Under the pieces are notes generated by a model. The model saw only the letters and a program-made list of their open reading frames with translations. It had not been told where the DNA came from and searched no databases. Positions 1 to 64,000 of a stretch of DNA of 64,000 nucleotides are shown in pieces. The translations under genes were made by a program, and so were the position numbers. The stretch comes from an uncultured Rikenellaceae bacterium (GTDB taxonomy: Bacteria > Bacteroidota > Bacteroidia > Bacteroidales > VadinHA17), in the NCBI GenBank assembly GCA_963770745.1, contig CAVYRA010000001.1, forward strand, positions 24,832 through 88,831, read 5' to 3'. How positions within the stretch are numbered: position 1 is the stretch's first letter; each line of letters begins with the position of its first letter.

Positions 1-1
1 T

Positions 2-172
2 CTGGGAACGGAGTTCAACATCATAAAGAAGAGCGGCTCATGGTTCTCCTATGGCGATACCAAGCTTGCCCAGGGACGTGATGCGGTCAAAAAACTCCTG
101 GAGGACAACCCCGAGCTTGCCGAGGAGATAAAGGCAAAGATCACGGCGCAGCTTAAGGAAAAGGCAAAATAA
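2..172 (+). CDS. recA: RecA, C-terminal fragment (gene truncated by window start)
   Basis: Frame 2 translates [56 protein letters not shown], the typical RecA C-terminal domain ([16 protein letters not shown]). Stop TAA at 170-172. Not in the supplied ORF track. Confidence 0.93.
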
Positions 173-184
173 ATTACGGCAGGT

Positions 185-357
185 CTGAAGGTCCCGAGAA
201 AGTCTATAAAGTATATAAAGTTCGTAAAGTCCATAAAGCTGAGGGTCTGATGTCAGAAAATCTCAAGGATTTGCGATTTGCGAATTTTGATTAAATCGAC
301 AATCGAAAATCTGAAATCGAAAATTCCTCTATTGCCTACTGCCTATTGCCTACTGCC
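185..357. repeat. Dispersed composite short-unit repeat element, copy A (AAAGTC-like units, GATTTGC/AAATCG inverted heptamers, TAGGCAN heptamers)
   Basis: Near-identical to 38378-38522 apart from heptamer copy number. Overlaps the putP stop codon. Confidence 0.85.
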
Positions 358-1796
358 TTCTTTTCGGGGAACAGGAGGCTGAACACTACGGCTGCCGTGA
401 ATGCCAGCAGATAGCTTGCAAGCCGTTCGGAGATGCCTGTGGGATCAGCCAGCCAGGTCTTCCAGATGATTGCTGACAGTGTGCCGGTGATGAGGGAGGC
501 ATAAATGCCCGCCCTTGAAAACTTCTTCCAGAAAAGCAGTAGCACCACTGCCGGGCCGAAGGATGCCCCGATGCCGCTCCAGGCGTAGGAGACGAGTCCG
601 TAGACCGTGTCCTCCATCGTCAGCACCAGCAGGAAGGCTACCACACCCACCATCAGGGTAAGAAACTTATTTAGAAAGAGCAGTCTCTTCTCAGACATGG
701 GCTTTCGCTGCAGGTTGGCCAGGATATCCTCTGTGATTGATGAGGAGACAACTATGAGTTGTGAAGATGCGGTTGACATCATGGCCGACACTGCTCCTGA
801 GAGCAGTATGCCTGCCAGCAGCGGGTTCAGCAGGGTCAGGACCATCACCGGCATGATCTTTTCCGCGTCTGCAGCAATGGCAGCTGCACCTTCGCCCATC
901 AATCCTGCCTGAACCATTCTAAATCCTATGATTCCGATGAGAAAGGCTCCGGTGTAGGCCAGGAGTGTCCATCCTATGGCTACCACTCTTGCCCGCTTTG
1001 TCTCGGCAGGATTACGCATGGCCATCATCCTGTTGAGCAGTTGGGGCTGCCCGGTATAACCGAACGCCCAGCTCAGGCCGTTGACCACCAGCAGGAAGCC
1101 CGCGCCCGCGGTAAGTGTAGCGGAGGCCTCATGCAATGCCATGTCAGAATGTACGAGTGCCTCGGCGAAGCCAATGCCGTTGGTCGCGGCAATAAAAAGG
1201 GCAGCTATCGGAAGCACCACGCATGTGATTATCATCAGGATAGCCTGGAATGCATCGACAGCCACCACTGTGATGAAGCCCCCAAGCATGGAGTAGAGGG
1301 TGACGATGCCCGCACCTATCACCATGCCCCAGAAGGGCTCGATCTGAAAGGTGTCATTGAAGATTTTTCCGGCGCCGCTGAACTGTGCGGAGAGGTACAG
1401 GACGAAGAAGATGATGATGATCACAGACGACAGCAAGCCGATTTTCTTTTCGGAGCCTGGGAATGATCTGAAAAAGAGACCTGACACGGTCAGGGCTCCG
1501 GTTTTTTCGGTGACTCTTCTCAGGGGTTCTGCCATGAAGATCCAGAGGAAGAGTATTCCTGAGACGCACCCTATGGCCACCCAAATGGCGCTCCAACCTT
1601 CGGTGTAGGCAAACCCGGTCAGTCCCAGCAGCAGCCATGCCGACTCACCCGTAGCTCTCTCCGAGAGTGCCAGGAAGAGTCCCGGTATCTTCCTCCCTCC
1701 GAGTACAAAGTCGGCATTGGTCTTTGACCGTCGTGAAGCGAAGACTACAATAGCTATCAGTATGACGAGATATCCGGCGAATACAGCAATCAGCAT
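336..1796 (-). CDS. putP: Sodium/proline symporter (SSS family)
   Basis: 486 aa, ~13 hydrophobic segments; DFVLGGR, SAWLLLGL, GYTGQP, SAMMSTASSQL and VSYAWSGIGASFGP motifs are typical of PutP. Confidence 0.85.
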   Translation of the reverse strand: MLIAVFAGYLVILIAIVVFASRRSKTNADFVLGGRKIPGLFLALSERATGESAWLLLGLTGFAYTEGWSAIWVAIGCVSGILFLWIFMAEPLRRVTEKTGALTVSGLFFRSFPGSEKKIGLLSSVIIIIFFVLYLSAQFSGAGKIFNDTFQIEPFWGMVIGAGIVTLYSMLGGFITVVAVDAFQAILMIITCVVLPIAALFIAATNGIGFAEALVHSDMALHEASATLTAGAGFLLVVNGLSWAFGYTGQPQLLNRMMAMRNPAETKRARVVAIGWTLLAYTGAFLIGIIGFRMVQAGLMGEGAAAIAADAEKIMPVMVLTLLNPLLAGILLSGAVSAMMSTASSQLIVVSSSITEDILANLQRKPMSEKRLLFLNKFLTLMVGVVAFLLVLTMEDTVYGLVSYAWSGIGASFGPAVVLLLFWKKFSRAGIYASLITGTLSAIIWKTWLADPTGISERLASYLLAFTAAVVFSLLFPEKKAVGNRQ

Positions 1797-1984
1797 GGTG
1801 TGTCCTGAACCAGGAATAATTCCGTTGATCAGTCAAAAGAAGTCCTGAATTCATCTCAAATATAGATTTTTCAGAGAATAAAAAAAACTGCGGATGTCGG
1901 GTATCAACACCGTGTATAAAGATGGAAAGGATACCATTCTTGTTATATTGCCCTTTTCTGTTTTCTTTTAAAACTTCTTATTAA

Positions 1985-3232
1985 TTAATTGCATTCTCTA
2001 CCATCTCCTATAATATTAGTCGGCTCTGAAGCTCCCGGGCCTCCTATAATCTGGTTAGCATTATTCTTAATTTCAGAATACTTTAAATTACTTAAAAAGA
2101 TAGTACAGTAAAAGGGTTTTCCCAGAACTACTCCACAGAGATTATTGTCCTTGATAATCCAGTTCTCACCATTTACACTTCCAATACCGAATTGACCACT
2201 CCCCTCAAAAACATTGTCTTTCACCTGAACGTTACTAGCATTCTGCACTCCCAAACCAAGCTGCCCAAAATGAATGCTGTTGTTCACAATAAATGAATTT
2301 CCATCTGGACCTTCCCAAAGTAGTTGGGGCGATGGACCCCGGCTTAACATAACAACAGCGCTCTTACAGTTCTCAATTCTATTATTCTGAATTATCCAAC
2401 TGTGATCAAAGAATGAATATATCCCAAATACACAAGAACTTAAGTGGCTATTCTTTACAATAACACGAGCATCTTCTCCCATAAAACCGTGAGGTTTTAT
2501 ACACCCGGACGCATTTTCAACACTTACATTTTTTACTTCGAATGTGCCATTTGAATTCCCGTAGGCAGATAAACCGGAGAACAAACTATACCCGTCGTAT
2601 AAATATTTTGGATCTTTCTCCCCTGTAATAGAAAGATTCTTGTAACTAACATTTAGATTCACAGGTTTATCTCTTTCATTATCCAGGTCCACGTTGATTA
2701 CCATAATTGCGTGAATCGAATTTATTTCTTTATCCTGTTTGAGACGTACGGGAGTGGGTTCATCTACAATAATTGATAAGTCTGAAACACTGACAGTCCT
2801 TTCATTTTCAAAGTAATCATGTGCGAAACATAACATAAAAGCTCCTCCACTATCTTCAAAAGACCAATTTACCGGTGGGCATCCGCTGATATCGAAAATC
2901 ATTCCCGGTGCAGTACGAATAATAGTATTTCCCATCCCGGAACCTCTAAGTGTTCCGTTAAAATCCCAGCAAACAATACTTTTGTGCAGGTAAAACAGTC
3001 CTTCGCCGAGTTGTACAACATCTCCCGGGCCGGCACTTTGTAGTGCATTTTTGATGCTATTCCAATCTTCTTCTGCTTTGACCAGTGCATCAGTTGCTGT
3101 ACTTGGCATGACTTTCATTTTCGCTTTTTTAAGCTCTGGCTGGGTATCTTCAAAAAGCTCATCGGTTTTGCTGCAACCTGCGACAAGGCTGATTACAGTC
3201 ATCAAAAAGAAAATTCTCACAAATGTTTTCAT
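1985..3232 (-). CDS. Lipoprotein with right-handed parallel beta-helix (pectin-lyase/NosD-like) repeats
   Basis: Likely start ATG at 3232 (MKTFVRIFFLMTVISLVAG-C lipobox). IKNALQSAGPGDVVQLGEG, LRGSGMGNTII and repeated I-x-N-N-x-I/F strands. Confidence 0.7.
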   Translation of the reverse strand: MKTFVRIFFLMTVISLVAGCSKTDELFEDTQPELKKAKMKVMPSTATDALVKAEEDWNSIKNALQSAGPGDVVQLGEGLFYLHKSIVCWDFNGTLRGSGMGNTIIRTAPGMIFDISGCPPVNWSFEDSGGAFMLCFAHDYFENERTVSVSDLSIIVDEPTPVRLKQDKEINSIHAIMVINVDLDNERDKPVNLNVSYKNLSITGEKDPKYLYDGYSLFSGLSAYGNSNGTFEVKNVSVENASGCIKPHGFMGEDARVIVKNSHLSSCVFGIYSFFDHSWIIQNNRIENCKSAVVMLSRGPSPQLLWEGPDGNSFIVNNSIHFGQLGLGVQNASNVQVKDNVFEGSGQFGIGSVNGENWIIKDNNLCGVVLGKPFYCTIFLSNLKYSEIKNNANQIIGGPGASEPTNIIGDGRECN

Positions 3233-3308
3233 GATAGTACTTTTTAAGTTTAACAATATGTATTTGAAATGGTAGTTACCAGAATTCCGGAGTGACCCGG
3301 TGTTGAAA

Positions 3309-3427
3309 GCAGGAAGTGGAGTCTGCACTTCGCTTCCCGCAATAACCCAATTCTAAACCCAATCTATATTTGACCGGTGAATTATGCCCGTGACTGGCAT
3401 ACGTTTCAACTTTCTTACAGGCCGGTC
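3309..3427 (-). ncRNA. Putative structured RNA element, type 1, copy 1
   Basis: GACCGG...CACCGGTC outer stem enclosing a TATGCC/GGCATA hairpin, then GGTTTAGAATTGGGTTA and a terminator-like hairpin with a GCAG loop. Homologous to 7141-7257 and 11426-11546. Confidence 0.6.
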
Positions 3428-3436
3428 CTTAATAGC

Positions 3437-4861
3437 TTATTTTTCCCGTAGCGATTTCATCGCTTCCCTCATTTCTGTAAGGTTGTCAACAATGGTTTCA
3501 CCAAAGGGAGCTTCGGAATAATTGACGCCAAACCCGGTAATTATATTGTTTTCACCGTAATCCTGAACACTTTCTCCGAGATTGCCTCCGACTATGGTCC
3601 AGTTTCTGGTCCCCAAATCAAGCAAAACGGTAGCATTGGAATATGAGGTATTGGAAAAGTTATTGCCAAGCATGAGTCCGTTTTCGTTAAATACAGAGGC
3701 CCCTCTGAAAATTCTGACTCCCCACAATCCTGTGCCGGTAAACCTGTTATTGCGTATCACCATCCCTGACATATTTATACAACCCATGCCTGTAAATGCA
3801 TTATTGCTCATATTGAACCGGTTATTTTTAACCTGAACAGCCATGGATAATTCATCAGGAAAAAATATGCGACGGTTGTCATTTATCAGCATTCCTCCGC
3901 GACCTCCTGAAATGTTGAATTCATTCCGTTCAATCCTGTAAACTGACTGGAAAGACTGCGGCACCTGCTCAAGACGTTCCGGCCAGGGTGCACTGTATAT
4001 CTCCAGTCCAAACCCTGTGCCTGCAGGATTAAAGAAAATATTGTCTTCTACCTGTACTTTTACGCTGGTATTATGCCAGATGCCAAGACTCCTATAGGGA
4101 TTATTCTCAAATACATTTCCATTCTGGCGGGTACCTGCAATGATACTTCCTTCCTTTATCATCATGATACATGCCCCATACCAGCCACCTCCGCTGAAGT
4201 AACTGTTTGTAACGGAAATATCAATATTGGAAAGCGGGGTGATAAATCCCGCCCTCAGCTTTGAATCAGAACCTGTCATTAAGCCGTAGCCAACATTTTC
4301 AGGTTTTCCGATAATCTCCACATTGTCAACAACCACATTAATGTACCTGTTTTCCGGCTCGTAGTATTCAGAAAAACCGAAGAATCCAACCAGTCCTTCA
4401 AGCCAGTCGCGGTCTCCGGTGCTTAATGCTCCGGGAGGAGTGGTGAGTGTCATCCCGCTCATGGTGACATTGCCGCCTACAAACTTCAGCAGAACGGGAT
4501 TAAGGTTCCGGGTGTCCACTTCATCAATGCTGAGGTCGTCAATCGTTGTGACAACAGTTATGCCTTTTCCTGCACCTTTCAATAACCCGCAGAAATCACG
4601 AACTTCAATCAAATCAACATGAAATTCACCAGCCGTCAGCCGGACTTCATTACCAGGGCCGTAGCTCATTGCTTCAGCAAAGGCATGTACAAGATTATCT
4701 GTATCATCACCACCACTAGGGGAGATGATAATAACCTCGTGTGCAGCCTCCTTGCCTTTCAGGTCGACACCTGAATAATCGTCGTCGATATCCGTCGTGC
4801 TGCACGAAAACAGCAGGCAAAGGAATGACGTAAGCAGAATAGAAATCTTAATTGTCTTCAT
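3437..4861 (-). CDS. Lipoprotein with parallel beta-helix repeats (distant paralog of 1985-3232)
   Basis: Likely start ATG at 4861 (MKTIKISILLTSFLCLLFS-C). DDTDNLVHAFAEA...EVRLTAGEF, LKGAGKGITVV and many I-x-N-N-x-F repeats. Confidence 0.7.
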   Translation of the reverse strand: MKTIKISILLTSFLCLLFSCSTTDIDDDYSGVDLKGKEAAHEVIIISPSGGDDTDNLVHAFAEAMSYGPGNEVRLTAGEFHVDLIEVRDFCGLLKGAGKGITVVTTIDDLSIDEVDTRNLNPVLLKFVGGNVTMSGMTLTTPPGALSTGDRDWLEGLVGFFGFSEYYEPENRYINVVVDNVEIIGKPENVGYGLMTGSDSKLRAGFITPLSNIDISVTNSYFSGGGWYGACIMMIKEGSIIAGTRQNGNVFENNPYRSLGIWHNTSVKVQVEDNIFFNPAGTGFGLEIYSAPWPERLEQVPQSFQSVYRIERNEFNISGGRGGMLINDNRRIFFPDELSMAVQVKNNRFNMSNNAFTGMGCINMSGMVIRNNRFTGTGLWGVRIFRGASVFNENGLMLGNNFSNTSYSNATVLLDLGTRNWTIVGGNLGESVQDYGENNIITGFGVNYSEAPFGETIVDNLTEMREAMKSLREK

Positions 4862-5043
4862 GATCATACCGTTTATGTTAGACTTTGGAAAAACACCTCG
4901 TTTGTCCGGTAAAGTTCCCAAAGAATAACAGGCATTACTTATCAATGTCGTATGACAAAGTATAATACCTGTGGAAATCCTTTTAAATTATGTTTCAGTT
5001 ATGCAAATTTTGGAAGGCAGGCCTTTTTCAGAGGCTTCCCTGA

Positions 5044-6999
5044 CTATCTGGCCGGCCTGTTATTGTATGGGGTGAGGCCTATTTTATCGACTATTGCCTG
5101 GAACCGCGGATCATCGCGCAAAATGTCAAAATCAGGATTTGTGGCTAACAGATCGAAATAAGCATGACGTTTCAGTTTCTGTTCCAGGTTTCTCTCGAGC
5201 CAGTAAATAGAGTTTTCCTTATCGCCAAGGATTGCGTACCACCATGAAGTAAAGAACGGATGCCCGCTCAGGCCGAAAACAGGTATTGGCCTAGTGATAT
5301 TGGTCTCGGTCATCCATGTAAACAATCCTTCTATACCTGTATTCCGATAAGCTTCGGATATCTCTTCAACAGAATTTACGGCATCAGGGGAAGTGCGTAC
5401 GATCTGCTGAAGCGACTCTGTTGCCTTCTCTCCATCTCCAAGTTTGGCATAGTTAAGAAAAAAGAGCCAGTCGTTGAAGAGATAACCCTGATGCAGATCC
5501 CTGGCGGTCTGACAGGCTTGTATTGCCGCACGGTGTTTGCCTTCGAAATAATAAACGTAGGCATTCAGGTTATGCAGGATCCAGAAGTGAGGTTCAAGCT
5601 TAAGGGCACGGTCGAGAAATATGCGGGTCTCCTCTATTGGACCGACAATCATAAGCAACTGGGCATAGTACTGGTTGGCTATCGCATAATCCGGTTTCAG
5701 CTTAAGGGCGGTGAGGAGTTCTTTCCGGGCTTCCTCAAACTGGCGATCGCCCCAGCCATGATAGGCGCCAAGGACAGTATGGGCTTCAGCACAATCATGA
5801 TCTAAATCAATAGCTTTTAAACTAAATTCTTTCGCTTTCAGGAACCCGTCCTTTGTCGGATACCATCCATAGGCGGAGAGATCAAACCATGCCTGCGCCA
5901 TACCTGCATAAGCCTCTGTGAAATCCGGATCAGAGGCAACAGCCTTTTCAAAATATTGGATACTTCCCATCAGGCCTTCCCTATCTATGTGTGTACGCTG
6001 TTCATTGATGGATCTGTGAAGCAGGAACCGGCCCCGTAAGTAGAAGTCGTAGGCTTCAGGTTTCTGCGTGGGCAGTTCTTTCATCTGCCTGATTTCACTG
6101 TCAGAAATCGCTGCATTAAGGTTGTATGCCACCTGGAGGGCTATTTCGCCCTGAACTCCGAGAATATTGGTAAGCTTACGGTCAAAATTTTCAGACCAGA
6201 TGTGCTGATCACGCTGAGCATCGATGAGCTGAACGCTTATCCTGACCATATCCCCTTCCTGGCGTATGCTGCCCTCCAGTACATTGCGGGCATCTACCTG
6301 CCGCGCTATTTCTTCGGCAGTAAGGTCTGTATCGCGGTAGTGTTCCGAAGTAGTACGGGATATCACCCTTAAATCACTGATATGATACAGGTTATTCAGA
6401 ATATCCTCCATAATTCCATCAGCAAAATACTGGTTATCAGGATTATTACTGAAGTTATTAAACGGCAGGATTACAATCGATTGTTCTTTTGATTTCAGAA
6501 TGCCTGAGTTGAAAAAGAAGAATACCAGCGCAGCAATAGCGGCAGCAAAAAACGATATTATTATGTAAAACTTACGGGGTGACCAATTAATGGCCACCCT
6601 TTTTTCTTCAGATTTAGTCTCTTCTGCGTCTGTTGTGTATCCCTCTTCCTCTTCGGGTATGATCATCTTCTTCACCTCCCCCGGAGTATACCCGTAATAC
6701 TCATGAAAGCACTTCGTGAAATATGCCGGACTTCCAAATCCCACTTTATAGGCTACCTCGGAAGCAGTGCCCAGATTTTGCTGAAGCATCTCAAGAGCTT
6801 TTTTCAGGCGTATCTCCCTGATATACTGACTTGCATTCTGTTTTTTCAGATGCTTCAGCTTTTTGTGAATGGAGGATCGGCTGATACCGGCCTCCCTGGC
6901 TAACTCCTCAACATCAAATTCCTCTCTCGACAGGTTGGCCTCTACAATCGTCTTAAGTTTATGAATAAATTGCTGATCCGTTGAAAGTGGGTCGGTCAT
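5044..6999 (-). CDS. Membrane-anchored AraC-family regulator with TolB_N-like and TPR sensor domains
   Basis: Likely start MTDPLSTDQ at 6999. N-terminal AraC HTH (EVAYKVGFGSPAYFTKCF), one TM segment, SIVILPFNN...YFADGIMEDIL...LRVISRTT TolB_N-like domain, then TPR repeats. Confidence 0.82.
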   Translation of the reverse strand: MTDPLSTDQQFIHKLKTIVEANLSREEFDVEELAREAGISRSSIHKKLKHLKKQNASQYIREIRLKKALEMLQQNLGTASEVAYKVGFGSPAYFTKCFHEYYGYTPGEVKKMIIPEEEEGYTTDAEETKSEEKRVAINWSPRKFYIIISFFAAAIAALVFFFFNSGILKSKEQSIVILPFNNFSNNPDNQYFADGIMEDILNNLYHISDLRVISRTTSEHYRDTDLTAEEIARQVDARNVLEGSIRQEGDMVRISVQLIDAQRDQHIWSENFDRKLTNILGVQGEIALQVAYNLNAAISDSEIRQMKELPTQKPEAYDFYLRGRFLLHRSINEQRTHIDREGLMGSIQYFEKAVASDPDFTEAYAGMAQAWFDLSAYGWYPTKDGFLKAKEFSLKAIDLDHDCAEAHTVLGAYHGWGDRQFEEARKELLTALKLKPDYAIANQYYAQLLMIVGPIEETRIFLDRALKLEPHFWILHNLNAYVYYFEGKHRAAIQACQTARDLHQGYLFNDWLFFLNYAKLGDGEKATESLQQIVRTSPDAVNSVEEISEAYRNTGIEGLFTWMTETNITRPIPVFGLSGHPFFTSWWYAILGDKENSIYWLERNLEQKLKRHAYFDLLATNPDFDILRDDPRFQAIVDKIGLTPYNNRPAR

Positions 7000-7010
7000 G
7001 CCGGTTATTT

Positions 7011-7049
7011 TCAATAAGTGTAATTTACGAAATTCCTGTGAATAAGTCA
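7011..7049 (-). promoter_or_regulatory. Promoter region shared by the two AraC-TPR paralogs
   Basis: 35/39 identical to 10633-10671. Minus strand reads TGACTTATT...CGTAAATTACAC just upstream of the ATG. Confidence 0.6.
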
Positions 7050-7073
7050 GGATTCCATGAGGTGCATATTATA

Positions 7074-7102
7074 GGAGGAGTAAAGCCGAAGTCTCACTCC
7101 CC
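7074..7102 (-). terminator. Hairpin homologous to the terminator of the type-2 RNA element
   Basis: Minus strand GGGGAGTGAGACTTCGGCTTTACTCCTCC; compare GGGGAGTGAGGCTACGGCTTCACTCCTCC at 11650-11678. Confidence 0.6.
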
Positions 7103-7140
7103 AATGCCCCGAAAATCATTTATAAAGGTCCTGAAATGAA

Positions 7141-7257
7141 GAAGTGAAGCCTGCACTTCACTCCCTGAAATAACCCAATTCTAAACCTATTCGTGTAGAT
7201 GACCGGTGAACTATGCCCGTGGCTGGCATAATTTTTCTGCTTTCTCCCAGGCCGGTC
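7141..7257 (-). ncRNA. Putative structured RNA element, type 1, copy 2
   Basis: Same stems and motifs as copies 1 and 3. Lies in the 3' region of the 139-aa secreted-protein gene. Confidence 0.62.
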
Positions 7258-7280
7258 GGTGGTATGTCAAAGGAAAAGGC

Positions 7281-7700
7281 TCAATTACAGACAACTTTCC
7301 CAATAGTTATCTCTTTTGTCCAATAGCTGTAGGTCAGGGTGCCGATATAGTGTGTACCCCGGTCTCCGATCAGGTTATAGTGCCAGGTCACATACCAGTG
7401 ATCCGTAAAATAATACTTGTCTGTCTCCCTTACCTGAAAGACCTCGCCTGTCTGGCTTGTTACTTCACCCTTAAGCTGATCAATTTCGTAATACTTTCCC
7501 CCGCTGGGAACCACATAATGTACTCTTATCGAGCCGCCTTCGAGCAGATCAACCATCGTGTCACCGCAATAGACCGGTGACCAGTATTCAGACATTAACC
7601 ATCCCTGTACTGCCTTTTGAGCCTTTCCCTGGCCGTAGGCACTTGTCAGGGCCACGCCAATGATTAGGCATAAGCTAATAAAAATTGTTTTCGTTCTCAT
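7281..7700 (-). CDS. Hypothetical secreted protein
   Basis: 139 aa, Sec signal peptide ending SAYG-Q (Gln at +1 is common in Bacteroidota). Beta-rich, Tyr/Trp-rich mature part. Has its own promoter. Confidence 0.75.
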   Translation of the reverse strand: MRTKTIFISLCLIIGVALTSAYGQGKAQKAVQGWLMSEYWSPVYCGDTMVDLLEGGSIRVHYVVPSGGKYYEIDQLKGEVTSQTGEVFQVRETDKYYFTDHWYVTWHYNLIGDRGTHYIGTLTYSYWTKEITIGKVVCN

Positions 7701-7725
7701 GATTATCAGGTATTAGTAATTAATG

Positions 7726-7794
7726 GCAAGTTAGGCACACCATATGAAAGACATTTGACTCTGCGTTCCAAAATCTTTGCACTGCGTACCAAAA
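7726..7794 (-). promoter_or_regulatory. Class A promoter: CTAACTTGC box plus two TGCGTnCCAAAA direct repeats 21 bp apart
   Basis: Same motifs and spacing as 11563-11631, and within 1 bp of the spacing at 11780-11838. Confidence 0.65.
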
Positions 7795-7835
7795 ATTAAA
7801 TTATTGACTACTGTTGTTGAATACATATCCTCTCT

Positions 7836-8441
7836 CTATTGGTTGCCCTTTACCAGGGTGATTGTACCTCTCCAGTGATGAAACGAATTATCAGGATAGG
7901 AATCCCTGTTGTAATCATCGGTATAACCACTTCCTGTGGCTCCCTCAAACCTGCCTGTGCCACCAAGGATTACAAAGGGATCTTTGAAGTATGAGTTTAC
8001 GTCTGCAGGATGATGGTCAAGCCTTCCGTTAAGGACCTGGCCAGCACATGATACATAGAGAATATCTCCGTTGGCAGCTGTGAAAAAAGCTACCATGTGA
8101 CCAGTCGGTCCAGGATAAATGCCAGACATGAATTCACAACAGAATTCAAAATAATGGGTAAACTTACCAAGATGGGTCCCCGTTCCGCCGCCTTCATTGA
8201 TCACCATGCCCCACATGACACCGCCTTCGGGATTCCATTCACCGCAGGTGGCCTCCGGCCCGCCATACATATAGGTTCCTACAAAATCCGCCTTGAACGG
8301 CACCGTGACCGCTTTTTGTTCAGCCTTTCCTTTCTTAAGGCTGACATCCGTATCATTATCAAAATAAGTGTCAGATTTTGAACATGACATTGAAAAGCAG
8401 ACAACTGCCGTCAAAAGAAAGGTTTTTTTCAGTGTTTTCAT
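7836..8441 (-). CDS. Hypothetical lipoprotein (beta-barrel-like; ILGGTGRFEGATGSG motif)
   Basis: Likely start at 8441 (MKTLKKTFLLTAVVCFSMS-C). The GGTGRFEGATG motif recalls dirigent/allene-oxide-cyclase-like barrels. Confidence 0.72.
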   Translation of the reverse strand: MKTLKKTFLLTAVVCFSMSCSKSDTYFDNDTDVSLKKGKAEQKAVTVPFKADFVGTYMYGGPEATCGEWNPEGGVMWGMVINEGGGTGTHLGKFTHYFEFCCEFMSGIYPGPTGHMVAFFTAANGDILYVSCAGQVLNGRLDHHPADVNSYFKDPFVILGGTGRFEGATGSGYTDDYNRDSYPDNSFHHWRGTITLVKGNQ

Positions 8442-8492
8442 AAGCATATGTTTTAGTTTAGCATCAGAAATCTCCTTATCAAGATTCTTATA

Positions 8493-8525
8493 CAAAGTTC
8501 AGCAAAATGAGGAGTGACTGCATAG
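8493..8525 (-). promoter_or_regulatory. Class B promoter CTATGCAG-N17-GAACTTTG
   Basis: Identical 8+8 bp blocks with an identical 17-bp spacer also occur at 11246-11278. Confidence 0.55.
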
Positions 8526-8662
8526 AACTATCCGTGCCATTGATTTAAACAGTGATGCAGGTATTTAAACTATGTTGCACAGGAATGCAACAACACAATC
8601 TTTATAGGATTTTTGGAATGGAGATCAACTGCCGGTAACACTTTCTGCGGTCAGCTGTCGCT

Positions 8663-10621
8663 TTACCCGGGGGGCCTGGTGTTGTAGGGAGTAAGACCCG
8701 CTTTCTCAATGACCGCAAGGAACCGGGGGTCATCTCGCAGGATATCAAAATCAGGATTGGTGGCAATGAGGTTGAAGTAGTGTTTGGGAATAAAAGACAT
8801 TTCAATGGTCTTCTCAAACCACCTGATCGACTCCTCCCTGTTGCCCAGAATGGCATTCCACCATGCAACGAAGAACGGATGCCCGGTCAGACCGTCTACA
8901 GGGATAGGCCTGTTAATATTTATGTCTATAAGCCATGTAAATATTCCATCAATACCTGATTTACGGAATGCATCCATCACCTCATCTCCAAGGTGACTGA
9001 CAGAGGGATAACGCTTAAATAAGTCGTGCAGTGCTATTGCCGCTTTCTCCCCCTCGCCCAGCCTGACATAATGAAGAGCAAACAGCCAGCTGTTGTCAAC
9101 GAAATCAGGATTAAGGTCGCGGGCTGCAATGCAGGCTTCGATTCCCTTCTCATATTCCTCTTCGAAGTAGTAGATCCAGGCATTCAGGTTATGTACCACC
9201 CAGAAATATGGTTCGAGTTCCACAGCACGGTCAACATGTTTCCGTGCATCTTTAATAGGACCTGTAATCATCAGTAGCTGTGCATACCATTGATGTGCCG
9301 TGGAATAATTCGGGTTCAGCTCAATGGCTCTTCCTACCTCTGTTTTGGCCTCTTCAAATTTTCCTTCAGGATATGCCAACCATACGCCCCTTAATGCATG
9401 AGCCTCCGCGCAATCGGGATCAAGCTCCAACGCTCTGGTGAAATTCTCCCTGGCCCTTGCAATACCATCCTGATAAGGTTTGTACCAGCCCCATGCCGAA
9501 AGATTGTACCATGCATTGGCCAGCCCGGCATATGCTTCGGCAAATGTCGAGTCTTCGGCAATCGCCATCTCATAGTACTTCAGGCTGGCCATGAGTCCCT
9601 CCCTGCTGATGTCAAAACGCTGGATATCATTTGCCTGATGAAGCAAAAAGCGGGCCCTGAGATAATAATCCCATGCTTTCGGATTCGCTGTCGGAAGTTC
9701 CCCTATATGACTGGCTTCACTGTCTGTAATGATTGCATTCAGTTTTCCCGCAACCTGCTTTGCAATCTCACCTTGAAGACCGAGCATATCGGTCAGCTCA
9801 CGGTCGTAATTTTCCGACCAGAGATGCTGCTCCTTCTTCCCGTCAATAAGCTGTACTGTTATTCTGACCTTATCGTCCTGCCTTCGAACGCTGCCCTCAA
9901 GAACATTTCGGGCATTTAATTGCCTCGATATCTCTCCTGATGTGAGGTCAGTGTCACGAAAATGCTCTGAGGTTGTACGGGAGATCACCCTCAGATTGCT
10001 GACCTGGTAGAGACTGTTAAGGATATCCTCCATAATGCCGTCAGCAAAATACTGATTGTCAGGATCCCCGCTGAGATTCTTAAAGGGTAGGACCACGATT
10101 GAATTCTCCTTTGACATTCGCATCGGACTAATTGCAACCACAAGAATAATGGCAGCAACAGCAACAGCGAGAGCTGACAGAGCCAGTATTTTTTTCCTTT
10201 TTAACCCAGGATCTGCGGCTGCAGGCTGGTGACTCTCAGACTCGCCTGGCAAGATATCCGGTTTATCTGTCTCATCCTCAAAAATCCGTTTCCTCTCTTC
10301 CCCCGGAGGATAACCGAAATATTCATGAAAACACTTCGAGAAGTATGCCGGACTGCCGAAGCCCACTCTGAATGCCACTTCAGATGCAGTCATGAACTCG
10401 TCACGAAGCATCTCCTGTGCATTCTGCAGGCGGATCTCCCTGATAAATTGACTCGCATTCAGCTTAACCAGATGCTTCAGCCTGCGGTGAATAGCAGACC
10501 GGCTCATGTGTGCTTCCCGGGCAAGCTCCTCAACATTAAATTCCTCTCGTGACAGGTTAATCTCTACTATCTCCCTGAGCTTGCGAATAAATTTCTGATC
10601 TGTTGAAGGCGGGTCAGTCAT
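8663..10621 (-). CDS. Membrane-anchored AraC-family regulator with TolB_N-like and TPR sensor domains (paralog of 5044-6999)
   Basis: Likely start MTDPPSTDQ at 10621. AraC HTH, TM segment, SIVVLPFKNL...YFADGIMEDIL, TPRs, and shared C-terminus ATNPDFDILRDDPRF. Confidence 0.82.
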   Translation of the reverse strand: MTDPPSTDQKFIRKLREIVEINLSREEFNVEELAREAHMSRSAIHRRLKHLVKLNASQFIREIRLQNAQEMLRDEFMTASEVAFRVGFGSPAYFSKCFHEYFGYPPGEERKRIFEDETDKPDILPGESESHQPAAADPGLKRKKILALSALAVAVAAIILVVAISPMRMSKENSIVVLPFKNLSGDPDNQYFADGIMEDILNSLYQVSNLRVISRTTSEHFRDTDLTSGEISRQLNARNVLEGSVRRQDDKVRITVQLIDGKKEQHLWSENYDRELTDMLGLQGEIAKQVAGKLNAIITDSEASHIGELPTANPKAWDYYLRARFLLHQANDIQRFDISREGLMASLKYYEMAIAEDSTFAEAYAGLANAWYNLSAWGWYKPYQDGIARARENFTRALELDPDCAEAHALRGVWLAYPEGKFEEAKTEVGRAIELNPNYSTAHQWYAQLLMITGPIKDARKHVDRAVELEPYFWVVHNLNAWIYYFEEEYEKGIEACIAARDLNPDFVDNSWLFALHYVRLGEGEKAAIALHDLFKRYPSVSHLGDEVMDAFRKSGIDGIFTWLIDININRPIPVDGLTGHPFFVAWWNAILGNREESIRWFEKTIEMSFIPKHYFNLIATNPDFDILRDDPRFLAVIEKAGLTPYNTRPPG

Positions 10622-10695
10622 GCGGGTTCTTCTCAATATGTGTAATTTACGAAATTCCCGGCAATAAGTCAATTCTCTCCTTTTCGGCAAAACTT

Positions 10696-10805
10696 AAAAC
10701 GAAAAAGAGTACCGCATGAACGGGACTGTTTCGCTGGTGCCCGGAAACTAACTAAAGCGCTCACACATGAAAACAATCCTCTCTCCTCGCCCGGGCAACA
10801 GTTAA
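10696..10805 (-). ncRNA. Putative structured RNA, type 3, in the 3' region of the 128-aa gene
   Basis: TGCCCGG/CCGGGCA stem enclosing GATTGTTTTCAT...TTTAGTTAGTTT, followed by an imperfect hairpin and a T-run. Confidence 0.4.
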
Positions 10806-10816
10806 GTCTTTTGAAA

Positions 10817-11203
10817 CTACCATTCAGCTATGGTAGCGATGACGCCGGTCTGGCAGATTAACATGTCAAGAGTATGCGAATCCTTGTTTACATTGCAGTT
10901 TGAGCAGACTTTTGGTGTATTCCCCTGAAGGAAAGCAACCTCGTCATCCCATAGTGAAAAAATGACACTCTCTGCCTGGCATAAATCGAGGCCGTGACCC
11001 AGGCACCCGTCATACCTCATGGAGAGCTGTGCAGGTTCTTTGAATACAATAAGGGGCTCAATTACAATAGTCTTCAAAGCAAAGTTGTTCCCGGACTTGT
11101 TGATCAATTCATGGGCATCGAACCTGACCCGATCGGTAAATGCACCTGCCAGTATCACCACCAGTGGAAGCATAATCTCCTTCAAAACATCCATTCGTTT
11201 CAT
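10817..11203 (-). CDS. Hypothetical protein
   Basis: 128 aa, ATG start, N-terminal hydrophobic stretch, class B promoter upstream. No recognised family. Confidence 0.5.
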   Translation of the reverse strand: MKRMDVLKEIMLPLVVILAGAFTDRVRFDAHELINKSGNNFALKTIVIEPLIVFKEPAQLSMRYDGCLGHGLDLCQAESVIFSLWDDEVAFLQGNTPKVCSNCNVNKDSHTLDMLICQTGVIATIAEW

Positions 11204-11245
11204 AATTCCATTGATTAGTTTGACCTTTGAAACCTGTTGATTTCA

Positions 11246-11278
11246 CAAAGTTCGTTCAGGAGAATGTGTGCTGCATAG
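11246..11278 (-). promoter_or_regulatory. Class B promoter CTATGCAG-N17-GAACTTTG
   Basis: Matches 8493-8525. Confidence 0.55.
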
Positions 11279-11425
11279 CAATATTTCCACTAATAGTTTA
11301 TTTTTCATGTCATTCATTTAATTTATGTTTCTATTAACTATATATTATTATCATATATGAAGATATTACCATATAATAATCAGATTTTAATGTAAAATAA
11401 GAAAATCCTGAAGGTGTTCCGAAAC

Positions 11426-11546
11426 ATAAAAGAAGTGGAGCCTGCACTCCACTTTCATTGATAACCTAATTGTAAACCTATTGAGCAGATGACCGGTGAA
11501 CTATGCCCGTGGCGGGCATATTGAGCTTCTTTCTCCCAGGCCGGTC
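11426..11546 (-). ncRNA. Putative structured RNA element, type 1, copy 3 (free-standing)
   Basis: Starts ~17 nt downstream of a class A promoter box and ends in GAAAGTGGAGT-GCAG-GCTCCACTTCTTTT. No sizeable credible ORF in between. Confidence 0.68.
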
Positions 11547-11562
11547 TGATATTGTGAGTAAG

Positions 11563-11631
11563 GCAAGTTAGGCACAAAGTCTGAAAGGCATTTGACTCTG
11601 CGTCCCAAAATCTTTTCTATGCGTGCCAAAA
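11563..11631 (-). promoter_or_regulatory. Class A promoter driving type-1 RNA copy 3
   Basis: GCAAGTTAG starts 37 nt before GCGT, as at 7726. TGCGTCCCAAAA (11599) and TGCGTGCCAAAA (11620) are 21 bp apart. Confidence 0.65.
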
Positions 11632-11643
11632 CAGCTTTATAGT

Positions 11644-11775
11644 AAAAACGGAGGAGTGAAGCCGTAGCCTCACTCCCCAAAGTACCCGGTATTAATACAT
11701 GACCGGTAACGGTTCTGCTTGAAACCCCCTTTCCCGGGCACTTAATACGGTCACTGCGAGGTCTATGAGATATTC
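11644..11775 (-). ncRNA. Putative structured RNA element, type 2
   Basis: Lies between the class A box at 11780 and a strong terminator (GGGGAGTGAGGC-TACG-GCTTCACTCCTCC-GTTTTT). Its TGACCG...ACCGGTCAT outer stem resembles that of type 1. Confidence 0.55.
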
Positions 11776-11817
11776 TTACGCAAGTTAGAGTACATGACAC
11801 GAGATCCGTTTTGCTCA

Positions 11818-11980
11818 GCGTGCCAAATACTATGCCCTATGTGCCAGTATCATTGCTGTACGTGCCAAAATTATTGCTGTGCGTGCCAAATACTATGCCC
11901 TATGTGCCAAAATTATTGCTGTGCGTGCCAAATACCATGCCGGATGTGCCAATATTATTGCTGTGTATGCCAAAATCATC
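11818..11980. repeat. Tandem array of 8 x 21-bp units with core RYGTGCCAAA
   Basis: Units start at 11818, 11839, 11860, 11881, 11902, 11923, 11944 and 11965 (last one partial). Two unit types: gcgtgccaaatactatgccct and aygtgccaaaattattgctgt. Confidence 0.95.
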
Positions 11981-11981
11981 A

Positions 11982-14150
11982 CTATCTGACAGTACCGCTC
12001 GGGTTAACCCCGAATTCACGCTTATAAACCCTGCTGAAATGAGAGACATTCCTGAAACCGGTCTTGTATGCCGCCTCTGCCACCGTAAGCCTGTGTCCTG
12101 CCAGAAGCTCCTGGGCCCTGTGCAGCCTCAGCGAGCGAAGATATTCAGTCACTGTCCTGTTGGTCAGCGATCTGAACTTTCGGTAAAGCTGCGTGCGGCT
12201 CATCGACATCTGATCACAGATATGCTGGATATCAAGATTTTCATTACCCATGGCCGCAAGCATAATCTCACGTACTTTCCTCATGAAGGCATCCTCTATG
12301 TTAAAATCCCTCTCCTCAATAAGATCGAGATTACCGATCGCTGCATACCGCTCCTGCAGTCTTTTGCGCTGACTGATAAGGGCTCTGAGCTGCGCCTGTA
12401 GCTCCACATTGTTGAACGGTTTCGCAAGATAGGCATCGGCCCCCCTCTCAAGTCCGTTTACTCTTGATGCCACATCTGCCCTGGCAGTAAGTACAACTAC
12501 CGGTATATGGCTTGTCAGCGGGTTCTGCTTTACCCTTCCGAGCATCTCGATGCCATCCATCACAGGCATCATTATGTCTGTAAGGATGAGGTCAGGAATA
12601 TAATCGATGGCTTTTGCAACGCCCTCCTCTCCATCGCCTGCAACAATGACATCATAATCATTGACAAGGAGACTCATCAGATAATGAACAACATCATGAT
12701 TATCCTCAACAACCAGCAACATGGGTTTTTCACTGTGGAAATCAGGATGGGTCTCACTCCGTGCCTCCCTACCTTTTGTACTGTAAATATAATGTGAGAT
12801 TTTCCCTTTGATCTCGTGAAGTCCAGGACCTGTCTGAAGTTCAGCAGATTGAGTTACCGGCAGGGTTACGACAAACTCTGTTCCGCTGCCATAGACACTC
12901 TCGACGCCAATAGAACCTCCGAGGAGAGTCACAACCTCCTTTGTCAGCGCGAGTCCCAGACCGGATCCAGGCGTAATATTCGTCGAGTAAGCGTCACCAC
13001 GGGAAAAACGGTCAAAAATATGCGGCAGAAAGTACTCCGGGATACCTGAACCGTTATCACTTACCCTGATCTCATAATGAGTCTCACTAATTGCGGTACT
13101 TACCTCTATCTTCCCGGTTTGCTGGGTGAACTTGAGAGCATTGGAAATGAGATTTGTGACAATCTGCATCAGCTTTTCAGGGTCATAGTCAATTACAGGG
13201 GCGGGTTCGCATGGTTTGTAATTGAGTGAGATTCTTGCCGTTGCCGCAACTGACCTGAACAGTTCTAATATATACCTGATATAGATATTTATATCTGCCC
13301 TTATCAGACGGACCGGTGTGGCCCCTGCTTCAAGCTTAGAGAGATCGAGCATCTGGTTAACCAGTGTCAGCAAAACCTTTGCATTCCTGTCAATAGCTTC
13401 AGAACCTTCTGTGAGCCATCTCTCCGGTTCCTTGCGGATCAGATCATTCATTCCCGTTATGACGGTCAGCGGTGTCCGGAACTCATGGGTGATGTTGGTG
13501 TAGAGACGAGTCCGAGCCTCATCAATCTCCCTTATCCGTTCGGTCTCACTCTTCTCGAGCTTAACACGCTGAACAATAAAGCTCATCACGAAGACCATCG
13601 CAAAGGTTGATATCCATATGAGATTCACAACATAGAGTGAGATGTTGACTTCAGTGGTCATTTCCGGCGGCACCTCGAGATACGGATTAAGAACACCCGC
13701 AAGAATAATTGTAATCACATAAACATAATATATCCACAGTGAATGCCTTCTTTTTTTGAAGTTGAGAGAGAAGAAAATCATTGCAAGTCCGACAACCACA
13801 AGGCCACCTGAATAGGGTATTCCTCCAAGCAATAGTATGGTTACGAATGTGGCAAGCGCCACGATGGTCTGATTAATGACCAGAAGCACCAACCCGGTCC
13901 TTCGTAATATTAACGGGTATATTACTCCCTGCAGAAATACTAGCGACAGGGAAAACCCATAGGTTATCAGGATCTTTAGCTGGGGGAATATGATGTGATA
14001 AGCAAGCGTCAGCAAAAAAATCATGACAGTGACAGCAACACTGGCAATCCAGTAGATCTTTTTCTGGGCCAGGCCGTCTTTATCAAGGGAGGGATGATAA
14101 AGAATCCTTGAAATCCAATTGTCTGCTTTTAAGAGAAAGGGGGTAGCCAT
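11982..14150 (-). CDS. Hybrid two-component regulator (membrane sensor, histidine kinase, receiver, AraC HTH)
   Basis: ~6 TM N-terminus, NITHEFRTPL H-box, NLISNALKF, DNGSGI, GSGLGL, receiver (VEDN, LTDIMMP, YLAKPF) and C-terminal AraC HTH. Confidence 0.92.
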   Translation of the reverse strand: MATPFLLKADNWISRILYHPSLDKDGLAQKKIYWIASVAVTVMIFLLTLAYHIIFPQLKILITYGFSLSLVFLQGVIYPLILRRTGLVLLVINQTIVALATFVTILLLGGIPYSGGLVVVGLAMIFFSLNFKKRRHSLWIYYVYVITIILAGVLNPYLEVPPEMTTEVNISLYVVNLIWISTFAMVFVMSFIVQRVKLEKSETERIREIDEARTRLYTNITHEFRTPLTVITGMNDLIRKEPERWLTEGSEAIDRNAKVLLTLVNQMLDLSKLEAGATPVRLIRADINIYIRYILELFRSVAATARISLNYKPCEPAPVIDYDPEKLMQIVTNLISNALKFTQQTGKIEVSTAISETHYEIRVSDNGSGIPEYFLPHIFDRFSRGDAYSTNITPGSGLGLALTKEVVTLLGGSIGVESVYGSGTEFVVTLPVTQSAELQTGPGLHEIKGKISHYIYSTKGREARSETHPDFHSEKPMLLVVEDNHDVVHYLMSLLVNDYDVIVAGDGEEGVAKAIDYIPDLILTDIMMPVMDGIEMLGRVKQNPLTSHIPVVVLTARADVASRVNGLERGADAYLAKPFNNVELQAQLRALISQRKRLQERYAAIGNLDLIEERDFNIEDAFMRKVREIMLAAMGNENLDIQHICDQMSMSRTQLYRKFRSLTNRTVTEYLRSLRLHRAQELLAGHRLTVAEAAYKTGFRNVSHFSRVYKREFGVNPSGTVR

Positions 14151-14380
14151 CTTTTAAACAGATCAAGGTTGAAAATCAAATTCTTAACAAGTTACTACAT
14201 TACTAAAGACAAGTCAAGTATTTTATTTAGTTGTTTGACTGCATTGAAATTACGAAGACAAATAATCCTTGAGTGCCGGGACTTCTTTCAAACTTTTCGA
14301 GTTTGTTCCACCATGTTTAACCTATTTATTTATCTTTGAAATAATGCTTAACCGCTGAGATAACATAAACCACCAATATC

Positions 14381-16447
14381 ATGAAGAAACTTGCCCTCTT
14401 ACTTACTCTCATCGCACTGGCCCTTCTGGCATCCTGCACCAAAGACTCAAAAAAGAGTACGGAAGCTTTAGTAATCGACGTATCCCTGACCGATGCCGAG
14501 AAGGCCGGAGGCGTACTGACACCTGAAATCCTCTGGAAATACGGGCGCATAGGTTCAATAGTGCTGTCACCTGATGGCGCTACGGTTCTTTATACAGTCA
14601 CGCACTATGATCTCGCAACGGAAGCACGGACGACCAATATCTATTCGCTGGCCTCTTCAGGAGGAACCCCCGTACAGCTAACGACTGACGGAGGGTCAGG
14701 TCCGCAGTGGACAGACAACGGTTCAGCAATAGCATACCTCGCCGGAGGCAAGATCATGACTATGAAGCCTGACGGTACTGCAAAGAGGGAGATAACTGGT
14801 TTACAGGACTTTGAAATACTCTCATTCTCCCCGGCCGGAGACATGGTATATTTCACCCGGCGCATCAAGCTCGACCAGACGGCAAATGAAAAATATGACC
14901 TACCCAATGCAAAGGTCCGCATCATCGATGATCTTATGTACAGGCACTGGAATTACTGGCACGACTACTCCTACAGCCATCTGTTCACGGCCTCCTTCGA
15001 CGGTGAGACAATAAGCGGCGAGAAAGATATCATGCAGGGTCAAAGGTTTGATACCCCTGATGCACCCTGGTTCGATGAGGCTGATATCAGCTGGAGTCCT
15101 GACGGGAAATATATTGCTTACGCATGCAAGAAACTTACCGGAAAGGCATATTCATTAAGCACAAACACAGACATCTACCTTTATGATGTCACAACCGGGG
15201 CAGAGAGGAATATTACGGAAGGAAATTTGGGTTACGATAAAACACCGGTTTTCTCGCCTGACGGGTCGATGATAGCTTATGCGAGCATGGAAGAGGATGG
15301 TTATGAGTCGGATCTCGAGAGGCTGTTCGTTTACAATATTGCCAGAGGCGAACGCAAATGGGTCTCCGAAGGGTGGGATTACAACGTCGGAAACCTGCAG
15401 TGGAGCGGCACCGGCGAAATATGGTTCACCAGCCCGTACCGGGGCACACAGCCCATATTTAAAATATCGCTCGCATCAGGAAGCATAACCACCCTGACAA
15501 AGGGCGATTACGACATGGGGCCTCTGCAACTTCAGGACGGTGTATTGGTTGCCGGCATGATGTCGATGTCGAGACCCACGGAAGTGGCTGCAGTCAATAT
15601 GTCAACCGGGGAGTTTAACATGATAACTGATGTCAACGGCCACATCTACGAGAGCATAAAGATGGGCCGTACCGAGGAGCGTTATACGAAGACGAAGGAT
15701 GGCAAAGACCTGCAGAGCTGGATTATCTATCCGCCCGATTTTGATCCGGGAAAGAAATACCCCACGCTGCTTTACTGCAAGGGCGGGCCGCAGGGCTCTC
15801 TGGGTCAGGGATGGAGCTATCGCTGGAACTACCAGATCATGGCTGCCAACGGTTATATTGTGGTGGCCGTCAACAGGCGCGGCAATTCGGGGTTCGGCAG
15901 CTACTGGCGCGAACAGATCTCGGGCGATTACGGCGGCATGAACATGCAGGATTACCTTGATGCTATTGACGCCATGGCTAAGGAGCCGTTCGTCGATAAG
16001 GACCGGTTGGGTGCCGTGGGAGCCAGCTACGGCGGGTACTCGGTCTTCTACCTTGCCGGGATGCACAACAAGCGCTTTAAGGCATTCGTATCGCACTGCG
16101 GCGTTTATAATACTATTGCCGAATACGGATCAACCGAGGAGTACTGGTATCCGAACAAGGATTACCAGGGTGCGCCGTGGGACAAGCCGCAGCCTCCGGG
16201 ATACAATAAGTTCTCACCACATACTATGGTCGACAAGTGGGATACGCCCATACTGATCATAACGGGTGCAAACGACTTCCGGATACCCTACAGCCAGAGT
16301 CTTGAGGCGTTCAACTCGGCACAGCTGCGTGGCGTACCCAGCAGGCTGCTCTTCTTCGAGAATGAGAGTCACTGGGTCACCAAGCCTCAGAATGCCGTGA
16401 TCTGGCAGAAGGAGTATTTTGAGTTCCTGGATACCTACCTGAAATAG
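14381..16447 (+). CDS. S9 family prolyl oligopeptidase / dipeptidyl-peptidase 5-like lipoprotein
   Basis: Lipobox LLAS-C, PD40 propeller repeats, GGPQ, catalytic GASYGG, DFRIP and ENESHW. Confidence 0.9.
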   Translation: MKKLALLLTLIALALLASCTKDSKKSTEALVIDVSLTDAEKAGGVLTPEILWKYGRIGSIVLSPDGATVLYTVTHYDLATEARTTNIYSLASSGGTPVQLTTDGGSGPQWTDNGSAIAYLAGGKIMTMKPDGTAKREITGLQDFEILSFSPAGDMVYFTRRIKLDQTANEKYDLPNAKVRIIDDLMYRHWNYWHDYSYSHLFTASFDGETISGEKDIMQGQRFDTPDAPWFDEADISWSPDGKYIAYACKKLTGKAYSLSTNTDIYLYDVTTGAERNITEGNLGYDKTPVFSPDGSMIAYASMEEDGYESDLERLFVYNIARGERKWVSEGWDYNVGNLQWSGTGEIWFTSPYRGTQPIFKISLASGSITTLTKGDYDMGPLQLQDGVLVAGMMSMSRPTEVAAVNMSTGEFNMITDVNGHIYESIKMGRTEERYTKTKDGKDLQSWIIYPPDFDPGKKYPTLLYCKGGPQGSLGQGWSYRWNYQIMAANGYIVVAVNRRGNSGFGSYWREQISGDYGGMNMQDYLDAIDAMAKEPFVDKDRLGAVGASYGGYSVFYLAGMHNKRFKAFVSHCGVYNTIAEYGSTEEYWYPNKDYQGAPWDKPQPPGYNKFSPHTMVDKWDTPILIITGANDFRIPYSQSLEAFNSAQLRGVPSRLLFFENESHWVTKPQNAVIWQKEYFEFLDTYLK

Positions 16448-16475
16448 GCAGTAGGCATTAGGCATTAGGCAATAG
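16445..16475 (+). repeat. TAGGCAN heptamer run supplying the peptidase stop codon
   Basis: TAGGCAG-TAGGCAT-TAGGCAT-TAGGCAA-TAG. Confidence 0.8.
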
Positions 16476-16624
16476 TGAAATTTGGCCGTAGGCCATAAAG
16501 TATTGTAGTCCAGGGATCTAAATACAATATCATTGCTCGTAAAGCATTCAGTATTGTGGCCCTTGTGGGATCCTTATTTGCTTGCTGTAACCTCTACAGC
16601 CTCAATTACTGTGCCGCCAGGGTT

Positions 16625-17491
16625 TTATAAGCCTCTATCAAGTTTTTTCCAGATAGCTTTTATTGAATTGCTTATTTCTGCTTCAGGGTGCATCTCGGTA
16701 ATGCTCTTACCAGCCACCATGGCCTCAGTTACCCGCCTGTCAAAGGGCAAACGTCCGAGCAGAGTGCTTCCCTGTGCTGCACACCAGCCCTCGATCCTGT
16801 CAGCCATAGCCTCATTCAGGTCAAACTTGTTGATGATAATTCCTACCTCACCGCTGAATTTGCGTGCCACTTCGTGTACTCTCTTCAGGTCGGCCAGTCC
16901 TGACATGGTAGGTTCGGTTACGATGACAATTCTATCCACACCCGTTACTGTTGAGATCACCGGGCATCCTATTCCCGGAGGGCCGTCAAGCAGGACGTTA
17001 TTCATCCCCTTCACTGCAGCAACCCTCTTCGCCTCATCCCTCACCATGCTGACGAGCTTGCCCGAATTCTCCTCTCCCGGCGCCAGGCGGCCGTATACCA
17101 TCATCCCGTTGCGGAATGGTCCCGAATACATCCGGCTCCTGTCGCTGCGAACCATTGTGATTGCGCCCATTGGACATATGCGTGAACAGAAAAAGCATCC
17201 GTCGCATGATGTCTCCGAGATGGCTATCTTCCCCTCCTTTTCACTTATGGCATCAAACCGGCAGTACCCTTCGCATATACCGCATACGGTACACAGGGTA
17301 CTGTCCACCACAGCCTTATGGCCACCGATATAGACTACTTCCTTCTCATGTTCCGGGTTGAACAGAAGGTAGAGGTTGGCTGCATCCACATCACAGTCGG
17401 CCACCACCAGCTCCTGCCCGAGTGTCGCAAAAGCAGCCGTGATGCTTGATTTTCCCGTGCCTCCCTTACCGCTGATTACTGCCAGTTCCAT
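16625..17491 (-). CDS. MinD-superfamily P-loop ATPase with inserted 2[4Fe-4S] ferredoxin domain (COG1149-type)
   Basis: SGKGGTGKS, DCDVDAANL, CxxCxxCxxxC twice, GEENSGKLV and DGPPGIGCP. Confidence 0.9.
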   Translation of the reverse strand: MELAVISGKGGTGKSSITAAFATLGQELVVADCDVDAANLYLLFNPEHEKEVVYIGGHKAVVDSTLCTVCGICEGYCRFDAISEKEGKIAISETSCDGCFFCSRICPMGAITMVRSDRSRMYSGPFRNGMMVYGRLAPGEENSGKLVSMVRDEAKRVAAVKGMNNVLLDGPPGIGCPVISTVTGVDRIVIVTEPTMSGLADLKRVHEVARKFSGEVGIIINKFDLNEAMADRIEGWCAAQGSTLLGRLPFDRRVTEAMVAGKSITEMHPEAEISNSIKAIWKKLDRGL

Positions 17492-18338
17492 GATTATCTG
17501 TTATTTTGTCTGCCAGCTCAGTGAAGAGTCCGGCTAATGCCTTGTTTTCTCCGGCTGCCAGCCTGCCCTCCGAATATGCTCTTGCAATCTCATGATCATA
17601 GTTTATCTCCGCCAGCAACGGTATCTTTTCTTCTTCAAGGTACCTTCTCACGCTGGTGTCACCGATGTCGGCACGGTTGATGATCACGCTGCACGATTTA
17701 TTCATCGTCTTCAGTGTCTCCACACTTTGTTTCAGGTCGCTCAGCCCGAAGGGAGTCGGTTCAGTCACCAGTAATACATAGTCAGCTTTGTCTACAGTCT
17801 GCGCAAAGGGGCATGATGTGCCGGGCGGTGAGTCCAGGATAGTCACTCCTTCATTGCCCGCCTCCTTTATCGCAGCCTTTATCACCCTCACGGGAGACAT
17901 CTCGTTCACCCTCATGCGGGCTTCGATGAGTGGCGCCTCTCCTGATGCCTTGTATACAGTAACCGTTCCCAGTACAACAGGCTTTTCCGTAATGGCACCG
18001 GCGTTGCACGCGAAGCTGCATGCTCCGCAACCGTGACACAGGTTCTCTATCACCTCAATTACCTGTCGCCGACGGAACATAAAAGATAGCGTTGTAGTTG
18101 CACCACCTGCTGCAACGGCCGCACCATGTGCACGCGTCCTTATTGATGACGGGGACCTGGCGTGTAACATCCGATTCGGAGATCTTCTCAGCCGAAAGAA
18201 AAGAAGGTCGTCCGGCGCCTCTGCATCACAGTCGACCAGTGCGACCCTGTCGCCACGCCCGGCCAATACATGGAATAAGTTTGTGGCAACAAAGGTCTTT
18301 CCCGTACCGCCCTTGCCGCTTGCAACAGCAATCTTCAT
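17466..18338 (-). CDS. MinD-superfamily P-loop ATPase with ferredoxin insert (contains a compensated frameshift)
   Basis: SGKGGTGKT, DSPPGTSCP and VTEPTPFGLSDL. The first Fe-S motif CTWCGRCSRWC lies in another frame between ~18066 and ~18195. Confidence 0.85.
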   Translation of the reverse strand: MKIAVASGKGGTGKTFVATNLFHVLAGRGDRVALVDCDAEAPDDLLFFRLRRSPNRMLHARSPSSIRTRAHGAAVAAGGATTTLSFMFRRRQVIEVIENLCHGCGACSFACNAGAITEKPVVLGTVTVYKASGEAPLIEARMRVNEMSPVRVIKAAIKEAGNEGVTILDSPPGTSCPFAQTVDKADYVLLVTEPTPFGLSDLKQSVETLKTMNKSCSVIINRADIGDTSVRRYLEEEKIPLLAEINYDHEIARAYSEGRLAAGENKALAGLFTELADKITDNHGTGSNQR

Positions 18339-18348
18339 CCGTCAGCTT

Positions 18349-18792
18349 CTAATCGTATGCCAGCCTGATGGTTTCGTCAGCCAGCGTCGGTTTAATAAAC
18401 CGCTGCATGGCTGCTCCTTTCCAGGTGCCCAGGTTCATGTGGGTGGTGTAGTACTTCTGGGGGATAGGGTGAGTGCCTACAACCACCTCAATACCATACT
18501 TCTCAGGGATGAACCTGGTGAAGTAATCGAGTCTGGGACAGGGGGGATAACCTACAACCAATCCGGTAGCCAGGTGGATGACACTGACCCCGTTCTTTAT
18601 CATCTCCTCGGGGGTATATTCAATGTTCCCTCCAGGGCACCCGCCGCAAGTCGTGAAGGCTGCCACCTCTATATCCTGCTCCTTGTATCTGTCGAAGGCG
18701 CCCTCGCGGTTGCGGACGGCCCTGAAGCACTTGCCTCCGGCACAGGTGTGGTACCTGTCGCATATGATGATGCCAATCCTCTTCCTTTCCAT
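18349..18792 (-). CDS. CGGC domain protein
   Basis: IGIIIC...CAGGKC...TCGGCPG...IHLATG...PPCP...VVGTH. Confidence 0.85.
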   Translation of the reverse strand: MERKRIGIIICDRYHTCAGGKCFRAVRNREGAFDRYKEQDIEVAAFTTCGGCPGGNIEYTPEEMIKNGVSVIHLATGLVVGYPPCPRLDYFTRFIPEKYGIEVVVGTHPIPQKYYTTHMNLGTWKGAAMQRFIKPTLADETIRLAYD

Positions 18793-18801
18793 AGTGGTCT
18801 C

Positions 18802-19140
18802 TTAGTGATCACAATAGTTTGCCCCGGCCTGCAGCTTATCGTTAAGCAGGTCCGTTGCCAGTTCATCCGGACTTTTCACCGGTGCGCCGACAAAAACATT
18901 GATCTTATGGCTGTTAAAAAGGCCTATTGCCCTCTGTCCCATGCCACCTGCTATTACGTCAGTCACGCCTTTTTCTGCCAGCCATCCGGGAAGCAGTCCC
19001 GGTTCGTGAGGCGGGGGTGTGATGAGTGATTCTTCAGTGATGGCGTTGCCTTCGGCGTCCATTATCGCGAACTGTTCGCAATGGCCGAAATGTGAACAAA
19101 GGATCCCTCCCTCAAGAGGAATTGCTATACGTTTTTTCAT
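18802..19140 (-). CDS. NifB/NifX-family (FeMo-co binding-like) protein
   Basis: HFGHCEQF, PPHEPGLLP and IAGGMG motifs; C-terminal NYCDH. Confidence 0.85.
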   Translation of the reverse strand: MKKRIAIPLEGGILCSHFGHCEQFAIMDAEGNAITEESLITPPPHEPGLLPGWLAEKGVTDVIAGGMGQRAIGLFNSHKINVFVGAPVKSPDELATDLLNDKLQAGANYCDH

Positions 19141-19143
19141 GGC

Positions 19144-19479
19144 TTAAATACTTTTAATTCTGATTTTTGTTAACATATCTATTATTGACTGAATGGTCTT
19201 TTCCGGTTCCTTGTAAACTACCATCTGTATCTTTAGGCTGTCAAGCAGTGACTTAATCTTCACCCCAAACTCGCCGGAGATGATCTTCTTTACACTCCTT
19301 GATGCCACAAGCTGAACAGATGCCGGCCCTGCACCATCCTGGGCATCCCTGTTGGGATTGGGCAGTATTTCAACGCCACCGGTCTCAGTGTCATAGATTA
19401 CGAACCAGGAACAGCGGCCGAACCGCTGGTCAATTGTACTCTCCAGGCTGTTGCCTGTACTGGTGATTGCTACTTTCAT
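19144..19479 (-). CDS. NifB/NifX-family protein
   Basis: MKVAITSTG...IDQRFGRC...GAG...ISGEFG. Confidence 0.85.
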   Translation of the reverse strand: MKVAITSTGNSLESTIDQRFGRCSWFVIYDTETGGVEILPNPNRDAQDGAGPASVQLVASRSVKKIISGEFGVKIKSLLDSLKIQMVVYKEPEKTIQSIIDMLTKIRIKSI

Positions 19480-19491
19480 GTATTTATATAT

Positions 19492-20076
19492 TTATATATC
19501 CTTAGCTAAAAGGTTGTTTTTTCTTACGAGCCGACCGTTGCAAACGGGGCAGACCTGTTCCTTGCAGGGTTGTGCCGGTTCATGAAGCTTCTCATACCCG
19601 CAGCCGGGACAGACACATTTTTCTGAACACTGGCGGTGCGTCACGGTCATATCTTCATTCATGGATTCACAGTTCTCAATCTTATCGCTGCCGCAAAGAG
19701 GACATGTGAGCACCTCTATATTTTTCTCAGGCTGGTTAAAATAGCAGCCGCATGAGTTACAGGTATACCAGTCACTGTCGAAATAGATCTTACCGCCTTC
19801 TATGATTATCTGCTTGCCGGCAACGAGGGCTTCGGCTATCTTGGCTCTCGCCCTGGCATATATACGGGTAAGTGTAGGTCTCGATACGTCCATGACCTTT
19901 GAAGCCTCATGATGATTCATATGCTCATAATCGCAGAGACGGATCACCTCATACTCCTCAAAATGGAGAAAGACAGAGCCTGCTGTTTCAGCTTGCGCCT
20001 TGCCACCGTAAGGTTTAAAGCCCGATATAACCGGAGGGTTGCTTACTCTTCTTAATCTTGTTGGTCGCGGTGACAT
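19492..20076 (-). CDS. DUF134 HTH DNA-binding protein with Cys-rich metal-binding C-terminus
   Basis: MSPRPTRLRRV, EEYEVIRLCD, MDVSRPTLTRIY...ARAKIAEAL, then four CxxC motifs. Confidence 0.85.
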   Translation of the reverse strand: MSPRPTRLRRVSNPPVISGFKPYGGKAQAETAGSVFLHFEEYEVIRLCDYEHMNHHEASKVMDVSRPTLTRIYARARAKIAEALVAGKQIIIEGGKIYFDSDWYTCNSCGCYFNQPEKNIEVLTCPLCGSDKIENCESMNEDMTVTHRQCSEKCVCPGCGYEKLHEPAQPCKEQVCPVCNGRLVRKNNLLAKDI

Positions 20077-20080
20077 TTTA

Positions 20081-20129
20081 TGATCATTTGTTCACTACAA
20101 AGTTAATGATCATATGTTCATAATGCAAA
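20081..20129 (-). promoter_or_regulatory. Promoter (TTTG-N20-TAACTTTG) flanked by two near-palindromic TGA(A/T)CATATG(T/A)TCA boxes
   Basis: Boxes at 20081-20094 and 20107-20120; -7 box at 20098-20105; -33 TTTG at 20126-20129. Confidence 0.7.
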
Positions 20130-20341
20130 TATTTTGCAGATTTTCTACTGAATTAAAATAAGCAGGAGATAATTCATCCGGATTTCAGGAAGGCGTATTC
20201 GCAGACACATCCTCTGTAGTACCGGACCGGAACCAGTTTCAGTTGAACAATAAAGCTTAACCCTGCGGAGAAAAATTTCAATAATCTCATTATATTTGCG
20301 GCGATTAATTCGTATATTTGCCACAAGCTCAATAATTAAAA

Positions 20342-21436
20342 ATGGCGAAATATATTTATCAATACGAACAGTGGCCACATTTCACATGGGATGACAGGGA
20401 AGTAAACGGAATCCTGGGAAGAGTGCGCCATTTGCAGGGAAAGATCATGGGACAAATGGCCTCCCTGGGCTTTTTCATGAAAGAGGAAGCACTGCTGTCT
20501 ACTCTTACAACTGATGTGATAAAATCATCCGAGATTGAGGGTGAAAAATTGAACTATGAACAGGTCCGTTCCTCTATTGCCAGAAGACTGGGGATGGAAT
20601 ATGCCGGAATGATAGCTGCAACAAGAGACGTTGACGGCGTGGTTGAAATGATGCTGGATGCTACACAGAACTTTAATGAACAATTGACCGAAGAACGGTT
20701 GTTAGGTTGGCAGGCAGCATTATTCCCATCAGGGTGGAGTGGAATACAAAGGGTAGATGCCGGATCCTGGCGAAAGGGGGTTATGCAGGTAGTCTCCGGC
20801 CCCCTGGGTAAAGAAAAGATCCATTATCTGGCCCCTGCACCAGAGAGAGTGAAACAAGAAATGGACCTGTTCCTGGAATGGTTTAATGCTGAATCAAAAC
20901 AAGATGCTGTACTAAAAGCAGCCATAGCGCATTTCTGGTTTATCATTATACATCCTTTCGATGATGGCAATGGTCGTATTGCGAGGGCGCTATCTGATAT
21001 GTTACTGGCACGTTCTGAAGGTAGCCCACAAAGATTCTATAGTCTCTCGAACCAGGTGCTAATTGAGAAAAAGGGTTATTACGCAGTTTTACAAAATGTC
21101 CAGCATAGCAACCGGGATATTACAGAATGGCTGAAATGGTTCCTGAATTGCCTGCATCATGCATTGGAAACTACAGAAAAAACAATGCATAACGCACTTC
21201 AAAAAGCAGATTTCTGGGATAGACATAAAGAGACTTTGTTAAACGGCAGGCAAAGACTTATGCTGAACAAGCTTCTGGATGGGTTTGATGGAAAACTAAG
21301 AACATCAAAATGGGCCAAAATCACAAAATGCTCAGCCGACACCGCCCTGAGAGATATCCATGATTTAATTGAAAAAGGCATATTGAGAAAGGAAGAATCA
21401 GGTGGAAGAAGCACAAATTATGGACTAATTACCTGA
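20342..21436 (+). CDS. Fic family protein with N-terminal DUF4172 and C-terminal HTH
   Basis: YIYQYEQWPHFTW N-terminus, HPFDDGNGRIAR Fic motif and GGRSTNY C-terminus. Confidence 0.92.
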   Translation: MAKYIYQYEQWPHFTWDDREVNGILGRVRHLQGKIMGQMASLGFFMKEEALLSTLTTDVIKSSEIEGEKLNYEQVRSSIARRLGMEYAGMIAATRDVDGVVEMMLDATQNFNEQLTEERLLGWQAALFPSGWSGIQRVDAGSWRKGVMQVVSGPLGKEKIHYLAPAPERVKQEMDLFLEWFNAESKQDAVLKAAIAHFWFIIIHPFDDGNGRIARALSDMLLARSEGSPQRFYSLSNQVLIEKKGYYAVLQNVQHSNRDITEWLKWFLNCLHHALETTEKTMHNALQKADFWDRHKETLLNGRQRLMLNKLLDGFDGKLRTSKWAKITKCSADTALRDIHDLIEKGILRKEESGGRSTNYGLIT

Positions 21437-21503
21437 TAGAAAATGTACTGCCGGGCTGCCATAGTATCCGATTAGGACTTCACCTGTATATCTGCCAGCA
21501 TTC

Positions 21504-22586
21504 CTATTTTAAGAACCTGACGCATGACGGGGCATTGAGAGTCAGTGTTGAAACTGCCCCATCACTGTTCTCCCCTTCAGGCAGAACGGAAATCTCATTT
21601 GATCTCTGGTTTGCAACCAGGAAATATTTTCCGTTACGCGTTACTGCAAAGTTACGCGGCCAGTTGCCACCGCAGTCCTGGTGAGACGGCTCCGAAAGCT
21701 TACCATCTGCTCCGACGCTGAAGGTCACAATGCTGTTATGACCACGGTTTGATCCGTAGATCTTTTTTCCGTTGCGCGACAGGTGGATGTCTGCACAGTA
21801 ACTTTTTTCGGAGTAGCCTTCTGGCAGGGTGCTGAAAGTCTTCTTTACAGTTACTGTATCGGACAGGATGTTGTATACTGAGACTGAAGAATTCAGCTCA
21901 TTGATAACATACAGGTTCGCACTTGTCCTGTCTATTGCCATATGCCTTGGACCGCTTCCCGGTTCACAGCTGAACGACGCAACGGCAGCATTCATTAGCA
22001 GACCCAATGTTGTGTCAAGCTTTAACTGGTGTACTTTGTCAAGCCCGAGGTCTGTGACATAATATGTATGAAGTCGCGGGTTATAGATAGTCATATGCGG
22101 GTGCGACCTTTCACCATAAAATATCACATCTGTGACCTTTTCCGGTATCCCTTCGCTGCTCAGCCTGACGACAGATACTGAACCGCTTCCGTAGTTGGCC
22201 GTGATGAGGTATTGCCCGTCGTGAGAGACCGTGATATGGCACGGTCCTCCCCCGCCCTGATTGAGGGAGCCGACTTTCTCAAAACTTCTGTTTTTATTAT
22301 CATACCGCAGTGTGGTGATGCCTCCCCCGGCTTTCAGGTCAAAGGAGTCAGCCTCATTGACGAAATATGCCAGGCCGTCCCTGCCGAAGGTAAAAAACGA
22401 AGGGTTATCACCGACATTTATCTCCGAAAGCTTTTCAATGCTGCCGTTGCCGTTAAGCCTGCAGAGCAGAACATCAGCCTCACCGTCTGCCGAATAACCT
22501 GATGCGATGAACATTTTATCAGCTTTATTGCATGACAGCAATAACGCAGGCAGCGCAACCATCAGAACAAGTATTTGATTTCTCAT
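21504..22586 (-). CDS. Lactonase family protein (6-phosphogluconolactonase/YbhE-like, 7-bladed propeller)
   Basis: NPSF, GPCHI, ANYGSG, SHPH, DLGLD, GSGPRH, SNRGHNSI and WPRNF motifs; lipoprotein signal. Confidence 0.88.
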   Translation of the reverse strand: MRNQILVLMVALPALLLSCNKADKMFIASGYSADGEADVLLCRLNGNGSIEKLSEINVGDNPSFFTFGRDGLAYFVNEADSFDLKAGGGITTLRYDNKNRSFEKVGSLNQGGGGPCHITVSHDGQYLITANYGSGSVSVVRLSSEGIPEKVTDVIFYGERSHPHMTIYNPRLHTYYVTDLGLDKVHQLKLDTTLGLLMNAAVASFSCEPGSGPRHMAIDRTSANLYVINELNSSVSVYNILSDTVTVKKTFSTLPEGYSEKSYCADIHLSRNGKKIYGSNRGHNSIVTFSVGADGKLSEPSHQDCGGNWPRNFAVTRNGKYFLVANQRSNEISVLPEGENSDGAVSTLTLNAPSCVRFLK

Positions 22587-22601
22587 TGAATGATTTATTT
22601 C

Positions 22602-23234
22602 TCATTGAACTATTTTGACTTTGCGTTTCCACTGAATAAACCCGTAGACAGCCATAGCAAGGAAAATCATATACTGCACTGAAACCAGCATAATTCCTCT
22701 CATAGCATACATGGCGATGCTCATGACATTGACAAGTATCCAGAGTACCCAGTTCTCGAGCTTAAGCCTGGCGCACAGCAGTGAGGCGGAAATGCTCATC
22801 ACTGCAATCATTGCGTCAGTATAAACAAATGTGGCCCGCACGGGGAACATATCCGGAAGCCACAGATGAATTCGTGACATGACCGTCCCCATGGTAAAAG
22901 CCCCGGCTATTACGGCGACTACCCAGAAAACCCTGCCCTTATGGCTCAGCAAGGTGACGGGTTCATCACCGTTACTGCTCTGCCTTTTCCAGTTGAACCA
23001 GCCATAGATGGCGTTGATGAAGAAGAAGAGCTGCAGGATCATCGCCGAATAAAGATTCACCTGGTAATAGAGCATTAAGAAAAGAACAGCATTAATAAGT
23101 GCAAAGATCCAGGTGATGATGTTTGCCCTGGCTGCAAACCATACTGCTGACAGCCCGGTGAGAACCGCAAGCAGCTCCAGGAGGCTCATGCGGTAGCCGA
23201 GGAGTTCGAAGAGGATTGAATCAATGTCAAACAT
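22602..23234 (-). CDS. pnuC: PnuC-family nicotinamide riboside/vitamin transporter
   Basis: Hydrophobic protein with YGWFNW, DAMIAVMS, LENWVLW and YGFIQW motifs. Confidence 0.85.
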   Translation of the reverse strand: MFDIDSILFELLGYRMSLLELLAVLTGLSAVWFAARANIITWIFALINAVLFLMLYYQVNLYSAMILQLFFFINAIYGWFNWKRQSSNGDEPVTLLSHKGRVFWVVAVIAGAFTMGTVMSRIHLWLPDMFPVRATFVYTDAMIAVMSISASLLCARLKLENWVLWILVNVMSIAMYAMRGIMLVSVQYMIFLAMAVYGFIQWKRKVKIVQ

Positions 23235-23482
23235 GTCTGAAGGTCTGTCGCTTCGCTCCGTCTGAAGGTTTAAGGTCCTGCAGTCTTGCGGTCTTGCGGT
23301 CTTGCGGTCATCAATTTAAAAAAATATCAGGGGTAAAGTTAATTAATCAAGCGAGAAAGTGAGGTAGATTTGTGTAGATGACAACAGCAAAACAGGTCTG
23401 AATCTACAGATGATACTTACAAATTTCGACCGCTTTTCAATTTCAGGACAGATTGATTAGCTTTAACCCTGATTAAGCAAGG

Positions 23483-25267
23483 ATGTCACCACGTGAGGTT
23501 TATACTATTAGAGAAGCTGAATTCAGCGCATCTGCCGAACGGCTTGGGAAGCTGTCCGACCGCCTGTCATTAGCCCGGCTGGCAGCCTTCATCGGGGGAC
23601 TGATCCTTTTCGCAGTGCTCCTGTCAGTCTCTTTAGTTGCCGCTGTCACCGCCCTGACACTGGCCCTGATCCTCTTAGCCTGGCTGGTGATCAGGTACGA
23701 AACGACAGAGAAAAGCAGGAAGCGATTTCTACACCTGGCGGAAATCAACAGACTTGAGATGAAGTGCATCGACGGCGACTTCTCCGGATATAAGCCCGGA
23801 GACGAATACATCGAGAGGGACCACCCCTATTCATATGACCTGGACATCTTCGGGAAGGCATCACTTTTTCAGTATATATGCCGAACCACCAGCAAGCCGG
23901 CCTCTGACCTGCTGGCAGAGTACCTGAAACAATCTGCTTCCCGGGAAGAGATACTGCGGCGCCAGGAGGCTGTCACAGAACTGCAGCCTCTGACGGATTG
24001 GAGACAGGAGCTGATGACCCTCGGTTACCTGAATGCCGGTGCCGGCAACGATCCGGCGCACCTGATGCAGTGGCTCAGGAGTGATGACACCTTTCCGAAA
24101 ACAAGTCGCGAGAAGATAATAACCGGTTGCCTCAGCCTTCTGGCCATGGCGTCCGTCATACTCGTCATAGCAGGATGGCCCGTTGCAATACTTTTCCCGA
24201 TGTTTACTGTCAACTTCATCTTTTATTTCACACGGTTCAAAAGGATCTCAAAACTCCAGGAACAGGTGAGCCGGTCATCAGACCTGCTCAGATCATACTC
24301 CGAGATCATAAGACTGATCGAAAACGAGAAGTTTACAGCTGCAAAACTCCTGGCCCTGCAGGGATCATTCAAAGACAGCAATCCTGCCTCAAATCGCATC
24401 AGGCAACTTTCAAAGCTGGTCGGCAGGCTCGACTGGAGGTTGAATATGCTTCTATCCGCCCCACTCAACCTGCTGTTCTTCACTGATATACATTTTTGCC
24501 TCGCTCTTGAAAGGTGGAAGCGTGAGCATGCCCTGCGGATCCCTGGATGGTTTGCCGCAATGGCTGAATTTGAGGTGGTGGCATCGATTGCCAATACGAC
24601 TTACAACAATCCCGGCTGGGTATTTCCGACTTTAACTGATGACTATTTTGTATTCCGTACGGAGAAGATGGGCCATCCGCTGATACCTGCCGAGAGGCGG
24701 ATCAGCAATGATTTTTCGGTTGAGGGTCCGGGAAAGGCGATAGTGATAACAGGGTCGAACATGTCGGGCAAGAGCACCTTCCTGCGTACCTGCGGGATAA
24801 ATGCCGTGCTGGCTTTTGCCGGGGCGCCGGTATGTGCTTCATCATTCACGGTCTCGCATGTCAGGCTCCATTCCAGCATGCGCATATCCGATTCACTTGA
24901 AGAGAATATATCTTCATTCTATGCCGAACTTCGGCGACTCAGGGCCATCATCTCCGCAGCCGAATCCGACCCAAAGGCATTTCTCCTGCTCGATGAGATA
25001 CTCCGCGGCACCAACTCAGACGACCGCTATACGGGATCTGTGGCGCTGATCAGGCAGCTCACCGGCTACGGTTCGGTAGCCATGGTTGCAACACATGACC
25101 TCCGCCTTGCCGGCCTGGAGAAAGAACTTCCGGACAACATTGAAAACTACCATTTCGATGTAAAGGTTAGCGGCGAGGAGCTCTTCTTCGACTACAGGCT
25201 GACACCGGGGGTATGCTCAAGCTTCAATGCGTCATTGCTGATGAAGAAGATGGGGATCAGGGTCTGA
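23483..25267 (+). CDS. MutS-related ATPase (MutS domain V with N-terminal TM segments)
   Basis: HPYSYDLDIFG, ITGSNMSGKSTFLR, SFYAELRRL, LLDEILRGTNS and ATHDL. Confidence 0.9.
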   Translation: MSPREVYTIREAEFSASAERLGKLSDRLSLARLAAFIGGLILFAVLLSVSLVAAVTALTLALILLAWLVIRYETTEKSRKRFLHLAEINRLEMKCIDGDFSGYKPGDEYIERDHPYSYDLDIFGKASLFQYICRTTSKPASDLLAEYLKQSASREEILRRQEAVTELQPLTDWRQELMTLGYLNAGAGNDPAHLMQWLRSDDTFPKTSREKIITGCLSLLAMASVILVIAGWPVAILFPMFTVNFIFYFTRFKRISKLQEQVSRSSDLLRSYSEIIRLIENEKFTAAKLLALQGSFKDSNPASNRIRQLSKLVGRLDWRLNMLLSAPLNLLFFTDIHFCLALERWKREHALRIPGWFAAMAEFEVVASIANTTYNNPGWVFPTLTDDYFVFRTEKMGHPLIPAERRISNDFSVEGPGKAIVITGSNMSGKSTFLRTCGINAVLAFAGAPVCASSFTVSHVRLHSSMRISDSLEENISSFYAELRRLRAIISAAESDPKAFLLLDEILRGTNSDDRYTGSVALIRQLTGYGSVAMVATHDLRLAGLEKELPDNIENYHFDVKVSGEELFFDYRLTPGVCSSFNASLLMKKMGIRV

Positions 25268-25325
25268 AAGTCAATAAAGGCGAAAGTCCGCAATGGCGAA
25301 AGTCCGTAAAGTCCACAAAGTCTGA
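25266..25325 (+). repeat. Degenerate AAAGTC short-unit repeats after the MutS-like stop codon
   Basis: Five AAAGTC units in ~60 bp; the same unit occurs at 198-240 and 38378-38430. Confidence 0.65.
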
Positions 25326-25438
25326 ATTTTCCGATGCACTTCGTTATCGGGATTAAGTCTCCGCTTATTGTGGAGCCTCAATCTGAGGTCTGAAAGCCTT
25401 TTACTGGAAGATTTCTTTTACTATAATGAAAGAAATAA

Positions 25439-26533
25439 TTACCTCTCCCGTCTTTCCTTTAACCATCTGCTGAAAAACGGATCGTCGAGCTCATACTTAT
25501 CTGTTTTTATAACATAACCACCAGTCATCAATCTCTTCAGGCTGCTAAAGACAGTACTTGAGGCACTTAAGTCCCAAATGCGCATAAAATCAGCAGTAAG
25601 AGGCTGTTGTTCAGATATTGAGAGGCCCAGCAATACTTTACGATCAGTACTATTAAAACTCAGCCATATCCTTTCATAATCCATGTCATGCATCCGGATT
25701 AACTCACTTACAGAATCATCAACATACTTATTCGACTGTCCGCGGCCTGACGCCACCATTTCCCATACAGTGAATGCCAACTGCTGTGTGTAATAAGGGT
25801 GACCATGGGTCACTTCCAGAACTTCTCCTGCAACCATGCCAGGTTCATCATGGATTCCAGTGAAACCCATTTCCAGGTACTCACTGAATTCTCCAATATC
25901 AATTTTTTTGAGATACATAACCATCGCAAAATGATAGAAAGGTGATTTCTTCTTTTGGAAAACCTCACGAATGAGACTCTCTTGTGAACCCAGAAATACA
26001 TAATTGATCATTTTGTGTTGCTGCATGATAGCCCGTAACTGATTCAACAGGTTTTCATCAAGTCTGCGTGCCTCCTGAAACTCATCAAAAACAATAATCA
26101 GTTTCTTCTTTTCTGTGCTCAACTTTTCAGCCAGATTCAGCACATCCTCCAAAATCGGTAGAGTCGCGACACCTGGCATGAATGATACATCAACACTGCC
26201 GGTTACCGCATTCAGTGAAAGTTGTGGAATGATGCGGAATCTTTTCAGGTGCTGTTTTAGTCTTGTTTGAGGGAAGATCCTGTAAATCCGCCTGAGCATC
26301 TGAGCTGCAAGATCAGCCGGGCTTGTCATTAACTGCATATCCAGGGCAATAACCGGCCTCCCCAACGATGATACTGCTTTATTTATCAGGCTTGATTTAC
26401 CCATGCGTCGTGGTGAGATCAAGACCAAATGATTCTCGCCCGAAAGAATGGAAGTTACTTTTTTTATCTCATTCTTACGATTTATAAAGAAGGGATCATC
26501 AACAACAGTTCCAAATTTGAAGGGGTTTTTCAT
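25439..26533 (-). CDS. AAA/archaeal-type ATPase (ATPase_2-like) with C-terminal winged helix
   Basis: NPFKFG, FINRKNE, SPRRMGKSSL, VFDEFQ, FLGS, GHPYYTQ and DPFFSRW; visibly AT-richer than its flanks. Confidence 0.85.
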   Translation of the reverse strand: MKNPFKFGTVVDDPFFINRKNEIKKVTSILSGENHLVLISPRRMGKSSLINKAVSSLGRPVIALDMQLMTSPADLAAQMLRRIYRIFPQTRLKQHLKRFRIIPQLSLNAVTGSVDVSFMPGVATLPILEDVLNLAEKLSTEKKKLIIVFDEFQEARRLDENLLNQLRAIMQQHKMINYVFLGSQESLIREVFQKKKSPFYHFAMVMYLKKIDIGEFSEYLEMGFTGIHDEPGMVAGEVLEVTHGHPYYTQQLAFTVWEMVASGRGQSNKYVDDSVSELIRMHDMDYERIWLSFNSTDRKVLLGLSISEQQPLTADFMRIWDLSASSTVFSSLKRLMTGGYVIKTDKYELDDPFFSRWLKERRER

Positions 26534-26539
26534 TTCTTA

Positions 26540-26592
26540 TTGCGATATTATTCGTTGCGATTATTTTCGTTGCGTATATTATCGCAAATATA
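26540..26592 (-). promoter_or_regulatory. Three 15-bp tandem repeats between the -7 box and the ATPase start codon
   Basis: TTGCGATATTATTCG / TTGCGATTATTTTCG / TTGCGTATATTATCG, followed by CAAATATA (TATATTTG on the minus strand). Confidence 0.65.
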
Positions 26593-26671
26593 ATATATTA
26601 ATTTTTATCTTAAGCTTTCATGTTCACATTTTTGATACTAAGCAGTCCACCTTCAACGCGTCGCTGCTGCG

Positions 26672-26758
26672 TTCTACCATACTTGAAGGCCTATGGCCTA
26701 TGGGGAATGTGAGATAGTAAAATCCGGCATTCTACCATAGTTGAAGGCCTACGGCCTA
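26672..26758. repeat. 29-bp direct repeat (2 copies) at the miaA 3' end
   Basis: TTCTACCATA(C/G)TTGAAGGCCTA(T/C)GGCCTA at 26672-26700 and 26730-26758. Confidence 0.85.
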
Positions 26759-27679
26759 AGAACTGATCATACTGATGATCATTTTGACCTTCTCCTCGTC
26801 AGGCAGCTGGCCGTCTATCCAGTTGATGGTGATACCGCGGCGCTCCATGCCTCGGAACCAGGTCATCTGCCGCTTGGCAAAACGGTGAATCTCCACCTCC
26901 AGCTTCTGAACCATCTCATCATAACCCATTATATTCAACAGATACAGTGTGACATACTTATACTCCAGCCCGTAGTAAAGAAGATCATCCGGATGCACTC
27001 CCCCGGCCAGCAGCCTCTGTACCTCCTCAACCATGCCACCATCAAGCCTCGCCTTCAACCGCGAGCTGATCCGCTGCCGCCTTGTCTCACGGTCGAAGAA
27101 AACGGCTGTCACCAGAGGATTCTTAACAGGAAAAGGTGTCTCGTCAACGGGGTGATGTGTATAGTAATCGGATATCTCTATCGCCCTGACAGCCCTCTTC
27201 ACCGTATCAACATCAGTCCTGTTATGGAGGCTCTTGTATTGCGATAAAATCCCTGTCAGCTCCTCCAGCGGTCGCCCCGCCAGAAGTGCCCGGAGTGGTT
27301 CATTCACCGGCACCTGTATCAGCCTGTAACCACTGACAATACTGTCTACATACATCCCCGATCCGCCGCATACCACCGGGAAGCAACCGCGGCCAGACAA
27401 ACCCCCGAAAACATTCAGGAAATCGCGCTGGTATTCATATACATTGTACCTGTAACCGGCATCAACAAGATCTACCAGGTGAAAAGGCACACTGCGTCCG
27501 TCAACAACATAGTCCGACAAATCCTTCCCGGTGCCGATATCCATCCCCCTGTAGACCTGCCTCGAGTCAGCACTGATAACCTCTCCCCCCAGCCGGTCCG
27601 CCACCAGAGCCGCCAGGCGCGTCTTGCCAGTAGCCGTAGGCCCCGTGATCACTACGATATCATGCATCGGCTTGTCCAT
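26756..27679 (-). CDS. miaA: tRNA dimethylallyltransferase
   Basis: GPTATGKT, ISADSRQVYRGMDIGTGK, GGSGMY and FAKRQMTWF. Confidence 0.95.
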   Translation of the reverse strand: MDKPMHDIVVITGPTATGKTRLAALVADRLGGEVISADSRQVYRGMDIGTGKDLSDYVVDGRSVPFHLVDLVDAGYRYNVYEYQRDFLNVFGGLSGRGCFPVVCGGSGMYVDSIVSGYRLIQVPVNEPLRALLAGRPLEELTGILSQYKSLHNRTDVDTVKRAVRAIEISDYYTHHPVDETPFPVKNPLVTAVFFDRETRRQRISSRLKARLDGGMVEEVQRLLAGGVHPDDLLYYGLEYKYVTLYLLNIMGYDEMVQKLEVEIHRFAKRQMTWFRGMERRGITINWIDGQLPDEEKVKMIISMISS

Positions 27680-27758
27680 CAGAAATTAAAGATAGCCAAT
27701 AAGGGTCCACAGTAATGCAATTTTAGTTAATTTTGCCGTTCTTAAATCAAAAGAGGGC

Positions 27759-28340
27759 ATGGACTTCAGGTTCTTATATCATCGCACAAAGTATTTTATA
27801 ATCAATCCCGGCAAAGCCTGGGAGGTGGTTCACCGCGAGGAGAGACCTATGAGATTCGTCAGGGGCAGCTTCTTCATGCCACTGATAATACTCGTATCCC
27901 TAAGCGCATTCCTGGGGTCGATGTTCTTCATCAACACCACCCTGAAACCGATGTATTCGGTGCTGGCAGCCATCACCACCTTCCTGTTCATCTACCTGGG
28001 CGTCTATGCGTCAGCATTCGTTGTGAGGGAGATAATGAGAGCACTTGACATGGGGCACAACTTCCTGGTGGCATTCAAGCTCGTGGCCTATTCCATGGCC
28101 CCCATATTCCTTTCACTTACCGTCAGCCGCCTGTTCGAATCACTGCTATTTATAAACGTATTGGGACTCTACGGGTTATACATCTTCTGGATCGGCATGG
28201 AGACAATGGTCAATCCTCCGGATCACAAGAAGCTTCCGATGATAATAGCAACGGTTGTTTCAATGCTGATCATTTTCCTGCTCCTGCAGGTTATCCTCTC
28301 CAAACTGACCGAAACGGTTTACTTTACAATCTTTGCCTGA
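27759..28340 (+). CDS. Yip1/DUF1282-like membrane protein
   Basis: 193 aa, ~5 TM segments, NPGKAW and LVAYS..P motifs. Confidence 0.7.
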   Translation: MDFRFLYHRTKYFIINPGKAWEVVHREERPMRFVRGSFFMPLIILVSLSAFLGSMFFINTTLKPMYSVLAAITTFLFIYLGVYASAFVVREIMRALDMGHNFLVAFKLVAYSMAPIFLSLTVSRLFESLLFINVLGLYGLYIFWIGMETMVNPPDHKKLPMIIATVVSMLIIFLLLQVILSKLTETVYFTIFA

Positions 28341-28348
28341 GGAAGGTG

Positions 28349-28816
28349 ATGAGAAGCGATACCAGCAATATCGTCATCCGGAACCGCAGGGCCTCGCACG
28401 ATTATGAATTCATCGAGAAGCTCATTGCAGGCATTAAGCTCACCGGCACCGAGATCAAATCGATACGCGCAGGCAAGGCTACTCTGACAGACTCATTCTG
28501 CGCCTTCCGCAACGGGGAACTCTTTGTGACCGGGATGCACATCTCGGAATACTACTGGGGCAACCTGAACAACCATGACCCGCTTGGTGAGCGCAAGCTT
28601 CTGCTAACGCGAAAGGAGCTTCGCAAGTGGGAAAGGAAGGTGAATGAGACAGGGCTGACGATCATCGTCACGAAGGTCTTCATCAACAACAGGGGACTGG
28701 CGAAGGCGGAAATTGCCCTGGCCAGGGGCAAGAAGCAGTATGACAAGCGTGACACCATAAAGAAGCGCGACCATGAGCGTGAGATGGACCACCAAGTAAA
28801 GGAGCGCAGCAGGTAA
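28349..28816 (+). CDS. smpB: SsrA-binding protein
   Basis: NRRASHDY, AGIKLTGTEIKSIR, RKLLL and ARGKKQYDKR. Confidence 0.96.
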   Translation: MRSDTSNIVIRNRRASHDYEFIEKLIAGIKLTGTEIKSIRAGKATLTDSFCAFRNGELFVTGMHISEYYWGNLNNHDPLGERKLLLTRKELRKWERKVNETGLTIIVTKVFINNRGLAKAEIALARGKKQYDKRDTIKKRDHEREMDHQVKERSR

Positions 28817-29533
28817 TCAGAAGTTCGGGCTGAGCAGGTACCGTGAGTAGAATTGATCTATGTAGGCTACAGCCTCTTCCGCCGTATCAACAACCCTGAA
28901 AATATTCATGTCCTCGCGTGATATGTTGTTCTCCTCATTCAGCATCACCTCGGTGACCCATTCGAAGAGTCCCGACCAGAATTTCTCTCCCACAAGTACT
29001 ATCGGGAAGCGCCCTATCTTCTTTGTCTGGATAAGGGTGATTGCCTCAAAGAGCTCATCGAAGGTGCCGAAACCGCCGGGCAGCACAATGAATCCCTGAG
29101 CGTACTTCATGAACATCACCTTACGGACGAAGAAATAGTCGAATGTTATGAGTTTGTCACGGTCGATGAAGGCATTGGCCTTCTGCTCAAAGGGCAGATC
29201 TATGTTTATTCCTACAGATTTACCGTTACCCCTCTTTGCTCCCTTGTTGGCAGCCTCCATGATACCGGGGCCTCCGCCGGTGATGACACCGTAACCCCTC
29301 TGAACCAGACGGAAAGCGATCTCGTCGGCTAGCTTGTAATACTTATTATTGAAATGGGTCCGGGCAGATCCGAAAATGGCCACGCTCGGGCCAATGCGTG
29401 AAAGTTTCTCAAATCCTTCTACCAGCTCGGCAATAATCTTAAAGACCCTCCAGGAATCCATGGTATGGATCTCATGCCATGTCTTCGGTTCAAAAGCATC
29501 CTTGATGAGATCTTTTTCCTTTGCTTCGTCCAT
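28817..29533 (-). CDS. LOG family (TIGR00730-type) nucleotide phosphoribohydrolase
   Basis: FGSAR, TGGGPGIMEAANKG, FFVRKVMF and PGGFGTFDE. Confidence 0.92.
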   Translation of the reverse strand: MDEAKEKDLIKDAFEPKTWHEIHTMDSWRVFKIIAELVEGFEKLSRIGPSVAIFGSARTHFNNKYYKLADEIAFRLVQRGYGVITGGGPGIMEAANKGAKRGNGKSVGINIDLPFEQKANAFIDRDKLITFDYFFVRKVMFMKYAQGFIVLPGGFGTFDELFEAITLIQTKKIGRFPIVLVGEKFWSGLFEWVTEVMLNEENNISREDMNIFRVVDTAEEAVAYIDQFYSRYLLSPNF

Positions 29534-29566
29534 GAGTAAATATTTAGGCGTTAAATATAATCTTTT

Positions 29567-32395
29567 CTACTGTTTCAGCACGGGAGCAAGAAACCTCCCG
29601 GTATAATTATCTTTCAGCCGGGCTATCTCTTCCGGCGTACCGGAGAACATTATTTCACCGCCTCCGCGTCCTCCCTCCCTGCCCAGGTCAATAATGTAAT
29701 CGGCAATTTTTATGACATCCATATTATGCTCTATCACCATAACGGTATTGCCTCTTTCAACCAGGCGGTCGAGGACCTCGAGCAGCACCTTCACATCATC
29801 AAAATGAAGTCCCGTTGTCGGTTCATCAAGGATATAGAGTGTGCGGCCTGTATCTCGTCTTGAGAGCTCGGTGGCCAGCTTGACACGCTGCGACTCACCC
29901 CCGGAAAGTGTCGTAGAGGGCTGCCCGAGTCTCACATACCCCAGGCCCACATCCTGCAAGGTCTTTATCTTAAGATAGATCGAGGGGATACCTTTGAAGA
30001 ACTCCACGGCATCATCAATGGTCATTTCAAGGACATCATATATTGACCTCCCCTTGTATTTCACCTCCAGCGTCTCCCTGTTATAGCGCTTTCCCCCGCA
30101 GTCGGGACACATCACATATACGTCTGGCAGGAAATTCATCTCGATGGTCTTCACCCCCGCTCCTTCGCAGCCCTCGCACCTGCCGCCCTTGATGTTGAAT
30201 GAGAACCGTCCTGCGCCAAAGCCTCTGACTTTTGCATCGGGGGTTATAGCGAAGAGGTTGCGTATATCCGTAAACACACCCGTATAGGTTGCAGGGTTTG
30301 AGCGGGGTGTGCGGCCAATGGGTGCCTGGTCTACCTCAATCACTTTATCGATATTCTCAAGTCCGTCAATGGTTTTGTAAGGCAGGGGAACCCTGCCGGC
30401 ACCTTGCAGTTTTTTTGCAAGCGCCGGGTGAAGCGTCTGGTTTATAAGCGACGATTTGCCGCTGCCCGAGACGCCTGTGACACAAATAAAGGTTCCCAGA
30501 GGAACTTTCATCGTCACACCTCTGAGGTTGTTGCCTGTTGCACCGGTGATAGTCAGGTATCTGCCATTGCCCTTCCTCCTCTTTCCCGGTATCTCAATAC
30601 GCTTTGTCCCGTTGAGATACTCAGCCGTAAGGGTGCCGGCCTTAAGGATCTCTTCCGGAGTTCCCTCGGCAACGATCATCCCGCCGTGAACGCCTGCGCC
30701 AGGGCCGATGTCAATGATATGATCGGCACTGAGGATCATGTCACGGTCATGCTCCACCACAATCACCGAGTTGCCTGCATCACGGAGGTTTCGCAGGGCC
30801 TCAATGAGTCTCCGGTTATCACGCTGATGGAGCCCTATACTGGGCTCGTCAAGGATGTACAGCACGTTGACCAGCTTCGACCCGATCTGGGTGGCAAGCC
30901 TTATGCGCTGGCTCTCACCGCCTGAAAGGGTCCTTGCACCACGGTTAAGCGATAGGTAATCGAGTCCCACATCAAGCAGGAATCCCAGTCGCGACTTTAT
31001 CTCCTTGAGTATCTCCGAAGCTATCTTCTTCTGTCTCTCCGACATGTCCCCGGTGACACCGTCGAGGAAAAGCCTCAGCTCTGTAAGGTCCATCGCTGAC
31101 AATTCCCCGATGTTCTTCCCGCCTATGCGGAACCATAATGCCTCCCTGTTCAGCCTGGTGCCGCCACACTCGGGGCAGGCGTGGTACTGAACATACTGCT
31201 CCCGCCCTTTGGCGCTGGTTTTGCGGGCGCCGACAGCCTCCTGGTTCCCTACGTAGTTGACAACTCCCTCAAAGGTCATGAAGTAATTTGAGGTGAGGCC
31301 AAGGGGTGTGTTTGACAGTTTCAGGACCTCATCGGAGCCAAAAAAGATCTTGTTCAATACATCTTCCGGGAGATCCTTCACCGGGGTATCGACGGTGAAG
31401 CCGTACTTCTCGCCAAGGGCTTCGATCATCCAGAAGATCCATATATTCCGGTATTTGCCCAGCGGCTCTATCCCTCCCCTGCGAATGCTGAGCTCAGGGT
31501 CAGACATCATCCTGGTGATGTCAACCTCGGAGATCTCACCCAGTCCGTTGCATTTGGGGCATGCCCCCTGCGGTGAGTTGAATGAAAAAGTGTGAGGGGC
31601 CGGTTCATTGTAGGATATTCCCGTCACCGGGCACATCAGGTGGCGGCTGTAATACCTGAAGCTGTTGTCTTCGGCATTCAGAACCATCATGATGCCGTCG
31701 CCCTGGTCAAGGGCAAGGAGAAGGGCGTCATGCAGTCTCTTTTCAGTCACATGCCCGGCCTGAAATTTATCAATAACCAGCTCAATGAAATGCGACTTGT
31801 ACCTGTCAAGTTTCAGTCCCGGCGTGATCTCCTTCAGCTCGCCGTCAACGCGGGACCAGAGAAAGCCTTTGCGTCTCAGCTGCTCGAAAAGCTCCTTGTA
31901 GTGACCCTTCCTCCCTTTTATCAGCGGGGCCAGGATGTATATTTTACGCTGGTCATATCTGGAAGTCACCAGCTCCAGTATCTGGTCATCAGTATATTTA
32001 ACCATCTTTTCACCTGATTCATACGAGTATGCATCGGAGGCGCGGGCATAAAGCAGCCTCAGGAAGTCGTAGATTTCAGTGATGGTCCCGACGGTTGAAC
32101 GGGGATTCTTATTGGTGGTTTTCTGCTCAATTGAGATTACCGGGCTGAGACCGGTAATACGGTCCACATCTGGTCTCTCCATGCCTCCCAGGAACTGGCG
32201 GGCATATGCCGAGAGCGTCTCCATGTAACGTCTCTGACCCTCGGCATAGATGGTATCAAATGCCAATGATGATTTGCCGCTGCCGCTCAGACCGGTGACA
32301 ACCACCAGCTGATTGCGCGGTACGGTGAGGCTTATGTTTCGAAGATTATGAACCCGTGCCCCGTATACCTTTATCTCATCGCGCTGTTCCGGCAT
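29567..32395 (-). CDS. uvrA: Excinuclease ABC subunit A
   Basis: GARVHNL, GLSGSGKSSLAFDTIYAEGQRRY, two LSGGESQR ABC signatures and zinc fingers. Confidence 0.98.
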   Translation of the reverse strand: MPEQRDEIKVYGARVHNLRNISLTVPRNQLVVVTGLSGSGKSSLAFDTIYAEGQRRYMETLSAYARQFLGGMERPDVDRITGLSPVISIEQKTTNKNPRSTVGTITEIYDFLRLLYARASDAYSYESGEKMVKYTDDQILELVTSRYDQRKIYILAPLIKGRKGHYKELFEQLRRKGFLWSRVDGELKEITPGLKLDRYKSHFIELVIDKFQAGHVTEKRLHDALLLALDQGDGIMMVLNAEDNSFRYYSRHLMCPVTGISYNEPAPHTFSFNSPQGACPKCNGLGEISEVDITRMMSDPELSIRRGGIEPLGKYRNIWIFWMIEALGEKYGFTVDTPVKDLPEDVLNKIFFGSDEVLKLSNTPLGLTSNYFMTFEGVVNYVGNQEAVGARKTSAKGREQYVQYHACPECGGTRLNREALWFRIGGKNIGELSAMDLTELRLFLDGVTGDMSERQKKIASEILKEIKSRLGFLLDVGLDYLSLNRGARTLSGGESQRIRLATQIGSKLVNVLYILDEPSIGLHQRDNRRLIEALRNLRDAGNSVIVVEHDRDMILSADHIIDIGPGAGVHGGMIVAEGTPEEILKAGTLTAEYLNGTKRIEIPGKRRKGNGRYLTITGATGNNLRGVTMKVPLGTFICVTGVSGSGKSSLINQTLHPALAKKLQGAGRVPLPYKTIDGLENIDKVIEVDQAPIGRTPRSNPATYTGVFTDIRNLFAITPDAKVRGFGAGRFSFNIKGGRCEGCEGAGVKTIEMNFLPDVYVMCPDCGGKRYNRETLEVKYKGRSIYDVLEMTIDDAVEFFKGIPSIYLKIKTLQDVGLGYVRLGQPSTTLSGGESQRVKLATELSRRDTGRTLYILDEPTTGLHFDDVKVLLEVLDRLVERGNTVMVIEHNMDVIKIADYIIDLGREGGRGGGEIMFSGTPEEIARLKDNYTGRFLAPVLKQ

Positions 32396-32404
32396 AAAAG
32401 GTTG

Positions 32405-33343
32405 CTATAAACCTGCCGCTATCCTTGCATCCTTCTCAGGCACTCTGATAATATACTCCCGACCGTCACTGTTGGTGAGGAATGGTTTGCGAAGCCATGG
32501 GTTGAGAAACTTCAGGATCTTGTAGTTGGTCTCATGCTCCCGTGCAAACTGTTCAAAGCTGGGGATCCGGGTATTGACTGTTACCTCCATGTAAGGGACA
32601 GGTTTGTAAAGATCGTTCTCCATGACATTAAACCCGTAAGCAGAGGGTTCAGACATAATCAGTTTCAGAGCCGCAATCCGGAAGATGTATCGTGCCGTCT
32701 CCTCATTCAGGAGAAGGTCATAGTAGTTCGTCTCCTTCTGTAACTCCACCTGTTCACCGAGACCTCTGAACCCGTTATTATATGAAGCAGCGGCCATAGT
32801 CCAGCTACCGTACCTCTCATAAGCCCTTTTGAAATACCTGCATGCAAAGAGGGTTGATTTCTCAAGGTTATACCGGTCATCAACCTCCTGGTTGATTGTC
32901 ATGCCGTACTCCCTGCCCGTGGCTTCCATAATCTGCCAGTACCCGGTTGCACCGGCAGGCGATATGGCATTGCTGAGGTCACTCTCGGCGCATGCGAGAT
33001 ATTTGAAGTCGTCAGGAATACCATTCTCTCTCAGGATCCTTTCTATCTCAGGAAAACACCGCCCTGATCTCTTCATTGTCAGGAGGGTGGAGCCGTGCCG
33101 GTAGGCAGTGGCATTCAATTCCCTGTCGAGGCTCTCACGGGTGTCAAAATTCTGAAGCGGCAGGGGTTCACCTGCAAAAGTAACATTTTCAGGAAGGGCC
33201 CATGAAGCAGCAATGGGCATAAATTCCTCATTATCAACGACTACAGACCGGGGATCATCAGCTGATACAAGAAGTGTTAAGACAAAACCTGCGCTGAGCA
33301 GCAGCATTATCCCAAGTGTGGCCTTCCCTGTGGTTACTTTCAT
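32405..33343 (-). CDS. Lytic transglycosylase (SLT/MltD-like)
   Basis: DFKYLACAES, SPAGATGYWQIM, AAASYN and LNEETARY. Confidence 0.9.
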   Translation of the reverse strand: MKVTTGKATLGIMLLLSAGFVLTLLVSADDPRSVVVDNEEFMPIAASWALPENVTFAGEPLPLQNFDTRESLDRELNATAYRHGSTLLTMKRSGRCFPEIERILRENGIPDDFKYLACAESDLSNAISPAGATGYWQIMEATGREYGMTINQEVDDRYNLEKSTLFACRYFKRAYERYGSWTMAAASYNNGFRGLGEQVELQKETNYYDLLLNEETARYIFRIAALKLIMSEPSAYGFNVMENDLYKPVPYMEVTVNTRIPSFEQFAREHETNYKILKFLNPWLRKPFLTNSDGREYIIRVPEKDARIAAGL

Positions 33344-33426
33344 CTTATGGCAGTTTGTTAAGAAAGCGCAATAATAGTGAAATTATTGCGTTCCGGGAAG
33401 CAAAAGAATGAGCAGAAAAGAGTATT

Positions 33427-34731
33427 TCAGAATTTGAAGTAGAAGCCCGACCAGACACCAAGAGAGTAGGGTTTGTAAAAAGACCCGTAGATGTCGCTTA
33501 TCGGTGTCACGTAGTATTTGAAGACAGGCTCAAGGTTGAAGGATATCTTTGACGAGATGTTATACTCCATACCCAGTCCGAGCTGACTGCTCAGGTTGTG
33601 CATATTGATTCCCTCAGTGTGACCTACCGGGACCATGTCTGATCCTGTCCCGGTGTAAGCCATGTTATCAACCAGCAATCCGTATGCAAATCCACCCGAG
33701 AGGTTCAGTCCCAGCTTGCTGTCGATGACCTTGTAACGCAGCATCAGGGGAAGTTCAAGGTAGCGGAACACCTGCCGGATATCATCGCCAACCTGTGTCA
33801 GTTGGTATTTCGAGGGGTCGGCCCCCTGAACGAGTGTTCCTACCCTGTCAAGATTGTCAGCGAGGTAGAGGTCGGTATTTCCCGCCAGGATCAGGCCGGA
33901 AGATGTCTCAACACTGTACAGGTAACTGCTCTTGACGGCATAGAAGTCTGAGAGGCCGGCGAAAACATCAACGCCGGTGATTGTCTGCCCTATTGAGGAG
34001 AGCCCGATACCCGACTGAATGGTCAGGCGGTCTGAGATCTTGTACCCGAATGTCAGTCCTGTTGCAAGTGTGGGTCTTGACTTTTCACCGTTCATCAGAT
34101 CAGAGAGCCGTAAATCCTCTGCTCCGGAAGAGAATCCCATGGAAGGTGACATTGAGGCGCCCACAAGAAAGCGCTGCGCAACTGCATTGTGGGTGACAGG
34201 AGCAAGTGTCAGTGACTGCACTTCATCCTTTCCCGTAAGCATGCCTGAGGTTATCACCGTAATATCATCCCCGGTAACGGGAAGCGTTCTGTCATCTTTT
34301 CCCATTGCAAGATTCATGTCAGCACCTGCAAGGAGCCTCATCGGTTCTTCTGCCGGCACAATAAGCATCTTCTCGTCTGCACGGTCATTTACGGAGGGGG
34401 GTGTGGTGGCTTTTGCACCAGGCAGTCCGGCATTAACTGCGACAGGGGTTGAAGCTGTCCCGTCGATTCTTATAGCCTGTGGTTCACCGCTGGTAAGGGT
34501 CAGTTCAGCAAGTTGAATTCCAGTTTCGCTATTGCGCAGGTACCAGCTGGCCAGAAGGGTAAGTGAAACAAGGGCGGCTATACCGGCAGCAATACCCGTA
34601 ACGACACGGAAGCGTGACTGCCTTACAGGCACCGGCGGGATATGGTCCCACACATCAGCCGGCGGCAGGACTTCCAGGTTTTTCAGTCCGTTGCGGAATA
34701 CAATGTCAATATTTGGCTCCCTTTCAAACAT
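33427..34731 (-). CDS. Putative anti-sigma factor with C-terminal outer-membrane beta-barrel
   Basis: Short cytoplasmic N-terminus (EVLPPADVWDHI), one TM segment, low-complexity linker, YLELPLMLRY and C-terminal GFYFKF. Overlaps the ECF sigma gene. Confidence 0.7.
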   Translation of the reverse strand: MFEREPNIDIVFRNGLKNLEVLPPADVWDHIPPVPVRQSRFRVVTGIAAGIAALVSLTLLASWYLRNSETGIQLAELTLTSGEPQAIRIDGTASTPVAVNAGLPGAKATTPPSVNDRADEKMLIVPAEEPMRLLAGADMNLAMGKDDRTLPVTGDDITVITSGMLTGKDEVQSLTLAPVTHNAVAQRFLVGASMSPSMGFSSGAEDLRLSDLMNGEKSRPTLATGLTFGYKISDRLTIQSGIGLSSIGQTITGVDVFAGLSDFYAVKSSYLYSVETSSGLILAGNTDLYLADNLDRVGTLVQGADPSKYQLTQVGDDIRQVFRYLELPLMLRYKVIDSKLGLNLSGGFAYGLLVDNMAYTGTGSDMVPVGHTEGINMHNLSSQLGLGMEYNISSKISFNLEPVFKYYVTPISDIYGSFYKPYSLGVWSGFYFKF

Positions 34732-35293
34732 TTACCAATCTTCTTGTGACACCCGTAAGTATCATCACCTTCTTCTGAAGTATGTCTCTTGCCCTTGAGA
34801 GATTTGATTTGCTTGTACCTTCAGAGATCCCCAGCATTTCGCTGATCTCCTTATGGGCATATCCCTCAATGGCGTATAGGTTAAAGACCATCCTGTACTT
34901 TGGCGGCAACTCCATAATCATATTCAGGAGATCGTAAGCTTCGAGCCCGGCGAAGTCGTCAGTGTCGGGGTCGGCTTCCGGTTCGGTCACCTCGTCAATG
35001 TCGTCAACGCGACTGAGATAATACCTGTTGCGGTATCTCTCGAGAGCAGTGTTGACAATGATCCTTCTCATCCAACCTTCAAAAGAACCTTCATGGCTGA
35101 AGCGCGACAGGTTTTCAAAAATCTTGATAAAGCCCTCCTGCAGGACATCCCTTGCCTCTTCCGTATTGCCTGCGTACTGAAGGCAAACGGCATAGAGTTT
35201 AGGGGCGTACCTGCGGTAGAGCAGTTCCTGGTCGCGCCTGCTGCCTGACAAGCAGCCGTCAATTATGTCTTTCTCCTTATGCAAATCTCGCAT
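34724..35293 (-). CDS. ECF RNA polymerase sigma factor
   Basis: DVLQEGFIKIF, GSFEGWMRRI, LPPKYRMVFNLYAIEG and GTSKSNLSRAR. Confidence 0.93.
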   Translation of the reverse strand: MRDLHKEKDIIDGCLSGSRRDQELLYRRYAPKLYAVCLQYAGNTEEARDVLQEGFIKIFENLSRFSHEGSFEGWMRRIIVNTALERYRNRYYLSRVDDIDEVTEPEADPDTDDFAGLEAYDLLNMIMELPPKYRMVFNLYAIEGYAHKEISEMLGISEGTSKSNLSRARDILQKKVMILTGVTRRLVNV

Positions 35294-35395
35294 TTAGTCG
35301 AGTTATAAAGATAAGAAATAAAATCTGAGCTTGTCAATAGATTGATGCTAAAAAGGGGCTAAAGGTTGCGTTAATGGCAGAACTTCCTCAGGGCA

Positions 35396-36790
35396 TCAGC
35401 CGTGTATTGCCTCTCCAAGTGCAGCTGCCGCGGCCTCCATGATACCCTCTGACATGGTCGGGTGAGGATGGATGCTGAGCATAAGATCATGGGCAGTGGC
35501 CCCCATCTTTCTTGCAACAACAATGGATGAGATCAACTCAGTTACATTCATTCCGATGAGGTGACCGCCGATCAGCCTGTCGTCAGCGGCGTTAAACACC
35601 AGCTTCACAAAGCCTTCGCGGGAGCCTGCTGCGGAGGCCTTTCCTGATGCCATGAACATGAACTTACCGGTTTTAGTTTCGATGCCGGCAGCCTTTGCGG
35701 CCTCCTCCGTCATACCGCATGACGCCACCTCCGGGTTGGTGTATGTGCATCCGGGGATATTCGCGTAATCAACCGGTTCAGGATCCCTGCCGGCTATCTT
35801 CTCAACACAGACAATAGCTTCGGCTGAGGCAACATGAGCCAGCGCCGGTCCGGGGACAATGTCTCCTATGGCATAGACACCCTTTACTGAGGTCAGGTAA
35901 AATTGATCCACGACTATCTTTCCCCTGTCGGTTTTAACACCGCACTCCTCAAGACCAATGCCTTCAAGATTAGGAGTGATACCCACGGCTGAAAGGACCA
36001 CATCGGTTTCAGTTACCACCTCTCCTTTCGGTGTCTTAATTGTGACAACGCATTTTTCTCCCTGGATATCAACTTTTTCAACTGACGAGTCAGTCATGAT
36101 TTTCATCTTCGCCTTCTTAAACGAGCGTTCCAGGGTGCGAGACACCTCTTCATCCTCCAGCGGGAGTATCCGTGGCATGAACTCCACAAGGGTCACCTCT
36201 GTGCCCATTGACCTGTAGAAGCCGGCGAACTCGCTGCCAATTGCTCCCGAGCCCACCACCACCATGGAGGCGGGGAGTGAGGGGAGGCTCATCGCCTCGC
36301 GGTAACCTATTATCTTTTTGCCGTCCTGTTTAAGGTTGGGCAGCTCACGCGACCGTGCGCCGGTAGCGATAATTATGTTAGCCGCCTTGAACAACTCCTT
36401 GGTTCCGTCGGCAGCTTCAACCTCAACAGCCCCCTCTCCTTTGAGCTTCCCGAATCCGTTAATGACCGGAATATTATGTTTCTTGAAGAGATACTGCACG
36501 CCTTTGCTCATGGCATCGGCCACTCCCCTGCTGCGTGCAATGACAGCACCGAAATCAGGTGCCGGTGCCTCCCCGGCATTGATGCCGTAATCTGATGCGT
36601 GACGGGCATAATCAAGAACCTGGGCACTCTTAAGAAGCGCCTTCGTGGGTATGCATCCCCAGTTAAGGCATATGCCGCCGGTCTCTGCCTTCTCAATCAC
36701 CGCTACTTTAAGGCCGAGCTGTGATGCCCTTACGGCAGCCACATAGCCTCCCGGGCCGCTTCCTATTATCAGAATATCAAATTCATTCAT
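35396..36790 (-). CDS. lpdA: Dihydrolipoamide dehydrogenase
   Basis: GSGPGGYVAA, GGICLNWGCIPTK and HPHPTMSE. Confidence 0.97.
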   Translation of the reverse strand: MNEFDILIIGSGPGGYVAAVRASQLGLKVAVIEKAETGGICLNWGCIPTKALLKSAQVLDYARHASDYGINAGEAPAPDFGAVIARSRGVADAMSKGVQYLFKKHNIPVINGFGKLKGEGAVEVEAADGTKELFKAANIIIATGARSRELPNLKQDGKKIIGYREAMSLPSLPASMVVVGSGAIGSEFAGFYRSMGTEVTLVEFMPRILPLEDEEVSRTLERSFKKAKMKIMTDSSVEKVDIQGEKCVVTIKTPKGEVVTETDVVLSAVGITPNLEGIGLEECGVKTDRGKIVVDQFYLTSVKGVYAIGDIVPGPALAHVASAEAIVCVEKIAGRDPEPVDYANIPGCTYTNPEVASCGMTEEAAKAAGIETKTGKFMFMASGKASAAGSREGFVKLVFNAADDRLIGGHLIGMNVTELISSIVVARKMGATAHDLMLSIHPHPTMSEGIMEAAAAALGEAIHG

Positions 36791-37626
36791 AAGTTTTCAT
36801 TTCTCAATTTTTCAATACTGCTGCTCCTTTTCAGGCTTCTTGCAGCACGAGCCACCAGCCAGAACAACACCATTACCGTCACTATTGTTGCGCCGGTGGG
36901 CAGGTTGGTGAACCATGAAACTGCGAACCCGGCGCTGATACTGATGAAACTCACAAGAGTCGACAATATAATGATCCGCAGGTATTTCCTCGTGAAGAGC
37001 ATGATAATATTTGCCGGTATGGTAAGCAGGGCTATTATCATAATTACCCCTGCCATCCTTATGTTAAGCACAATCACCAGTCCCGTAAGGCCAACCGATA
37101 TATATTTGAAAAGATCGACATGCCTTGAGAAGGTACGGGCATAATTCTCGTCGAATGAGATGTACAGCAGTGTCCTGTAAAAGAGGGTTGTGAAGAGTAT
37201 CAGCACCGCCGATATTATTCCCAGGGCAATCAGGTCGCCGTTTGTAACCGTGAGTATGCTTCCGAAAAGATAGCTCATGAGGTTGGGGGCGTATCCCGGT
37301 GTCAGGTAGATAAAGATTATTCCGACGGCCATTCCCAGGGCCCAGAGTATGCCAATGGCGCTGTCTTCTCGCATCCTGCCCCTGGCTGACATGTACTCCA
37401 TTCCGAGCGCTGACCCGAGTCCGAATACCGCAGCACCCACCACCGGGTTGATCCCAAGGTAATAACCCATTCCTATCCCGCCAAATGAGGCATGTGTTAT
37501 GCCTCCGCTGAGGAAAACCAGCCTTCTTGAAACGATGTATGTTCCTGCAATTCCTGCCGTGATGCTGGCGAAAATTGCACCCAGCAGCGACCTGACGACA
37601 AACGTGTATTCAAAAAGATTCTCCAT
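36787..37626 (-). CDS. znuB: Zn/Mn ABC transporter permease
   Basis: GITHASFGG, EDSAIG and YLFGSIL; hydrophobic. Confidence 0.85.
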   Translation of the reverse strand: MENLFEYTFVVRSLLGAIFASITAGIAGTYIVSRRLVFLSGGITHASFGGIGMGYYLGINPVVGAAVFGLGSALGMEYMSARGRMREDSAIGILWALGMAVGIIFIYLTPGYAPNLMSYLFGSILTVTNGDLIALGIISAVLILFTTLFYRTLLYISFDENYARTFSRHVDLFKYISVGLTGLVIVLNIRMAGVIMIIALLTIPANIIMLFTRKYLRIIILSTLVSFISISAGFAVSWFTNLPTGATIVTVMVLFWLVARAARSLKRSSSIEKLRNENL

Positions 37627-38372
37627 TAACTGTGCTTGTGGAGTACAATATGAGGCACATCACCGTGTGTGACGAGCTGTATTGGGCAACCGTACAGCCT
37701 GAGGTCCTCGTCGGTTATCTTGCTGTGCGGATGGTAGAACAGTGATCCGTTGACGCAGGCGAACGACTTAACCCATGTGGAGATGGTACCGACATCATGT
37801 GACACCATCATTATGGTCATCTTGTTGTTAAGAAGCCGGAGCTTATCGTAAAAATCAGCCTCGAAGGAGGCGTCGACGAATGTTGCTGGCTCATCGAGCA
37901 GGAGCAGTCGCGGTGAACCGGAAACCGCCCTTGCAAGGTAGACGCGCTGGAGCTGACCACCGGAAAGTTCGTTCAGGGCCTGGTGAGCCAGCTTTGTGAG
38001 GCCCAGCTCATCCATTACCTCCCCGGCACGCAGCCTCTCCTTCCGTCCCATCCTTCCTGTTGCGCTCATGCCCAGCATCAGGCCGGAGAGGACCACATCC
38101 TCAACGGTGACGGGGAACATTAAATCACCCAGGGCTACCTGTGGCATGTATCCTATCTGGTTAAGCCTCAGTTCTCCGGGAGAATAATCGACCCTGCCTG
38201 ACAACGGTTTCAGGAGCCCCAGGATCACCTTCAGAAGCGTCGTCTTGCCACCTCCGTTGGGACCAATGATACCAATGAAGTCGTTCTCCTCAACAGCCAT
38301 AGTGATCTCCCTGAGGACTACCTTCTCCTCGTAGCCTGCGGTGACGGATTCTATGTTGAATAAGACGCTCAT
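37626..38372 (-). CDS. znuC: Zn/Mn ABC transporter ATP-binding protein
   Basis: GPNGGGKT, LSGGQLQR, LLLDEP and His-containing C-terminus. Confidence 0.85.
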   Translation of the reverse strand: MSVLFNIESVTAGYEEKVVLREITMAVEENDFIGIIGPNGGGKTTLLKVILGLLKPLSGRVDYSPGELRLNQIGYMPQVALGDLMFPVTVEDVVLSGLMLGMSATGRMGRKERLRAGEVMDELGLTKLAHQALNELSGGQLQRVYLARAVSGSPRLLLLDEPATFVDASFEADFYDKLRLLNNKMTIMMVSHDVGTISTWVKSFACVNGSLFYHPHSKITDEDLRLYGCPIQLVTHGDVPHIVLHKHS

Positions 38373-38377
38373 GTCAG

Positions 38378-38522
38378 GTAAAAGTCTGTAAAGTCTTTAA
38401 AGTCGAAAGTCCATAAAGTCGAAAGTCTGAAGGATTTGCGATTTGCGATTTGCGATTTGTGATTAAATCGACAGTCGAAAATCTGAAATCGAAAATTCTT
38501 CTATTGCCTATTGCCTACTGCC
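38378..38522. repeat. Dispersed composite short-unit repeat element, copy B
   Basis: Near-identical to 185-357. Sits between znuA and znuC and overlaps the znuA stop codon. Confidence 0.85.
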
Positions 38523-39540
38523 TCTTGCCTAATGCATATGCTACTTCAAGAACAGCCTCAGGCCAGTTTCTGTTCATCGGGTTAATGACAATCAGTTCCG
38601 CACCGGTCTCCCCGGAGAGCGACCTGGCGTTGCGCAAATCGTATTCTGCCTGTATGAAGATAGTCCTTATTTCCTTATTCCTGGCAAGGTCAATCAGTTG
38701 TTTCATGCGTGCGGGAGACGGGCTCTTACCCTCATCCTCGAAGGAAACCTGCTCGAAACCATAATCGCGTCCCATGTATGCCAGCGCGGGATGGTAGATC
38801 ATTACCGTTTTAACGGGTGCTGCAGCCACAGCCTGGCGGACCAGCGAGTCAATCTCCACAATCCTTTTCAACACGGCTGCAAGGTTTGCCCCGTACTTTT
38901 CATATGACCCGGGATTCAGTGCAATAAGGAAATCGGTTATATCATGGGCCATGACCATTGCTTCCTCGGGAGACATCCAGTAGTGGGGGTCAGGGCCGCC
39001 ATGAGCGTGACTGTCATGGCTCTCTCCCTGATTGGGATGTGCCTCAGGGCTCCCGACTTCATGGGCATGACCGTCATGATCAGCTCCCTCCGTGGTATCC
39101 GGTTCATGGGCATGACCGTCATGATCAGCTCCCTCGGCGGTATCCGATACGTAGGAAAGGTACTCCTCTTCTGCCGCTGTCTCACCGGAGCCGATAAGAC
39201 GGATGTTGCGCGACAGGTCCAGCACCCTCATCTTTTGATTTACCTGCATGAACCTGTTCATCCAGGCCTCCTCAAACCCCAGTTTACCGTTAATGATCAA
39301 TGCCTCTGAGCCTGACAGTGCATTAATCTGCGCCGGCAGCGGCTCCCAAATGTGATGGTCAGCCCCCGGGGGAAGAAGCACATTTACGGTAAAGTCATCT
39401 CCTGCAATACCCTCAACGAACCAGGCAAAGGGAGGTATGGTAACGGTAATGATCCTCTCACCGCTGCCGGTGCCTGACCGGCGGCCGCATGAGGTGATTG
39501 CAAGTGCCAATATAAGCAGCCATATTGTGTTTCGTCTCAT
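38515..39540 (-). CDS. znuA: Zn ABC transporter substrate-binding lipoprotein with His-rich loop
   Basis: Lipobox ITS-C, PPGADHHIWEP, DPHYWMSP and YHPAL. The His-rich loop contains a 45-bp duplication (39058-39146). Confidence 0.88.
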   Translation of the reverse strand: MRRNTIWLLILALAITSCGRRSGTGSGERIITVTIPPFAWFVEGIAGDDFTVNVLLPPGADHHIWEPLPAQINALSGSEALIINGKLGFEEAWMNRFMQVNQKMRVLDLSRNIRLIGSGETAAEEEYLSYVSDTAEGADHDGHAHEPDTTEGADHDGHAHEVGSPEAHPNQGESHDSHAHGGPDPHYWMSPEEAMVMAHDITDFLIALNPGSYEKYGANLAAVLKRIVEIDSLVRQAVAAAPVKTVMIYHPALAYMGRDYGFEQVSFEDEGKSPSPARMKQLIDLARNKEIRTIFIQAEYDLRNARSLSGETGAELIVINPMNRNWPEAVLEVAYALGKRQ

Positions 39541-39630
39541 AACAATCAGTTTTGCCATGCAAAATTAACAATATGCCAATCGGGGGCAAAAACCCCGTAA
39601 AAATAAATCACACCATGGAATGTAAACAAG

Positions 39631-39657
39631 CGGAGACAGGTCGCTGACCTGTCTCCG
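39631..39657 (-). terminator. Perfect 12-bp hairpin, probable terminator
   Basis: CGGAGACAGGTC-GCT-GACCTGTCTCCG, downstream of the 39719 gene. Confidence 0.65.
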
Positions 39658-39718
39658 TAATTGACTACAATAGATTTGTAATCAATAAATTGAATTAATT
39701 ATAAAGCAGAAAACCAAA

Positions 39719-40459
39719 TCAATTTGAGTTCAGTGATATACGAAGATTGCCTGTGGCCTCCTTCGCCCTGATCTTAAATACCCACTTCCCGTTCTTCCAT
39801 CCGTTATTCGCACCCGCCTCAAAATTCTTCCTCCAGTTAAGGCTCCCATTCTCATCGAGGATAACCTCAGAGAGCTGCTTCCCGTCAGGCATGATGACGG
39901 CAACGGTAATGGACCCCTCTGCACAGTCGCCCGAGACAGAAAGGTTAACACTGGTCTCATCAGAAGCGCTCATGGTAAATTCATTTGTGAATGTCGCCTC
40001 CATGACCTGGCGCGAGTAATTCCATGACGAACCCGGTTTGCTTGCATGTCCGCTGTTGCTGAATACGTAGTAATCACCGGGATTGGGAAGCCCGTACCTG
40101 AGTATCCTGCCATCCGGTACAACCATTACGGGAAGGTCCCTGGTAAGATCATAGGCGTCCTTACGGATATCTTCCATTTTCATGTGCTGCCATTCAAATT
40201 CCTTCTCCATTTTTGCGGCATTACCCTCAATCTCAGCTATTTTCTTCTGCATTTCCATCTCCTTCTTTTTTGCTTCCATCTCCATCCGCTTCTGGATCTG
40301 CTGCTCCTCCTCGCTCAAGGTATGGACCTTCTTCTGCATTTCAGCCTCCTTCTGCTTCTGCTGTTCGGCAGAGAGAGGCGTGCCCTGCCCCGATGCAGTT
40401 GATGCCGACAGCATTAATACCATGGCACCGATTGCGATTGAATAAACTGTTCTTTTCAT
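39719..40459 (-). CDS. Hypothetical secreted protein (charged coiled coil plus beta-rich C-terminal domain)
   Basis: Likely start at 40459 (MKRTVYSIAIGAMVLMLSASTASG-Q); E/K/Q/M-rich helix. Confidence 0.75.
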   Translation of the reverse strand: MKRTVYSIAIGAMVLMLSASTASGQGTPLSAEQQKQKEAEMQKKVHTLSEEEQQIQKRMEMEAKKKEMEMQKKIAEIEGNAAKMEKEFEWQHMKMEDIRKDAYDLTRDLPVMVVPDGRILRYGLPNPGDYYVFSNSGHASKPGSSWNYSRQVMEATFTNEFTMSASDETSVNLSVSGDCAEGSITVAVIMPDGKQLSEVILDENGSLNWRKNFEAGANNGWKNGKWVFKIRAKEATGNLRISLNSN

Positions 40460-40513
40460 GACTACCCTGTTAATTGTTTTCGATGTAAATTTACAGCACA
40501 AATACTCAGCCAC

Positions 40514-40553
40514 AGGTTAACGGGAGGTTAATGCAAGGTTAATCCTGCTTTAA
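40514..40553. promoter_or_regulatory. AGGTTAA direct repeats at 11-bp period (OmpR-family-type boxes)
   Basis: Copies at 40514, 40525 and 40536, plus a degenerate one at 40547, between the divergent secreted-protein and two-component genes. Confidence 0.65.
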
Positions 40554-40592
40554 ATCCGAATCAATGTATAATTTTGAGTTAAAATCAACTGA

Positions 40593-41942
40593 ATGAAGCG
40601 CCAACTCCTTCTCGTTGTATCGCTTGTAGCCCTGGTTCTCTTTGTTGCCGTCCAGTTCTATCTCATACACAGCATCTGGAAGCAGAAAGAGGAGATCCTG
40701 GTAATGAGGTACAGGGATCTCTCACGGGAAGGTTTATCGTTGCTGCTCTCCAAAAAGCAGAGCAACGGGTTCGAGAAGGCGATGGATGTGACTGACAGGT
40801 TTGCCTCTTATCTTTTAATTGAGGAACTGAACAAGCGTGAGTTGGCGGATGATACAGCCGCAATTCGCAGGCTGGCTCTGCAGGAGACATATTCAATCCT
40901 GTATAAAAATGAGATGCTGACCCCTTTCCTCAAAACCTTTGTAGGGCAGACCGGTTTTGACAATGATTTCAAGCCTGTGCTGGCAATCAAACGATTTGAA
41001 CTGATTTACGGGAATCAAAGATTTGTACTGGCCGACACTGTTTTCAAAACTAAAAAGAAGAACCTGGTCATCGTCAACACCTTCAAGGAAGAGCACAACA
41101 ATTTCCTCATTGAATACCATTACCTGATAGATCTCACCCACAAGAATGAGCTGGTATTCAAGGGTGCCCTCTTCTCCTTTGTTCTTATCATTTCCAGTAC
41201 ACTGATTGTCTTCCTCGTCTTTGGCATCACCTGGAGGAACCTGATGGAGGAGAGACGACTCTCAGAGCTGAAGAGCGACTTCATAAACAACATGACCCAC
41301 GAGCTCAAGACGCCCCTTTCAACCATTACCGTAGCCGGCAGAACCCTTGAGAAGGAGCAGATCCTCTCTGACAGGGAGAGGGTACTGGAGACGGCTCAGA
41401 TGATCGGCAAGCAGAGCATTCACCTTAACCAGCTGATCAACACTATTCTCGAGGTGACTTTCCTGGAGAGAACGGAATTTGAACTTGACAGGCATAAGGT
41501 GTCGGTTGATGAACTGATGCACCAGATAGTGACATCGTTCCTTACTTCCTGCGACGGCTGTGCAGTAATCAGGGAGAGCTACGGGGTCAATGGCACTGCC
41601 GTATCGCTTGACCTTGTCTACTTCACCACCCTGATCAACAATCTTCTGACCAACGCCATGAAATACTGCGAAAGGGAGCCTGAGATAGATGTTACGACAG
41701 CCATAAACTGCGGCAACCTTGAGATCACTATCGCTGACAACGGGATTGGCATCTCACGTGACCACATAGACCACATCTTCGAAAAGTTCTACAGAGTACC
41801 CCACGGCAACATTCACAAAACCAAGGGCCTGGGACTGGGGCTCTATTATGTTAAGCGGATTGCCCGGGCTCACGGAGGAGATGTATCCGTAGGCAGCAAA
41901 CCCGGCAAGGGAACGACATTCAGAATCAGAATACCAATATAA
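40593..41942 (+). CDS. Sensor histidine kinase
   Basis: Two TM segments, FINNMTHELKTPL, NLLTNAMKY, DNGIGI and GLGLGL. Confidence 0.93.
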   Translation: MKRQLLLVVSLVALVLFVAVQFYLIHSIWKQKEEILVMRYRDLSREGLSLLLSKKQSNGFEKAMDVTDRFASYLLIEELNKRELADDTAAIRRLALQETYSILYKNEMLTPFLKTFVGQTGFDNDFKPVLAIKRFELIYGNQRFVLADTVFKTKKKNLVIVNTFKEEHNNFLIEYHYLIDLTHKNELVFKGALFSFVLIISSTLIVFLVFGITWRNLMEERRLSELKSDFINNMTHELKTPLSTITVAGRTLEKEQILSDRERVLETAQMIGKQSIHLNQLINTILEVTFLERTEFELDRHKVSVDELMHQIVTSFLTSCDGCAVIRESYGVNGTAVSLDLVYFTTLINNLLTNAMKYCEREPEIDVTTAINCGNLEITIADNGIGISRDHIDHIFEKFYRVPHGNIHKTKGLGLGLYYVKRIARAHGGDVSVGSKPGKGTTFRIRIPI

Positions 41943-41950
41943 ATAAGGCC

Positions 41951-42622
41951 ATGAAAATCCTGCTTGCTGAAGACGATATCGATTTCGGGAACATACTCTC
42001 ACAGTACGTTACCCTTAGCGGATTCGAAGTGACACTGGCCCGCAACGGCCGTGAAGCATGGGACATGTTCCACGCATCCCGTCCCGATATATGCGTACTA
42101 GATGTCATGATGCCCGAGATGGATGGTTTTACGCTCGCTGAAAAGATGCGTGCCGAGGAGCCGGGAGTGCCCTTCATCTTCCTTACGGCCAAGAGCCTCA
42201 GGGAGGACATCATCAAGGGTCTGAAACTGGGTGCAGACGACTACATCACCAAGCCGTTCGACCCGGAGATGCTGATGCTGCGCATCAACAACATCCTGCG
42301 AAGGGTTTACTCGGCTGTTGAGGATGAATACACAATCTCCGGAACCACCCTGAAGTACAATTCCCTGGAACTGATCACCCCTGCAGGCAAGGAGAAACTC
42401 ACGCTGCGCGAGGCACAGCTCCTGAGACACCTCATGATGAACCGCAACAAGTCACAGACACGTGAGCAGATCCTCACAGAGATTTGGGGACAGGATGATT
42501 ATTTCCTCGGCAGGAGCATGGATGTCTTCATAAGCCGCCTTCGCAAATACCTGTCAGCCGATAACGGTATTGCCCTGAGGACCCTCAGGGGAATGGGATT
42601 CATCCTTGAAGAGGTCCACTAA
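41951..42622 (+). CDS. OmpR-family response regulator (RprY-like)
   Basis: LLAEDD, LDVMMP, GADDYITKPF and DDYFLGRSMDVFISRLRK. Confidence 0.93.
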   Translation: MKILLAEDDIDFGNILSQYVTLSGFEVTLARNGREAWDMFHASRPDICVLDVMMPEMDGFTLAEKMRAEEPGVPFIFLTAKSLREDIIKGLKLGADDYITKPFDPEMLMLRINNILRRVYSAVEDEYTISGTTLKYNSLELITPAGKEKLTLREAQLLRHLMMNRNKSQTREQILTEIWGQDDYFLGRSMDVFISRLRKYLSADNGIALRTLRGMGFILEEVH

Positions 42623-42659
42623 CCTGCAGTCTCAATCATTCAGATCTGTAAGAGGTACA

Positions 42660-45473
42660 TTAATCGGCTGTCTCAGCCTCGCGGATAAGAAATTCCGTCA
42701 GATTGACGTCATGGCTGAGTTTAAGTTTTGTCCTGAGCCTGTAACGACCAATCTCCACCGCCCGCGTTGAGATATTCGAGAGGTTGGCTATCTCCTTTGT
42801 TGTAAAGTTCATCCTCAGGTATGAACAGAGCCTGAGGTCATTGGGAGTAAGTGACGGATACTTATTCTTCATCTTGCTGAAGAATCCTTCCTGCGAAAAC
42901 TTAAGGTTCTTCATCACATTCTGCCACTCTTCGGTCTGGGTATCAAGTCCGTGATCAATGATCTGTTCCATCTCCTTCACGAACCGGGCCGGCATCTTTG
43001 AAGACGACTCCTTGACAGACTCCAGCTTGTCACGCAGTTCACGCAGGGTATCAGTTTTTCTTATAAGATACCGCATAGTCAGCATCAGCTCATAACTTTT
43101 GTAGTCAAGCTCGCTCTCAAGCCTGTTCTTCCCCACCTCATATTCAATCATGCGGCGGTGCCTCTCAAGAGCCAACTTGAATATCCTTAGCCCGGCCGCA
43201 ATGAGTCCCGAGACGATAAGAACATATAATACCCATGCCCACCCGGTCAGCAGGAAAGGCCTTCGGATGACAAAAAGAGCTTCGGCGAAGCCTTTACCGC
43301 CATTCTCCCTTACCTGCAGATGATACTCTCCGTGCCGCAGGTTTAGAAGAGAGAAATTGTCTGCCGCAGTATAATACCACTCTTCGCCCAGCTCCGTAAT
43401 CCTGTACATGTACTCGCGCCCTTCACGGTCAAAGCCTGCCGGATTGGAAATATAGACCGTAAGGTTGTTTTCCCTGCTTGAGACGGACAGGTTTTCATTC
43501 TTTCCGGGAAAGAGTGTCGTGCTTCTGCTTTCCCCGCTGAAGAAAAGCCGGCTTATATTTAGTGCAGATCCGGTACCGGCATCGCTCAGTCTATCAAGAT
43601 TGTAAATGCTGAATGCCTGCCCGGTTGGAATAAGAAGCCTTACAGAGTCGAGTGACATGATCTGCTGTTCGCGCCATGGCAGGTCGACATATTCATGAAC
43701 GAACTCCAGCACCATTTCTGCCTGCAGATCGCGGGTGACATTGAAGAGTGCAATCCTGTTGTTGAGTACGAACCAGTAGCTGTTACCCCGGTAGGATATT
43801 ATCTGTGTTGCGCCGGCAAATTCTCCCAGGCCCGCTTCAAGGGATGTGACAGGGAAAAAGTCCCTTTTCTCATAATCGAATGCAAAGATATGGTCAGATG
43901 CCATGAAGACAACCTGGTTATTCAGGCTTGACATTGACAGAATTTTCGAGCTGTCTGCCAGTAAGCTGAAGTACAGTGAGCTGACGATAGAGTCTGCCTG
44001 CTCATTTATCTCCAGCCTGTAGATCCCTTTCTGCGGATGGACTGCCCAGACATAGCCCAGGTAATCAATCTCAAGGAACCTGGTTGGCTCTATGTAACCT
44101 TCAATCCTGTTGCGGTAAACCCATTTACCGGCTGCATCTTTCCTGAAAGAGACGATACCGGTGTAGGTGCCTTCAAGCAGAAGCTCGCCATAAGGCTTGA
44201 ATGACCACCCGCCGGTCACGTCAGAAATTTTTTCAGCATTGCCGCCATCAATAATAAACGTTCCGTCGTTGTGGCCGCACAGGATCTGGCCGTCATATTG
44301 AGCGAGATTCCAGACCTGACCCTGGGTATTGGGTATTATCCGAAGGTCAGAGAAACGATAGTTACCATCATCGGGCGAGATAGTTGCAGCAAACAAGCCG
44401 TGATTGGTTCCGAGGTAGAGGTGATTGAGATCCCTGATTGCGGTGTATATTGTTCCAAGGGCACCGCTGGTATTTGCGTAATTTGTAACGTGAGAAGAGG
44501 TCAGGATATAATTTGCCCCGTCATCAAGGCCCGCCCAGACGCCTCCCGAATCATCAAGGTAAAGGGATAGTACGGTATTATTATTCAATCCTTTAGAATA
44601 ATCAAAGGTCTCCAGAATCCTGCCTGACCTGTCACAGAAGGTAACTCCCTTCAGAATTGTTCCGAAAACTATCATATTATCATTCACTGCCAGACCCGCG
44701 TTGCAGGTAGCCTCTTTCAGATAAAGTGATATCTCCGTATTCACAGGGGAGAAATCCGTACCGTTAAACGCAAAGATCCCGTCGTTGGCCGTGCATATCC
44801 ACTGATCGCCTGGGCCAAAATCAATAAGGGCATGCACCTTCAGTGATCCGAACGGTTCACTGCCCTCGATGAAGGTGAAGCCGGAACCGTCAAACCAATA
44901 AAGACCATGTCCCAGGGCCTGTGCAATAAACCCCTCTCCCACCCTGAAAAAGAAGAGCATGAATGAGGGCGTCTCAACCTTCCGGACCTCATTGTAATCA
45001 TATATATAGACAGCTGTAAACGACTGGAAATAAATGGTATGATTAAGCTCATAAATGTTCCATATCTCATCATTTTTTGATATGCCTGTTCCCTCCGCCA
45101 GGGATACGTAGGAGAGCCTTCCCGGCTCAGTCCTGCTCCAGATGCCAAAGTCCTCGAAGGAGCCCGTAAAAATCATCCCGTCATTGTTTACATATACCGA
45201 CCGGACCCCCTGCCTGCTGGGGACTGCATATGTTCTGGCCGTAATGCCGTTATATTCAATCAGTCCGGCAGAGTTGGCGAAATAAATGTATCCGCTTGAG
45301 GGATCACGGCATATTTCCCAGTTCTGACTTAGAACGGGAATAACTCCTGAAATGAACTTATGTATCTCATTCTGACTTCCTCCCTGCTGTCCGGGGCTCA
45401 GTGCTGAAAATGGCAGAAGACAAATCAACAAGAATAGTGATCTGGCGTTTCCCCATCCTGCTTTTCCTGACAT
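42660..45473 (-). CDS. Beta-propeller / Y_Y_Y / TM / LuxR-HTH transmembrane regulator (probable PUL regulator)
   Basis: Periplasmic propeller (GLNNNTVLSL, YLGTNHGLF), Y_Y_Y-like domain, TM segment, coiled coil and LTPNDLRLCSYLRMN...KEIA...RYRLRTKL HTH; no kinase domain. Confidence 0.85.
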   Translation of the reverse strand: MSGKAGWGNARSLFLLICLLPFSALSPGQQGGSQNEIHKFISGVIPVLSQNWEICRDPSSGYIYFANSAGLIEYNGITARTYAVPSRQGVRSVYVNNDGMIFTGSFEDFGIWSRTEPGRLSYVSLAEGTGISKNDEIWNIYELNHTIYFQSFTAVYIYDYNEVRKVETPSFMLFFFRVGEGFIAQALGHGLYWFDGSGFTFIEGSEPFGSLKVHALIDFGPGDQWICTANDGIFAFNGTDFSPVNTEISLYLKEATCNAGLAVNDNMIVFGTILKGVTFCDRSGRILETFDYSKGLNNNTVLSLYLDDSGGVWAGLDDGANYILTSSHVTNYANTSGALGTIYTAIRDLNHLYLGTNHGLFAATISPDDGNYRFSDLRIIPNTQGQVWNLAQYDGQILCGHNDGTFIIDGGNAEKISDVTGGWSFKPYGELLLEGTYTGIVSFRKDAAGKWVYRNRIEGYIEPTRFLEIDYLGYVWAVHPQKGIYRLEINEQADSIVSSLYFSLLADSSKILSMSSLNNQVVFMASDHIFAFDYEKRDFFPVTSLEAGLGEFAGATQIISYRGNSYWFVLNNRIALFNVTRDLQAEMVLEFVHEYVDLPWREQQIMSLDSVRLLIPTGQAFSIYNLDRLSDAGTGSALNISRLFFSGESRSTTLFPGKNENLSVSSRENNLTVYISNPAGFDREGREYMYRITELGEEWYYTAADNFSLLNLRHGEYHLQVRENGGKGFAEALFVIRRPFLLTGWAWVLYVLIVSGLIAAGLRIFKLALERHRRMIEYEVGKNRLESELDYKSYELMLTMRYLIRKTDTLRELRDKLESVKESSSKMPARFVKEMEQIIDHGLDTQTEEWQNVMKNLKFSQEGFFSKMKNKYPSLTPNDLRLCSYLRMNFTTKEIANLSNISTRAVEIGRYRLRTKLKLSHDVNLTEFLIREAETAD

Positions 45474-45570
45474 AAGACCGGATTATTTCTTCACATCCTG
45501 TTATCGTCAGTAAATATACAAAAAAGCTTTTACCGGAATCCCCGGAAGAGGAAACTGTCTGTCCGTGCCG

Positions 45571-48500
45571 TTACAGATATATATCAACCCTGTTTTCCCC
45601 TTTTTCGGGCATCGCAAGGAAAACTCCCGTCTCCAGCACCGCTCCGCCCATGCGATATGGATTTACCTCCTCACCAGCCGGGGTCTCAATGCCGTTGATC
45701 ACAATACGTTTCGGACCGTAATTGCCTTCCCTGACATGGTAGATCAGTGTAACGGTCCTGTCCAATACTTCCATTCTAGCTTTGAATCCGTCGAGTGAAT
45801 ATGGCATTACCGGATCAATTATCACATTCCCCAATTCAATTCTCACGCCAAGAAGTCGGGTCACGATGATGCCGATGTATATTCCCGGCCCGCTTGAATA
45901 AACCCGCCATCCTCCCCTGAGGGTTATGGCGCCGGTCTTTATTTCAGAGTACAGCCTGTCAGCCTCATAACGGTTCATGAAGATTATATCAGAGCTGCTG
46001 TAATAGGTGTTTGATTGCCTGATATCACCGCAGGGGACTGCTTCCCTGTAGCCTGCAGGAATTGCCAGGCGCAGGGCTTTGAGGAAAGCCTCAGCCTGCC
46101 CTGTACTGGCAAGGGCCTCTGCATAACGGATATGTTCATGCACATACATGAGTCCGATCTCGCGTCCGAAATATGTGCTGCTCTCTGCTCTCTGAAAAAG
46201 CATCTGAATGCCGCCGCTGTACTTCAGCGGACGGTCCATCAGGCGGGCACCGTCAGGACCGGTGAGGTGCTCTTCAATAAGTGCCTGATGCATGCGCGCC
46301 TGCTCTGCAGTGAAAATCCCGCTCAGGATGCCCCTGTTCATGGGCAGGATGCTGTACTTAATGCCTGTTCTCTCATCAGTCGGGTGAAGCAGCAGGCTGA
46401 ATCTGCCGTTACCCTCTGCAAGCACGTATCCCGCAACCACTCCGTCTTTAACCAGGTATGTGTTGAAATCTGATTTTATCCGCTCACACAGGATATTTAA
46501 CTCCCGTGCTTTAACCTCATCACCCATCATCAGACACACTTCGGCGTAATCCCTGAAGGCCTGGTAATTCATCTCCACCGTCCAGCCCGATATCATTCTC
46601 CTGGCAAGGTTCTTATTAACCGGTTGAAGGGAATCATTCCAGTCTCCTCCGCCATACTGCACAAGGGAAGTGCCGGGGGAAAACGATTTAGTCACCTTTT
46701 TAACCAATCGGTTAAGATGTTCACCGAGTGATTTTTTGAGAGGATGCGATGATTTTCTCTTATTATAAAATGGGAGTATCTCATGTATGAAATCAATATC
46801 TCCTGTCACCCTTATGTAATAGCATAACGCAATAAGGCACCAGTAGACTATATCACCGTGAGCACTGTTTGCCCTTATCTCCCGGTAGCTGTCGAACATC
46901 CACCACTGAGGCCACCCTCCGTCACGATTCTGGTTTGAGAAAATAATACGCAGTACCTGCTTCGCCTCAGCATACTTTTGCATTGCAAGGAGGAGTTCAA
47001 CAGGTCCCTGTGCCACATCGCGCGTTCCCCATGCAGCCCCGCTGAACTGTTCCAGCCCGTAGGGTGTGAGATAATGAGTAAGGGCATTCATGCCATACCA
47101 TGGCAAGATCTCCCGTATTGCAGCAATGTCAGCCTGCTCTCCCTCAAGTGACAGCCCCTGGCTAAGATCGATCCACCTCGCCCGGGCATCAAGGGAGTCA
47201 GCCAACCACTGGGTTTCAGAATCATTAAAGTCAACTGCCTCTTCCTCACCGCAAACCTCACCCGTTATGCTTATGTGAAAACCTTTGGTCTTCGATAGGT
47301 CAAGTATAAAAAGACTGTCTCCCTGGGTTTTATTACTGCTGCTGAGTATCTCATCACCCCAAACCCGGTATCCGGCCCCTGTTGTCCGTAGCGTTATCCG
47401 GAATCGGGCTCCCGGAAACCTTTCTGCTATCATGCTTTCCGGATCAGGAATGGCAAAATGGTTACCTTCAGCATCTCCCGGCACCAACCTCCAGCCGTTG
47501 AGGTCCTCAAAATCGTGAGTGACCAGCAGTCTTACCCCTTCACCGTTCAGTACCCTGAAATCCATGTTCACACGGGGTGAATTCATGGAGGTCCAGGTTC
47601 TCACCTGAAACCAATTAACGCCCTGTTTGTAAATCCACCGGCAGCTGTTAAGCCCAGTCTCAAATGCTGAAGGAACGCCCAGGAGCCTGAATTTACCGTC
47701 GATTTCTACGAAGATCCGTTGCCCGGTCTCAGGTGAAAGGTTAAACTGGCTGTTGCAGACAGAGAGTAAAGTGTTAAAGTTGGTGTTGCCCTGAGTTAGA
47801 TGCGAGTTGAATACTCCAAATGCAAATGCCGTAGTTGACATGATCCTCTCATCAGGTGTAAATCCGGCTGCAGCCTGCATTATATGGCCGTGAGGCCGGT
47901 CTGCCAGGCTCTCTTTTTCACGCAGCATAATGTAATTGTTATCTCCGCTGAAAAATGAGATCAGTTTCCCCCCGTATATTTCAATGTGACGTTTCTCACT
48001 TCCGAAAAATCTGTCAAGATCTGCCTCATTAAGCTCCTCAGCCTGTAAAAAATCAGGGTGATTGAACAGGTTTGTTACCGGTTTCATCCAGTCACCCGTA
48101 TCCTCAGTCACATTCTGACGCGCAAATTCACGTAAAAGGCCGGGTAGCCTGTCGAGGTCGGACAGGGAGGTCGCCGTACGATGGTTGCGCAGAAACTTTG
48201 CCACAAAGGCGCTCCTGTGCCTCGCTCCGGCAGGCAGCTCAAACGCCGCCTCCTGGAGGGCAACGACAGAAGATTCCCCGGCATACTCCCCTCCCAGCCT
48301 GTCTGATAAAACTCCTTCCGGGATGCCTGCCTGGCGGTAAGTCCGTCCGTAGAACTGCATTCCGTCAGTGCTTGCGGCGACAGCACCGTTAACACATGCG
48401 ATAATAACCCATGGGTGGCCACCGGCTTCCTTCATGTTCTGACGACAGCATATGACTGAGCCGTACTCAGGGTCTTCAAGGATCCTCCGCTCCAGGTACT

Positions 48501-48918
48501 GGCTCACATAATATTCATTTACCGGTCCGGCTCCGGATACTCTGAGGCCAATGTCCTGAACATAGATAAGATCAAGCATCTGGCCTTCACCTGAGTTATT
48601 CAGAATATCCACACTCCATTTCCAGCTCAGGCTCTTTGCAGACAATTGAAGGAGACATTCGTATTCAAGTCCATCCCAGCTGCCGACGACCCTGAAATGA
48701 TTATTCCCGGCACGAAACCTGGTGTCACTGCCCGGACCCATCAGGGGCCGGTACTCAATCTGCCCTCCTCTTTTCCTCAGCCAGATATTTGCAGAGCCTC
48801 CTGAATAGACCGAAGATGTCCTGAGGCTTATCTTTACAGGATCAGCATCAAATGCACTTACCAGACCGTTATTCAGAAAGCCGGCTGACAGCCCGATGGA
48901 GTTACTTATTTTCATCAA
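45571..48918 (-). CDS. GH94 phosphorylase, 1,2-beta-oligoglucan phosphorylase-like
   Basis: 1115 aa, no signal peptide. HYLTPYGLEQFSGAAWGTRDVAQGP, GDWNDSLQP, FGREIGLMYVH and GWRVYSSGPG are as in SOGP-type GH94 enzymes. Confidence 0.85.
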   Translation of the reverse strand: MMKISNSIGLSAGFLNNGLVSAFDADPVKISLRTSSVYSGGSANIWLRKRGGQIEYRPLMGPGSDTRFRAGNNHFRVVGSWDGLEYECLLQLSAKSLSWKWSVDILNNSGEGQMLDLIYVQDIGLRVSGAGPVNEYYVSQYLERRILEDPEYGSVICCRQNMKEAGGHPWVIIACVNGAVAASTDGMQFYGRTYRQAGIPEGVLSDRLGGEYAGESSVVALQEAAFELPAGARHRSAFVAKFLRNHRTATSLSDLDRLPGLLREFARQNVTEDTGDWMKPVTNLFNHPDFLQAEELNEADLDRFFGSEKRHIEIYGGKLISFFSGDNNYIMLREKESLADRPHGHIMQAAAGFTPDERIMSTTAFAFGVFNSHLTQGNTNFNTLLSVCNSQFNLSPETGQRIFVEIDGKFRLLGVPSAFETGLNSCRWIYKQGVNWFQVRTWTSMNSPRVNMDFRVLNGEGVRLLVTHDFEDLNGWRLVPGDAEGNHFAIPDPESMIAERFPGARFRITLRTTGAGYRVWGDEILSSSNKTQGDSLFILDLSKTKGFHISITGEVCGEEEAVDFNDSETQWLADSLDARARWIDLSQGLSLEGEQADIAAIREILPWYGMNALTHYLTPYGLEQFSGAAWGTRDVAQGPVELLLAMQKYAEAKQVLRIIFSNQNRDGGWPQWWMFDSYREIRANSAHGDIVYWCLIALCYYIRVTGDIDFIHEILPFYNKRKSSHPLKKSLGEHLNRLVKKVTKSFSPGTSLVQYGGGDWNDSLQPVNKNLARRMISGWTVEMNYQAFRDYAEVCLMMGDEVKARELNILCERIKSDFNTYLVKDGVVAGYVLAEGNGRFSLLLHPTDERTGIKYSILPMNRGILSGIFTAEQARMHQALIEEHLTGPDGARLMDRPLKYSGGIQMLFQRAESSTYFGREIGLMYVHEHIRYAEALASTGQAEAFLKALRLAIPAGYREAVPCGDIRQSNTYYSSSDIIFMNRYEADRLYSEIKTGAITLRGGWRVYSSGPGIYIGIIVTRLLGVRIELGNVIIDPVMPYSLDGFKARMEVLDRTVTLIYHVREGNYGPKRIVINGIETPAGEEVNPYRMGGAVLETGVFLAMPEKGENRVDIYL

Positions 48919-51344
48919 CTGATCCTGATTTTTAGAACCATTTCTTTCTTGTGTTTATGCCTGTATGTCAACGCAATACGATCACCGACCCGGATAAGGC
49001 TGACCCGGGTGCCCCCAATTTCGGCAGACCTGATCTTAACTGCACTGTGACCTTCGAATACCGTTTCACCTTTAAGGTCTCGATCGCCGCAGACCGTCAG
49101 GCACAATTCACCATCCTTCATCTCGTGGCCCAGTATATCTGAAGTAGAGTGAAGGATATGCAGTCCTTTGGAAATTTCCAGGCAAACCGGGGTCAGCACG
49201 CTGTACAAAGCAGGCCAGGTGATCGGTTTACCGGAGAGCGGCAGGTTCACAGCTTCCCCTGATTTCGGGTGAGTGTAGGTGATCATGCCGCTTCGCTCCT
49301 CATTATAATAATTTGCCACAAAAAGCAAGGCCTTACCGTCTCCGGCAAACCGTTCCCTGACTGTCAGATAATCATTATCTGACGATGCCTGTCTCAGCTC
49401 TGCACCGGATCTTTTCACGATAGCTTCATATACCGGCTTGTGCGCCTCTGTGTCGAACCCGATCCAGGTGCCGATGTATGTAACAATTCCTTTCCCTGCG
49501 TTCCTCGTGAATCCGCACGGAGTGCCGTTAATGGTCCGTGCAATTATATCAGCACCGGCCAGTGACTTCTCTGCAAAGGTCATAATCGGATTGCTGCACT
49601 TGATGTCACGGTAACCAAGGATATCTATGAGCGGTGAATCAATGATCTCGCTACCTGACGGTGACAGGTTCAGCGCATCACGCAGCACCGTGCACTTTTT
49701 ATGAGACAGCTCACGGTCAGGCATATACGGGTATATGACGGCATTTCCGCCGCCGGTGATGTAATCGGCTATTGTCTGCTGCGCCGGGGCATCCATCTCA
49801 TCGGTAACGAAGGCCCATACCTGTTTGTAGCGGCTTAATGATTCTGCCGTGGCCCTGTTCAGGTCAGCCATGTCATAGTCAATGTTGAGAACCTGCAACA
49901 CCCTCAGCAACCCGTCAAAGTAAGCCGGTCTGCGTATGGCAGAGGGAACAAACCTGAGGCCGCTCGCGCCGGAAGGCCGCTCAAGTTCAGTGGCATAGGC
50001 GGGCGGGTAAAAGAGTACGCATACCTCTGCTCTTCGCTGCGCCTCAACAATTATGTCTCCTGACACTTTCAGCATCCGGCTCATTCTTTCCACCGAAGCG
50101 AATGCACTTGTTCGCTCACCTTCTGCAGTCAGGGGTGTGAACCAGTAAAATGTTTTTCCTGAATAGCCCTTCCTCTCTGCATTCCGTCCCTGTGAGAACA
50201 TATAATAGTTCCATCCCGTCAGGCCGTTGGCAATGCTTGCCTTATAAAACAACTCCATCTCGCGGGGGTTCGTCACAACGTGATATTCACGTGATCCGCT
50301 CTGGAACTCGGCGGCAAAAAGGGGCCCCCTTCCCTGCATCGCGCCTGTAATGTCATTGACAATACGGTCGTCATGCATGTTGCGGTATGATACGAATTCA
50401 GGAATATGATCGATTCCGAAGATTATCTCACTCTTCTCATTGAAGAGATCCTCATACATGGTGTTATTTACCGGGAACTCGTATCCGCTGCCGTAGATCC
50501 ATCCGGGAAGATTGTGGTAGAGGGGAACCGTAACGCCTCTCTCCCTGGCCATGCCTGTCAGCAGTCTCAGGTAGTCACCGTAGTATCTTCTCCAGAATGA
50601 GTGCCATTCATTGTCGCGTCCCCGGTCTCCGGCTGAAGCATACGGTGCCTGACCGTCGGGCGGGAGCTGAATAAGGTCAAAGCCGGTGTAATCTGTTCCC
50701 CATAGCTTATTCACCTCATCGATGCTTCCGAACCTCTCCTTCAGCCACGAGATGAACCTTTCTCTGACGTCGTTGCCATAGTCTGCCTGTCTGGCCAGCC
50801 ATGAGAAGACTCCTATCTCATTGCATATCTGCATCATTATTACAGGTCCGCCGGATGAGGCTTCATTCCGCCGGATCAGAGGCATTATCATGTCATACCA
50901 CAGCCCCACCTTTTCAAGGTACTTTTTATTGAAGAGGCTGACACCGTCGCTCATGACCATGCCGCCACTGCGGTTACGCATACGGACCTCCTCTCCGTAC
51001 TTTTCAACGAACCAGTCAGGCAGGCCGGCTCCCCTGAATTCGGCAAGGATAAAGGGACCCGGCTTTACGATGCAGTGCAGACCATGATCCTGGCAACTGC
51101 GGAGCCATCCTTCAAGGTCCTTCTCAGGGCATGTTGAACCGTCAAAGTCGAACAGGCCCTCCTCTTCCTCATGCCAGGCCCAGGGGATATATGTACTGAC
51201 CGCAGTAAGCCCCGCTTTCACGGCCTCACCAAGGTGCATGTCCCACAGTCCGCGACTGATCCTGAAATAATGTATCTCCCCCGAATTGAGAAATACCTTT
51301 TTATCATCCTGAATGAAATTACGTCCCTGTATGCCAAATACCAT
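48915..51344 (-). CDS. GH35/GH42-like clan GH-A enzyme, candidate beta-1,2-glucosyltransferase
   Basis: SGEIHYFR, YIPWAWHE, KPGPFILAE, acid/base QICNE, nucleophile-like AAEFQSG and a trimerisation-like domain; no signal peptide. The activity is inferred from gene context. Confidence 0.75.
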   Translation of the reverse strand: MVFGIQGRNFIQDDKKVFLNSGEIHYFRISRGLWDMHLGEAVKAGLTAVSTYIPWAWHEEEEGLFDFDGSTCPEKDLEGWLRSCQDHGLHCIVKPGPFILAEFRGAGLPDWFVEKYGEEVRMRNRSGGMVMSDGVSLFNKKYLEKVGLWYDMIMPLIRRNEASSGGPVIMMQICNEIGVFSWLARQADYGNDVRERFISWLKERFGSIDEVNKLWGTDYTGFDLIQLPPDGQAPYASAGDRGRDNEWHSFWRRYYGDYLRLLTGMARERGVTVPLYHNLPGWIYGSGYEFPVNNTMYEDLFNEKSEIIFGIDHIPEFVSYRNMHDDRIVNDITGAMQGRGPLFAAEFQSGSREYHVVTNPREMELFYKASIANGLTGWNYYMFSQGRNAERKGYSGKTFYWFTPLTAEGERTSAFASVERMSRMLKVSGDIIVEAQRRAEVCVLFYPPAYATELERPSGASGLRFVPSAIRRPAYFDGLLRVLQVLNIDYDMADLNRATAESLSRYKQVWAFVTDEMDAPAQQTIADYITGGGNAVIYPYMPDRELSHKKCTVLRDALNLSPSGSEIIDSPLIDILGYRDIKCSNPIMTFAEKSLAGADIIARTINGTPCGFTRNAGKGIVTYIGTWIGFDTEAHKPVYEAIVKRSGAELRQASSDNDYLTVRERFAGDGKALLFVANYYNEERSGMITYTHPKSGEAVNLPLSGKPITWPALYSVLTPVCLEISKGLHILHSTSDILGHEMKDGELCLTVCGDRDLKGETVFEGHSAVKIRSAEIGGTRVSLIRVGDRIALTYRHKHKKEMVLKIRIS

Positions 51345-51443
51345 AAATTCAATTATTTTGTTAACCTGTTGTTCTTCCGGCTGCTATTGATGTTCCGTCT
51401 CAGACTGCCCTGCTATGTTCCTCCCGGACTGCCCTGTGCCGTT

Positions 51444-53485
51444 TTAATTGTCCCTGTTCCTCTGCCGCAGAAGCTCCTTTATCTCAAATGTCCTTTTCTC
51501 TGTCAGCGTGTACCGTACAGCGAAGAACAGTGCCAGCAGGCTTAAGAGCAGTCGGCAGGCCGATCTCCACAATCCTCATCATCAGCAGGGTATAAGGCGA
51601 CTGCTTTTTCAGCGGTTCTATGTCCTTTTCAATCGCGGCCAGCTCATTGTAAAGAATATCCGGTGCCGAACCGGGGTTCAGGGCATTGACCCTGTCATTG
51701 ATGGCGGAGATTTTCTGAGTCAGCTGTGTCGTATGCTCCCTGCTTTTCTCGTGCTGTTTTGTCCTGGCCTGGAGGTGTGCCAGCAGGTCGAATGAATAGG
51801 TCCTCGCCTTCAGCAGTTTCGACTGCATTATGAGAGGAACCGCTGCCCTGATGAGCGAATCCGTCTGCGCCGGTGATGCCTGGGCCAGGGCAACATTCAT
51901 GGATTCGATTTCACTTATCAGGGACTTTGAAGCCGTGGAAGCATTAATAAATACATTCCTTCTGCGGGCGTCATTCTCAGCGTATCCGCTTCTTTTCTTC
52001 TCAGGCTTTTTTGACACCTCATTATCAAGATAAAGCAGGTAGTCTTTTGACTCCTTCAGGGCCTCTGATGTCTGCGCGCCGGCATTCCTTGCCCAGTTCA
52101 GCACCTGCACCTGCACCATCATACTCTTTCCAGTACCCGATCTTGCTCTCCATATCACGCACGCTTCCCTGGAGGCTGTCAACTTTGGTTACCTGTGTCT
52201 GATCGAAGAGTGTCAGCGTTATCAGGATTCCTGCCACAAAACTGGCAAAGGCAGTGCCCAGCTTGATGAACCACCAGAAGATTGAATAATAGCTCCCTTC
52301 CGCCCTGCGACCGGTCTTCAGCTCGTCTTCATCACAAATATCTCCTACCATCGATGAGCCGAGGGTAAAGAAGAACAGCATTCCCGCAGACAGCATGATT
52401 GTCGGGATAAGGACCAGGTACGGATGTTCCGGGTTATAACAGACGATCTTTGAAAGCTGTGCAACGCACATCAGCACCATGGCAATTATGAGAGTATTCC
52501 GTTTCCCGAGTTTCGGGCTTATCCAGTTCAGCGGAAAGACTGCCAGCACCCCGGTGATTGCCCAGACGGTCCCGTTGATGCCCAGCAGCCTGGCACCTAA
52601 GATCTTATCGCCTCCGTAAATATAAAAGATAGGTATGTACGATCCGAGCAGGTTGACAAAGTTAAAGCCCATTGCCAGTGTAAAAATGGTCATCACCAGG
52701 TAGATGAAATTCTTGTTGGTGCCCACTATCTTCATGTCATTCCAGAAATGGGTCTTTTCCTGTTTTGCGACCTTCACAAATGCGGGCTCCCTCAGTTTGG
52801 CGGTCCACCAGAATGAGAGGGGAATAATCACGGCCGCTATTAGAAGGGATACATATCTCATTCCGTCAGCCTCATTCCCTCCGGGCCCCTTGAAGGCCTC
52901 GGTATTGGCCAGGGCAAAGAGCCACGGGGTGCTCATGGCGAAGAGGTTGCCTATGAAACTCTTGCCACTGAAAAGACGGGTACGTTCATGAGGGTCGGTT
53001 GTCATCTCCATACCCAGGGCACCGTGAGGGATCTCGAAGACGGTGGTGGCTGTGAAGAACAGGAGCAGGCCAAACAGGATGTACACAAGCTGGAACCGCT
53101 GAAAACCCGCATCACTTGGGAACATGGCATGGACTGCATCGCCCTTGGGTATCCACCACATGACAACAAAGAAGACCGCTACAGCTATGCCGCCTATAAG
53201 GAGATAGGGCCTCCTGCGGCCCAGCCGGCTCCGGGTGTTGTCAGAGAGATGGCCTACAATCGGATCGGAGAAGGCATCCCATAACCTCGGGATAATCATG
53301 ATGAGCCCCAGCCAGAAGGCACTCAGACCCAGGCTTATATTTCCCATCAGGCCAACCAGCTGCCCGGCAATGTTAAAGAGGGCGATGGGTATGATGCCTC
53401 CGGCAGAATAGGCTGCAAGCTGACCAATCGTGATCCGGTCATTCTGCCGGGAAGACTTAACTGTGCTTTTATCTGCTATACTCAT
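51444..53485 (-). CDS. MFS/GPH-family sugar transporter with a large insertion before the last TM; split by two 1-bp insertions
   Basis: PRLWDAFSDP, SDNTRSRLGRRRP and DEDELKTGRRAEG. Removing one base near 52093 and one near 51552 joins ORFs 52025-53485 and 51484-52182 to a final TM segment (GLPLLLSLLALFFAVRY) ending TAA at 51444. Confidence 0.8.
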
Positions 53486-53505
53486 ACAGGTACTTTTTTC
53501 AGCAG

Positions 53506-56500
53506 TTAATAATTAATCACCAGGTCAGCGGGAACCTCCCTGACCGCGATCTCACCATCATTGAAATCCTTTATTTCCTTGCCGTTGACAGTTATTGCCG
53601 ATGGCGTTTTTCCCCCGTTGAAATTTCTTATTCTGATGCCCCCTTCCGGCAGATCGATATCGCCGGTTATTGCAAAGTGGTAACTGTTGCCCTCCTTCTT
53701 AACCGAATAGGATATCTCACCGTAATACGTAGGCAGATTTTCAACGGACATCCCCTCAGGAGCATCAATCCAGTCCTGGTACAGGGCAGAGGCAAGAACA
53801 AGAGTATGATTATATTCGTTTTCGTATACGAACATAGACCGGGCGGCATTGATAAAATCACTTCCGCACCAGGTGTGGGGCATGTCCCCGATAAATCCGG
53901 GATGACGGTAGTCTTTCCACACCACCTCAGCCCAGTGATGCCAGCCCTGCGGACGCTGGTCATCAAGGAAGTATTCAATCAGCTCATGTGCCCTCCCAGG
54001 CTGGTCAAGCATAATGAACGATCCTATCAGGCGGTTTTCATAGGGAGTGTAATTGACCCAGTCTCTCCTGCCATCCCTCCTGTCGAGGAAAAAAGAGTAA
54101 TACTTCTCAAAGGTGTTATAAACCTGCGGAACAGGAAGGTTATGCAGCTCATTGCACGGGGTGAGTGCTATGGTGGTTGATGTCGCATCGAAATCGCCAA
54201 GCTCCACGCAGCCGGGGATATAATCAATGTTCCTGACCTTCATGGCCAGATCGAGGGAGTTGTATAGATTAACACGGAATGTATCCCTGATACCGGCTAT
54301 TCTGTCGTAGTTCGCGGATTCGCCAAGTATCTTCTGTATCTCGGCTGCATCCTTCAGACCCTTGATAGTAAAGAAATTATCCCAGTAGGAGTGCATTGGT
54401 TTGGCTGAGTAGCCTTCATGACTGATTGACTCGGGTACCAGTCCGTAATAGGCACGGATACTGTCACTACCGTCCCGGAAATGATCCGTTGATCTTTCTG
54501 CAACAAGCGACTCTATATAGTCAACTGCCTTCAGTACGTTTTCATTCCTGGATCTAAGGAAAGCGGTGTCGCCGGTGAAATTGAAATACTCACGTATCAG
54601 ATAGATCAGCTCACCGTGGCTGTCGTGCTCAGGCACCGGGTCAGGCCCCCTTGAATCAACCACGCATGGCACCTTGCCGTTCTCAAACTGGTATGACGCA
54701 TACCAGTCTGTAAAATCCCTTACTTCCTCAACAATACCTGATTTGAGCAGTGCCGATGATGTCAGGGCCCCGTCGCGTATCCAGCTCCGTTCATAGGAGC
54801 GTGATCCCGGCTGGATGCCAACCTTGTCCCTGTTGATCAGGATATAGACAAGGTTTGATCTCCATGTATCTATGATCCTGTCAGCCGATGGGGGCAGATT
54901 AAACCGGATGTGATCTGTCCTGGTCCTCCAGAAATCGGCCGCACTGTAGAAGGCGGCCGGAATATCTTTCAAGTCAGTAGTTCCCTCAATCGACTTCCTG
55001 CCATGGTACGGGACTGCAGCAAAGAATTCTGTAGTTTCTCCGGGCTCCAGGTGAATTGAATACTTCACAACGCCGTTTGCCATACCGGCCTTGTCGCTGG
55101 CTGCTTTGTCCGTAGGCATTCTGCCGTGGCGCAGCATGTCAACAAGATTGCCCTCGTCGAACACGGCTGCACCGAAAGAATCATATGCCCTGGTTAAAAG
55201 GATGACCTTATCATCAACCGCGATCCGGCCTCCGGCTTCTTCACTTATGGTGTTAATCCTCCCGCTTCCCCCGATTGTATTAAGGAACTGGTACCAGGGA
55301 TTAACCTGGAACGGGCGCACCAGCAGGTAAAACTCGAAATCGACAGCCCGGTCCGAGAGATTTTCAAATGAGTAACCGATATACAGCAGTGAATTCACAT
55401 TGGCAGTGCCACCTGAAGACACTCCCGTGACAAACTTCAGCCCGCCGTGCTGCCATGTCACAGACGGAACAAACCCGGTCTCACCGGCAGCCCCGTGAAA
55501 AACCGTAGACTGAACCGGAACCGTATTGCTCCAGTTAACCAGCGAATCGCCCAGCTTCAGCATCGGCTCAATGGAAAATAGCGACTTGTCAACCTCAACC
55601 ATTCCCGATTCATTGATCAGGGCCTCCTTTGTGTCATTATTGACACCCGTTACAGTCCAGTATGACGCCTGTTCCGAGAAGTATCCGGGGTAATTTCCTG
55701 CGGGTGAATTTTTGGCACAGTATATCAGGAAGTCATTGGGGGTTTTGGTGCTGCCTACATCCGGGAATTCTATTTCTGTGATGCCGAATGTGCCGTCATC
55801 TGCGGGTCCTGCCATTTCCAGCCTGAGATACCTCGTCTCTGCTTCAGGAAGTCTTATAAAGCTCACCCCTCCTGTGTTGGAAGAGGCGGAGTATGCTTTT
55901 TCCCAGCTTCTGCCGTCATCCGACAGGTAAATCTCAAAGCTCCCTGCCTGATGACCTTCCAGCCACCTGATCTGAACTCCTCCGAACTCCCTTCTCTCCG
56001 TGAAATCAACCGTTATATCTGCACTCTTCGTTTTGCGGCTCTGCCAGAATGTTTCATCAGAGCCGTCAGCCATCATGCCTGGCTGATACTTCCTGGCTGA
56101 TGATGAAGCTGTCACTGCCGGTGCCGGCCAAGAATGCTTTTCAGGCGCGAGGGGTTCAAACCTGAGGTCATCTATCCATAGCGTCCCTCTGCCGCCTACA
56201 AATGATGCGACGGTAAACTCAATCCGGTCAAATCGTTCAGGCTGCCGGCTTTCTGACGGTCCCCAGGCAAACTCAATATGACGCTTTTTTATGCGGATTT
56301 TTTTCCACTCTCCCGGGAAGGAATAGTTGCGGTTATTGACCCACCATACATTATTCCCGGTGCTGTCAATGAACTTTATCTCAAAGTTGTTGGAAGGCGA
56401 CTCGGCCTTCAGCCAGAAGGTAAACTCATAATTTTCAGGGAGCTCCAACGGGAAGAGCTTCTGTATCCCCCCGTAACCCGATCCCTTTGTAAAATCATAG

Positions 56501-56691
56501 TCGATGCGGATTGCATTGCCGGTGACTCCCTTCTCAATGGAGTGGTTCATTGTAACCCCGTCAGACAGATTGTAAGACCATCCGTTTGCGTTTTCAAACT
56601 CATCCAGGGTCCTGACCTGGGCGTTACCGGCAGCAGCGGCAACAGAAAGCAGCAGGAAGATGGCGATTGTTCTGCTGATGTGGTACTCCAT
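53506..56691 (-). CDS. Secreted multidomain glycoside-hydrolase-like protein: CBM-like, F5/8 (CBM32) and six-hairpin (alpha/alpha)6 domains
   Basis: Signal peptide ending GNA-Q, galactose-binding-like N-domain, discoidin (MADGSDETFWQS, LSDDGRSW), ILINRD...QPGSRSYERSWIRDG, PEHDSHGE, SYWDNF and GDMPHTW. Confidence 0.78.
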   Translation of the reverse strand: MEYHISRTIAIFLLLSVAAAAGNAQVRTLDEFENANGWSYNLSDGVTMNHSIEKGVTGNAIRIDYDFTKGSGYGGIQKLFPLELPENYEFTFWLKAESPSNNFEIKFIDSTGNNVWWVNNRNYSFPGEWKKIRIKKRHIEFAWGPSESRQPERFDRIEFTVASFVGGRGTLWIDDLRFEPLAPEKHSWPAPAVTASSSARKYQPGMMADGSDETFWQSRKTKSADITVDFTERREFGGVQIRWLEGHQAGSFEIYLSDDGRSWEKAYSASSNTGGVSFIRLPEAETRYLRLEMAGPADDGTFGITEIEFPDVGSTKTPNDFLIYCAKNSPAGNYPGYFSEQASYWTVTGVNNDTKEALINESGMVEVDKSLFSIEPMLKLGDSLVNWSNTVPVQSTVFHGAAGETGFVPSVTWQHGGLKFVTGVSSGGTANVNSLLYIGYSFENLSDRAVDFEFYLLVRPFQVNPWYQFLNTIGGSGRINTISEEAGGRIAVDDKVILLTRAYDSFGAAVFDEGNLVDMLRHGRMPTDKAASDKAGMANGVVKYSIHLEPGETTEFFAAVPYHGRKSIEGTTDLKDIPAAFYSAADFWRTRTDHIRFNLPPSADRIIDTWRSNLVYILINRDKVGIQPGSRSYERSWIRDGALTSSALLKSGIVEEVRDFTDWYASYQFENGKVPCVVDSRGPDPVPEHDSHGELIYLIREYFNFTGDTAFLRSRNENVLKAVDYIESLVAERSTDHFRDGSDSIRAYYGLVPESISHEGYSAKPMHSYWDNFFTIKGLKDAAEIQKILGESANYDRIAGIRDTFRVNLYNSLDLAMKVRNIDYIPGCVELGDFDATSTTIALTPCNELHNLPVPQVYNTFEKYYSFFLDRRDGRRDWVNYTPYENRLIGSFIMLDQPGRAHELIEYFLDDQRPQGWHHWAEVVWKDYRHPGFIGDMPHTWCGSDFINAARSMFVYENEYNHTLVLASALYQDWIDAPEGMSVENLPTYYGEISYSVKKEGNSYHFAITGDIDLPEGGIRIRNFNGGKTPSAITVNGKEIKDFNDGEIAVREVPADLVINY

Positions 56692-56728
56692 CGGGGATAA
56701 TGGTTTTATTCAGATTTACTTGCCTGTA

Positions 56729-58114
56729 TCAATTTTTCAGATAGCTGAATCCCAGCTTGTTGAGTCCTTTCCGGATAGCAGGATCCTTCATCACGTAATC
56801 CCACACCAGCCCGGTCCGGAAATTTTCTATCATGATCAGCATCGGGCCCTGGTCAATGCCTATGAAATCATCATTGACCCAATTGGCTGTCAGGTTAAAG
56901 GAATCATAGTATCCGTATTTGCCCCACAGCCGGTCGCCATACTTTTCATTTATCGATTTTATTGTTGGCAGCACTATTTCCGGGGCAAAGGGCAATGATG
57001 ACAGAGGGCCGTAAGGAGCGATGGTTCCGTCATCAAAATAGTTATAATCCGGGCCGCTGGTCCCTCTCCCGGCGTAGCCAAGGAACTCCCTGCCGTCAAA
57101 GTTATAAATGGCCGTCGGCCCGTCACTGGCCGTTATACCCCAGCAGAGCGAATCATACCCGACCCACCCGTGAGGATTATCTATAGCATACTGTCGCTGT
57201 ACATATGTCGCACGGCGTGAGTTTTCGAAGTAGTCGATCCCCTTCTCTTTCATGTATGAGTCAGCTATGCCGCGGAAGTCTATGAATGCCTGTGAGAACT
57301 GGTGACCGAAGAGCGGCGGGAATGCAACATGAGAAAGACCGTCGTAAGGGGTCTGCCATTTATAGGAGCTTAACCATGAGTTATAGCTCTCTTCAGCGTT
57401 CTCCATCCCGGTCCCTGCGGCAAGAATATACAGAAAGAGCGCTTCGTTGTAACCGCTCCATCCCATATGGTGGAGCCCCTCCTCAGGGTGCCAGCCCATT
57501 GAGATCTGGCTGGCATACTTACCCGTATCAGGCATCATCATGAACTCCCACTCTATACGGCTTAACAGCAGATCAGCCTGTGAACGGATACGCCGTTCAA
57601 TGTCACTGCCGAGGTTGTAATAGTTACGTGCAAAGATTATTCCCATCATAAGGAGGCCCGTATCTACAGTCGACAGTTCACATCTCCATTCCCTGGTGCC
57701 GGTGCTCATTCGCAGGAAGTGGTAGTAGAAGCCCCTGTAGCCGGTCACGGCAGTATCAGCACTCTGCACCGAATTGACGAAAAAGTCGAGAGTGTTCAGG
57801 GTTATCCGGGCCGCATCGTCCCGGGTAATCCAGTTCCTCTCCACGCCAACTGCAAAAGATGGCAGTGCGAATCCGGTAGACGCGATGCTGGACGGGGCCC
57901 ATGCCGCTGTGCGGTCCTTGACTATTCCCCATTCGGGATGATGCTCATGCAGAAAGAACCGGAAAGTCTTCTCCTGGATCGAGTCAAGCATTGCCTCTTC
58001 ACCGGCAGTCAGGTTATAATTGGCCCGGCCATTTGATGTGTAGTTGATCTGCACCTGGCGATTGCACGAGGTAAGCACAATTACCGCCAGTATGATAAGG
58101 TATGTCTTTCTCAT
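56729..58114 (-). CDS. Glucoamylase-like/DUF3131 lipoprotein, GH144-related beta-1,2-glucanase candidate
   Basis: SIASTGF, GFYYHF, ELSTVDT, GYNEA, PLFGHQFS, WGITASDGP and IGIDQGPMLIMIENFRTG. Confidence 0.8.
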   Translation of the reverse strand: MRKTYLIILAVIVLTSCNRQVQINYTSNGRANYNLTAGEEAMLDSIQEKTFRFFLHEHHPEWGIVKDRTAAWAPSSIASTGFALPSFAVGVERNWITRDDAARITLNTLDFFVNSVQSADTAVTGYRGFYYHFLRMSTGTREWRCELSTVDTGLLMMGIIFARNYYNLGSDIERRIRSQADLLLSRIEWEFMMMPDTGKYASQISMGWHPEEGLHHMGWSGYNEALFLYILAAGTGMENAEESYNSWLSSYKWQTPYDGLSHVAFPPLFGHQFSQAFIDFRGIADSYMKEKGIDYFENSRRATYVQRQYAIDNPHGWVGYDSLCWGITASDGPTAIYNFDGREFLGYAGRGTSGPDYNYFDDGTIAPYGPLSSLPFAPEIVLPTIKSINEKYGDRLWGKYGYYDSFNLTANWVNDDFIGIDQGPMLIMIENFRTGLVWDYVMKDPAIRKGLNKLGFSYLKN

Positions 58115-58120
58115 CTCTTT

Positions 58121-60094
58121 TCAGTATGTAAATCCAAGTTTATCAAGACCGGCCCTCACCTCCGGTGCAGACATGAAGAGATTCCACAAAAGCCCGGTCC
58201 GGTGGTTCTCGATCATGCAAACAATTGGACCCTGGTCAATGGCCAGATATGAGGTACCCCACCAGCCGGCCGTTGCATTGAAGGCATCGTAGAAGCCATA
58301 CTGGCCCCAGGTCCGGTCACCCAGCACATAGTAGAAATGCCTGATTGCATCCATCGACTGTTCAGGGGTATAAGGAAGTGATGAGAGAGCAGCCGTAGGG
58401 GTGATCACCCCCAGGTCATTGGTGGGCGAATGTGCGCTGTAACCCCACTGGTTGTCGCTGGCGGTAAGTCCCCAGCAATCACTGCTGTAGCTCACATAGC
58501 CATAGGGATTTGTCTCGCAATGTGTCCAGTTGATAAGGGTGTGAGCGACGTTCTGATCCCAGTAATTAACATAAATATCATTAAGATCACGCGGATCAAG
58601 CCCCAGGAAGGAGTAATGCGTGAAGAAGAGCGGTCCGCCGTATGGCCCTCCCATTGGCAAAGTGATGCCGTAGTAAGAGCTGCCGTTCAGGATGGCCCCG
58701 TTATTCATATAGCCGTACCTGTAAGTATCCCTGCTGATGGTATGAGTGGGTGATCCGGCGCCGAGAACATAAGAGATCAGCGTTTCATTGTAGCCTCGCA
58801 GCATCATGTTTATGTTGAACCCATAGTTGGGCGACCAGTGCCAGTACAAGGCGTTCAGTCCCTGCGTAAAGAAGTCGAATTCCACCGCATGCCAAAGGAT
58901 ATTGATGCGGTCAATCAGCAGTTTCTCAGCCGGCACCCCGGGATCGAGGTACTGACGGAATGCGATAAGTCCCTGGATGAGGAACGATGTTTCCACAAGG
59001 TCGCCGCCGTTGTCCTTCTCGCTGAAGGGCACCGTTTTGCCTGTTGCGCCGTTGAGCCAGTGCGGCCACACGCCATGATAGCGGTCGCAGGTTTCCAGAA
59101 AATCGAGGATCTTATCCATATGGGCAAGTCCCTCAGTCCTGGTGATAAAGCCCCGCTCCATGGCGACTATCATGGCCATCACGCCAAAGCCTGTTCCGCC
59201 GGTGGTGACAAGGTCGCCGGAGGTGTTGCGTTCTCGTGCAAGGCCGCTGGCAGGATGTGCAAAGTCGTAAAAATACCTGAATGTCTGTCGTTGAACGAGT
59301 TCAAGCAGCTCGTCATCCGTTATCAGGGGGAATTTCAGAGTCGGGTCAAGGTCTGTAACAAAGGCGTTGGAGAACCCGTCGAAAGTGAAACCATTCAGTC
59401 CCTTCAGACTGCTTGATATGACAAATGGGTACCTCTTGTAATAGTCAAGAGTACCTGTAGTTGTAACCGTCACTCTCCTGTTACCGTCAGAGAGAGCATA
59501 GGCTGGCCGGCACCTGGAAACTAAAATAGGACTGATAATCAGACGGATTAAGAGGTTCGGAAAAATTGACAACAATTGTCGGTTGCCGTCCTGCTGACAT
59601 TTTTTGGTGAAGGCAGGAGGCATGAAAGTCTGCCCGTTGACGGTGATTGAGCTGATAACCATCTTCCCGTTGACGGTTTTAAAGTTGTAGGTCACACCCG
59701 GGAAGGTCTCCCCGTTGATACCTTTGAGTGAAGAGGTGACCTCGAGGGTGTAGTCTGCTAAAGTGCTCCAGGTTCTGAGCGGGTGTGAAGAGCCACTGTA
59801 CTGTTACCGTCCATGTAGGAGCAGAGTGCCGGGAATCAGGTTGACACCGTTCTTTTTCAGCAGAATGCTCTTTACGGCCGATGCGGTATCAAGCACATTG
59901 CTGAATTCGATGATAACATTCTTGTCAACAGGGATCTCCCCGACGGTGTTCTGAAGATCAAGATAGACGGTTCCGACCTTTGCCCTTATAAGCTGGACAT
60001 TACCGGCGGTACCGCCATCCGGGTCTTTCTTCTCACATGACAGGGCCAGCACCGCAAGGGCAACCAGCCACGCTCCCATTAACCTGTTCCGCAT
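58121..60094 (-). CDS. Surface lipoprotein: Ig-like (Big_5) domains plus GH144 endo-beta-1,2-glucanase; interrupted by several 1-bp insertions
   Basis: Lipobox LALS-C at the 60094 start. Frame-corrected VVNFSEPLNPS Ig motif; catalytic domain GGTGFG, DNGGDLVETSF, GPLFFTHYSFLGLDP, WGLTASD and YLAIDQGP. Confidence 0.8.
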
Positions 60095-60110
60095 GATGAA
60101 ATTTTAAAGG

Positions 60111-60146
60111 AAAAAAGGAGGGTCCGGGCGCTTGCCTGGACCCTCC
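60111..60146 (-). terminator. Intrinsic terminator inside the PUL
   Basis: Minus strand GGAGGGTCCAGGC-AAGC-GCCCGGACCCTCC-TTTTTT after the SusE-positioned gene. Confidence 0.85.
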
Positions 60147-60169
60147 GTAAATATAAATTCAAAAAACTA

Positions 60170-61397
60170 TTACGGTTTCTCCGAATTGTACATGAGGAGA
60201 ATTTCGTTTTCACTGAAGAGCCTTGTGCCAGAAACGGATATCATCAAGCTGACCCTTGAAATGGTTGTTGGCGGGCAAAGAATAATCAGCCCATTCGTCG
60301 GTGATGGTCCTGTTGTTCCTTCCCTGGATGAATCCGAGTGCAAGCTTGTTGCCTGCGGGCAGACCTGCATACTTCATTCCGGTCACGCCTCTCTTGGCAT
60401 CTCCGACAGGCCACAGGTTAAAGTCGAAGGCCTTCATCCTCTGGCCGTTAAAGTAGAGGGTGCCGACTTTTGTCGCGCCATTATATGTGTAAACCACATT
60501 AATCCAGTTATCCTTCAGCAATGCGGTCATCTCAGCAACGGTCAGGCTCTTTGCATAACTCCATCCCTGCCAGCCAAGGTCAGCAAGCGACGGAAACCAC
60601 ATGTCCTCAGACGCTGTTCCTGTTGCAAGCTGGTACTGGATAGCCAACTTTGATCCGGTATAGTCACCATATACTTCATACTGGAAACCGTTCCATCCGG
60701 CCAGGCCCATCACAAAGTGATTGTTGGTTTTATCGGCTGAGTTGGTCTTCATCCAGAATGCCATTGTGAAGTTGTTGGTATTCATGAGGAGCTCACCGTT
60801 GGGGACCTCAATAATGCTTGTGGTACCGTTGAATGTGGCTGCCTTGCCGGCAGCAGCTTTTCTTGATGCGGTATAGGTGATGCCGATAATATCTGCTGCT
60901 GCGGGATCCCACGGTCCGATTATGTCATTGGCGTTATCCTCGAAGGTAAAATGTGCTATTGCACCTGCAGGAGCAAAAGTGCCTTCGGTGGTGAAGGTCC
61001 TCTGGAACGGGGTGATAGCAAGAGCGTCCAGTGACTTCAGTCCTGCACCGAAGCTGAGCTGGTAAAGGGCTCCGGTTCCAAGACCTGCCTGGGGCACGAT
61101 TGTGATGGTCTTGCCTGAGGTGGTTATTGTCAGCGGAACAGCAGCATCATCATAATCCTGTACCATTGTGATGTTCGTAGCGGTTGCCGTTGCCGGGTCC
61201 ACATCAACATTAAAGGTGGCAACGATCGTAGGACTCACCGGAACATTATTCGGTGATGTGGCGCCATTGAGGTCAATGGTACCGGACAGAAGGCTTACCA
61301 GAGCCAGTGGGTCCGGATCCTTTTTGCAGCTGGTGAGCATCAGTGAAAATGCCACAGCAACAAAAAACAAACTTGAAATTGCATTTTTTGTTTTCAT
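60170..61397 (-). CDS. SusE-positioned surface glycan-binding lipoprotein (Ig-like plus LamG/ConA-like); 1-bp insertion near the 3' end
   Basis: Lipobox LTS-C, AHFTFEDNAND, FTMAFWMK and FKGQLDDIRFW. Removing one T near 60216 restores KALSENEILLMYNSEKP*. Confidence 0.8.
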
Positions 61398-61444
61398 AAA
61401 CTTTTTAATTTTAAATTTAACATTCATACGTACTATCTAATAAC

Positions 61445-62926
61445 TTACCAGTTGGGATTCTGTTCAAGGGAACCCTGTGATATATCTATTTCATTCTGGG
61501 GAATCGGAAACAGCTCGTGTTTACCGGCAACAAAACCCAGAGGACCAAGCACCTGGGCGGCCTTATCGGTCCTGACCAGGTCCCAGAACCTGTGCCCTTC
61601 AAGCGCAAGTTCCGACCTCCGCTCCTCGATTATAATGTCTCTTAAAGCACCCTTGCCGGTTTCGGTTATGTCCGGCAATATGCTGTCATCGTCCTGACGC
61701 GCCCTCCTTCTCACCTCATTAAGGTAGAGCAGGGCGTCATCGGGATTATCGTTCTCATTCAGGGCTTCTGCAGCCATTAGCAGGACGTCGGCATAACGGA
61801 TCAGCCTCCTGTTATGGCCCCATTGGGTGGTCGTATTGTTACCGGGGTACCATATCTTCTGGTTGTAACACTCTACCTCAATTACATTTCCCAAATCATC
61901 AAGTGTCTCATCGGGAGTTGTACCGTCGCCGAGGATAAGCACTCCGTCAAGTATTTCGCCCAGGTTGATAATGGTTGCTTCGAGACGGGGGTCACCCGTT
62001 TCAAAGGAGGCGCGCAGATCAAGTGAGGGCCTGTTGAATCCCCAGCCCCTGTTAGGCGATCCTCTGACTCCCTGAGTATTGGCGTACTGATTGCCGCCGG
62101 TGCCGTCAACCTCCATTGCCCCCACCTCAAATACCGATTCCACTCCGTGCTCCCCCTCTTTGCCGTTGGCATCGGCAAAGACAGGCTCCAGGTCATACTC
62201 ATCCGAAATAATAACTTCAAGCGCATACTTTTCCGCATTGATAAAATCCTTTCTGAAAAGATAGACCTTTGCCAGGAGAGATTTGGCAGCACCTTTAGTT
62301 GCACGGCCTGCATCATCCTGACCGTAGGCACTCTTCTCCGGAAGGTTAATGATTGCATTTTCCAGGTCAGCAATGATCAGGTCATAGATCTCTCCTGCAG
62401 TTGAACGCGGTACCTTTGTCGGAGGGATGGTAACGGTCACTTTGGGTACTCCTCCGAAAGCCCTTACAAGGTCGAAGTAATAGAGCCCCCTCAGGAAACT
62501 TGCCTCCGCGACACAACGGTTCCGAAGGTCAGTGTTCATGTCAATTGAGGGCACCTTTTCAATAACCACGTTGGCCCTCTTTATACCTTCATACAACGAG
62601 CTCCACCAGCGGTCAAGCCCATCCTGCGTTGTGGTATAGGTAAAATTATCATACGGACCAATCGTAGGAAGCTGGTCATTCGGATTACTCCCCTTGTGGG
62701 CATCATCTGACATGATATCCATTATCGGAAAACCTCCTGAATGGTACGACCAGTTAAGAATGGTTGAATAAACGGCATTGGTTGCGAGCAATGCGTCTGA
62801 ACCAGTCACCGGAAAGGCCTCCTGTGTCAGCTCTCCCTGCGGATCCTTCTGTAGAAAATCTTCGCATCCCGCCGTGATCAGGAGGAATGCCATCAGAATG
62901 ATTGATATGGTAATCTTGGTTTTCAT
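61445..62926 (-). CDS. susD: SusD/RagB-family glycan-binding lipoprotein
   Basis: Lipobox TAG-C, AEASFLRGLYYFDLVRAFGGVP, IRYADVLLMAAEA, ERRSELALEGHRFWDLVR and QNPNW. Confidence 0.95.
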   Translation of the reverse strand: MKTKITISIILMAFLLITAGCEDFLQKDPQGELTQEAFPVTGSDALLATNAVYSTILNWSYHSGGFPIMDIMSDDAHKGSNPNDQLPTIGPYDNFTYTTTQDGLDRWWSSLYEGIKRANVVIEKVPSIDMNTDLRNRCVAEASFLRGLYYFDLVRAFGGVPKVTVTIPPTKVPRSTAGEIYDLIIADLENAIINLPEKSAYGQDDAGRATKGAAKSLLAKVYLFRKDFINAEKYALEVIISDEYDLEPVFADANGKEGEHGVESVFEVGAMEVDGTGGNQYANTQGVRGSPNRGWGFNRPSLDLRASFETGDPRLEATIINLGEILDGVLILGDGTTPDETLDDLGNVIEVECYNQKIWYPGNNTTTQWGHNRRLIRYADVLLMAAEALNENDNPDDALLYLNEVRRRARQDDDSILPDITETGKGALRDIIIEERRSELALEGHRFWDLVRTDKAAQVLGPLGFVAGKHELFPIPQNEIDISQGSLEQNPNW

Positions 62927-62931
62927 CTTAC

Positions 62932-64000
62932 TTAGAATTGCAGGTTAACACCAACTGAATAGACAGAAGTGATCGGATAGGCCCCATAGTCTATCCCGTT
63001 CGACAGAACATCATAGCTTCCGATCTCCGGAGTGTAACCGGTAAACTTCGTCAGAGTGAAAAGGTTTGAACCCTTGACATATACCCTGAGCTGTTGCATA
63101 TATGCCTTCTGTGATAAACGGGCCGGCAGTGTGTAACCAAGGGTGACACTCCTCAGCCTGATGAATGAACCGTCCTGTATAAACCGGTCTGAAGGAGTGA
63201 AATTATACCCGCCAAAAGAGGGTCTTGGTTCAATGTTGCTCGTTCCAGGGCCGGTCCATCGGTCAAACACATGCTTCTCGAAGTTGTAAGGGTCAGGCCT
63301 CACCACCTCTTTACCGTTAAAAATCTTATTTCCTGTCTGACCCTGAAAGTCCAGGGCAAAGTCAATTCCCTTGAATTCTATCGAGCTATTAAATCCAAAA
63401 ATGAGTTTTGGAATGGGAGAGCCGATGTATGTCCTGTCACGCCCGTCAATGACACCGTCATTCGTCACATCAACAAACCTGAGGTCTCCCGGACCTGCCT
63501 GGGCTGAATGGGGATAGGCAGCAAGCTCCCCCTCATCCTGGAATATACCGTCGGTCTTGTACCCGTAAAATGCACCGATAGGCAGCCCGACACGGCTCAG
63601 CGTAACAGGCCTGCCGTCTCCCAGGTACCCGCCTATGAGAGTGGAGTCAACCCCGCTGGCGCCTCCTATTTCCAGCACTTCATTATGAATGGTTGAACCG
63701 AGCACACCGAAAGAGTAAGTGAAATCGCCTCTCTTCTCCCTCCAGTTCACGTTGAATTCAAATCCCCTGTTCAGAACCGAGGCTGCATTGTAGCGTACCT
63801 TCTGACCCTGTCCGTTGCCAAGATGACCCGGTGTGGATAGTTCAATCAGTATGTCATTTGTCACACGGTTGTAAAAGTCAAATTCACCTGTGAGCTTGTT
63901 TGCCAGAAACCCAATCTCTGCACCAATATCAGTCTGAGTGGTACTCTCCCACCTCAGGTCAGGGTTGCCGCTTTTACCGTATGTTGCGCCAGGTATCGGA
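62932..64000 (-). CDS. susC: SusC/RagA TonB-dependent transporter, C-terminal part (truncated by window end)
   Basis: GNPDLRWE, NRGFEF, PGDLRFVD, DGSFIRLRSVTLGY and C-terminal YPITSVYSVGVNLQF. Confidence 0.95.
   Translation of the reverse strand, partial: PIPGATYGKSGNPDLRWESTTQTDIGAEIGFLANKLTGEFDFYNRVTNDILIELSTPGHLGNGQGQKVRYNAASVLNRGFEFNVNWREKRGDFTYSFGVLGSTIHNEVLEIGGASGVDSTLIGGYLGDGRPVTLSRVGLPIGAFYGYKTDGIFQDEGELAAYPHSAQAGPGDLRFVDVTNDGVIDGRDRTYIGSPIPKLIFGFNSSIEFKGIDFALDFQGQTGNKIFNGKEVVRPDPYNFEKHVFDRWTGPGTSNIEPRPSFGGYNFTPSDRFIQDGSFIRLRSVTLGYTLPARLSQKAYMQQLRVYVKGSNLFTLTKFTGYTPEIGSYDVLSNGIDYGAYPITSVYSVGVNLQF

Follow-up and report, generated by a model that had tools for sequence, protein, structure and literature searches.

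Organization of the locus

A DNA window of 64 kb from an uncultured Bacteroidales genus (the whole stretch that was analysed) contains, at positions 1985-14150, regulator genes interspersed with repeats, RNA elements and genes for exported proteins. All genes of the island lie on the minus strand: one hybrid two-component system (HTCS) gene, followed by an 8-unit array of 21-bp repeats, two AraC-TPR regulator genes and five genes for exported proteins. Structured RNA elements are present as one copy of RNA-A and three copies of RNA-B. The elements that an earlier, sequence-only reading had listed were all found in place on the minus strand. The flanking genes are:

336-1796, minus strand: PutP-like sodium:solute symporter (Pfam and comparison of related loci)
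14381-16444, plus strand: Dpp5-type S9 dipeptidyl peptidase, conserved left border of the island (Pfam)

The symporter gene is located just beyond the range covered by the earlier reading. In 10 of the 11 loci having a symporter, RNA-B is the immediate upstream neighbour of this gene.

The gene content of related loci varied strongly, while the flanks (Dpp5 and recA or the symporter) were fixed; the island appears to be fast-changing. Comparison of these loci also upheld the earlier view of the cargo as exported and variable. Neither the island nor the 22 related loci compared with the window proteins contained SusC/SusD, and Pfam revealed no glycan-degrading genes in the island. No integrase, transposase or recombinase was present among the ten main reading frames of the island and its flanks, all of which were scanned, and none of these among the scanned or compared frames of related loci. 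Within the island, a 70-nt promoter unit occurs twice with 86% identity (7794-7725 and 11631-11562), and one hairpin is common to two sites (11680-11650 and 7104-7074). The genomes compared belong to one genus and are kin to each other, so the counts given below overstate independence.

The HTCS and the class A promoters

The HTCS and the promoter elements assigned to it are:

11985-14150, minus strand: HTCS with HisKA, HATPase_c, Response_reg and AraC-type HTH_18 domains and about six N-terminal TM segments (Pfam and hydropathy)
11808-11975, minus strand: 21-bp array, proposed HTCS operator, eight direct units of the TTTGGCAC-N7-GCAA type
11780-11787, minus strand: TAACTTGC box of the array promoter, proposed -7 element; relatives have the same geometry
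11562-11631, minus strand: class A promoter ahead of RNA-B copy 1, two 21-bp units and a TAACTTGC box (11570-11563)
7725-7794, minus strand: class A promoter ahead of p139, two units, then a TAACTTGC box (7733-7726)

As expected for an HTCS, one polypeptide carries HisKA (E = 1.8e-12), HATPase_c (8.6e-29), a receiver (Response_reg, 1.3e-22) and an AraC-type HTH (HTH_18, 2.2e-22). The phospho-acceptors can be read in the H-box THEFRTPL (His) and in the receiver motifs LTDIMMP ... KPF (Asp), and judged from these motifs the phosphorelay residues are intact. HisKA begins at residue 213. Residues 1-200 comprise about six TM segments and gave no Pfam match at E up to 5; a large periplasmic ligand-binding sensor domain between two TMs was not found by sequence, hydropathy or Pfam. 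As a lead only, Atlas features of the TM region are MASE-like. HTCS orthologues were present in 29 of the 60 genus genomes, and the genome under study encodes eight HTH_18 proteins including a second HTCS-like gene on contig C6.

The 8-unit array follows directly behind the HTCS stop and consists of two alternating subtypes of unit. Every related HTCS locus showed 2-4 units of 21 bp at this position (eight in the window). The TAACTTGC box of the array promoter is located 39 nt past the start of the last TTGGCAC core, and that of the promoter at 11562-11631 is located 38 nt past the last core. In general, a class A promoter is composed of n 21-bp TTGGNAC repeats and a TAACTTGC box 38 nt beyond the last core; the box started at exactly this distance in 21 promoters from 14 loci. 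The -7 consensus of sigmaABfr is TAnnTTTG, according to the accessible part of PMC7366714.

TTGGNAC pairs at 21-bp spacing occurred 12 times in the genome and 3 times in the shuffle. Among the 60 genus genomes, for which the backwards pattern served as control (about one per genome), we counted 186 TTGGNAC-N14-TTGGNAC sites in the 29 HTCS-positive genomes (median 5) and 20 in the 31 HTCS-negative genomes (median 0). Four or more sites were present in 20/29 and 0/31 genomes, respectively; the nine HTCS-positive genomes with fewer than four class A-type sites count against a link to the HTCS. On the recA tree, four HTCS-negative genomes required four changes, at least three of them forced by supported branches, and the HTCS has probably been lost independently at least three times. 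Operator variants (GCAGAGCAAA, AAATAGAACAA and CTGGCAA types) followed the HTCS clades, and class A promoters were kept in HTCS loci without AraC-TPR (G008, G010, G015, G016, G018, G053, G147). Two genomes without HTCS (G100, G178) still had a class A promoter, though its box was altered (TAGCTTGT, CAACTTGC), and G006, also without HTCS, retained two consensus-like dispersed sites. Position, genome counts and clade variants support the pairing of HTCS and class A promoters that follows from the sequence-only reading. The system is not a closed island, since the HTCS operator was found dispersed over as many as 25 sites in a genome and the regulon would reach beyond the island. Of 18 dispersed sites, 14 precede a co-oriented ORF at a distance of about 100-190 nt, and 13 of these 14 ORFs have a signal-like N-terminus. 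The putative targets of the dispersed class A sites would be exported proteins.

Membrane-bound AraC-TPR regulators and class B promoters

The second group of regulators is associated with a different type of promoter:

8666-10621, minus strand: AraC1, with N-terminal HTH_18, one TM, a TolB_N/FlgO-like region (sub-threshold) and predicted periplasmic TPR
5047-6999, minus strand: AraC2, built like AraC1 and paralogous to it (57% identity)
8493-8662, minus strand: class B promoter region, composed of three units in 21-bp phase (GCAACATAGTTTAAA...) plus a GAACTTTG box at 8500-8493
4868-5043, minus strand: BH_502 promoter region, one class B-like word (GAAACATAATTTAAA)

In these proteins HTH_18 (residues 38-135) is followed by one hydrophobic segment (146-175 or 165-194) and then by TPRs. 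This is the layout of a single-pass protein with an N-terminal DNA-binding domain, one TM and a C-terminal domain predicted to be periplasmic by the positive-inside rule. The DNA-binding domain of AraC1 and AraC2 is the AraC-type HTH_18 in Pfam, and an OmpR-type winged helix is absent. TolB_N (PF04052) aligned over profile positions 16-105 of 106 with E = 0.063 and 13.8 bits, below the cut-off of 22.4; the FlgO profile gave E = 0.035.

Class B promoters are characterized by CAACATAGTT words and accompany AraC-TPR genes in Draconibacterium, Mariniphaga and Lentimicrobium, among other genera, at whose AraC-TPR loci no TTGGNAC repeats were present. Two or more class B words were found in 16 of 32 regions behind AraC-TPR genes of other genera and in 4 of 39 control regions, with a mean of 1.75 words per AraC-TPR region versus 0.55 after shuffling, for a word defined after part of these same sequences had been seen. 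AraC2-type regions had one class B word or none. The region behind AraC1 was conserved whether p219 or a BH_502-like gene came next. The comparison across genera agrees with the proposal of two promoter classes, the second going with AraC-TPR. In six genomes (G005, G019, G022, G091, G126, G178) an AraC-TPR gene has a class A promoter ahead of it, accompanied by RNA-A or alone, which points to a cascade.

Exported cargo proteins

The proteins encoded between and behind the regulators are diverse:

10820-11203, minus strand: p128, internally deleted member of a family of lipoproteins of about 172 aa with Cys-rich C-terminus
11204-11417, minus strand: AT-rich spacer upstream of p128 (GC 0.36), including a GAACTTTG box
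7839-8447, minus strand: p219, lipoprotein, predicted beta-barrel (sequence features and fold comparison)
7284-7700, minus strand: p139, secreted, type I signal peptide, all-beta
3440-4867, minus strand: BH_502, lipoprotein signal, Beta_helix (Pfam)
1988-3235, minus strand: BH_447, lipoprotein signal, Beta_helix (Pfam)

The 128-aa gene noted earlier is present; compared to its eight relatives, it is a deleted form that lacks the lipobox and the ZU5-like N-terminal part found in all of them. The predicted fold of p219 bears a weak resemblance to dirigent/allene-oxide-cyclase proteins. Of 80 loci of the p219 family, 29 had a co-oriented AraC-TPR gene upstream and 9 an HTCS gene. For p139 neither a family nor a fold match was obtained. 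In p219, BH_502 and BH_447, the ORF begins further downstream than the mechanical call placed it.

Conserved RNA elements

The RNA elements of the island are:

11645-11775, minus strand: RNA-A, with long-range stem, unpaired GAAAGGGGGUUU, inner hairpin and strong terminal hairpin with U-run
7074-7104, minus strand: RNA-A-type hairpin between RNA-B copy 2 and AraC2
11418-11557, minus strand: RNA-B copy 1, behind a class A promoter of its own; terminator hairpin at 11454-11433
7118-7268, minus strand: RNA-B copy 2, directly behind the p139 stop
3290-3438, minus strand: RNA-B copy 3, directly behind the BH_502 stop

RNA-B has a length of about 125-130 nt and ends in a terminator, as seen in the terminator scan. 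The repeated stretch of about 125 nt spans 11546-11418, 7257-7127 and 3427-3300. No further copy was found in the same genome beyond the three in the window, and strong matches were confined to one genus. In an alignment of 30 copies, 96.6% of the cells were paired, compared to 34-45% when the partners were slid. Double changes occurred in 10 of 24 pairs, a value matched by 0 of 500 shuffles, and the G-U pairs are compatible with the gene strand only. Of 26 strong copies, 10 had their own class A promoter and 16 were located directly behind a stop codon; no promoter was visible upstream of RNA-B in G006, G017 and G080. By our reading of the alignment, 2 of 16 copies have lost or shifted the small ATG frame inside RNA-B. 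RNA-B combines its own promoter, a conserved structure, an intrinsic terminator and the lack of a conserved reading frame, as is characteristic of a small RNA. Its unpaired stretches (GGCCUGGGAGAAAG, the CCACGGG loop and the GUGCAGGC loop) were more conserved than the stems, which points to contacts in trans. Pairing of RNA-B with the start regions of island genes gave no outlier (all |z| ≤2.0, most favourable z = -1.4). Of the genomes searched for both, strong RNA-B occurred in 11 of the 15 with an HTCS and in 11 of the 20 lacking it. RNA-B is thus not dependent on the HTCS, a point on which the earlier reading has to be amended.

In an alignment of nine copies, the RNA-A hairpin had no good U-run in most genomes, and in five genomes RNA-A was located between a class A promoter and the start of an AraC-TPR gene; it may be a leader of this gene rather than a free RNA. 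The RNA-A of the window ends in a hairpin with U-run, and the next element is another promoter, not an AraC gene. Rfam 15 gave no match at gathering score in the 64-kb window. Just three sub-threshold matches fell into 1800-14400, all at chance level and none on RNA-A or the conserved RNA-B core; one reverse-strand sub-threshold match touches the 3' end of RNA-B copy 2. Both RNAs proved to be conserved and structured, in support of the earlier reading, and by comparison they appear to be structured RNAs not described before. In other genomes, too, the promoters and RNA elements do associate with these regulators, a point on which the sequence-only reading had made its proposal depend.

Proposed mechanism and alternative explanations

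The anatomy of the locus, its conservation, the co-occurrence data and the RNA structure support a five-step model, for which we infer binding, activation, signal and RNA function and which we consider probable: the island would be the core of an envelope-signalling regulon. The membrane-embedded HTCS (six TM, no periplasmic domain) would bind the 21-bp direct repeats TTGGNAC-N14 by its AraC-type domain, overlap the -33 region and activate weak sigmaA-type (class A) promoters, whose TAACTTGC or GAACTTTG box begins 38 nt after the last repeat core. The class A promoters would be responsible for transcription of RNA-B, of RNA-A along with the AraC-TPR genes downstream of it, and of many genes for small exported proteins, some within the island and others dispersed over the genome. 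The AraC-TPR proteins would act as ToxR-like single-pass regulators, their N-terminal AraC domain in the cytoplasm and their TPR sensor in the periplasm. By activating the class B promoter directly behind their own gene, they would switch on a cargo, lipoprotein or secreted protein, that is interchangeable. Both RNAs, structured and ending in terminators, would most likely be small RNAs acting in trans. Of the cascade proposed earlier, this keeps the links HTCS/class A and AraC-TPR/class B and the class A promoter ahead of AraC-TPR; the regulon is taken to extend beyond the island, and RNA-B is not dependent on the HTCS.

Instead of acting in trans, RNA-A and RNA-B could be cis-acting parts of mRNAs, RNA-A as an attenuating 5' leader and RNA-B as a 3'-end stabiliser, terminator or insulator on cargo transcripts, with the protein cascade unchanged. 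This would fit the 16/26 RNA-B copies immediately behind a stop codon, the retention of RNA-B without HTCS, the lack of a local pairing target among the island start regions, and the five genomes with RNA-A between class A promoter and AraC-TPR start, where the hairpin is mostly without U-run. However, 10/26 RNA-B copies stand alone (promoter, about 130 nt, terminator, next promoter), the unpaired stretches are conserved beyond the stems, and the window RNA-A has hairpin and U-run followed by a promoter instead of an AraC gene. We regard the cis-acting role as unlikely, while giving it some weight.

The class A repeats themselves might be bound by a regulator other than the neighbouring HTCS, for instance AraC-TPR or another AraC-type protein, the association with the HTCS reflecting shared genome ancestry. 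The genomes are indeed interrelated, G100 and G178 have class A promoters beside AraC-TPR genes without an HTCS, and eight HTH_18 proteins, one of them the HTCS-like protein on contig C6, are encoded in the genome. Such a binder is improbable in view of the HTCS-only loci that have class A promoters without AraC-TPR, the AraC-TPR loci of other genera with class B words and no TTGGNAC repeats, the operator variants that go with HTCS clades, and the genome counts (≥4 sites in 0/31 versus 20/29) combined with at least three presumably independent losses. That the repeats are DNA features of a cassette-exchange or mobile system, with RNA-B as an attC-like site, the array serving recombination or replication and modularity arising by site-specific recombination, has very little probability. 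The highly variable gene content between fixed flanks (Dpp5 and recA or symporter), the single orientation of all genes and the frequent position of RNA-B at the 3' end of cargo genes would suit it; the lack of integrase, transposase or recombinase in the scanned island frames and the scanned or compared frames of related loci, the G-U pairs and compensatory changes that fit a gene-strand RNA, the fixed distance from repeat to promoter box and the identical operator ahead of dispersed single genes argue against it.

As a speculative extension of the five-step model, which we hold to be quite doubtful, the island could form a membrane-proximal hub. Anchored regulators would favour DNA drawn to the membrane by co-translational export of neighbouring products, the RNAs would be diffusible outputs carrying the signal away, and feedback on the TPR sensor would come from the barrel lipoprotein acting as ligand carrier. 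If true, this would explain why nearly all targets encode exported proteins, why a target promoter is located directly behind each AraC-TPR gene, and the 8-unit array at the HTCS end as local landing pad or titration sink.

Relation to known systems

Known kinds of system to which the locus is related are the HTCS and TfoS-TfoR-like membrane regulators. Like the HTCS of Bacteroides PULs, the island HTCS combines HisKA, HATPase_c, receiver and AraC-type HTH on one membrane polypeptide, and its proposed targets include neighbouring genes. It differs by its Pfam-blank N-terminus of about 200 aa with six TM in place of a periplasmic sensor, by an island without SusC/SusD or glycan-degrading genes, and by its proposed targets, many of which are dispersed and which comprise putative small RNAs, other membrane regulators and small exported proteins.

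Operators of the AraC/XylS family (AraC I1-I2, RhaS, the MarA marbox) also consist of direct repeats with a 21-bp period, which adjoin the upstream promoter element or extend into it. The class A unit shares GCAC and an A-rich second half with the marbox. Class A arrays differ from these operators by having up to eight units and boxes of the Bacteroidota sigmaA type, as far as this type is described in the accessible part of PMC7366714. The same part describes small RNAs of Bacteroides, such as GibS, that are intergenic or derived from gene 3' ends. The RNA elements of the island are similar in their length of about 130 nt, their own promoter or position at a gene 3' end, the intrinsic terminator and the conserved unpaired regions; they differ in that RNA-A and RNA-B match no Rfam family at gathering score and that strong matches are confined to one genus.

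In Vibrio cholerae the membrane-bound AraC-type regulator TfoS activates the small RNA gene TfoR (accessible parts of PMC3903286 and PMC11856585). On this description, the proposed direct switching of a small RNA gene by a membrane-anchored AraC-type regulator and the two membrane regulators in one pathway are alike. The RNAs are different, the likeness being one of description and not of sequence comparison; the phosphorelay of the first island regulator is complete, and in the second tier the AraC domain is N-terminal and a predicted periplasmic TPR part is present. Single-pass regulators of the ToxR/CadC/TcpP type include "co-component" pairs, according to the accessible part of bioRxiv 10.1101/2022.04.08.487670. 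AraC1 and AraC2 resemble the regulators described there in topology, with positive charges ahead of the TM, and in the gene for a periplasm-facing partner adjoining the AraC-TPR gene. They are unlike them in the AraC-type instead of OmpR-type DNA-binding domain and in the TPR nature of the predicted periplasmic part. Since the lipoprotein beside AraC-TPR is interchangeable and also occurs behind HTCS genes, it is more readily seen as a target than as a fixed co-sensor.

Organization of the island

The genome of the window (G000) comprises 18 contigs with 3.4 Mb and is 88% complete. All real genes in window positions 1985-14150 are on the minus strand. In the direction of transcription, the HTCS, a hybrid two-component regulator with AraC output, comes first and is followed by an array of 21-bp units, the structured RNA element RNA-A, a two-unit promoter with the first copy of a second structured element, RNA-B, the cargo gene p128, the membrane AraC-TPR regulator AraC1 and the cargo gene p219, which encodes a lipoprotein. 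The two-unit promoter then appears again together with the cargo gene p139, whose product is a secreted protein, and RNA-B copy 2, followed by the second AraC-TPR regulator, AraC2, by BH_502 with RNA-B copy 3 and by BH_447. The island is flanked by an S9 peptidase of the Dpp5 type and by a symporter resembling PutP. Pfam searches and sequence features confirmed, with small corrections, the elements and the strand that the sequence-only reading had described.

11985-14150, minus strand: HTCS, identified by Pfam and sequence features
11808-11975, minus strand: array with eight units of 21 bp; it begins 9 nt downstream of the HTCS stop codon

The array units at 11808-11975 are of two subtypes in alternation, with second halves GCACAGCAATAA and ATAGGGCATAGT, and this alternation gives rise to higher-order periods of 42 and 63 bp in the tandem-repeat output. 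Several short tandem repeats with periods of 7-9 bp are located at window 199-358. They lie at the 3' end of the symporter gene and shortly beyond it, and the gene overlaps the last repeat.

The HTCS and its class A promoters

The N-terminal 200 residues of the HTCS contain about six transmembrane (TM) segments and are followed by HisKA, HATPase_c, receiver and HTH_18 domains (Pfam, sequence features). Both the H-box His and the receiver Asp can be recognised in the sequence. Pfam and sequence features revealed no periplasmic domain, and the N-terminus had no Pfam match even at E up to 5; an N-terminus of MASE type, as suggested by Atlas features, is only a lead. A second, distant HTCS-like gene with AraC output (G000:C6:143671-145435) shows 31% identity in the kinase part, and its operator could overlap class A.

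Wherever the HTCS was present in related loci, its stop codon was followed by 2-4 direct 21-bp units. We refer to such TTGGNAC repeats together with their box as class A promoters. In 21 promoters from 14 loci the distance from the start of the last TTGGNAC core to the start of a TAACTTGC-type box is exactly 38 nt; it is 39 for the array promoter of the window. GCAC is present in the unit and the second half is A-rich, presumably as in AraC-family sites such as the marbox. A sigma-54 reading of TGGCAC-N5-GCAA was ruled out by hand, since the GG-to-GC spacing is 10 and not 12. By its sequence, the box resembles the Bacteroidota sigmaA -7 element, given as TAnnTTTG in PMC7366714, and this likeness would place the last 21-bp unit over the -33 region. 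Predicted class A promoters precede RNA-B, p139, p219-like genes and a gene pair for an unknown and a T9SS protein, and also RNA-A followed by an AraC-TPR gene or, in genome G022, an AraC-TPR gene directly.

We scored 60 genomes of the genus for both HTCS orthologues and the pattern TTGGNAC-N14-TTGGNAC. The positives include four partial genes at contig ends and the broken but syntenic gene of G008, while four genomes with only 34-42% HTCS paralogues were scored negative.

Table. Class A sites in genomes with and without HTCS orthologue
HTCS-positive: 29 genomes; 186 sites in total; median 5; at least 4 sites in 20 of 29
HTCS-negative: 31 genomes; 20 sites in total; median 0; at least 4 sites in 0 of 31

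The difference between both groups had a Mann-Whitney p of 9e-9, which is overstated because the genomes are kin. The backwards pattern, used as control, yielded about 1 site per genome in both groups. In a recA nucleotide tree of 20 genomes, the four HTCS-negative genomes each adjoin HTCS-positive relatives; 4 HTCS changes are needed and at least 3 are forced by supported branches, although this tree of a single gene adjoining the island is a rough guide only. Some observations argue against the assignment of class A sites to the HTCS: a class A promoter is kept without HTCS in G100 and G178, though with altered boxes, two consensus-like dispersed sites remain in G006, and 9 HTCS-positive genomes have fewer than 4 sites.

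The dispersed sites are very uniform (TTGGCACACAGAGAACAATCTTTGGGAC), often clustered, and class A sites number up to 25 per genome. In three clusters, 14 of 18 dispersed sites were located 100-190 nt upstream of a co-oriented ORF, and 13 of these 14 ORFs had a signal-like N-terminus. Their products belong to SnoaL/DUF4440, DUF1579-like, Fibrobacter major paralogous domain or T9SS sorting domain families, or to none. The remaining 4 sites precede hairpin-ended short noncoding units or Cys-rich microproteins. The window's own genome has four dispersed sites on contigs C6, C14 and C17, so that the predicted HTCS regulon is by no means confined to the island.

In G147 (L128, L129) and G008 (L130), up to seven class A promoters were present within about 10 kb, each before a small exported protein. 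Some of them precede Cys-rich microproteins of 40-62 aa or short hairpin-ended noncoding units, and the latter bear a GGGGGUUU motif like RNA-A. HTCS orthologues with 5-11 in-frame stops were seen at G126:C10:1088590-1090704, G189:C1:24260-26428 and G008:C1:168226-169839; these may be pseudogenes or reflect poor assembly. Despite the in-frame stops, dispersed class A sites are still many in G008 (18) and G189 (11).

AraC-TPR regulators and class B promoters

AraC1 and AraC2 are 57% identical, and each has an N-terminal HTH_18 domain, a single TM segment after basic residues and TPR repeats. Of the AraC-TM-TolB_N-TPR architecture proposed earlier, HTH_18, TM and TPR thus stand, but the resemblance to TolB_N (E 0.063), like that to FlgO (E 0.035), is sub-threshold. 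In a sample of 201 genomes from across the order, 17 had full-length or partial homologues of AraC1 (E <= 1e-30). No report of N-terminal AraC-TM-TPR regulators in Bacteroidota was found in the available portions of the searched literature, which is not proof of absence.

A second predicted promoter type, class B, is located behind AraC-TPR genes. The 170 nt behind AraC1 are conserved both in G100, where p219 is next, and in G091, where a BH_502-like gene is next. This conservation despite different cargo indicates that the class B promoter travels with the regulator and not with the cargo. The p219 family comprises 303 homologues, all unnamed and none with a Pfam domain, and a scan of reference genomes yielded 80 loci.

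Table. Upstream neighbour of p219-family genes in 80 loci
Co-oriented full-length AraC-TPR homologue: 29 of 80
HTCS homologue: 9 of 80
Neither: 42 of 80 (8 of these with less than 2.5 kb of upstream sequence)

Among these, 64 loci lie outside the Dpp5/recA island (21 with AraC-TPR, 4 with HTCS); some come from MAGs with the labels Draconibacterium, Mariniphaga, Lentimicrobium and Prolixibacteraceae. In the spacers between AraC-TPR genes and cargo, a shared pattern runs from a CAACATAGTTtAAA word in distal position to (G/A)CAACATAGTTGCTATGTAC in proximal position, about 42 nt on (two 21-bp steps), and then to a GAACTTTG-type box. Of 32 regions behind AraC-TPR genes, 16 had two or more occurrences of the short class B word (mean 1.75 versus 0.55 in shuffled sequence), compared with only 4 of 39 p219-upstream regions without regulator; these counts are descriptive, as the word was defined after viewing some of the sequences. 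AraC2-type regions have one class B word or none.

Structured RNAs

Sixteen copies of RNA-B, which is present three times in the window, could be aligned; they have three helices, and their unpaired stretches are highly conserved. In a search at the DNA level, RNA-B was present in 12 of 24 further genomes from the genus versus 0 of 16 genomes from 16 other families. With the covariance model, 25 of 39 other genomes of the genus had strong matches (E < 1e-20), and 111 genomes from 19 other genera of the family gave only three weak ones. In 30 copies aligned to the model, a procedure that favours structure, 96.6% of cells could pair versus 34-45% with slid partners; double changes were seen at 10 of 24 pairs, and 0 of 500 shuffles reached the observed values. 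G-U pairs fit the gene strand only, and the last helix was flagged as terminator-like.

Of 26 strong copies, 16 follow a stop codon and 10 have their own predicted class A promoter, with the box 17-26 nt before the first helix. The presence of RNA-B does not depend on the HTCS: among genomes searched for both, RNA-B was found in 11 of the 15 with HTCS and in 11 of the 20 without. RNA-B is directly upstream of the symporter in 10 of 11 symporter-bearing loci, as a leader of this gene would be; however, the symporter retains its own conserved upstream sequence and BH_447 intervenes in the window, and we discarded this reading. A small peptide encoded within RNA-B was likewise discarded, as the frame is lost in one copy and another has no ATG. 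Pairing of RNA-B segments with the start regions of 10 local genes revealed no outlier against 600 background genes.

Divergent RNA-B-like elements were seen beside p128-like genes at L013:14006-14135 (E 1e-5), where the element is directly downstream of the gene, and at L031:9164-9338 (E 4e-10). The strict model may therefore not capture the whole RNA-B family.

An alignment of nine copies of RNA-A, which occurs once in the window, revealed a long-range stem, two hairpins, one inner and one terminal, of which the latter is strong, and a GGGGG motif that is invariant and unpaired. One pair of the inner hairpin shows compensatory changes (UA 4, GC 3, AU 2). RNA-A is located between a class A promoter and the start of an AraC-TPR gene in five genomes, and G015-type loci have RNA-B and then RNA-A. 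The copy in the window ends in a U-run, which is followed by the next promoter. Neither RNA-A nor RNA-B matched an Rfam family at gathering or E-value thresholds.

Gain, swap and loss of modules

We mapped the proteins and elements of the window onto 22 related loci. Their borders are constant, with Dpp5 on one side, recA on the other and the symporter at times, and the content between them varies. The smallest forms consist of HTCS, promoter, RNA-B and recA (G010, G068). Other loci have additional genes: p128-like, p219-like or p139 genes, genes for beta-helix lipoproteins or for a pair of unknown proteins, one with a T9SS sorting domain, and between one and three genes for AraC-TPR regulators. 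The HTCS is lost in some loci: G178 retains the array, RNA-A and AraC, and G100 retains AraC1, p219 and the promoter-p139-RNA-B unit. In G006, G017 and G080 only a C-terminal AraC-TPR remnant is left, fused next to RNA-B and the symporter. No recombinase or transposase genes were among the frames compared (all main frames of the island, some frames of the related loci). The island is a natural experiment on gain, swap and loss of modules between fixed flanks.

The sequence-only reading had proposed a modular island of regulators and cargo. Variable content and exported cargo in the 22 loci agree with this, but the dispersed sites of the HTCS regulon do not fit a closed island. The co-occurrence of RNA motif and promoters with such regulators elsewhere, which it had put forward as a check, was found in other genomes.

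L014:18-2423, L025:1217-3619, L026:13504-15900 and others encode a protein of 801 aa that combines PD40 beta-propeller repeats with a weak BamA-like match at the C-terminus. In several genomes its gene separates Dpp5 from the HTCS or AraC gene; it is missing from the window.

A putative two-tier cascade

Knowledge of signal transduction in Bacteroidota comes mainly from the glycan-sensing HTCS and the ECF/anti-sigma pairs of gut species. The regulatory system described here is real, conserved and internally consistent, and two RNA families and one undescribed membrane-regulator family are new. The sequence patterns make a two-tier cascade of membrane regulators fairly probable, for which we infer binding, activation, signals and RNA function. 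The membrane-embedded HTCS would activate class A promoters, leading to expression of RNA-B, of RNA-A with AraC-TPR regulators and of many exported proteins. In the second tier, the AraC-TPR regulators would use their TPR part to sense something in the periplasm and would activate the class B promoter that lies behind the gene of the regulator itself.

The HTCS shares its domain chain with Bacteroides HTCS, but lacks a periplasmic sensor and a PUL. ToxR/CadC-type single-pass regulators have the same topology as the AraC-TPR proteins but a different DNA-binding domain. In Vibrio cholerae, membrane-bound regulators, one of them AraC-type, are reported to switch on a small RNA gene (TfoS/ChiS-TfoR; PMC3903286, PMC11856585). 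The putative cascade, here read from sequence, would parallel this system in its membrane regulators and small-RNA outputs. It adds an HTCS without periplasmic sensor, whose operator and regulon are readable from sequence alone, a widespread single-pass AraC-TPR family with predicted cognate promoter and lipoprotein partner, and two new structured RNA families that may be under cascade control. As a case of two membrane-regulator tiers with small-RNA outputs, the cascade is also open to direct testing.

Cargo proteins

The beta-helix lipoproteins BH_447 and BH_502 had no PDB match by sequence. The model of p139 is all-beta (pLDDT 80); p139 matched no Pfam family, no named Atlas cluster and, at E <= 0.001, no PDB fold. 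For p219 a beta-barrel was modelled (pLDDT 88), with dirigent and allene-oxide-cyclase-like barrels as best fold matches (E 1e-4, TM 0.4-0.5), and this predicted fold weakly resembles small-molecule-binding barrels. The p128 family consists of lipoproteins about 172 aa in length, with a Cys-rich tail and a weak ZU5-like match. The p128 of the window (in 10820-11417) is an internally deleted copy from which the lipobox region is gone. An AT-rich stretch of 214 bp (GC 0.36) with its own GAACTTTG box precedes this copy, and both together may represent a recent rearrangement or a decaying gene.

Follow-up and report, generated by a model that had tools for sequence, protein, structure and literature searches.

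A previously undescribed structured RNA family in one uncultured Rikenellaceae genus, located at gene ends and behind a promoter-like module

Why does one locus of an uncultured Rikenellaceae genome carry three copies of the same short element, two at the ends of genes and one standing by itself? A first-pass annotation of the window (the whole stretch of DNA that was analyzed, 64,000 nucleotides in length) had proposed a multicopy sRNA family with one independent member and two members derived from 3′ UTRs or, alternatively, a cis-acting attenuator or riboswitch. The present analysis considers whether the element is an RNA at all, how widely it is distributed, and which of several roles agrees best with its setting across species.

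Three copies and a repeat-bearing promoter-like module

The three minus-strand copies were recovered at the places first noted. The boundary of copy 2 was moved from 7141 to 7138, since its hairpin extends to about that position. The copies and the two host genes are:

3309..3427, minus strand: RNA element copy 1, in 3′ UTR position after a 502-aa β-helix gene
3437..4945, minus strand: 502-aa ORF, host gene of copy 1, with a weak right-handed β-helix match
7138..7257, minus strand: RNA element copy 2, in 3′ UTR position after a 139-aa secreted-protein gene
7281..7700, minus strand: 139-aa ORF, host gene of copy 2; signal peptide at the N terminus
11426..11546, minus strand: RNA element copy 3, stand-alone, with a promoter-like module of its own upstream

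Identity among the copies is 82–84%. With copy 2 as BLASTN query, the complete 3.41 Mb assembly returned three places only, with identities of 100, 84 and 82% (E-values of 6e-62, 4e-29 and 3e-25, respectively). When a covariance model was run on the genome, the window copies scored 134.6–140.6 bits (E of 1.5e-26 or lower) and the one remaining match scored 21.3 bits (E of 0.2). By both methods, the three copies span a single 8-kb stretch and the assembly contains no other strong copy.

Copy 1 starts 9 nt past a TAA (3437–3439) and copy 2 starts 23 nt past a TGA (7281–7283); the earlier statement that both begin shortly after stop codons is correct, with the distances amended from 10–25 nt. The 139-aa ORF belongs to no Pfam or NCBIfam family. 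For copies 1 and 2, the terminal hairpin is the sole hairpin ahead of the next gene. That of copy 1 had been judged the weakest of the three, in agreement with its two internal mismatches and with a terminator scan that called copies 2 and 3 only. The hairpin of copy 3 is followed by CTTTTATGTTT.

Copy 3 had also been credited with its own promoter. A promoter-like module does lie upstream, and the same module is found ahead of protein genes. It is composed of two TTGGNAC repeats at a 21-bp spacing and a CTAACTTGC box. The module and its surroundings are:

11563..11629, minus strand: promoter-like module of copy 3 (repeats 11602–11629, CTAACTTGC box 11563–11571)
7726..7792, minus strand: promoter-like module of the 139-aa gene (repeats 7765–7792, box 7726–7734)
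11780..11979, minus strand: about seven tandem 21-bp TTGGCAC repeats with a CTAACTTGC box (11780–11788)
11640..11775, minus strand: second structured RNA-like unit (M′), a weak covariance-model match of 23.5 bits
11982..14150, minus strand: 722-aa protein with hybrid histidine kinase, receiver and AraC-type HTH
8663..10690, minus strand: 675-aa AraC-HTH and TPR protein

The box of copy 3 ends 16 nt ahead of the first stem of the element, P1, while the ATG of the 139-aa gene, at 7700, is 25 nt after its box. The module can be aligned across eight examples upstream of the RNA and four upstream of ORFs, with the ATG following the box in all four ORF cases. The window contains three CTAACTTGC boxes (0.42 expected), all of them after 21-bp-spaced repeats, and six such repeats were found where 0.01 would be expected. 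The tandem array is positioned directly after the hybrid kinase gene and ahead of M′. A sigma-54 reading of TGGCAC...TTGC was ruled out by the spacing. The hybrid kinase is a candidate regulator of the repeat-bearing promoters, and the AraC-HTH/TPR protein, which has a paralogue at 5044–7014 (57% identity), may also serve as a regulator.

Fold, strand and distribution of the RNA

From the alignment of homologues, the 5′ domain consists of stem P1 (RRCCGG/CCGGYY) closing a large asymmetric internal loop, which presents near-invariant CCUGGGAG-AAG opposite UCA and encloses hairpin P2 (UAUGCC/GGCAUA, loop xxCCAcg). An unpaired, GU-rich linker (GGUUUAGAAUUGGGUUA) leads to a 3′-terminal hairpin of 12 bp, whose GCAG loop is invariant, and then to a U-rich tail. 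The motifs originally read from the three copies all appear in the alignment, namely GACCGG-CCTG, a purine-rich stretch, TATGCC...GGCATA, TTCACCGGTCA, GGTTTA(G/C)AATT(G/A)GGTTAT and the hairpin with the GCAG loop. The compensatory change between GTGAAG/CTTCAC and GTGGAG/CTCCAC is real. Conservation along the RNA is lowest in the linker, which would be unusual for a seed.

Over 48 distinct sequences, 96.2% of the cells in the three helices (P1, P2 and the terminator hairpin) are paired, compared to 33–47% in slid-register controls. Double-sided changes occur in 10 of 24 pairs; shuffled alignments gave 5.7 ± 1.1 and none of 500 reached 10. Alignments A5 and A8 were fitted to the model; a MAFFT alignment analyzed with RNAalifold, which was not fitted to it, led to the same three helices. 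With G·U cells numbering 124 and A·C cells 12, the RNA strand is fixed, and pairing falls from 96.2% on this strand to 86.2% on the opposite one. The fold is thus backed by covariation among homologues in its double-sided changes, its G·U excess and the RNAalifold agreement.

The top pairs of a mutual-information scan fall inside the helices, and the scan revealed no convincing pseudoknot or other extra pairs save a possible seventh pair of P2 (columns 29–50). A helix within the purine-rich loop (CUG/..AG) was left out of the model because it is only 63.5% paired. A small-peptide reading was also discarded: the AUG inside P2 is missing in L042 and L059, it is broken by one-base gaps in L021, L036, L066 and L061, and the window copies would stop after 13–23 codons at differing places.

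These data bear on whether the element is better considered at the level of DNA, as a recombination site or a mobile-element remnant that shuffles cassettes and whose RNA structure is incidental. Direct repeats punctuate a locus that varies among species in gene content and copy number, and the copies are placed at gene ends much like cassette sites. However, only three copies exist in 3.41 Mb, all in one locus; selection on RNA is indicated by the compensatory changes and by a G·U excess specific to one strand; the element is asymmetric, with two separate hairpin domains, and is not an imperfect palindrome; and no transposase or integrase was present among the ORFs classified in the flanks. 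The first-pass annotation had named an IS end as an outcome that would count against it, and the analysis found no IS-end, MITE or REP identity, the flanking genes being regulators, secreted proteins and a transporter. REP- and MITE-type intergenic repeats are short structured repeats between co-oriented genes that occur in many dispersed copies. The element, in contrast, is confined to its one locus and has sequence-specific conservation across species with compensatory changes. An explanation at the DNA level is considered extremely improbable.

Searched over the whole window at gathering thresholds, Rfam 15 returned no match, and at E-values up to 10 the copies drew chance-level fragments only (8.5–19.9 bits), in keeping with the initial impression that no known family is involved. 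The covariance-model search that had been suggested found homologues across the genus. In a first sample of 36 other genomes from the genus, 20 had one to three copies; a family-wide draw included 39 genomes of the genus, of which 28 have copies, strong ones in 25. With both samples joined, 33 of 55 distinct other genomes have a strong copy (one to three each); these genomes are uncultured Rikenellaceae MAGs. Beyond the genus, 111 genomes from 19 other genera of the family gave no strong and three weak matches, and 24 other families of the order gave one weak match and no strong one. Of five pattern matches outside Bacteroidales (L055, L067, L068, L069 and L074), the model confirmed none. A literature search on Rikenellaceae sRNAs with terminators found no paper, and among the matches listed for Bacteroidota structured-RNA surveys, none concerns the element by title or abstract. 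The element is a previously undescribed RNA family, known from one uncultured Bacteroidales genus.

The weak model matches proved to be a distinct RNA, M2, which has the GU-rich linker of the element but a 5′ hairpin of its own, and whose terminator has a GGCAGAG loop. Like the element, M2 is found in 3′ UTR position or downstream of a separate promoter. In M′, a long-range stem (AAGUGCCC/GGGUACUU) precedes a GC-rich hairpin, after which comes a T run; neither M2 nor M′ matches Rfam. A third linker and terminator unit is located at G000:C9, about 18990–19075. The module of GU-rich linker and terminator is common to the element and two other sRNA-like genes.

Genomic setting and the roles it permits

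In the mapped genomes, the element is always within one variable locus. The hybrid kinase and AraC-TPR regulators mark one end of this locus; secreted proteins come next, and then a PutP-like symporter and recA. Among 49 distinct copies, 21 start no more than 30 nt past the stop of a long co-oriented ORF, 16 are behind the repeat-plus-box module, and 12 fit neither arrangement under strict rules. The split between one independent copy and two 3′ UTR copies, as first described for the window, therefore recurs across species. The genes ahead of the stop-adjacent copies are unrelated and include the β-helix gene, the 139-aa gene, a 173-aa-like gene and a 1030-aa PD40/peptidase gene. In several species, the order is module, RNA, module, ORF; the RNA unit thus stands alone there, with no upstream mRNA to serve.

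A hybrid kinase or AraC-TPR orthologue is present in 26 of 34 genomes with the RNA versus 9 of 22 without it, counts that come from related genomes and are thus not independent. Strict co-occurrence was not found, and eight genomes carry the RNA while lacking both regulators at the thresholds used.

With a conserved multi-stem 5′ domain and invariant unpaired bases followed by a terminator hairpin, the element resembles the combination of a riboswitch aptamer and an intrinsic terminator. As a riboswitch or protein-dependent attenuator, its 5′ domain would bind a ligand or protein and set the level of read-through into the next gene, typically the symporter. The high conservation of the internal-loop nucleotides is consistent with such a role, the symporter is the next gene in 15 of 38 mapped loci, and a UUCAC beside P1 could pair with the GUGAA of the terminator 5′ arm. 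The downstream gene varies, however. In 6 of the 38 loci, it is a convergent ORF of 335–337 aa (RecA where checked, as in L047) whose end abuts or overlaps the element, and in two loci the symporter is upstream. The symporter also has its own TAnnTTTG-type promoter-like box, and a conserved leader hairpin separates the element from the symporter ATG. No covariation was observed in the mutual-information scan for the single alternative pairing available, the 5-bp UUCAC/GUGAA helix, no Rfam riboswitch class matches, and the element occurs at gene ends or by itself rather than as the leader of one gene family. Because a convergent recA or a separately promoted symporter lies downstream, the attenuator or riboswitch that the first-pass annotation had offered as its alternative is disfavored and is very unlikely to account for the family.

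A purely cis-acting 3′ end element deserves more weight, though it too is on balance unlikely. Here the terminator would be joined by a 5′ domain that shields the message from 3′ exonucleases, or the whole would insulate tightly packed co-oriented transcription units, with no function in trans. In its favor are the copies that start close behind the stops of unrelated genes; the element often lies between a gene and the symporter with its separate promoter, or directly at the end of a convergent recA, and target scans gave no trans target. Against this, the module-borne copies have no ORF between the module and the RNA, and the order of module, RNA, module and ORF leaves nothing upstream to stabilize. 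The near-invariant unpaired nucleotides and invariant loop exceed the needs of a terminator or stabilizer, and the same linker and terminator recur in stand-alone sRNA-like genes.

A small RNA with two origins

The explanation that is favored, with moderate confidence, is that the element represents a new sRNA family with dual biogenesis that probably acts in trans. The first-pass inference of a multicopy sRNA family is borne out as far as a structured minus-strand RNA, covariation and the dual arrangement are concerned; action as an sRNA is the inferred part. Judged from sequence, each copy would encode a structured small RNA of about 120 nt, counted from P1 through the terminal hairpin, with the U-rich tail after the GCAG hairpin ending the transcript. 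Two origins are proposed: transcription from an activator-type promoter belonging to the RNA itself, exemplified by copy 3, and formation as the closing part of an mRNA of that locus, exemplified by copies 1 and 2. In trans, the linker and terminator hairpin may serve as a shared platform that pairs with C/A-rich mRNA leaders or docks an RNA-binding protein, while the 5′ domain would be the family-specific part.

When the three linkers were scanned for duplexes with 2777 crude start regions, the top matches were unremarkable and differed per copy. The complement of a 17-mer from the linker has nine non-self matches at up to three mismatches, where about eight were estimated by chance, and two are in a 5′-UTR-like position versus three for the same-sense control. 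The best single site matches 15 of 17 complementary positions and is 14 nt upstream of a 332-aa ORF (G000:C1:193101); it has no comparative support.

A more specific proposal, which is quite doubtful, is that of a sensor-type sRNA. In this case, the invariant internal-loop domain would bind a small molecule or protein tied to the peptidase and proline-symporter-like locus, binding would control the freedom of the linker, and the linker and GCAG module would be the docking platform of a general RNA-binding protein of this lineage. If so, that module would correspond to the Hfq-binding module of proteobacterial sRNAs.

Enterobacterial 3′ UTR-derived sRNAs such as CpxQ and SroC share the terminator of the coding message and so are made whenever the gene is transcribed. 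Copies 1 and 2 appear similar in this respect, being placed at the message 3′ end with a terminator they would share. They differ in that the same RNA is found on several unrelated genes and also as a separate gene under the same promoter type. The family would be a clear example of one RNA that is either its own gene or the tail of several unrelated messages, seemingly under one shared type of regulated promoter.

The FopS/GibS sRNAs of Bacteroides thetaiotaomicron are multicopy and mostly stand-alone with one 3′ UTR-derived member, and an RNA-binding protein binds their single-stranded region, with action on translation start regions (PMC11697453). The FopS RNAs are described there as about 65–70 nt in length, with a conserved R1 seed at the 5′ end, canonical promoters and conservation in Bacteroidaceae (PMC11697453). 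Relative to that description, the element is likewise a multicopy Bacteroidota family with stand-alone and 3′ UTR members, but it is about 120 nt long, its 5′ end is a paired stem and its conserved single-stranded stretch is internal. Its stand-alone copies are behind a repeat-bearing, activator-type module, and its strong matches are in one Rikenellaceae genus only. Membership in FopS/GibS was set aside on described length, seed position and distribution.

Knowledge of RNA regulators in Bacteroidota comes almost entirely from a small number of cultured gut Bacteroides; the present family, which is well supported, is from an uncultured environmental Rikenellaceae genus. The linker and hairpin shared with other candidate sRNAs provide a handle for finding an RNA-binding partner in this lineage, and the 21-bp repeat operator offers a testable regulon for the adjacent AraC-type regulators.

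Copies and fold of the element

Three structured RNA-like copies had been described on the minus strand in the first-pass annotation, and all were found in place with every listed motif by alignment, by BLASTN and with R1, a covariance model made from the three window copies.

Copies of the element in the window
3309-3427, minus strand: copy 1, starting 9 nt past the stop of a 502-aa beta-helix ORF
7138-7257, minus strand: copy 2, starting 23 nt past the stop of a 139-aa secreted-protein ORF
11426-11546, minus strand: copy 3, stand-alone, preceded by a promoter-like module

The copies align with a mean column identity of 82-86% over ~120 nt. A BLASTN search of the whole assembly (3,412,252 bases) with copy 2 matched these three places only. 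Within the same genome, R1 scored the copies at 134.6-140.6 bits, and its sole extra match (21.3 bits, E 0.2) lies on a different contig. An insertion sequence end or dispersed repeat was rejected since the three copies occupy one locus with none elsewhere in the genome. The placement of copies 1 and 2 soon after stop codons was borne out, as was the remark that copy 1 has the weakest terminator: a simple terminator scan called the final hairpin in copies 2 and 3 and did not call it in copy 1, where it contains two internal mismatches. The initial impression that the element belongs to no known family also held, as no Rfam 15 family reached its gathering score anywhere in the window and nothing meaningful fell on copies 1-3 at E values up to 10. 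A sub-threshold match to DUF2693-FD at 8835-8904 (minus strand; 24.5 bits against a gathering score of 44.5, E 0.069) lies in the AraC-TPR coding region and is probably due to chance.

From 27 sequences, MAFFT and RNAalifold predicted three helices: P1 and P2 of the 5' domain, with 6 pairs each, and a terminal hairpin of 12 pairs with the loop GCAG. In a model-based alignment of 73 matches (48 distinct sequences), standard pairs fill 96.2% of 1133 cells compared to 33-47% after the partner column is shifted by 1-3 positions, the underlying alignments (A5 and A8) being fitted to the model and including related genomes that are not independent. Covariation among homologues, first hinted at by one compensatory change in the last stem, backs the fold: both sides changed in 10 of the 24 pairs, compared to 5.7±1.1 in shuffles, and 0 of 500 shuffles were as high. 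The first P1 pair changes from G-C to A-U in 7 sequences, the base of P2 from U-A to C-G or G-C in 12, and two positions of the terminal hairpin from A-U to G-C in 11 sequences each. The 124 G·U cells contrast with 12 A·C cells, and pairing drops from 96.2% on the window minus strand to 86.2% on the other strand; thus, the selected molecule is the RNA of the window minus strand.

Among the unpaired bases, CCUGGGAG-AAG, the CCA of the P2 loop, the UCA that precedes the return strand of P1, and the GCAG loop are near-invariant. The GU-rich linker between the 5' domain and the terminal hairpin is the least conserved part of the element. A short helix within the purine-rich loop was discarded at only 63.5% paired, and a mutual-information scan of the alignment returned no pseudoknot. 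An encoded peptide was likewise discarded, as some homologues lack the AUG of P2, one-base gaps occur inside, and the stops differ between copies.

Distribution and genomic neighbourhood

Of 36 other genomes in the genus, 20 contain 1-3 copies of the element according to R1, which outside the family gave one weak match (29 bits) in 24 genomes from 24 other families of the order. A second model built from 27 sequences, R2, was applied to a draw of 150 genomes from the family. The element was found in 28 of the 39 genomes of the genus, 25 of them strong, and the 111 genomes from 19 other genera gave only three weak matches (E 3e-4 to 6e-4). When both draws are pooled, 33 of the 55 distinct genomes from the genus carry a strong copy. 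Scanning one genome per GTDB species for an exact pattern gave 43 loci, 38 from MAGs titled Bacteroidales, Bacteroidetes, Rikenellaceae or Rikenella and 5 from other phyla; the model confirmed 38/38 of the former and 0/5 of the latter. Since the 38 confirmed loci come from MAGs with such titles, the genus is an uncultured Rikenellaceae lineage.

The element is invariably found in one neighbourhood, co-oriented with the genes next to it. The usual order begins with a divergent S9 peptidase, a 722-aa hybrid kinase-receiver-AraC-HTH protein, and one or two AraC-HTH and TPR proteins. A variable set follows, comprising 139-aa, 173-aa-like and 219-aa proteins with signal or lipoprotein leaders, beta-helix proteins (~490 aa), a 1030-aa PD40/peptidase-like protein and an alpha/beta hydrolase; then come the element, a PutP-like sodium/solute symporter and a convergent ORF of 335-337 aa (RecA where checked). 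An orthologue of the hybrid kinase or AraC-TPR protein is found in 26 of 34 genomes with the RNA and 9 of 22 without it. Eight genomes carry the RNA and neither regulator, and the co-occurrence is loose. Orthologues of the hybrid kinase with 5-11 in-frame stops were observed in three other genomes (G142:C10:1088590-1090704, G197:C1:24260-26428, G008:C1:168226-169839); in some species that have kept the RNA (G142, G008), the gene is apparently decaying.

A leader or riboswitch serving one downstream gene family, which the first-pass annotation had offered as a riboswitch or attenuator alternative, does not fit this neighbourhood because the next gene is inconstant. It is the symporter in 15 of 38 mapped loci, and in 6 of the 38 it is a convergent gene (RecA in locus L047) that touches or overlaps the element at its 3' end. 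In 2 loci the symporter is upstream of the element. The symporter also has a promoter-like box of its own: downstream of the element, its ATG is preceded by a sequence of the TAnnTTTG type (the Bacteroidota promoter consensus) and by a conserved leader hairpin. The conserved upstream box TATATTTG and the hairpin GAATTCAGG...CCTGrwTC are at 1797-1865 (minus strand) in the window and at the matching place in 15 related loci, and this region could itself be a separate leader element.

The promoter-like module and related units

The module is composed of two TTGGNAC repeats 21 bp apart and a box, CTAACTTGC, that starts ~37 bp past the start of the second repeat. Eight examples in front of the RNA and four in front of an ORF align well with one another; in the latter, the ATG follows the box, with a gap of 25 nt for the 139-aa gene of the window. 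Three boxes were found in the window where 0.42 were expected, and six repeat pairs where 0.01 were expected. These sites precede copy 3, whose box lies at 11563-11571, and the 139-aa gene that bears copy 2, and they also occur in an array before M', a second RNA-like unit. From its position and conservation, the module is read as a putative activator-dependent promoter. A 21-bp-spaced pair also precedes three genes for signal-peptide-like (secreted) proteins in the genome of the window (G000:C6:24608, C6:26043, C14:19743), with GAACTTT following the pair in place of the CTAACTTGC box. The repeats at further genes suggest a small regulon of one AraC-type regulator.

RNA-like units other than the element (G000 is the genome of the window)
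Window 11640-11775, minus strand: M', with a long-range stem AAGUGCCC/GGGUACUU, a GC-rich hairpin and then a T run (fold z-score -2.85)
G000:C14 about 241450-241560 (locus L092): M2, sRNA-like; also at loci L034, L035 and L084-L091
G000:C9 about 18960-19075: third unit, intergenic, from a genome pattern scan, with AUAGGUUAGGUUAGUUUUAGGGUUA and then a strong hairpin/terminator and T run

In the array in front of M' (11780-11979, minus strand), the 21-bp TTGGCAC repeat recurs about seven times in tandem and is accompanied by a CTAACTTGC box, and an M'-like unit follows the main element in three other loci (L042, L049, L026). Downstream of copy 2, a GC-rich hairpin, GGGGAGTGAGACTTCGGCTTTACTCCTCC, at 7068-7100 (minus strand) resembles the M' terminator (11651-11678) and may be a remnant of an M' unit. 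Weak model matches in many genomes, some without the element, represent M2, in which a different 5' hairpin is followed by the GGUUAG-rich linker GAUUUAGGUUAGUUUUGGGUUAGG and a terminator whose loop is GGCAGAG. M2 lies directly past the stop of a conserved gene in most genomes and behind a TAnnTTTG-type box in the genome of the window. Neither M' nor M2 has an Rfam match. Since the GU-rich linker and terminator hairpin recur in M2 and the C9 unit, they look like a platform common to several sRNA-like genes of the genus; the P1/P2 domain belongs to the element alone.

Proposed mode of action

The element had been proposed to be an sRNA family with one independent and two 3'-UTR-derived members. 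As far as sequence comparison goes this description stands, and the element represents a genuine, new family of structured RNA whose general kind is known. Under strict rules, among 49 distinct copies with enough flank, 21 start no more than 30 nt past the stop of a long co-oriented ORF, 16 are behind the conserved module, and 12 satisfy neither rule. We lean towards a small RNA with two biogenesis routes, produced either from its own module-type promoter or as the tail of the message of a host gene. Such an RNA would act in trans through the shared linker-hairpin module, by RNA pairing or by protein binding; target scans for the linker in its own genome were at chance level. The low conservation of the linker and the loose association with the neighbouring regulators also weigh against this view. 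The main rival is a purely cis role in which the element serves as a terminator, stabiliser or insulator. This role is rather unlikely because stand-alone units exist, above all those in which module, RNA, module and ORF follow one another.

A literature search for a Rikenellaceae sRNA with a terminator found no paper. Among described systems, the closest is the FopS/GibS sRNA network of Bacteroides thetaiotaomicron (PMC11697453), compared here on the features described in that source. Like FopS, the element is a multicopy family with stand-alone and 3'-UTR members. In contrast to FopS, it is approximately twice as long, has a structured 5' domain, and carries its single-stranded stretch internally and not at the 5' terminus. 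As FopS is described there, the stand-alone copies of the element also have a different type of promoter, and the two RNAs belong to different bacterial families.
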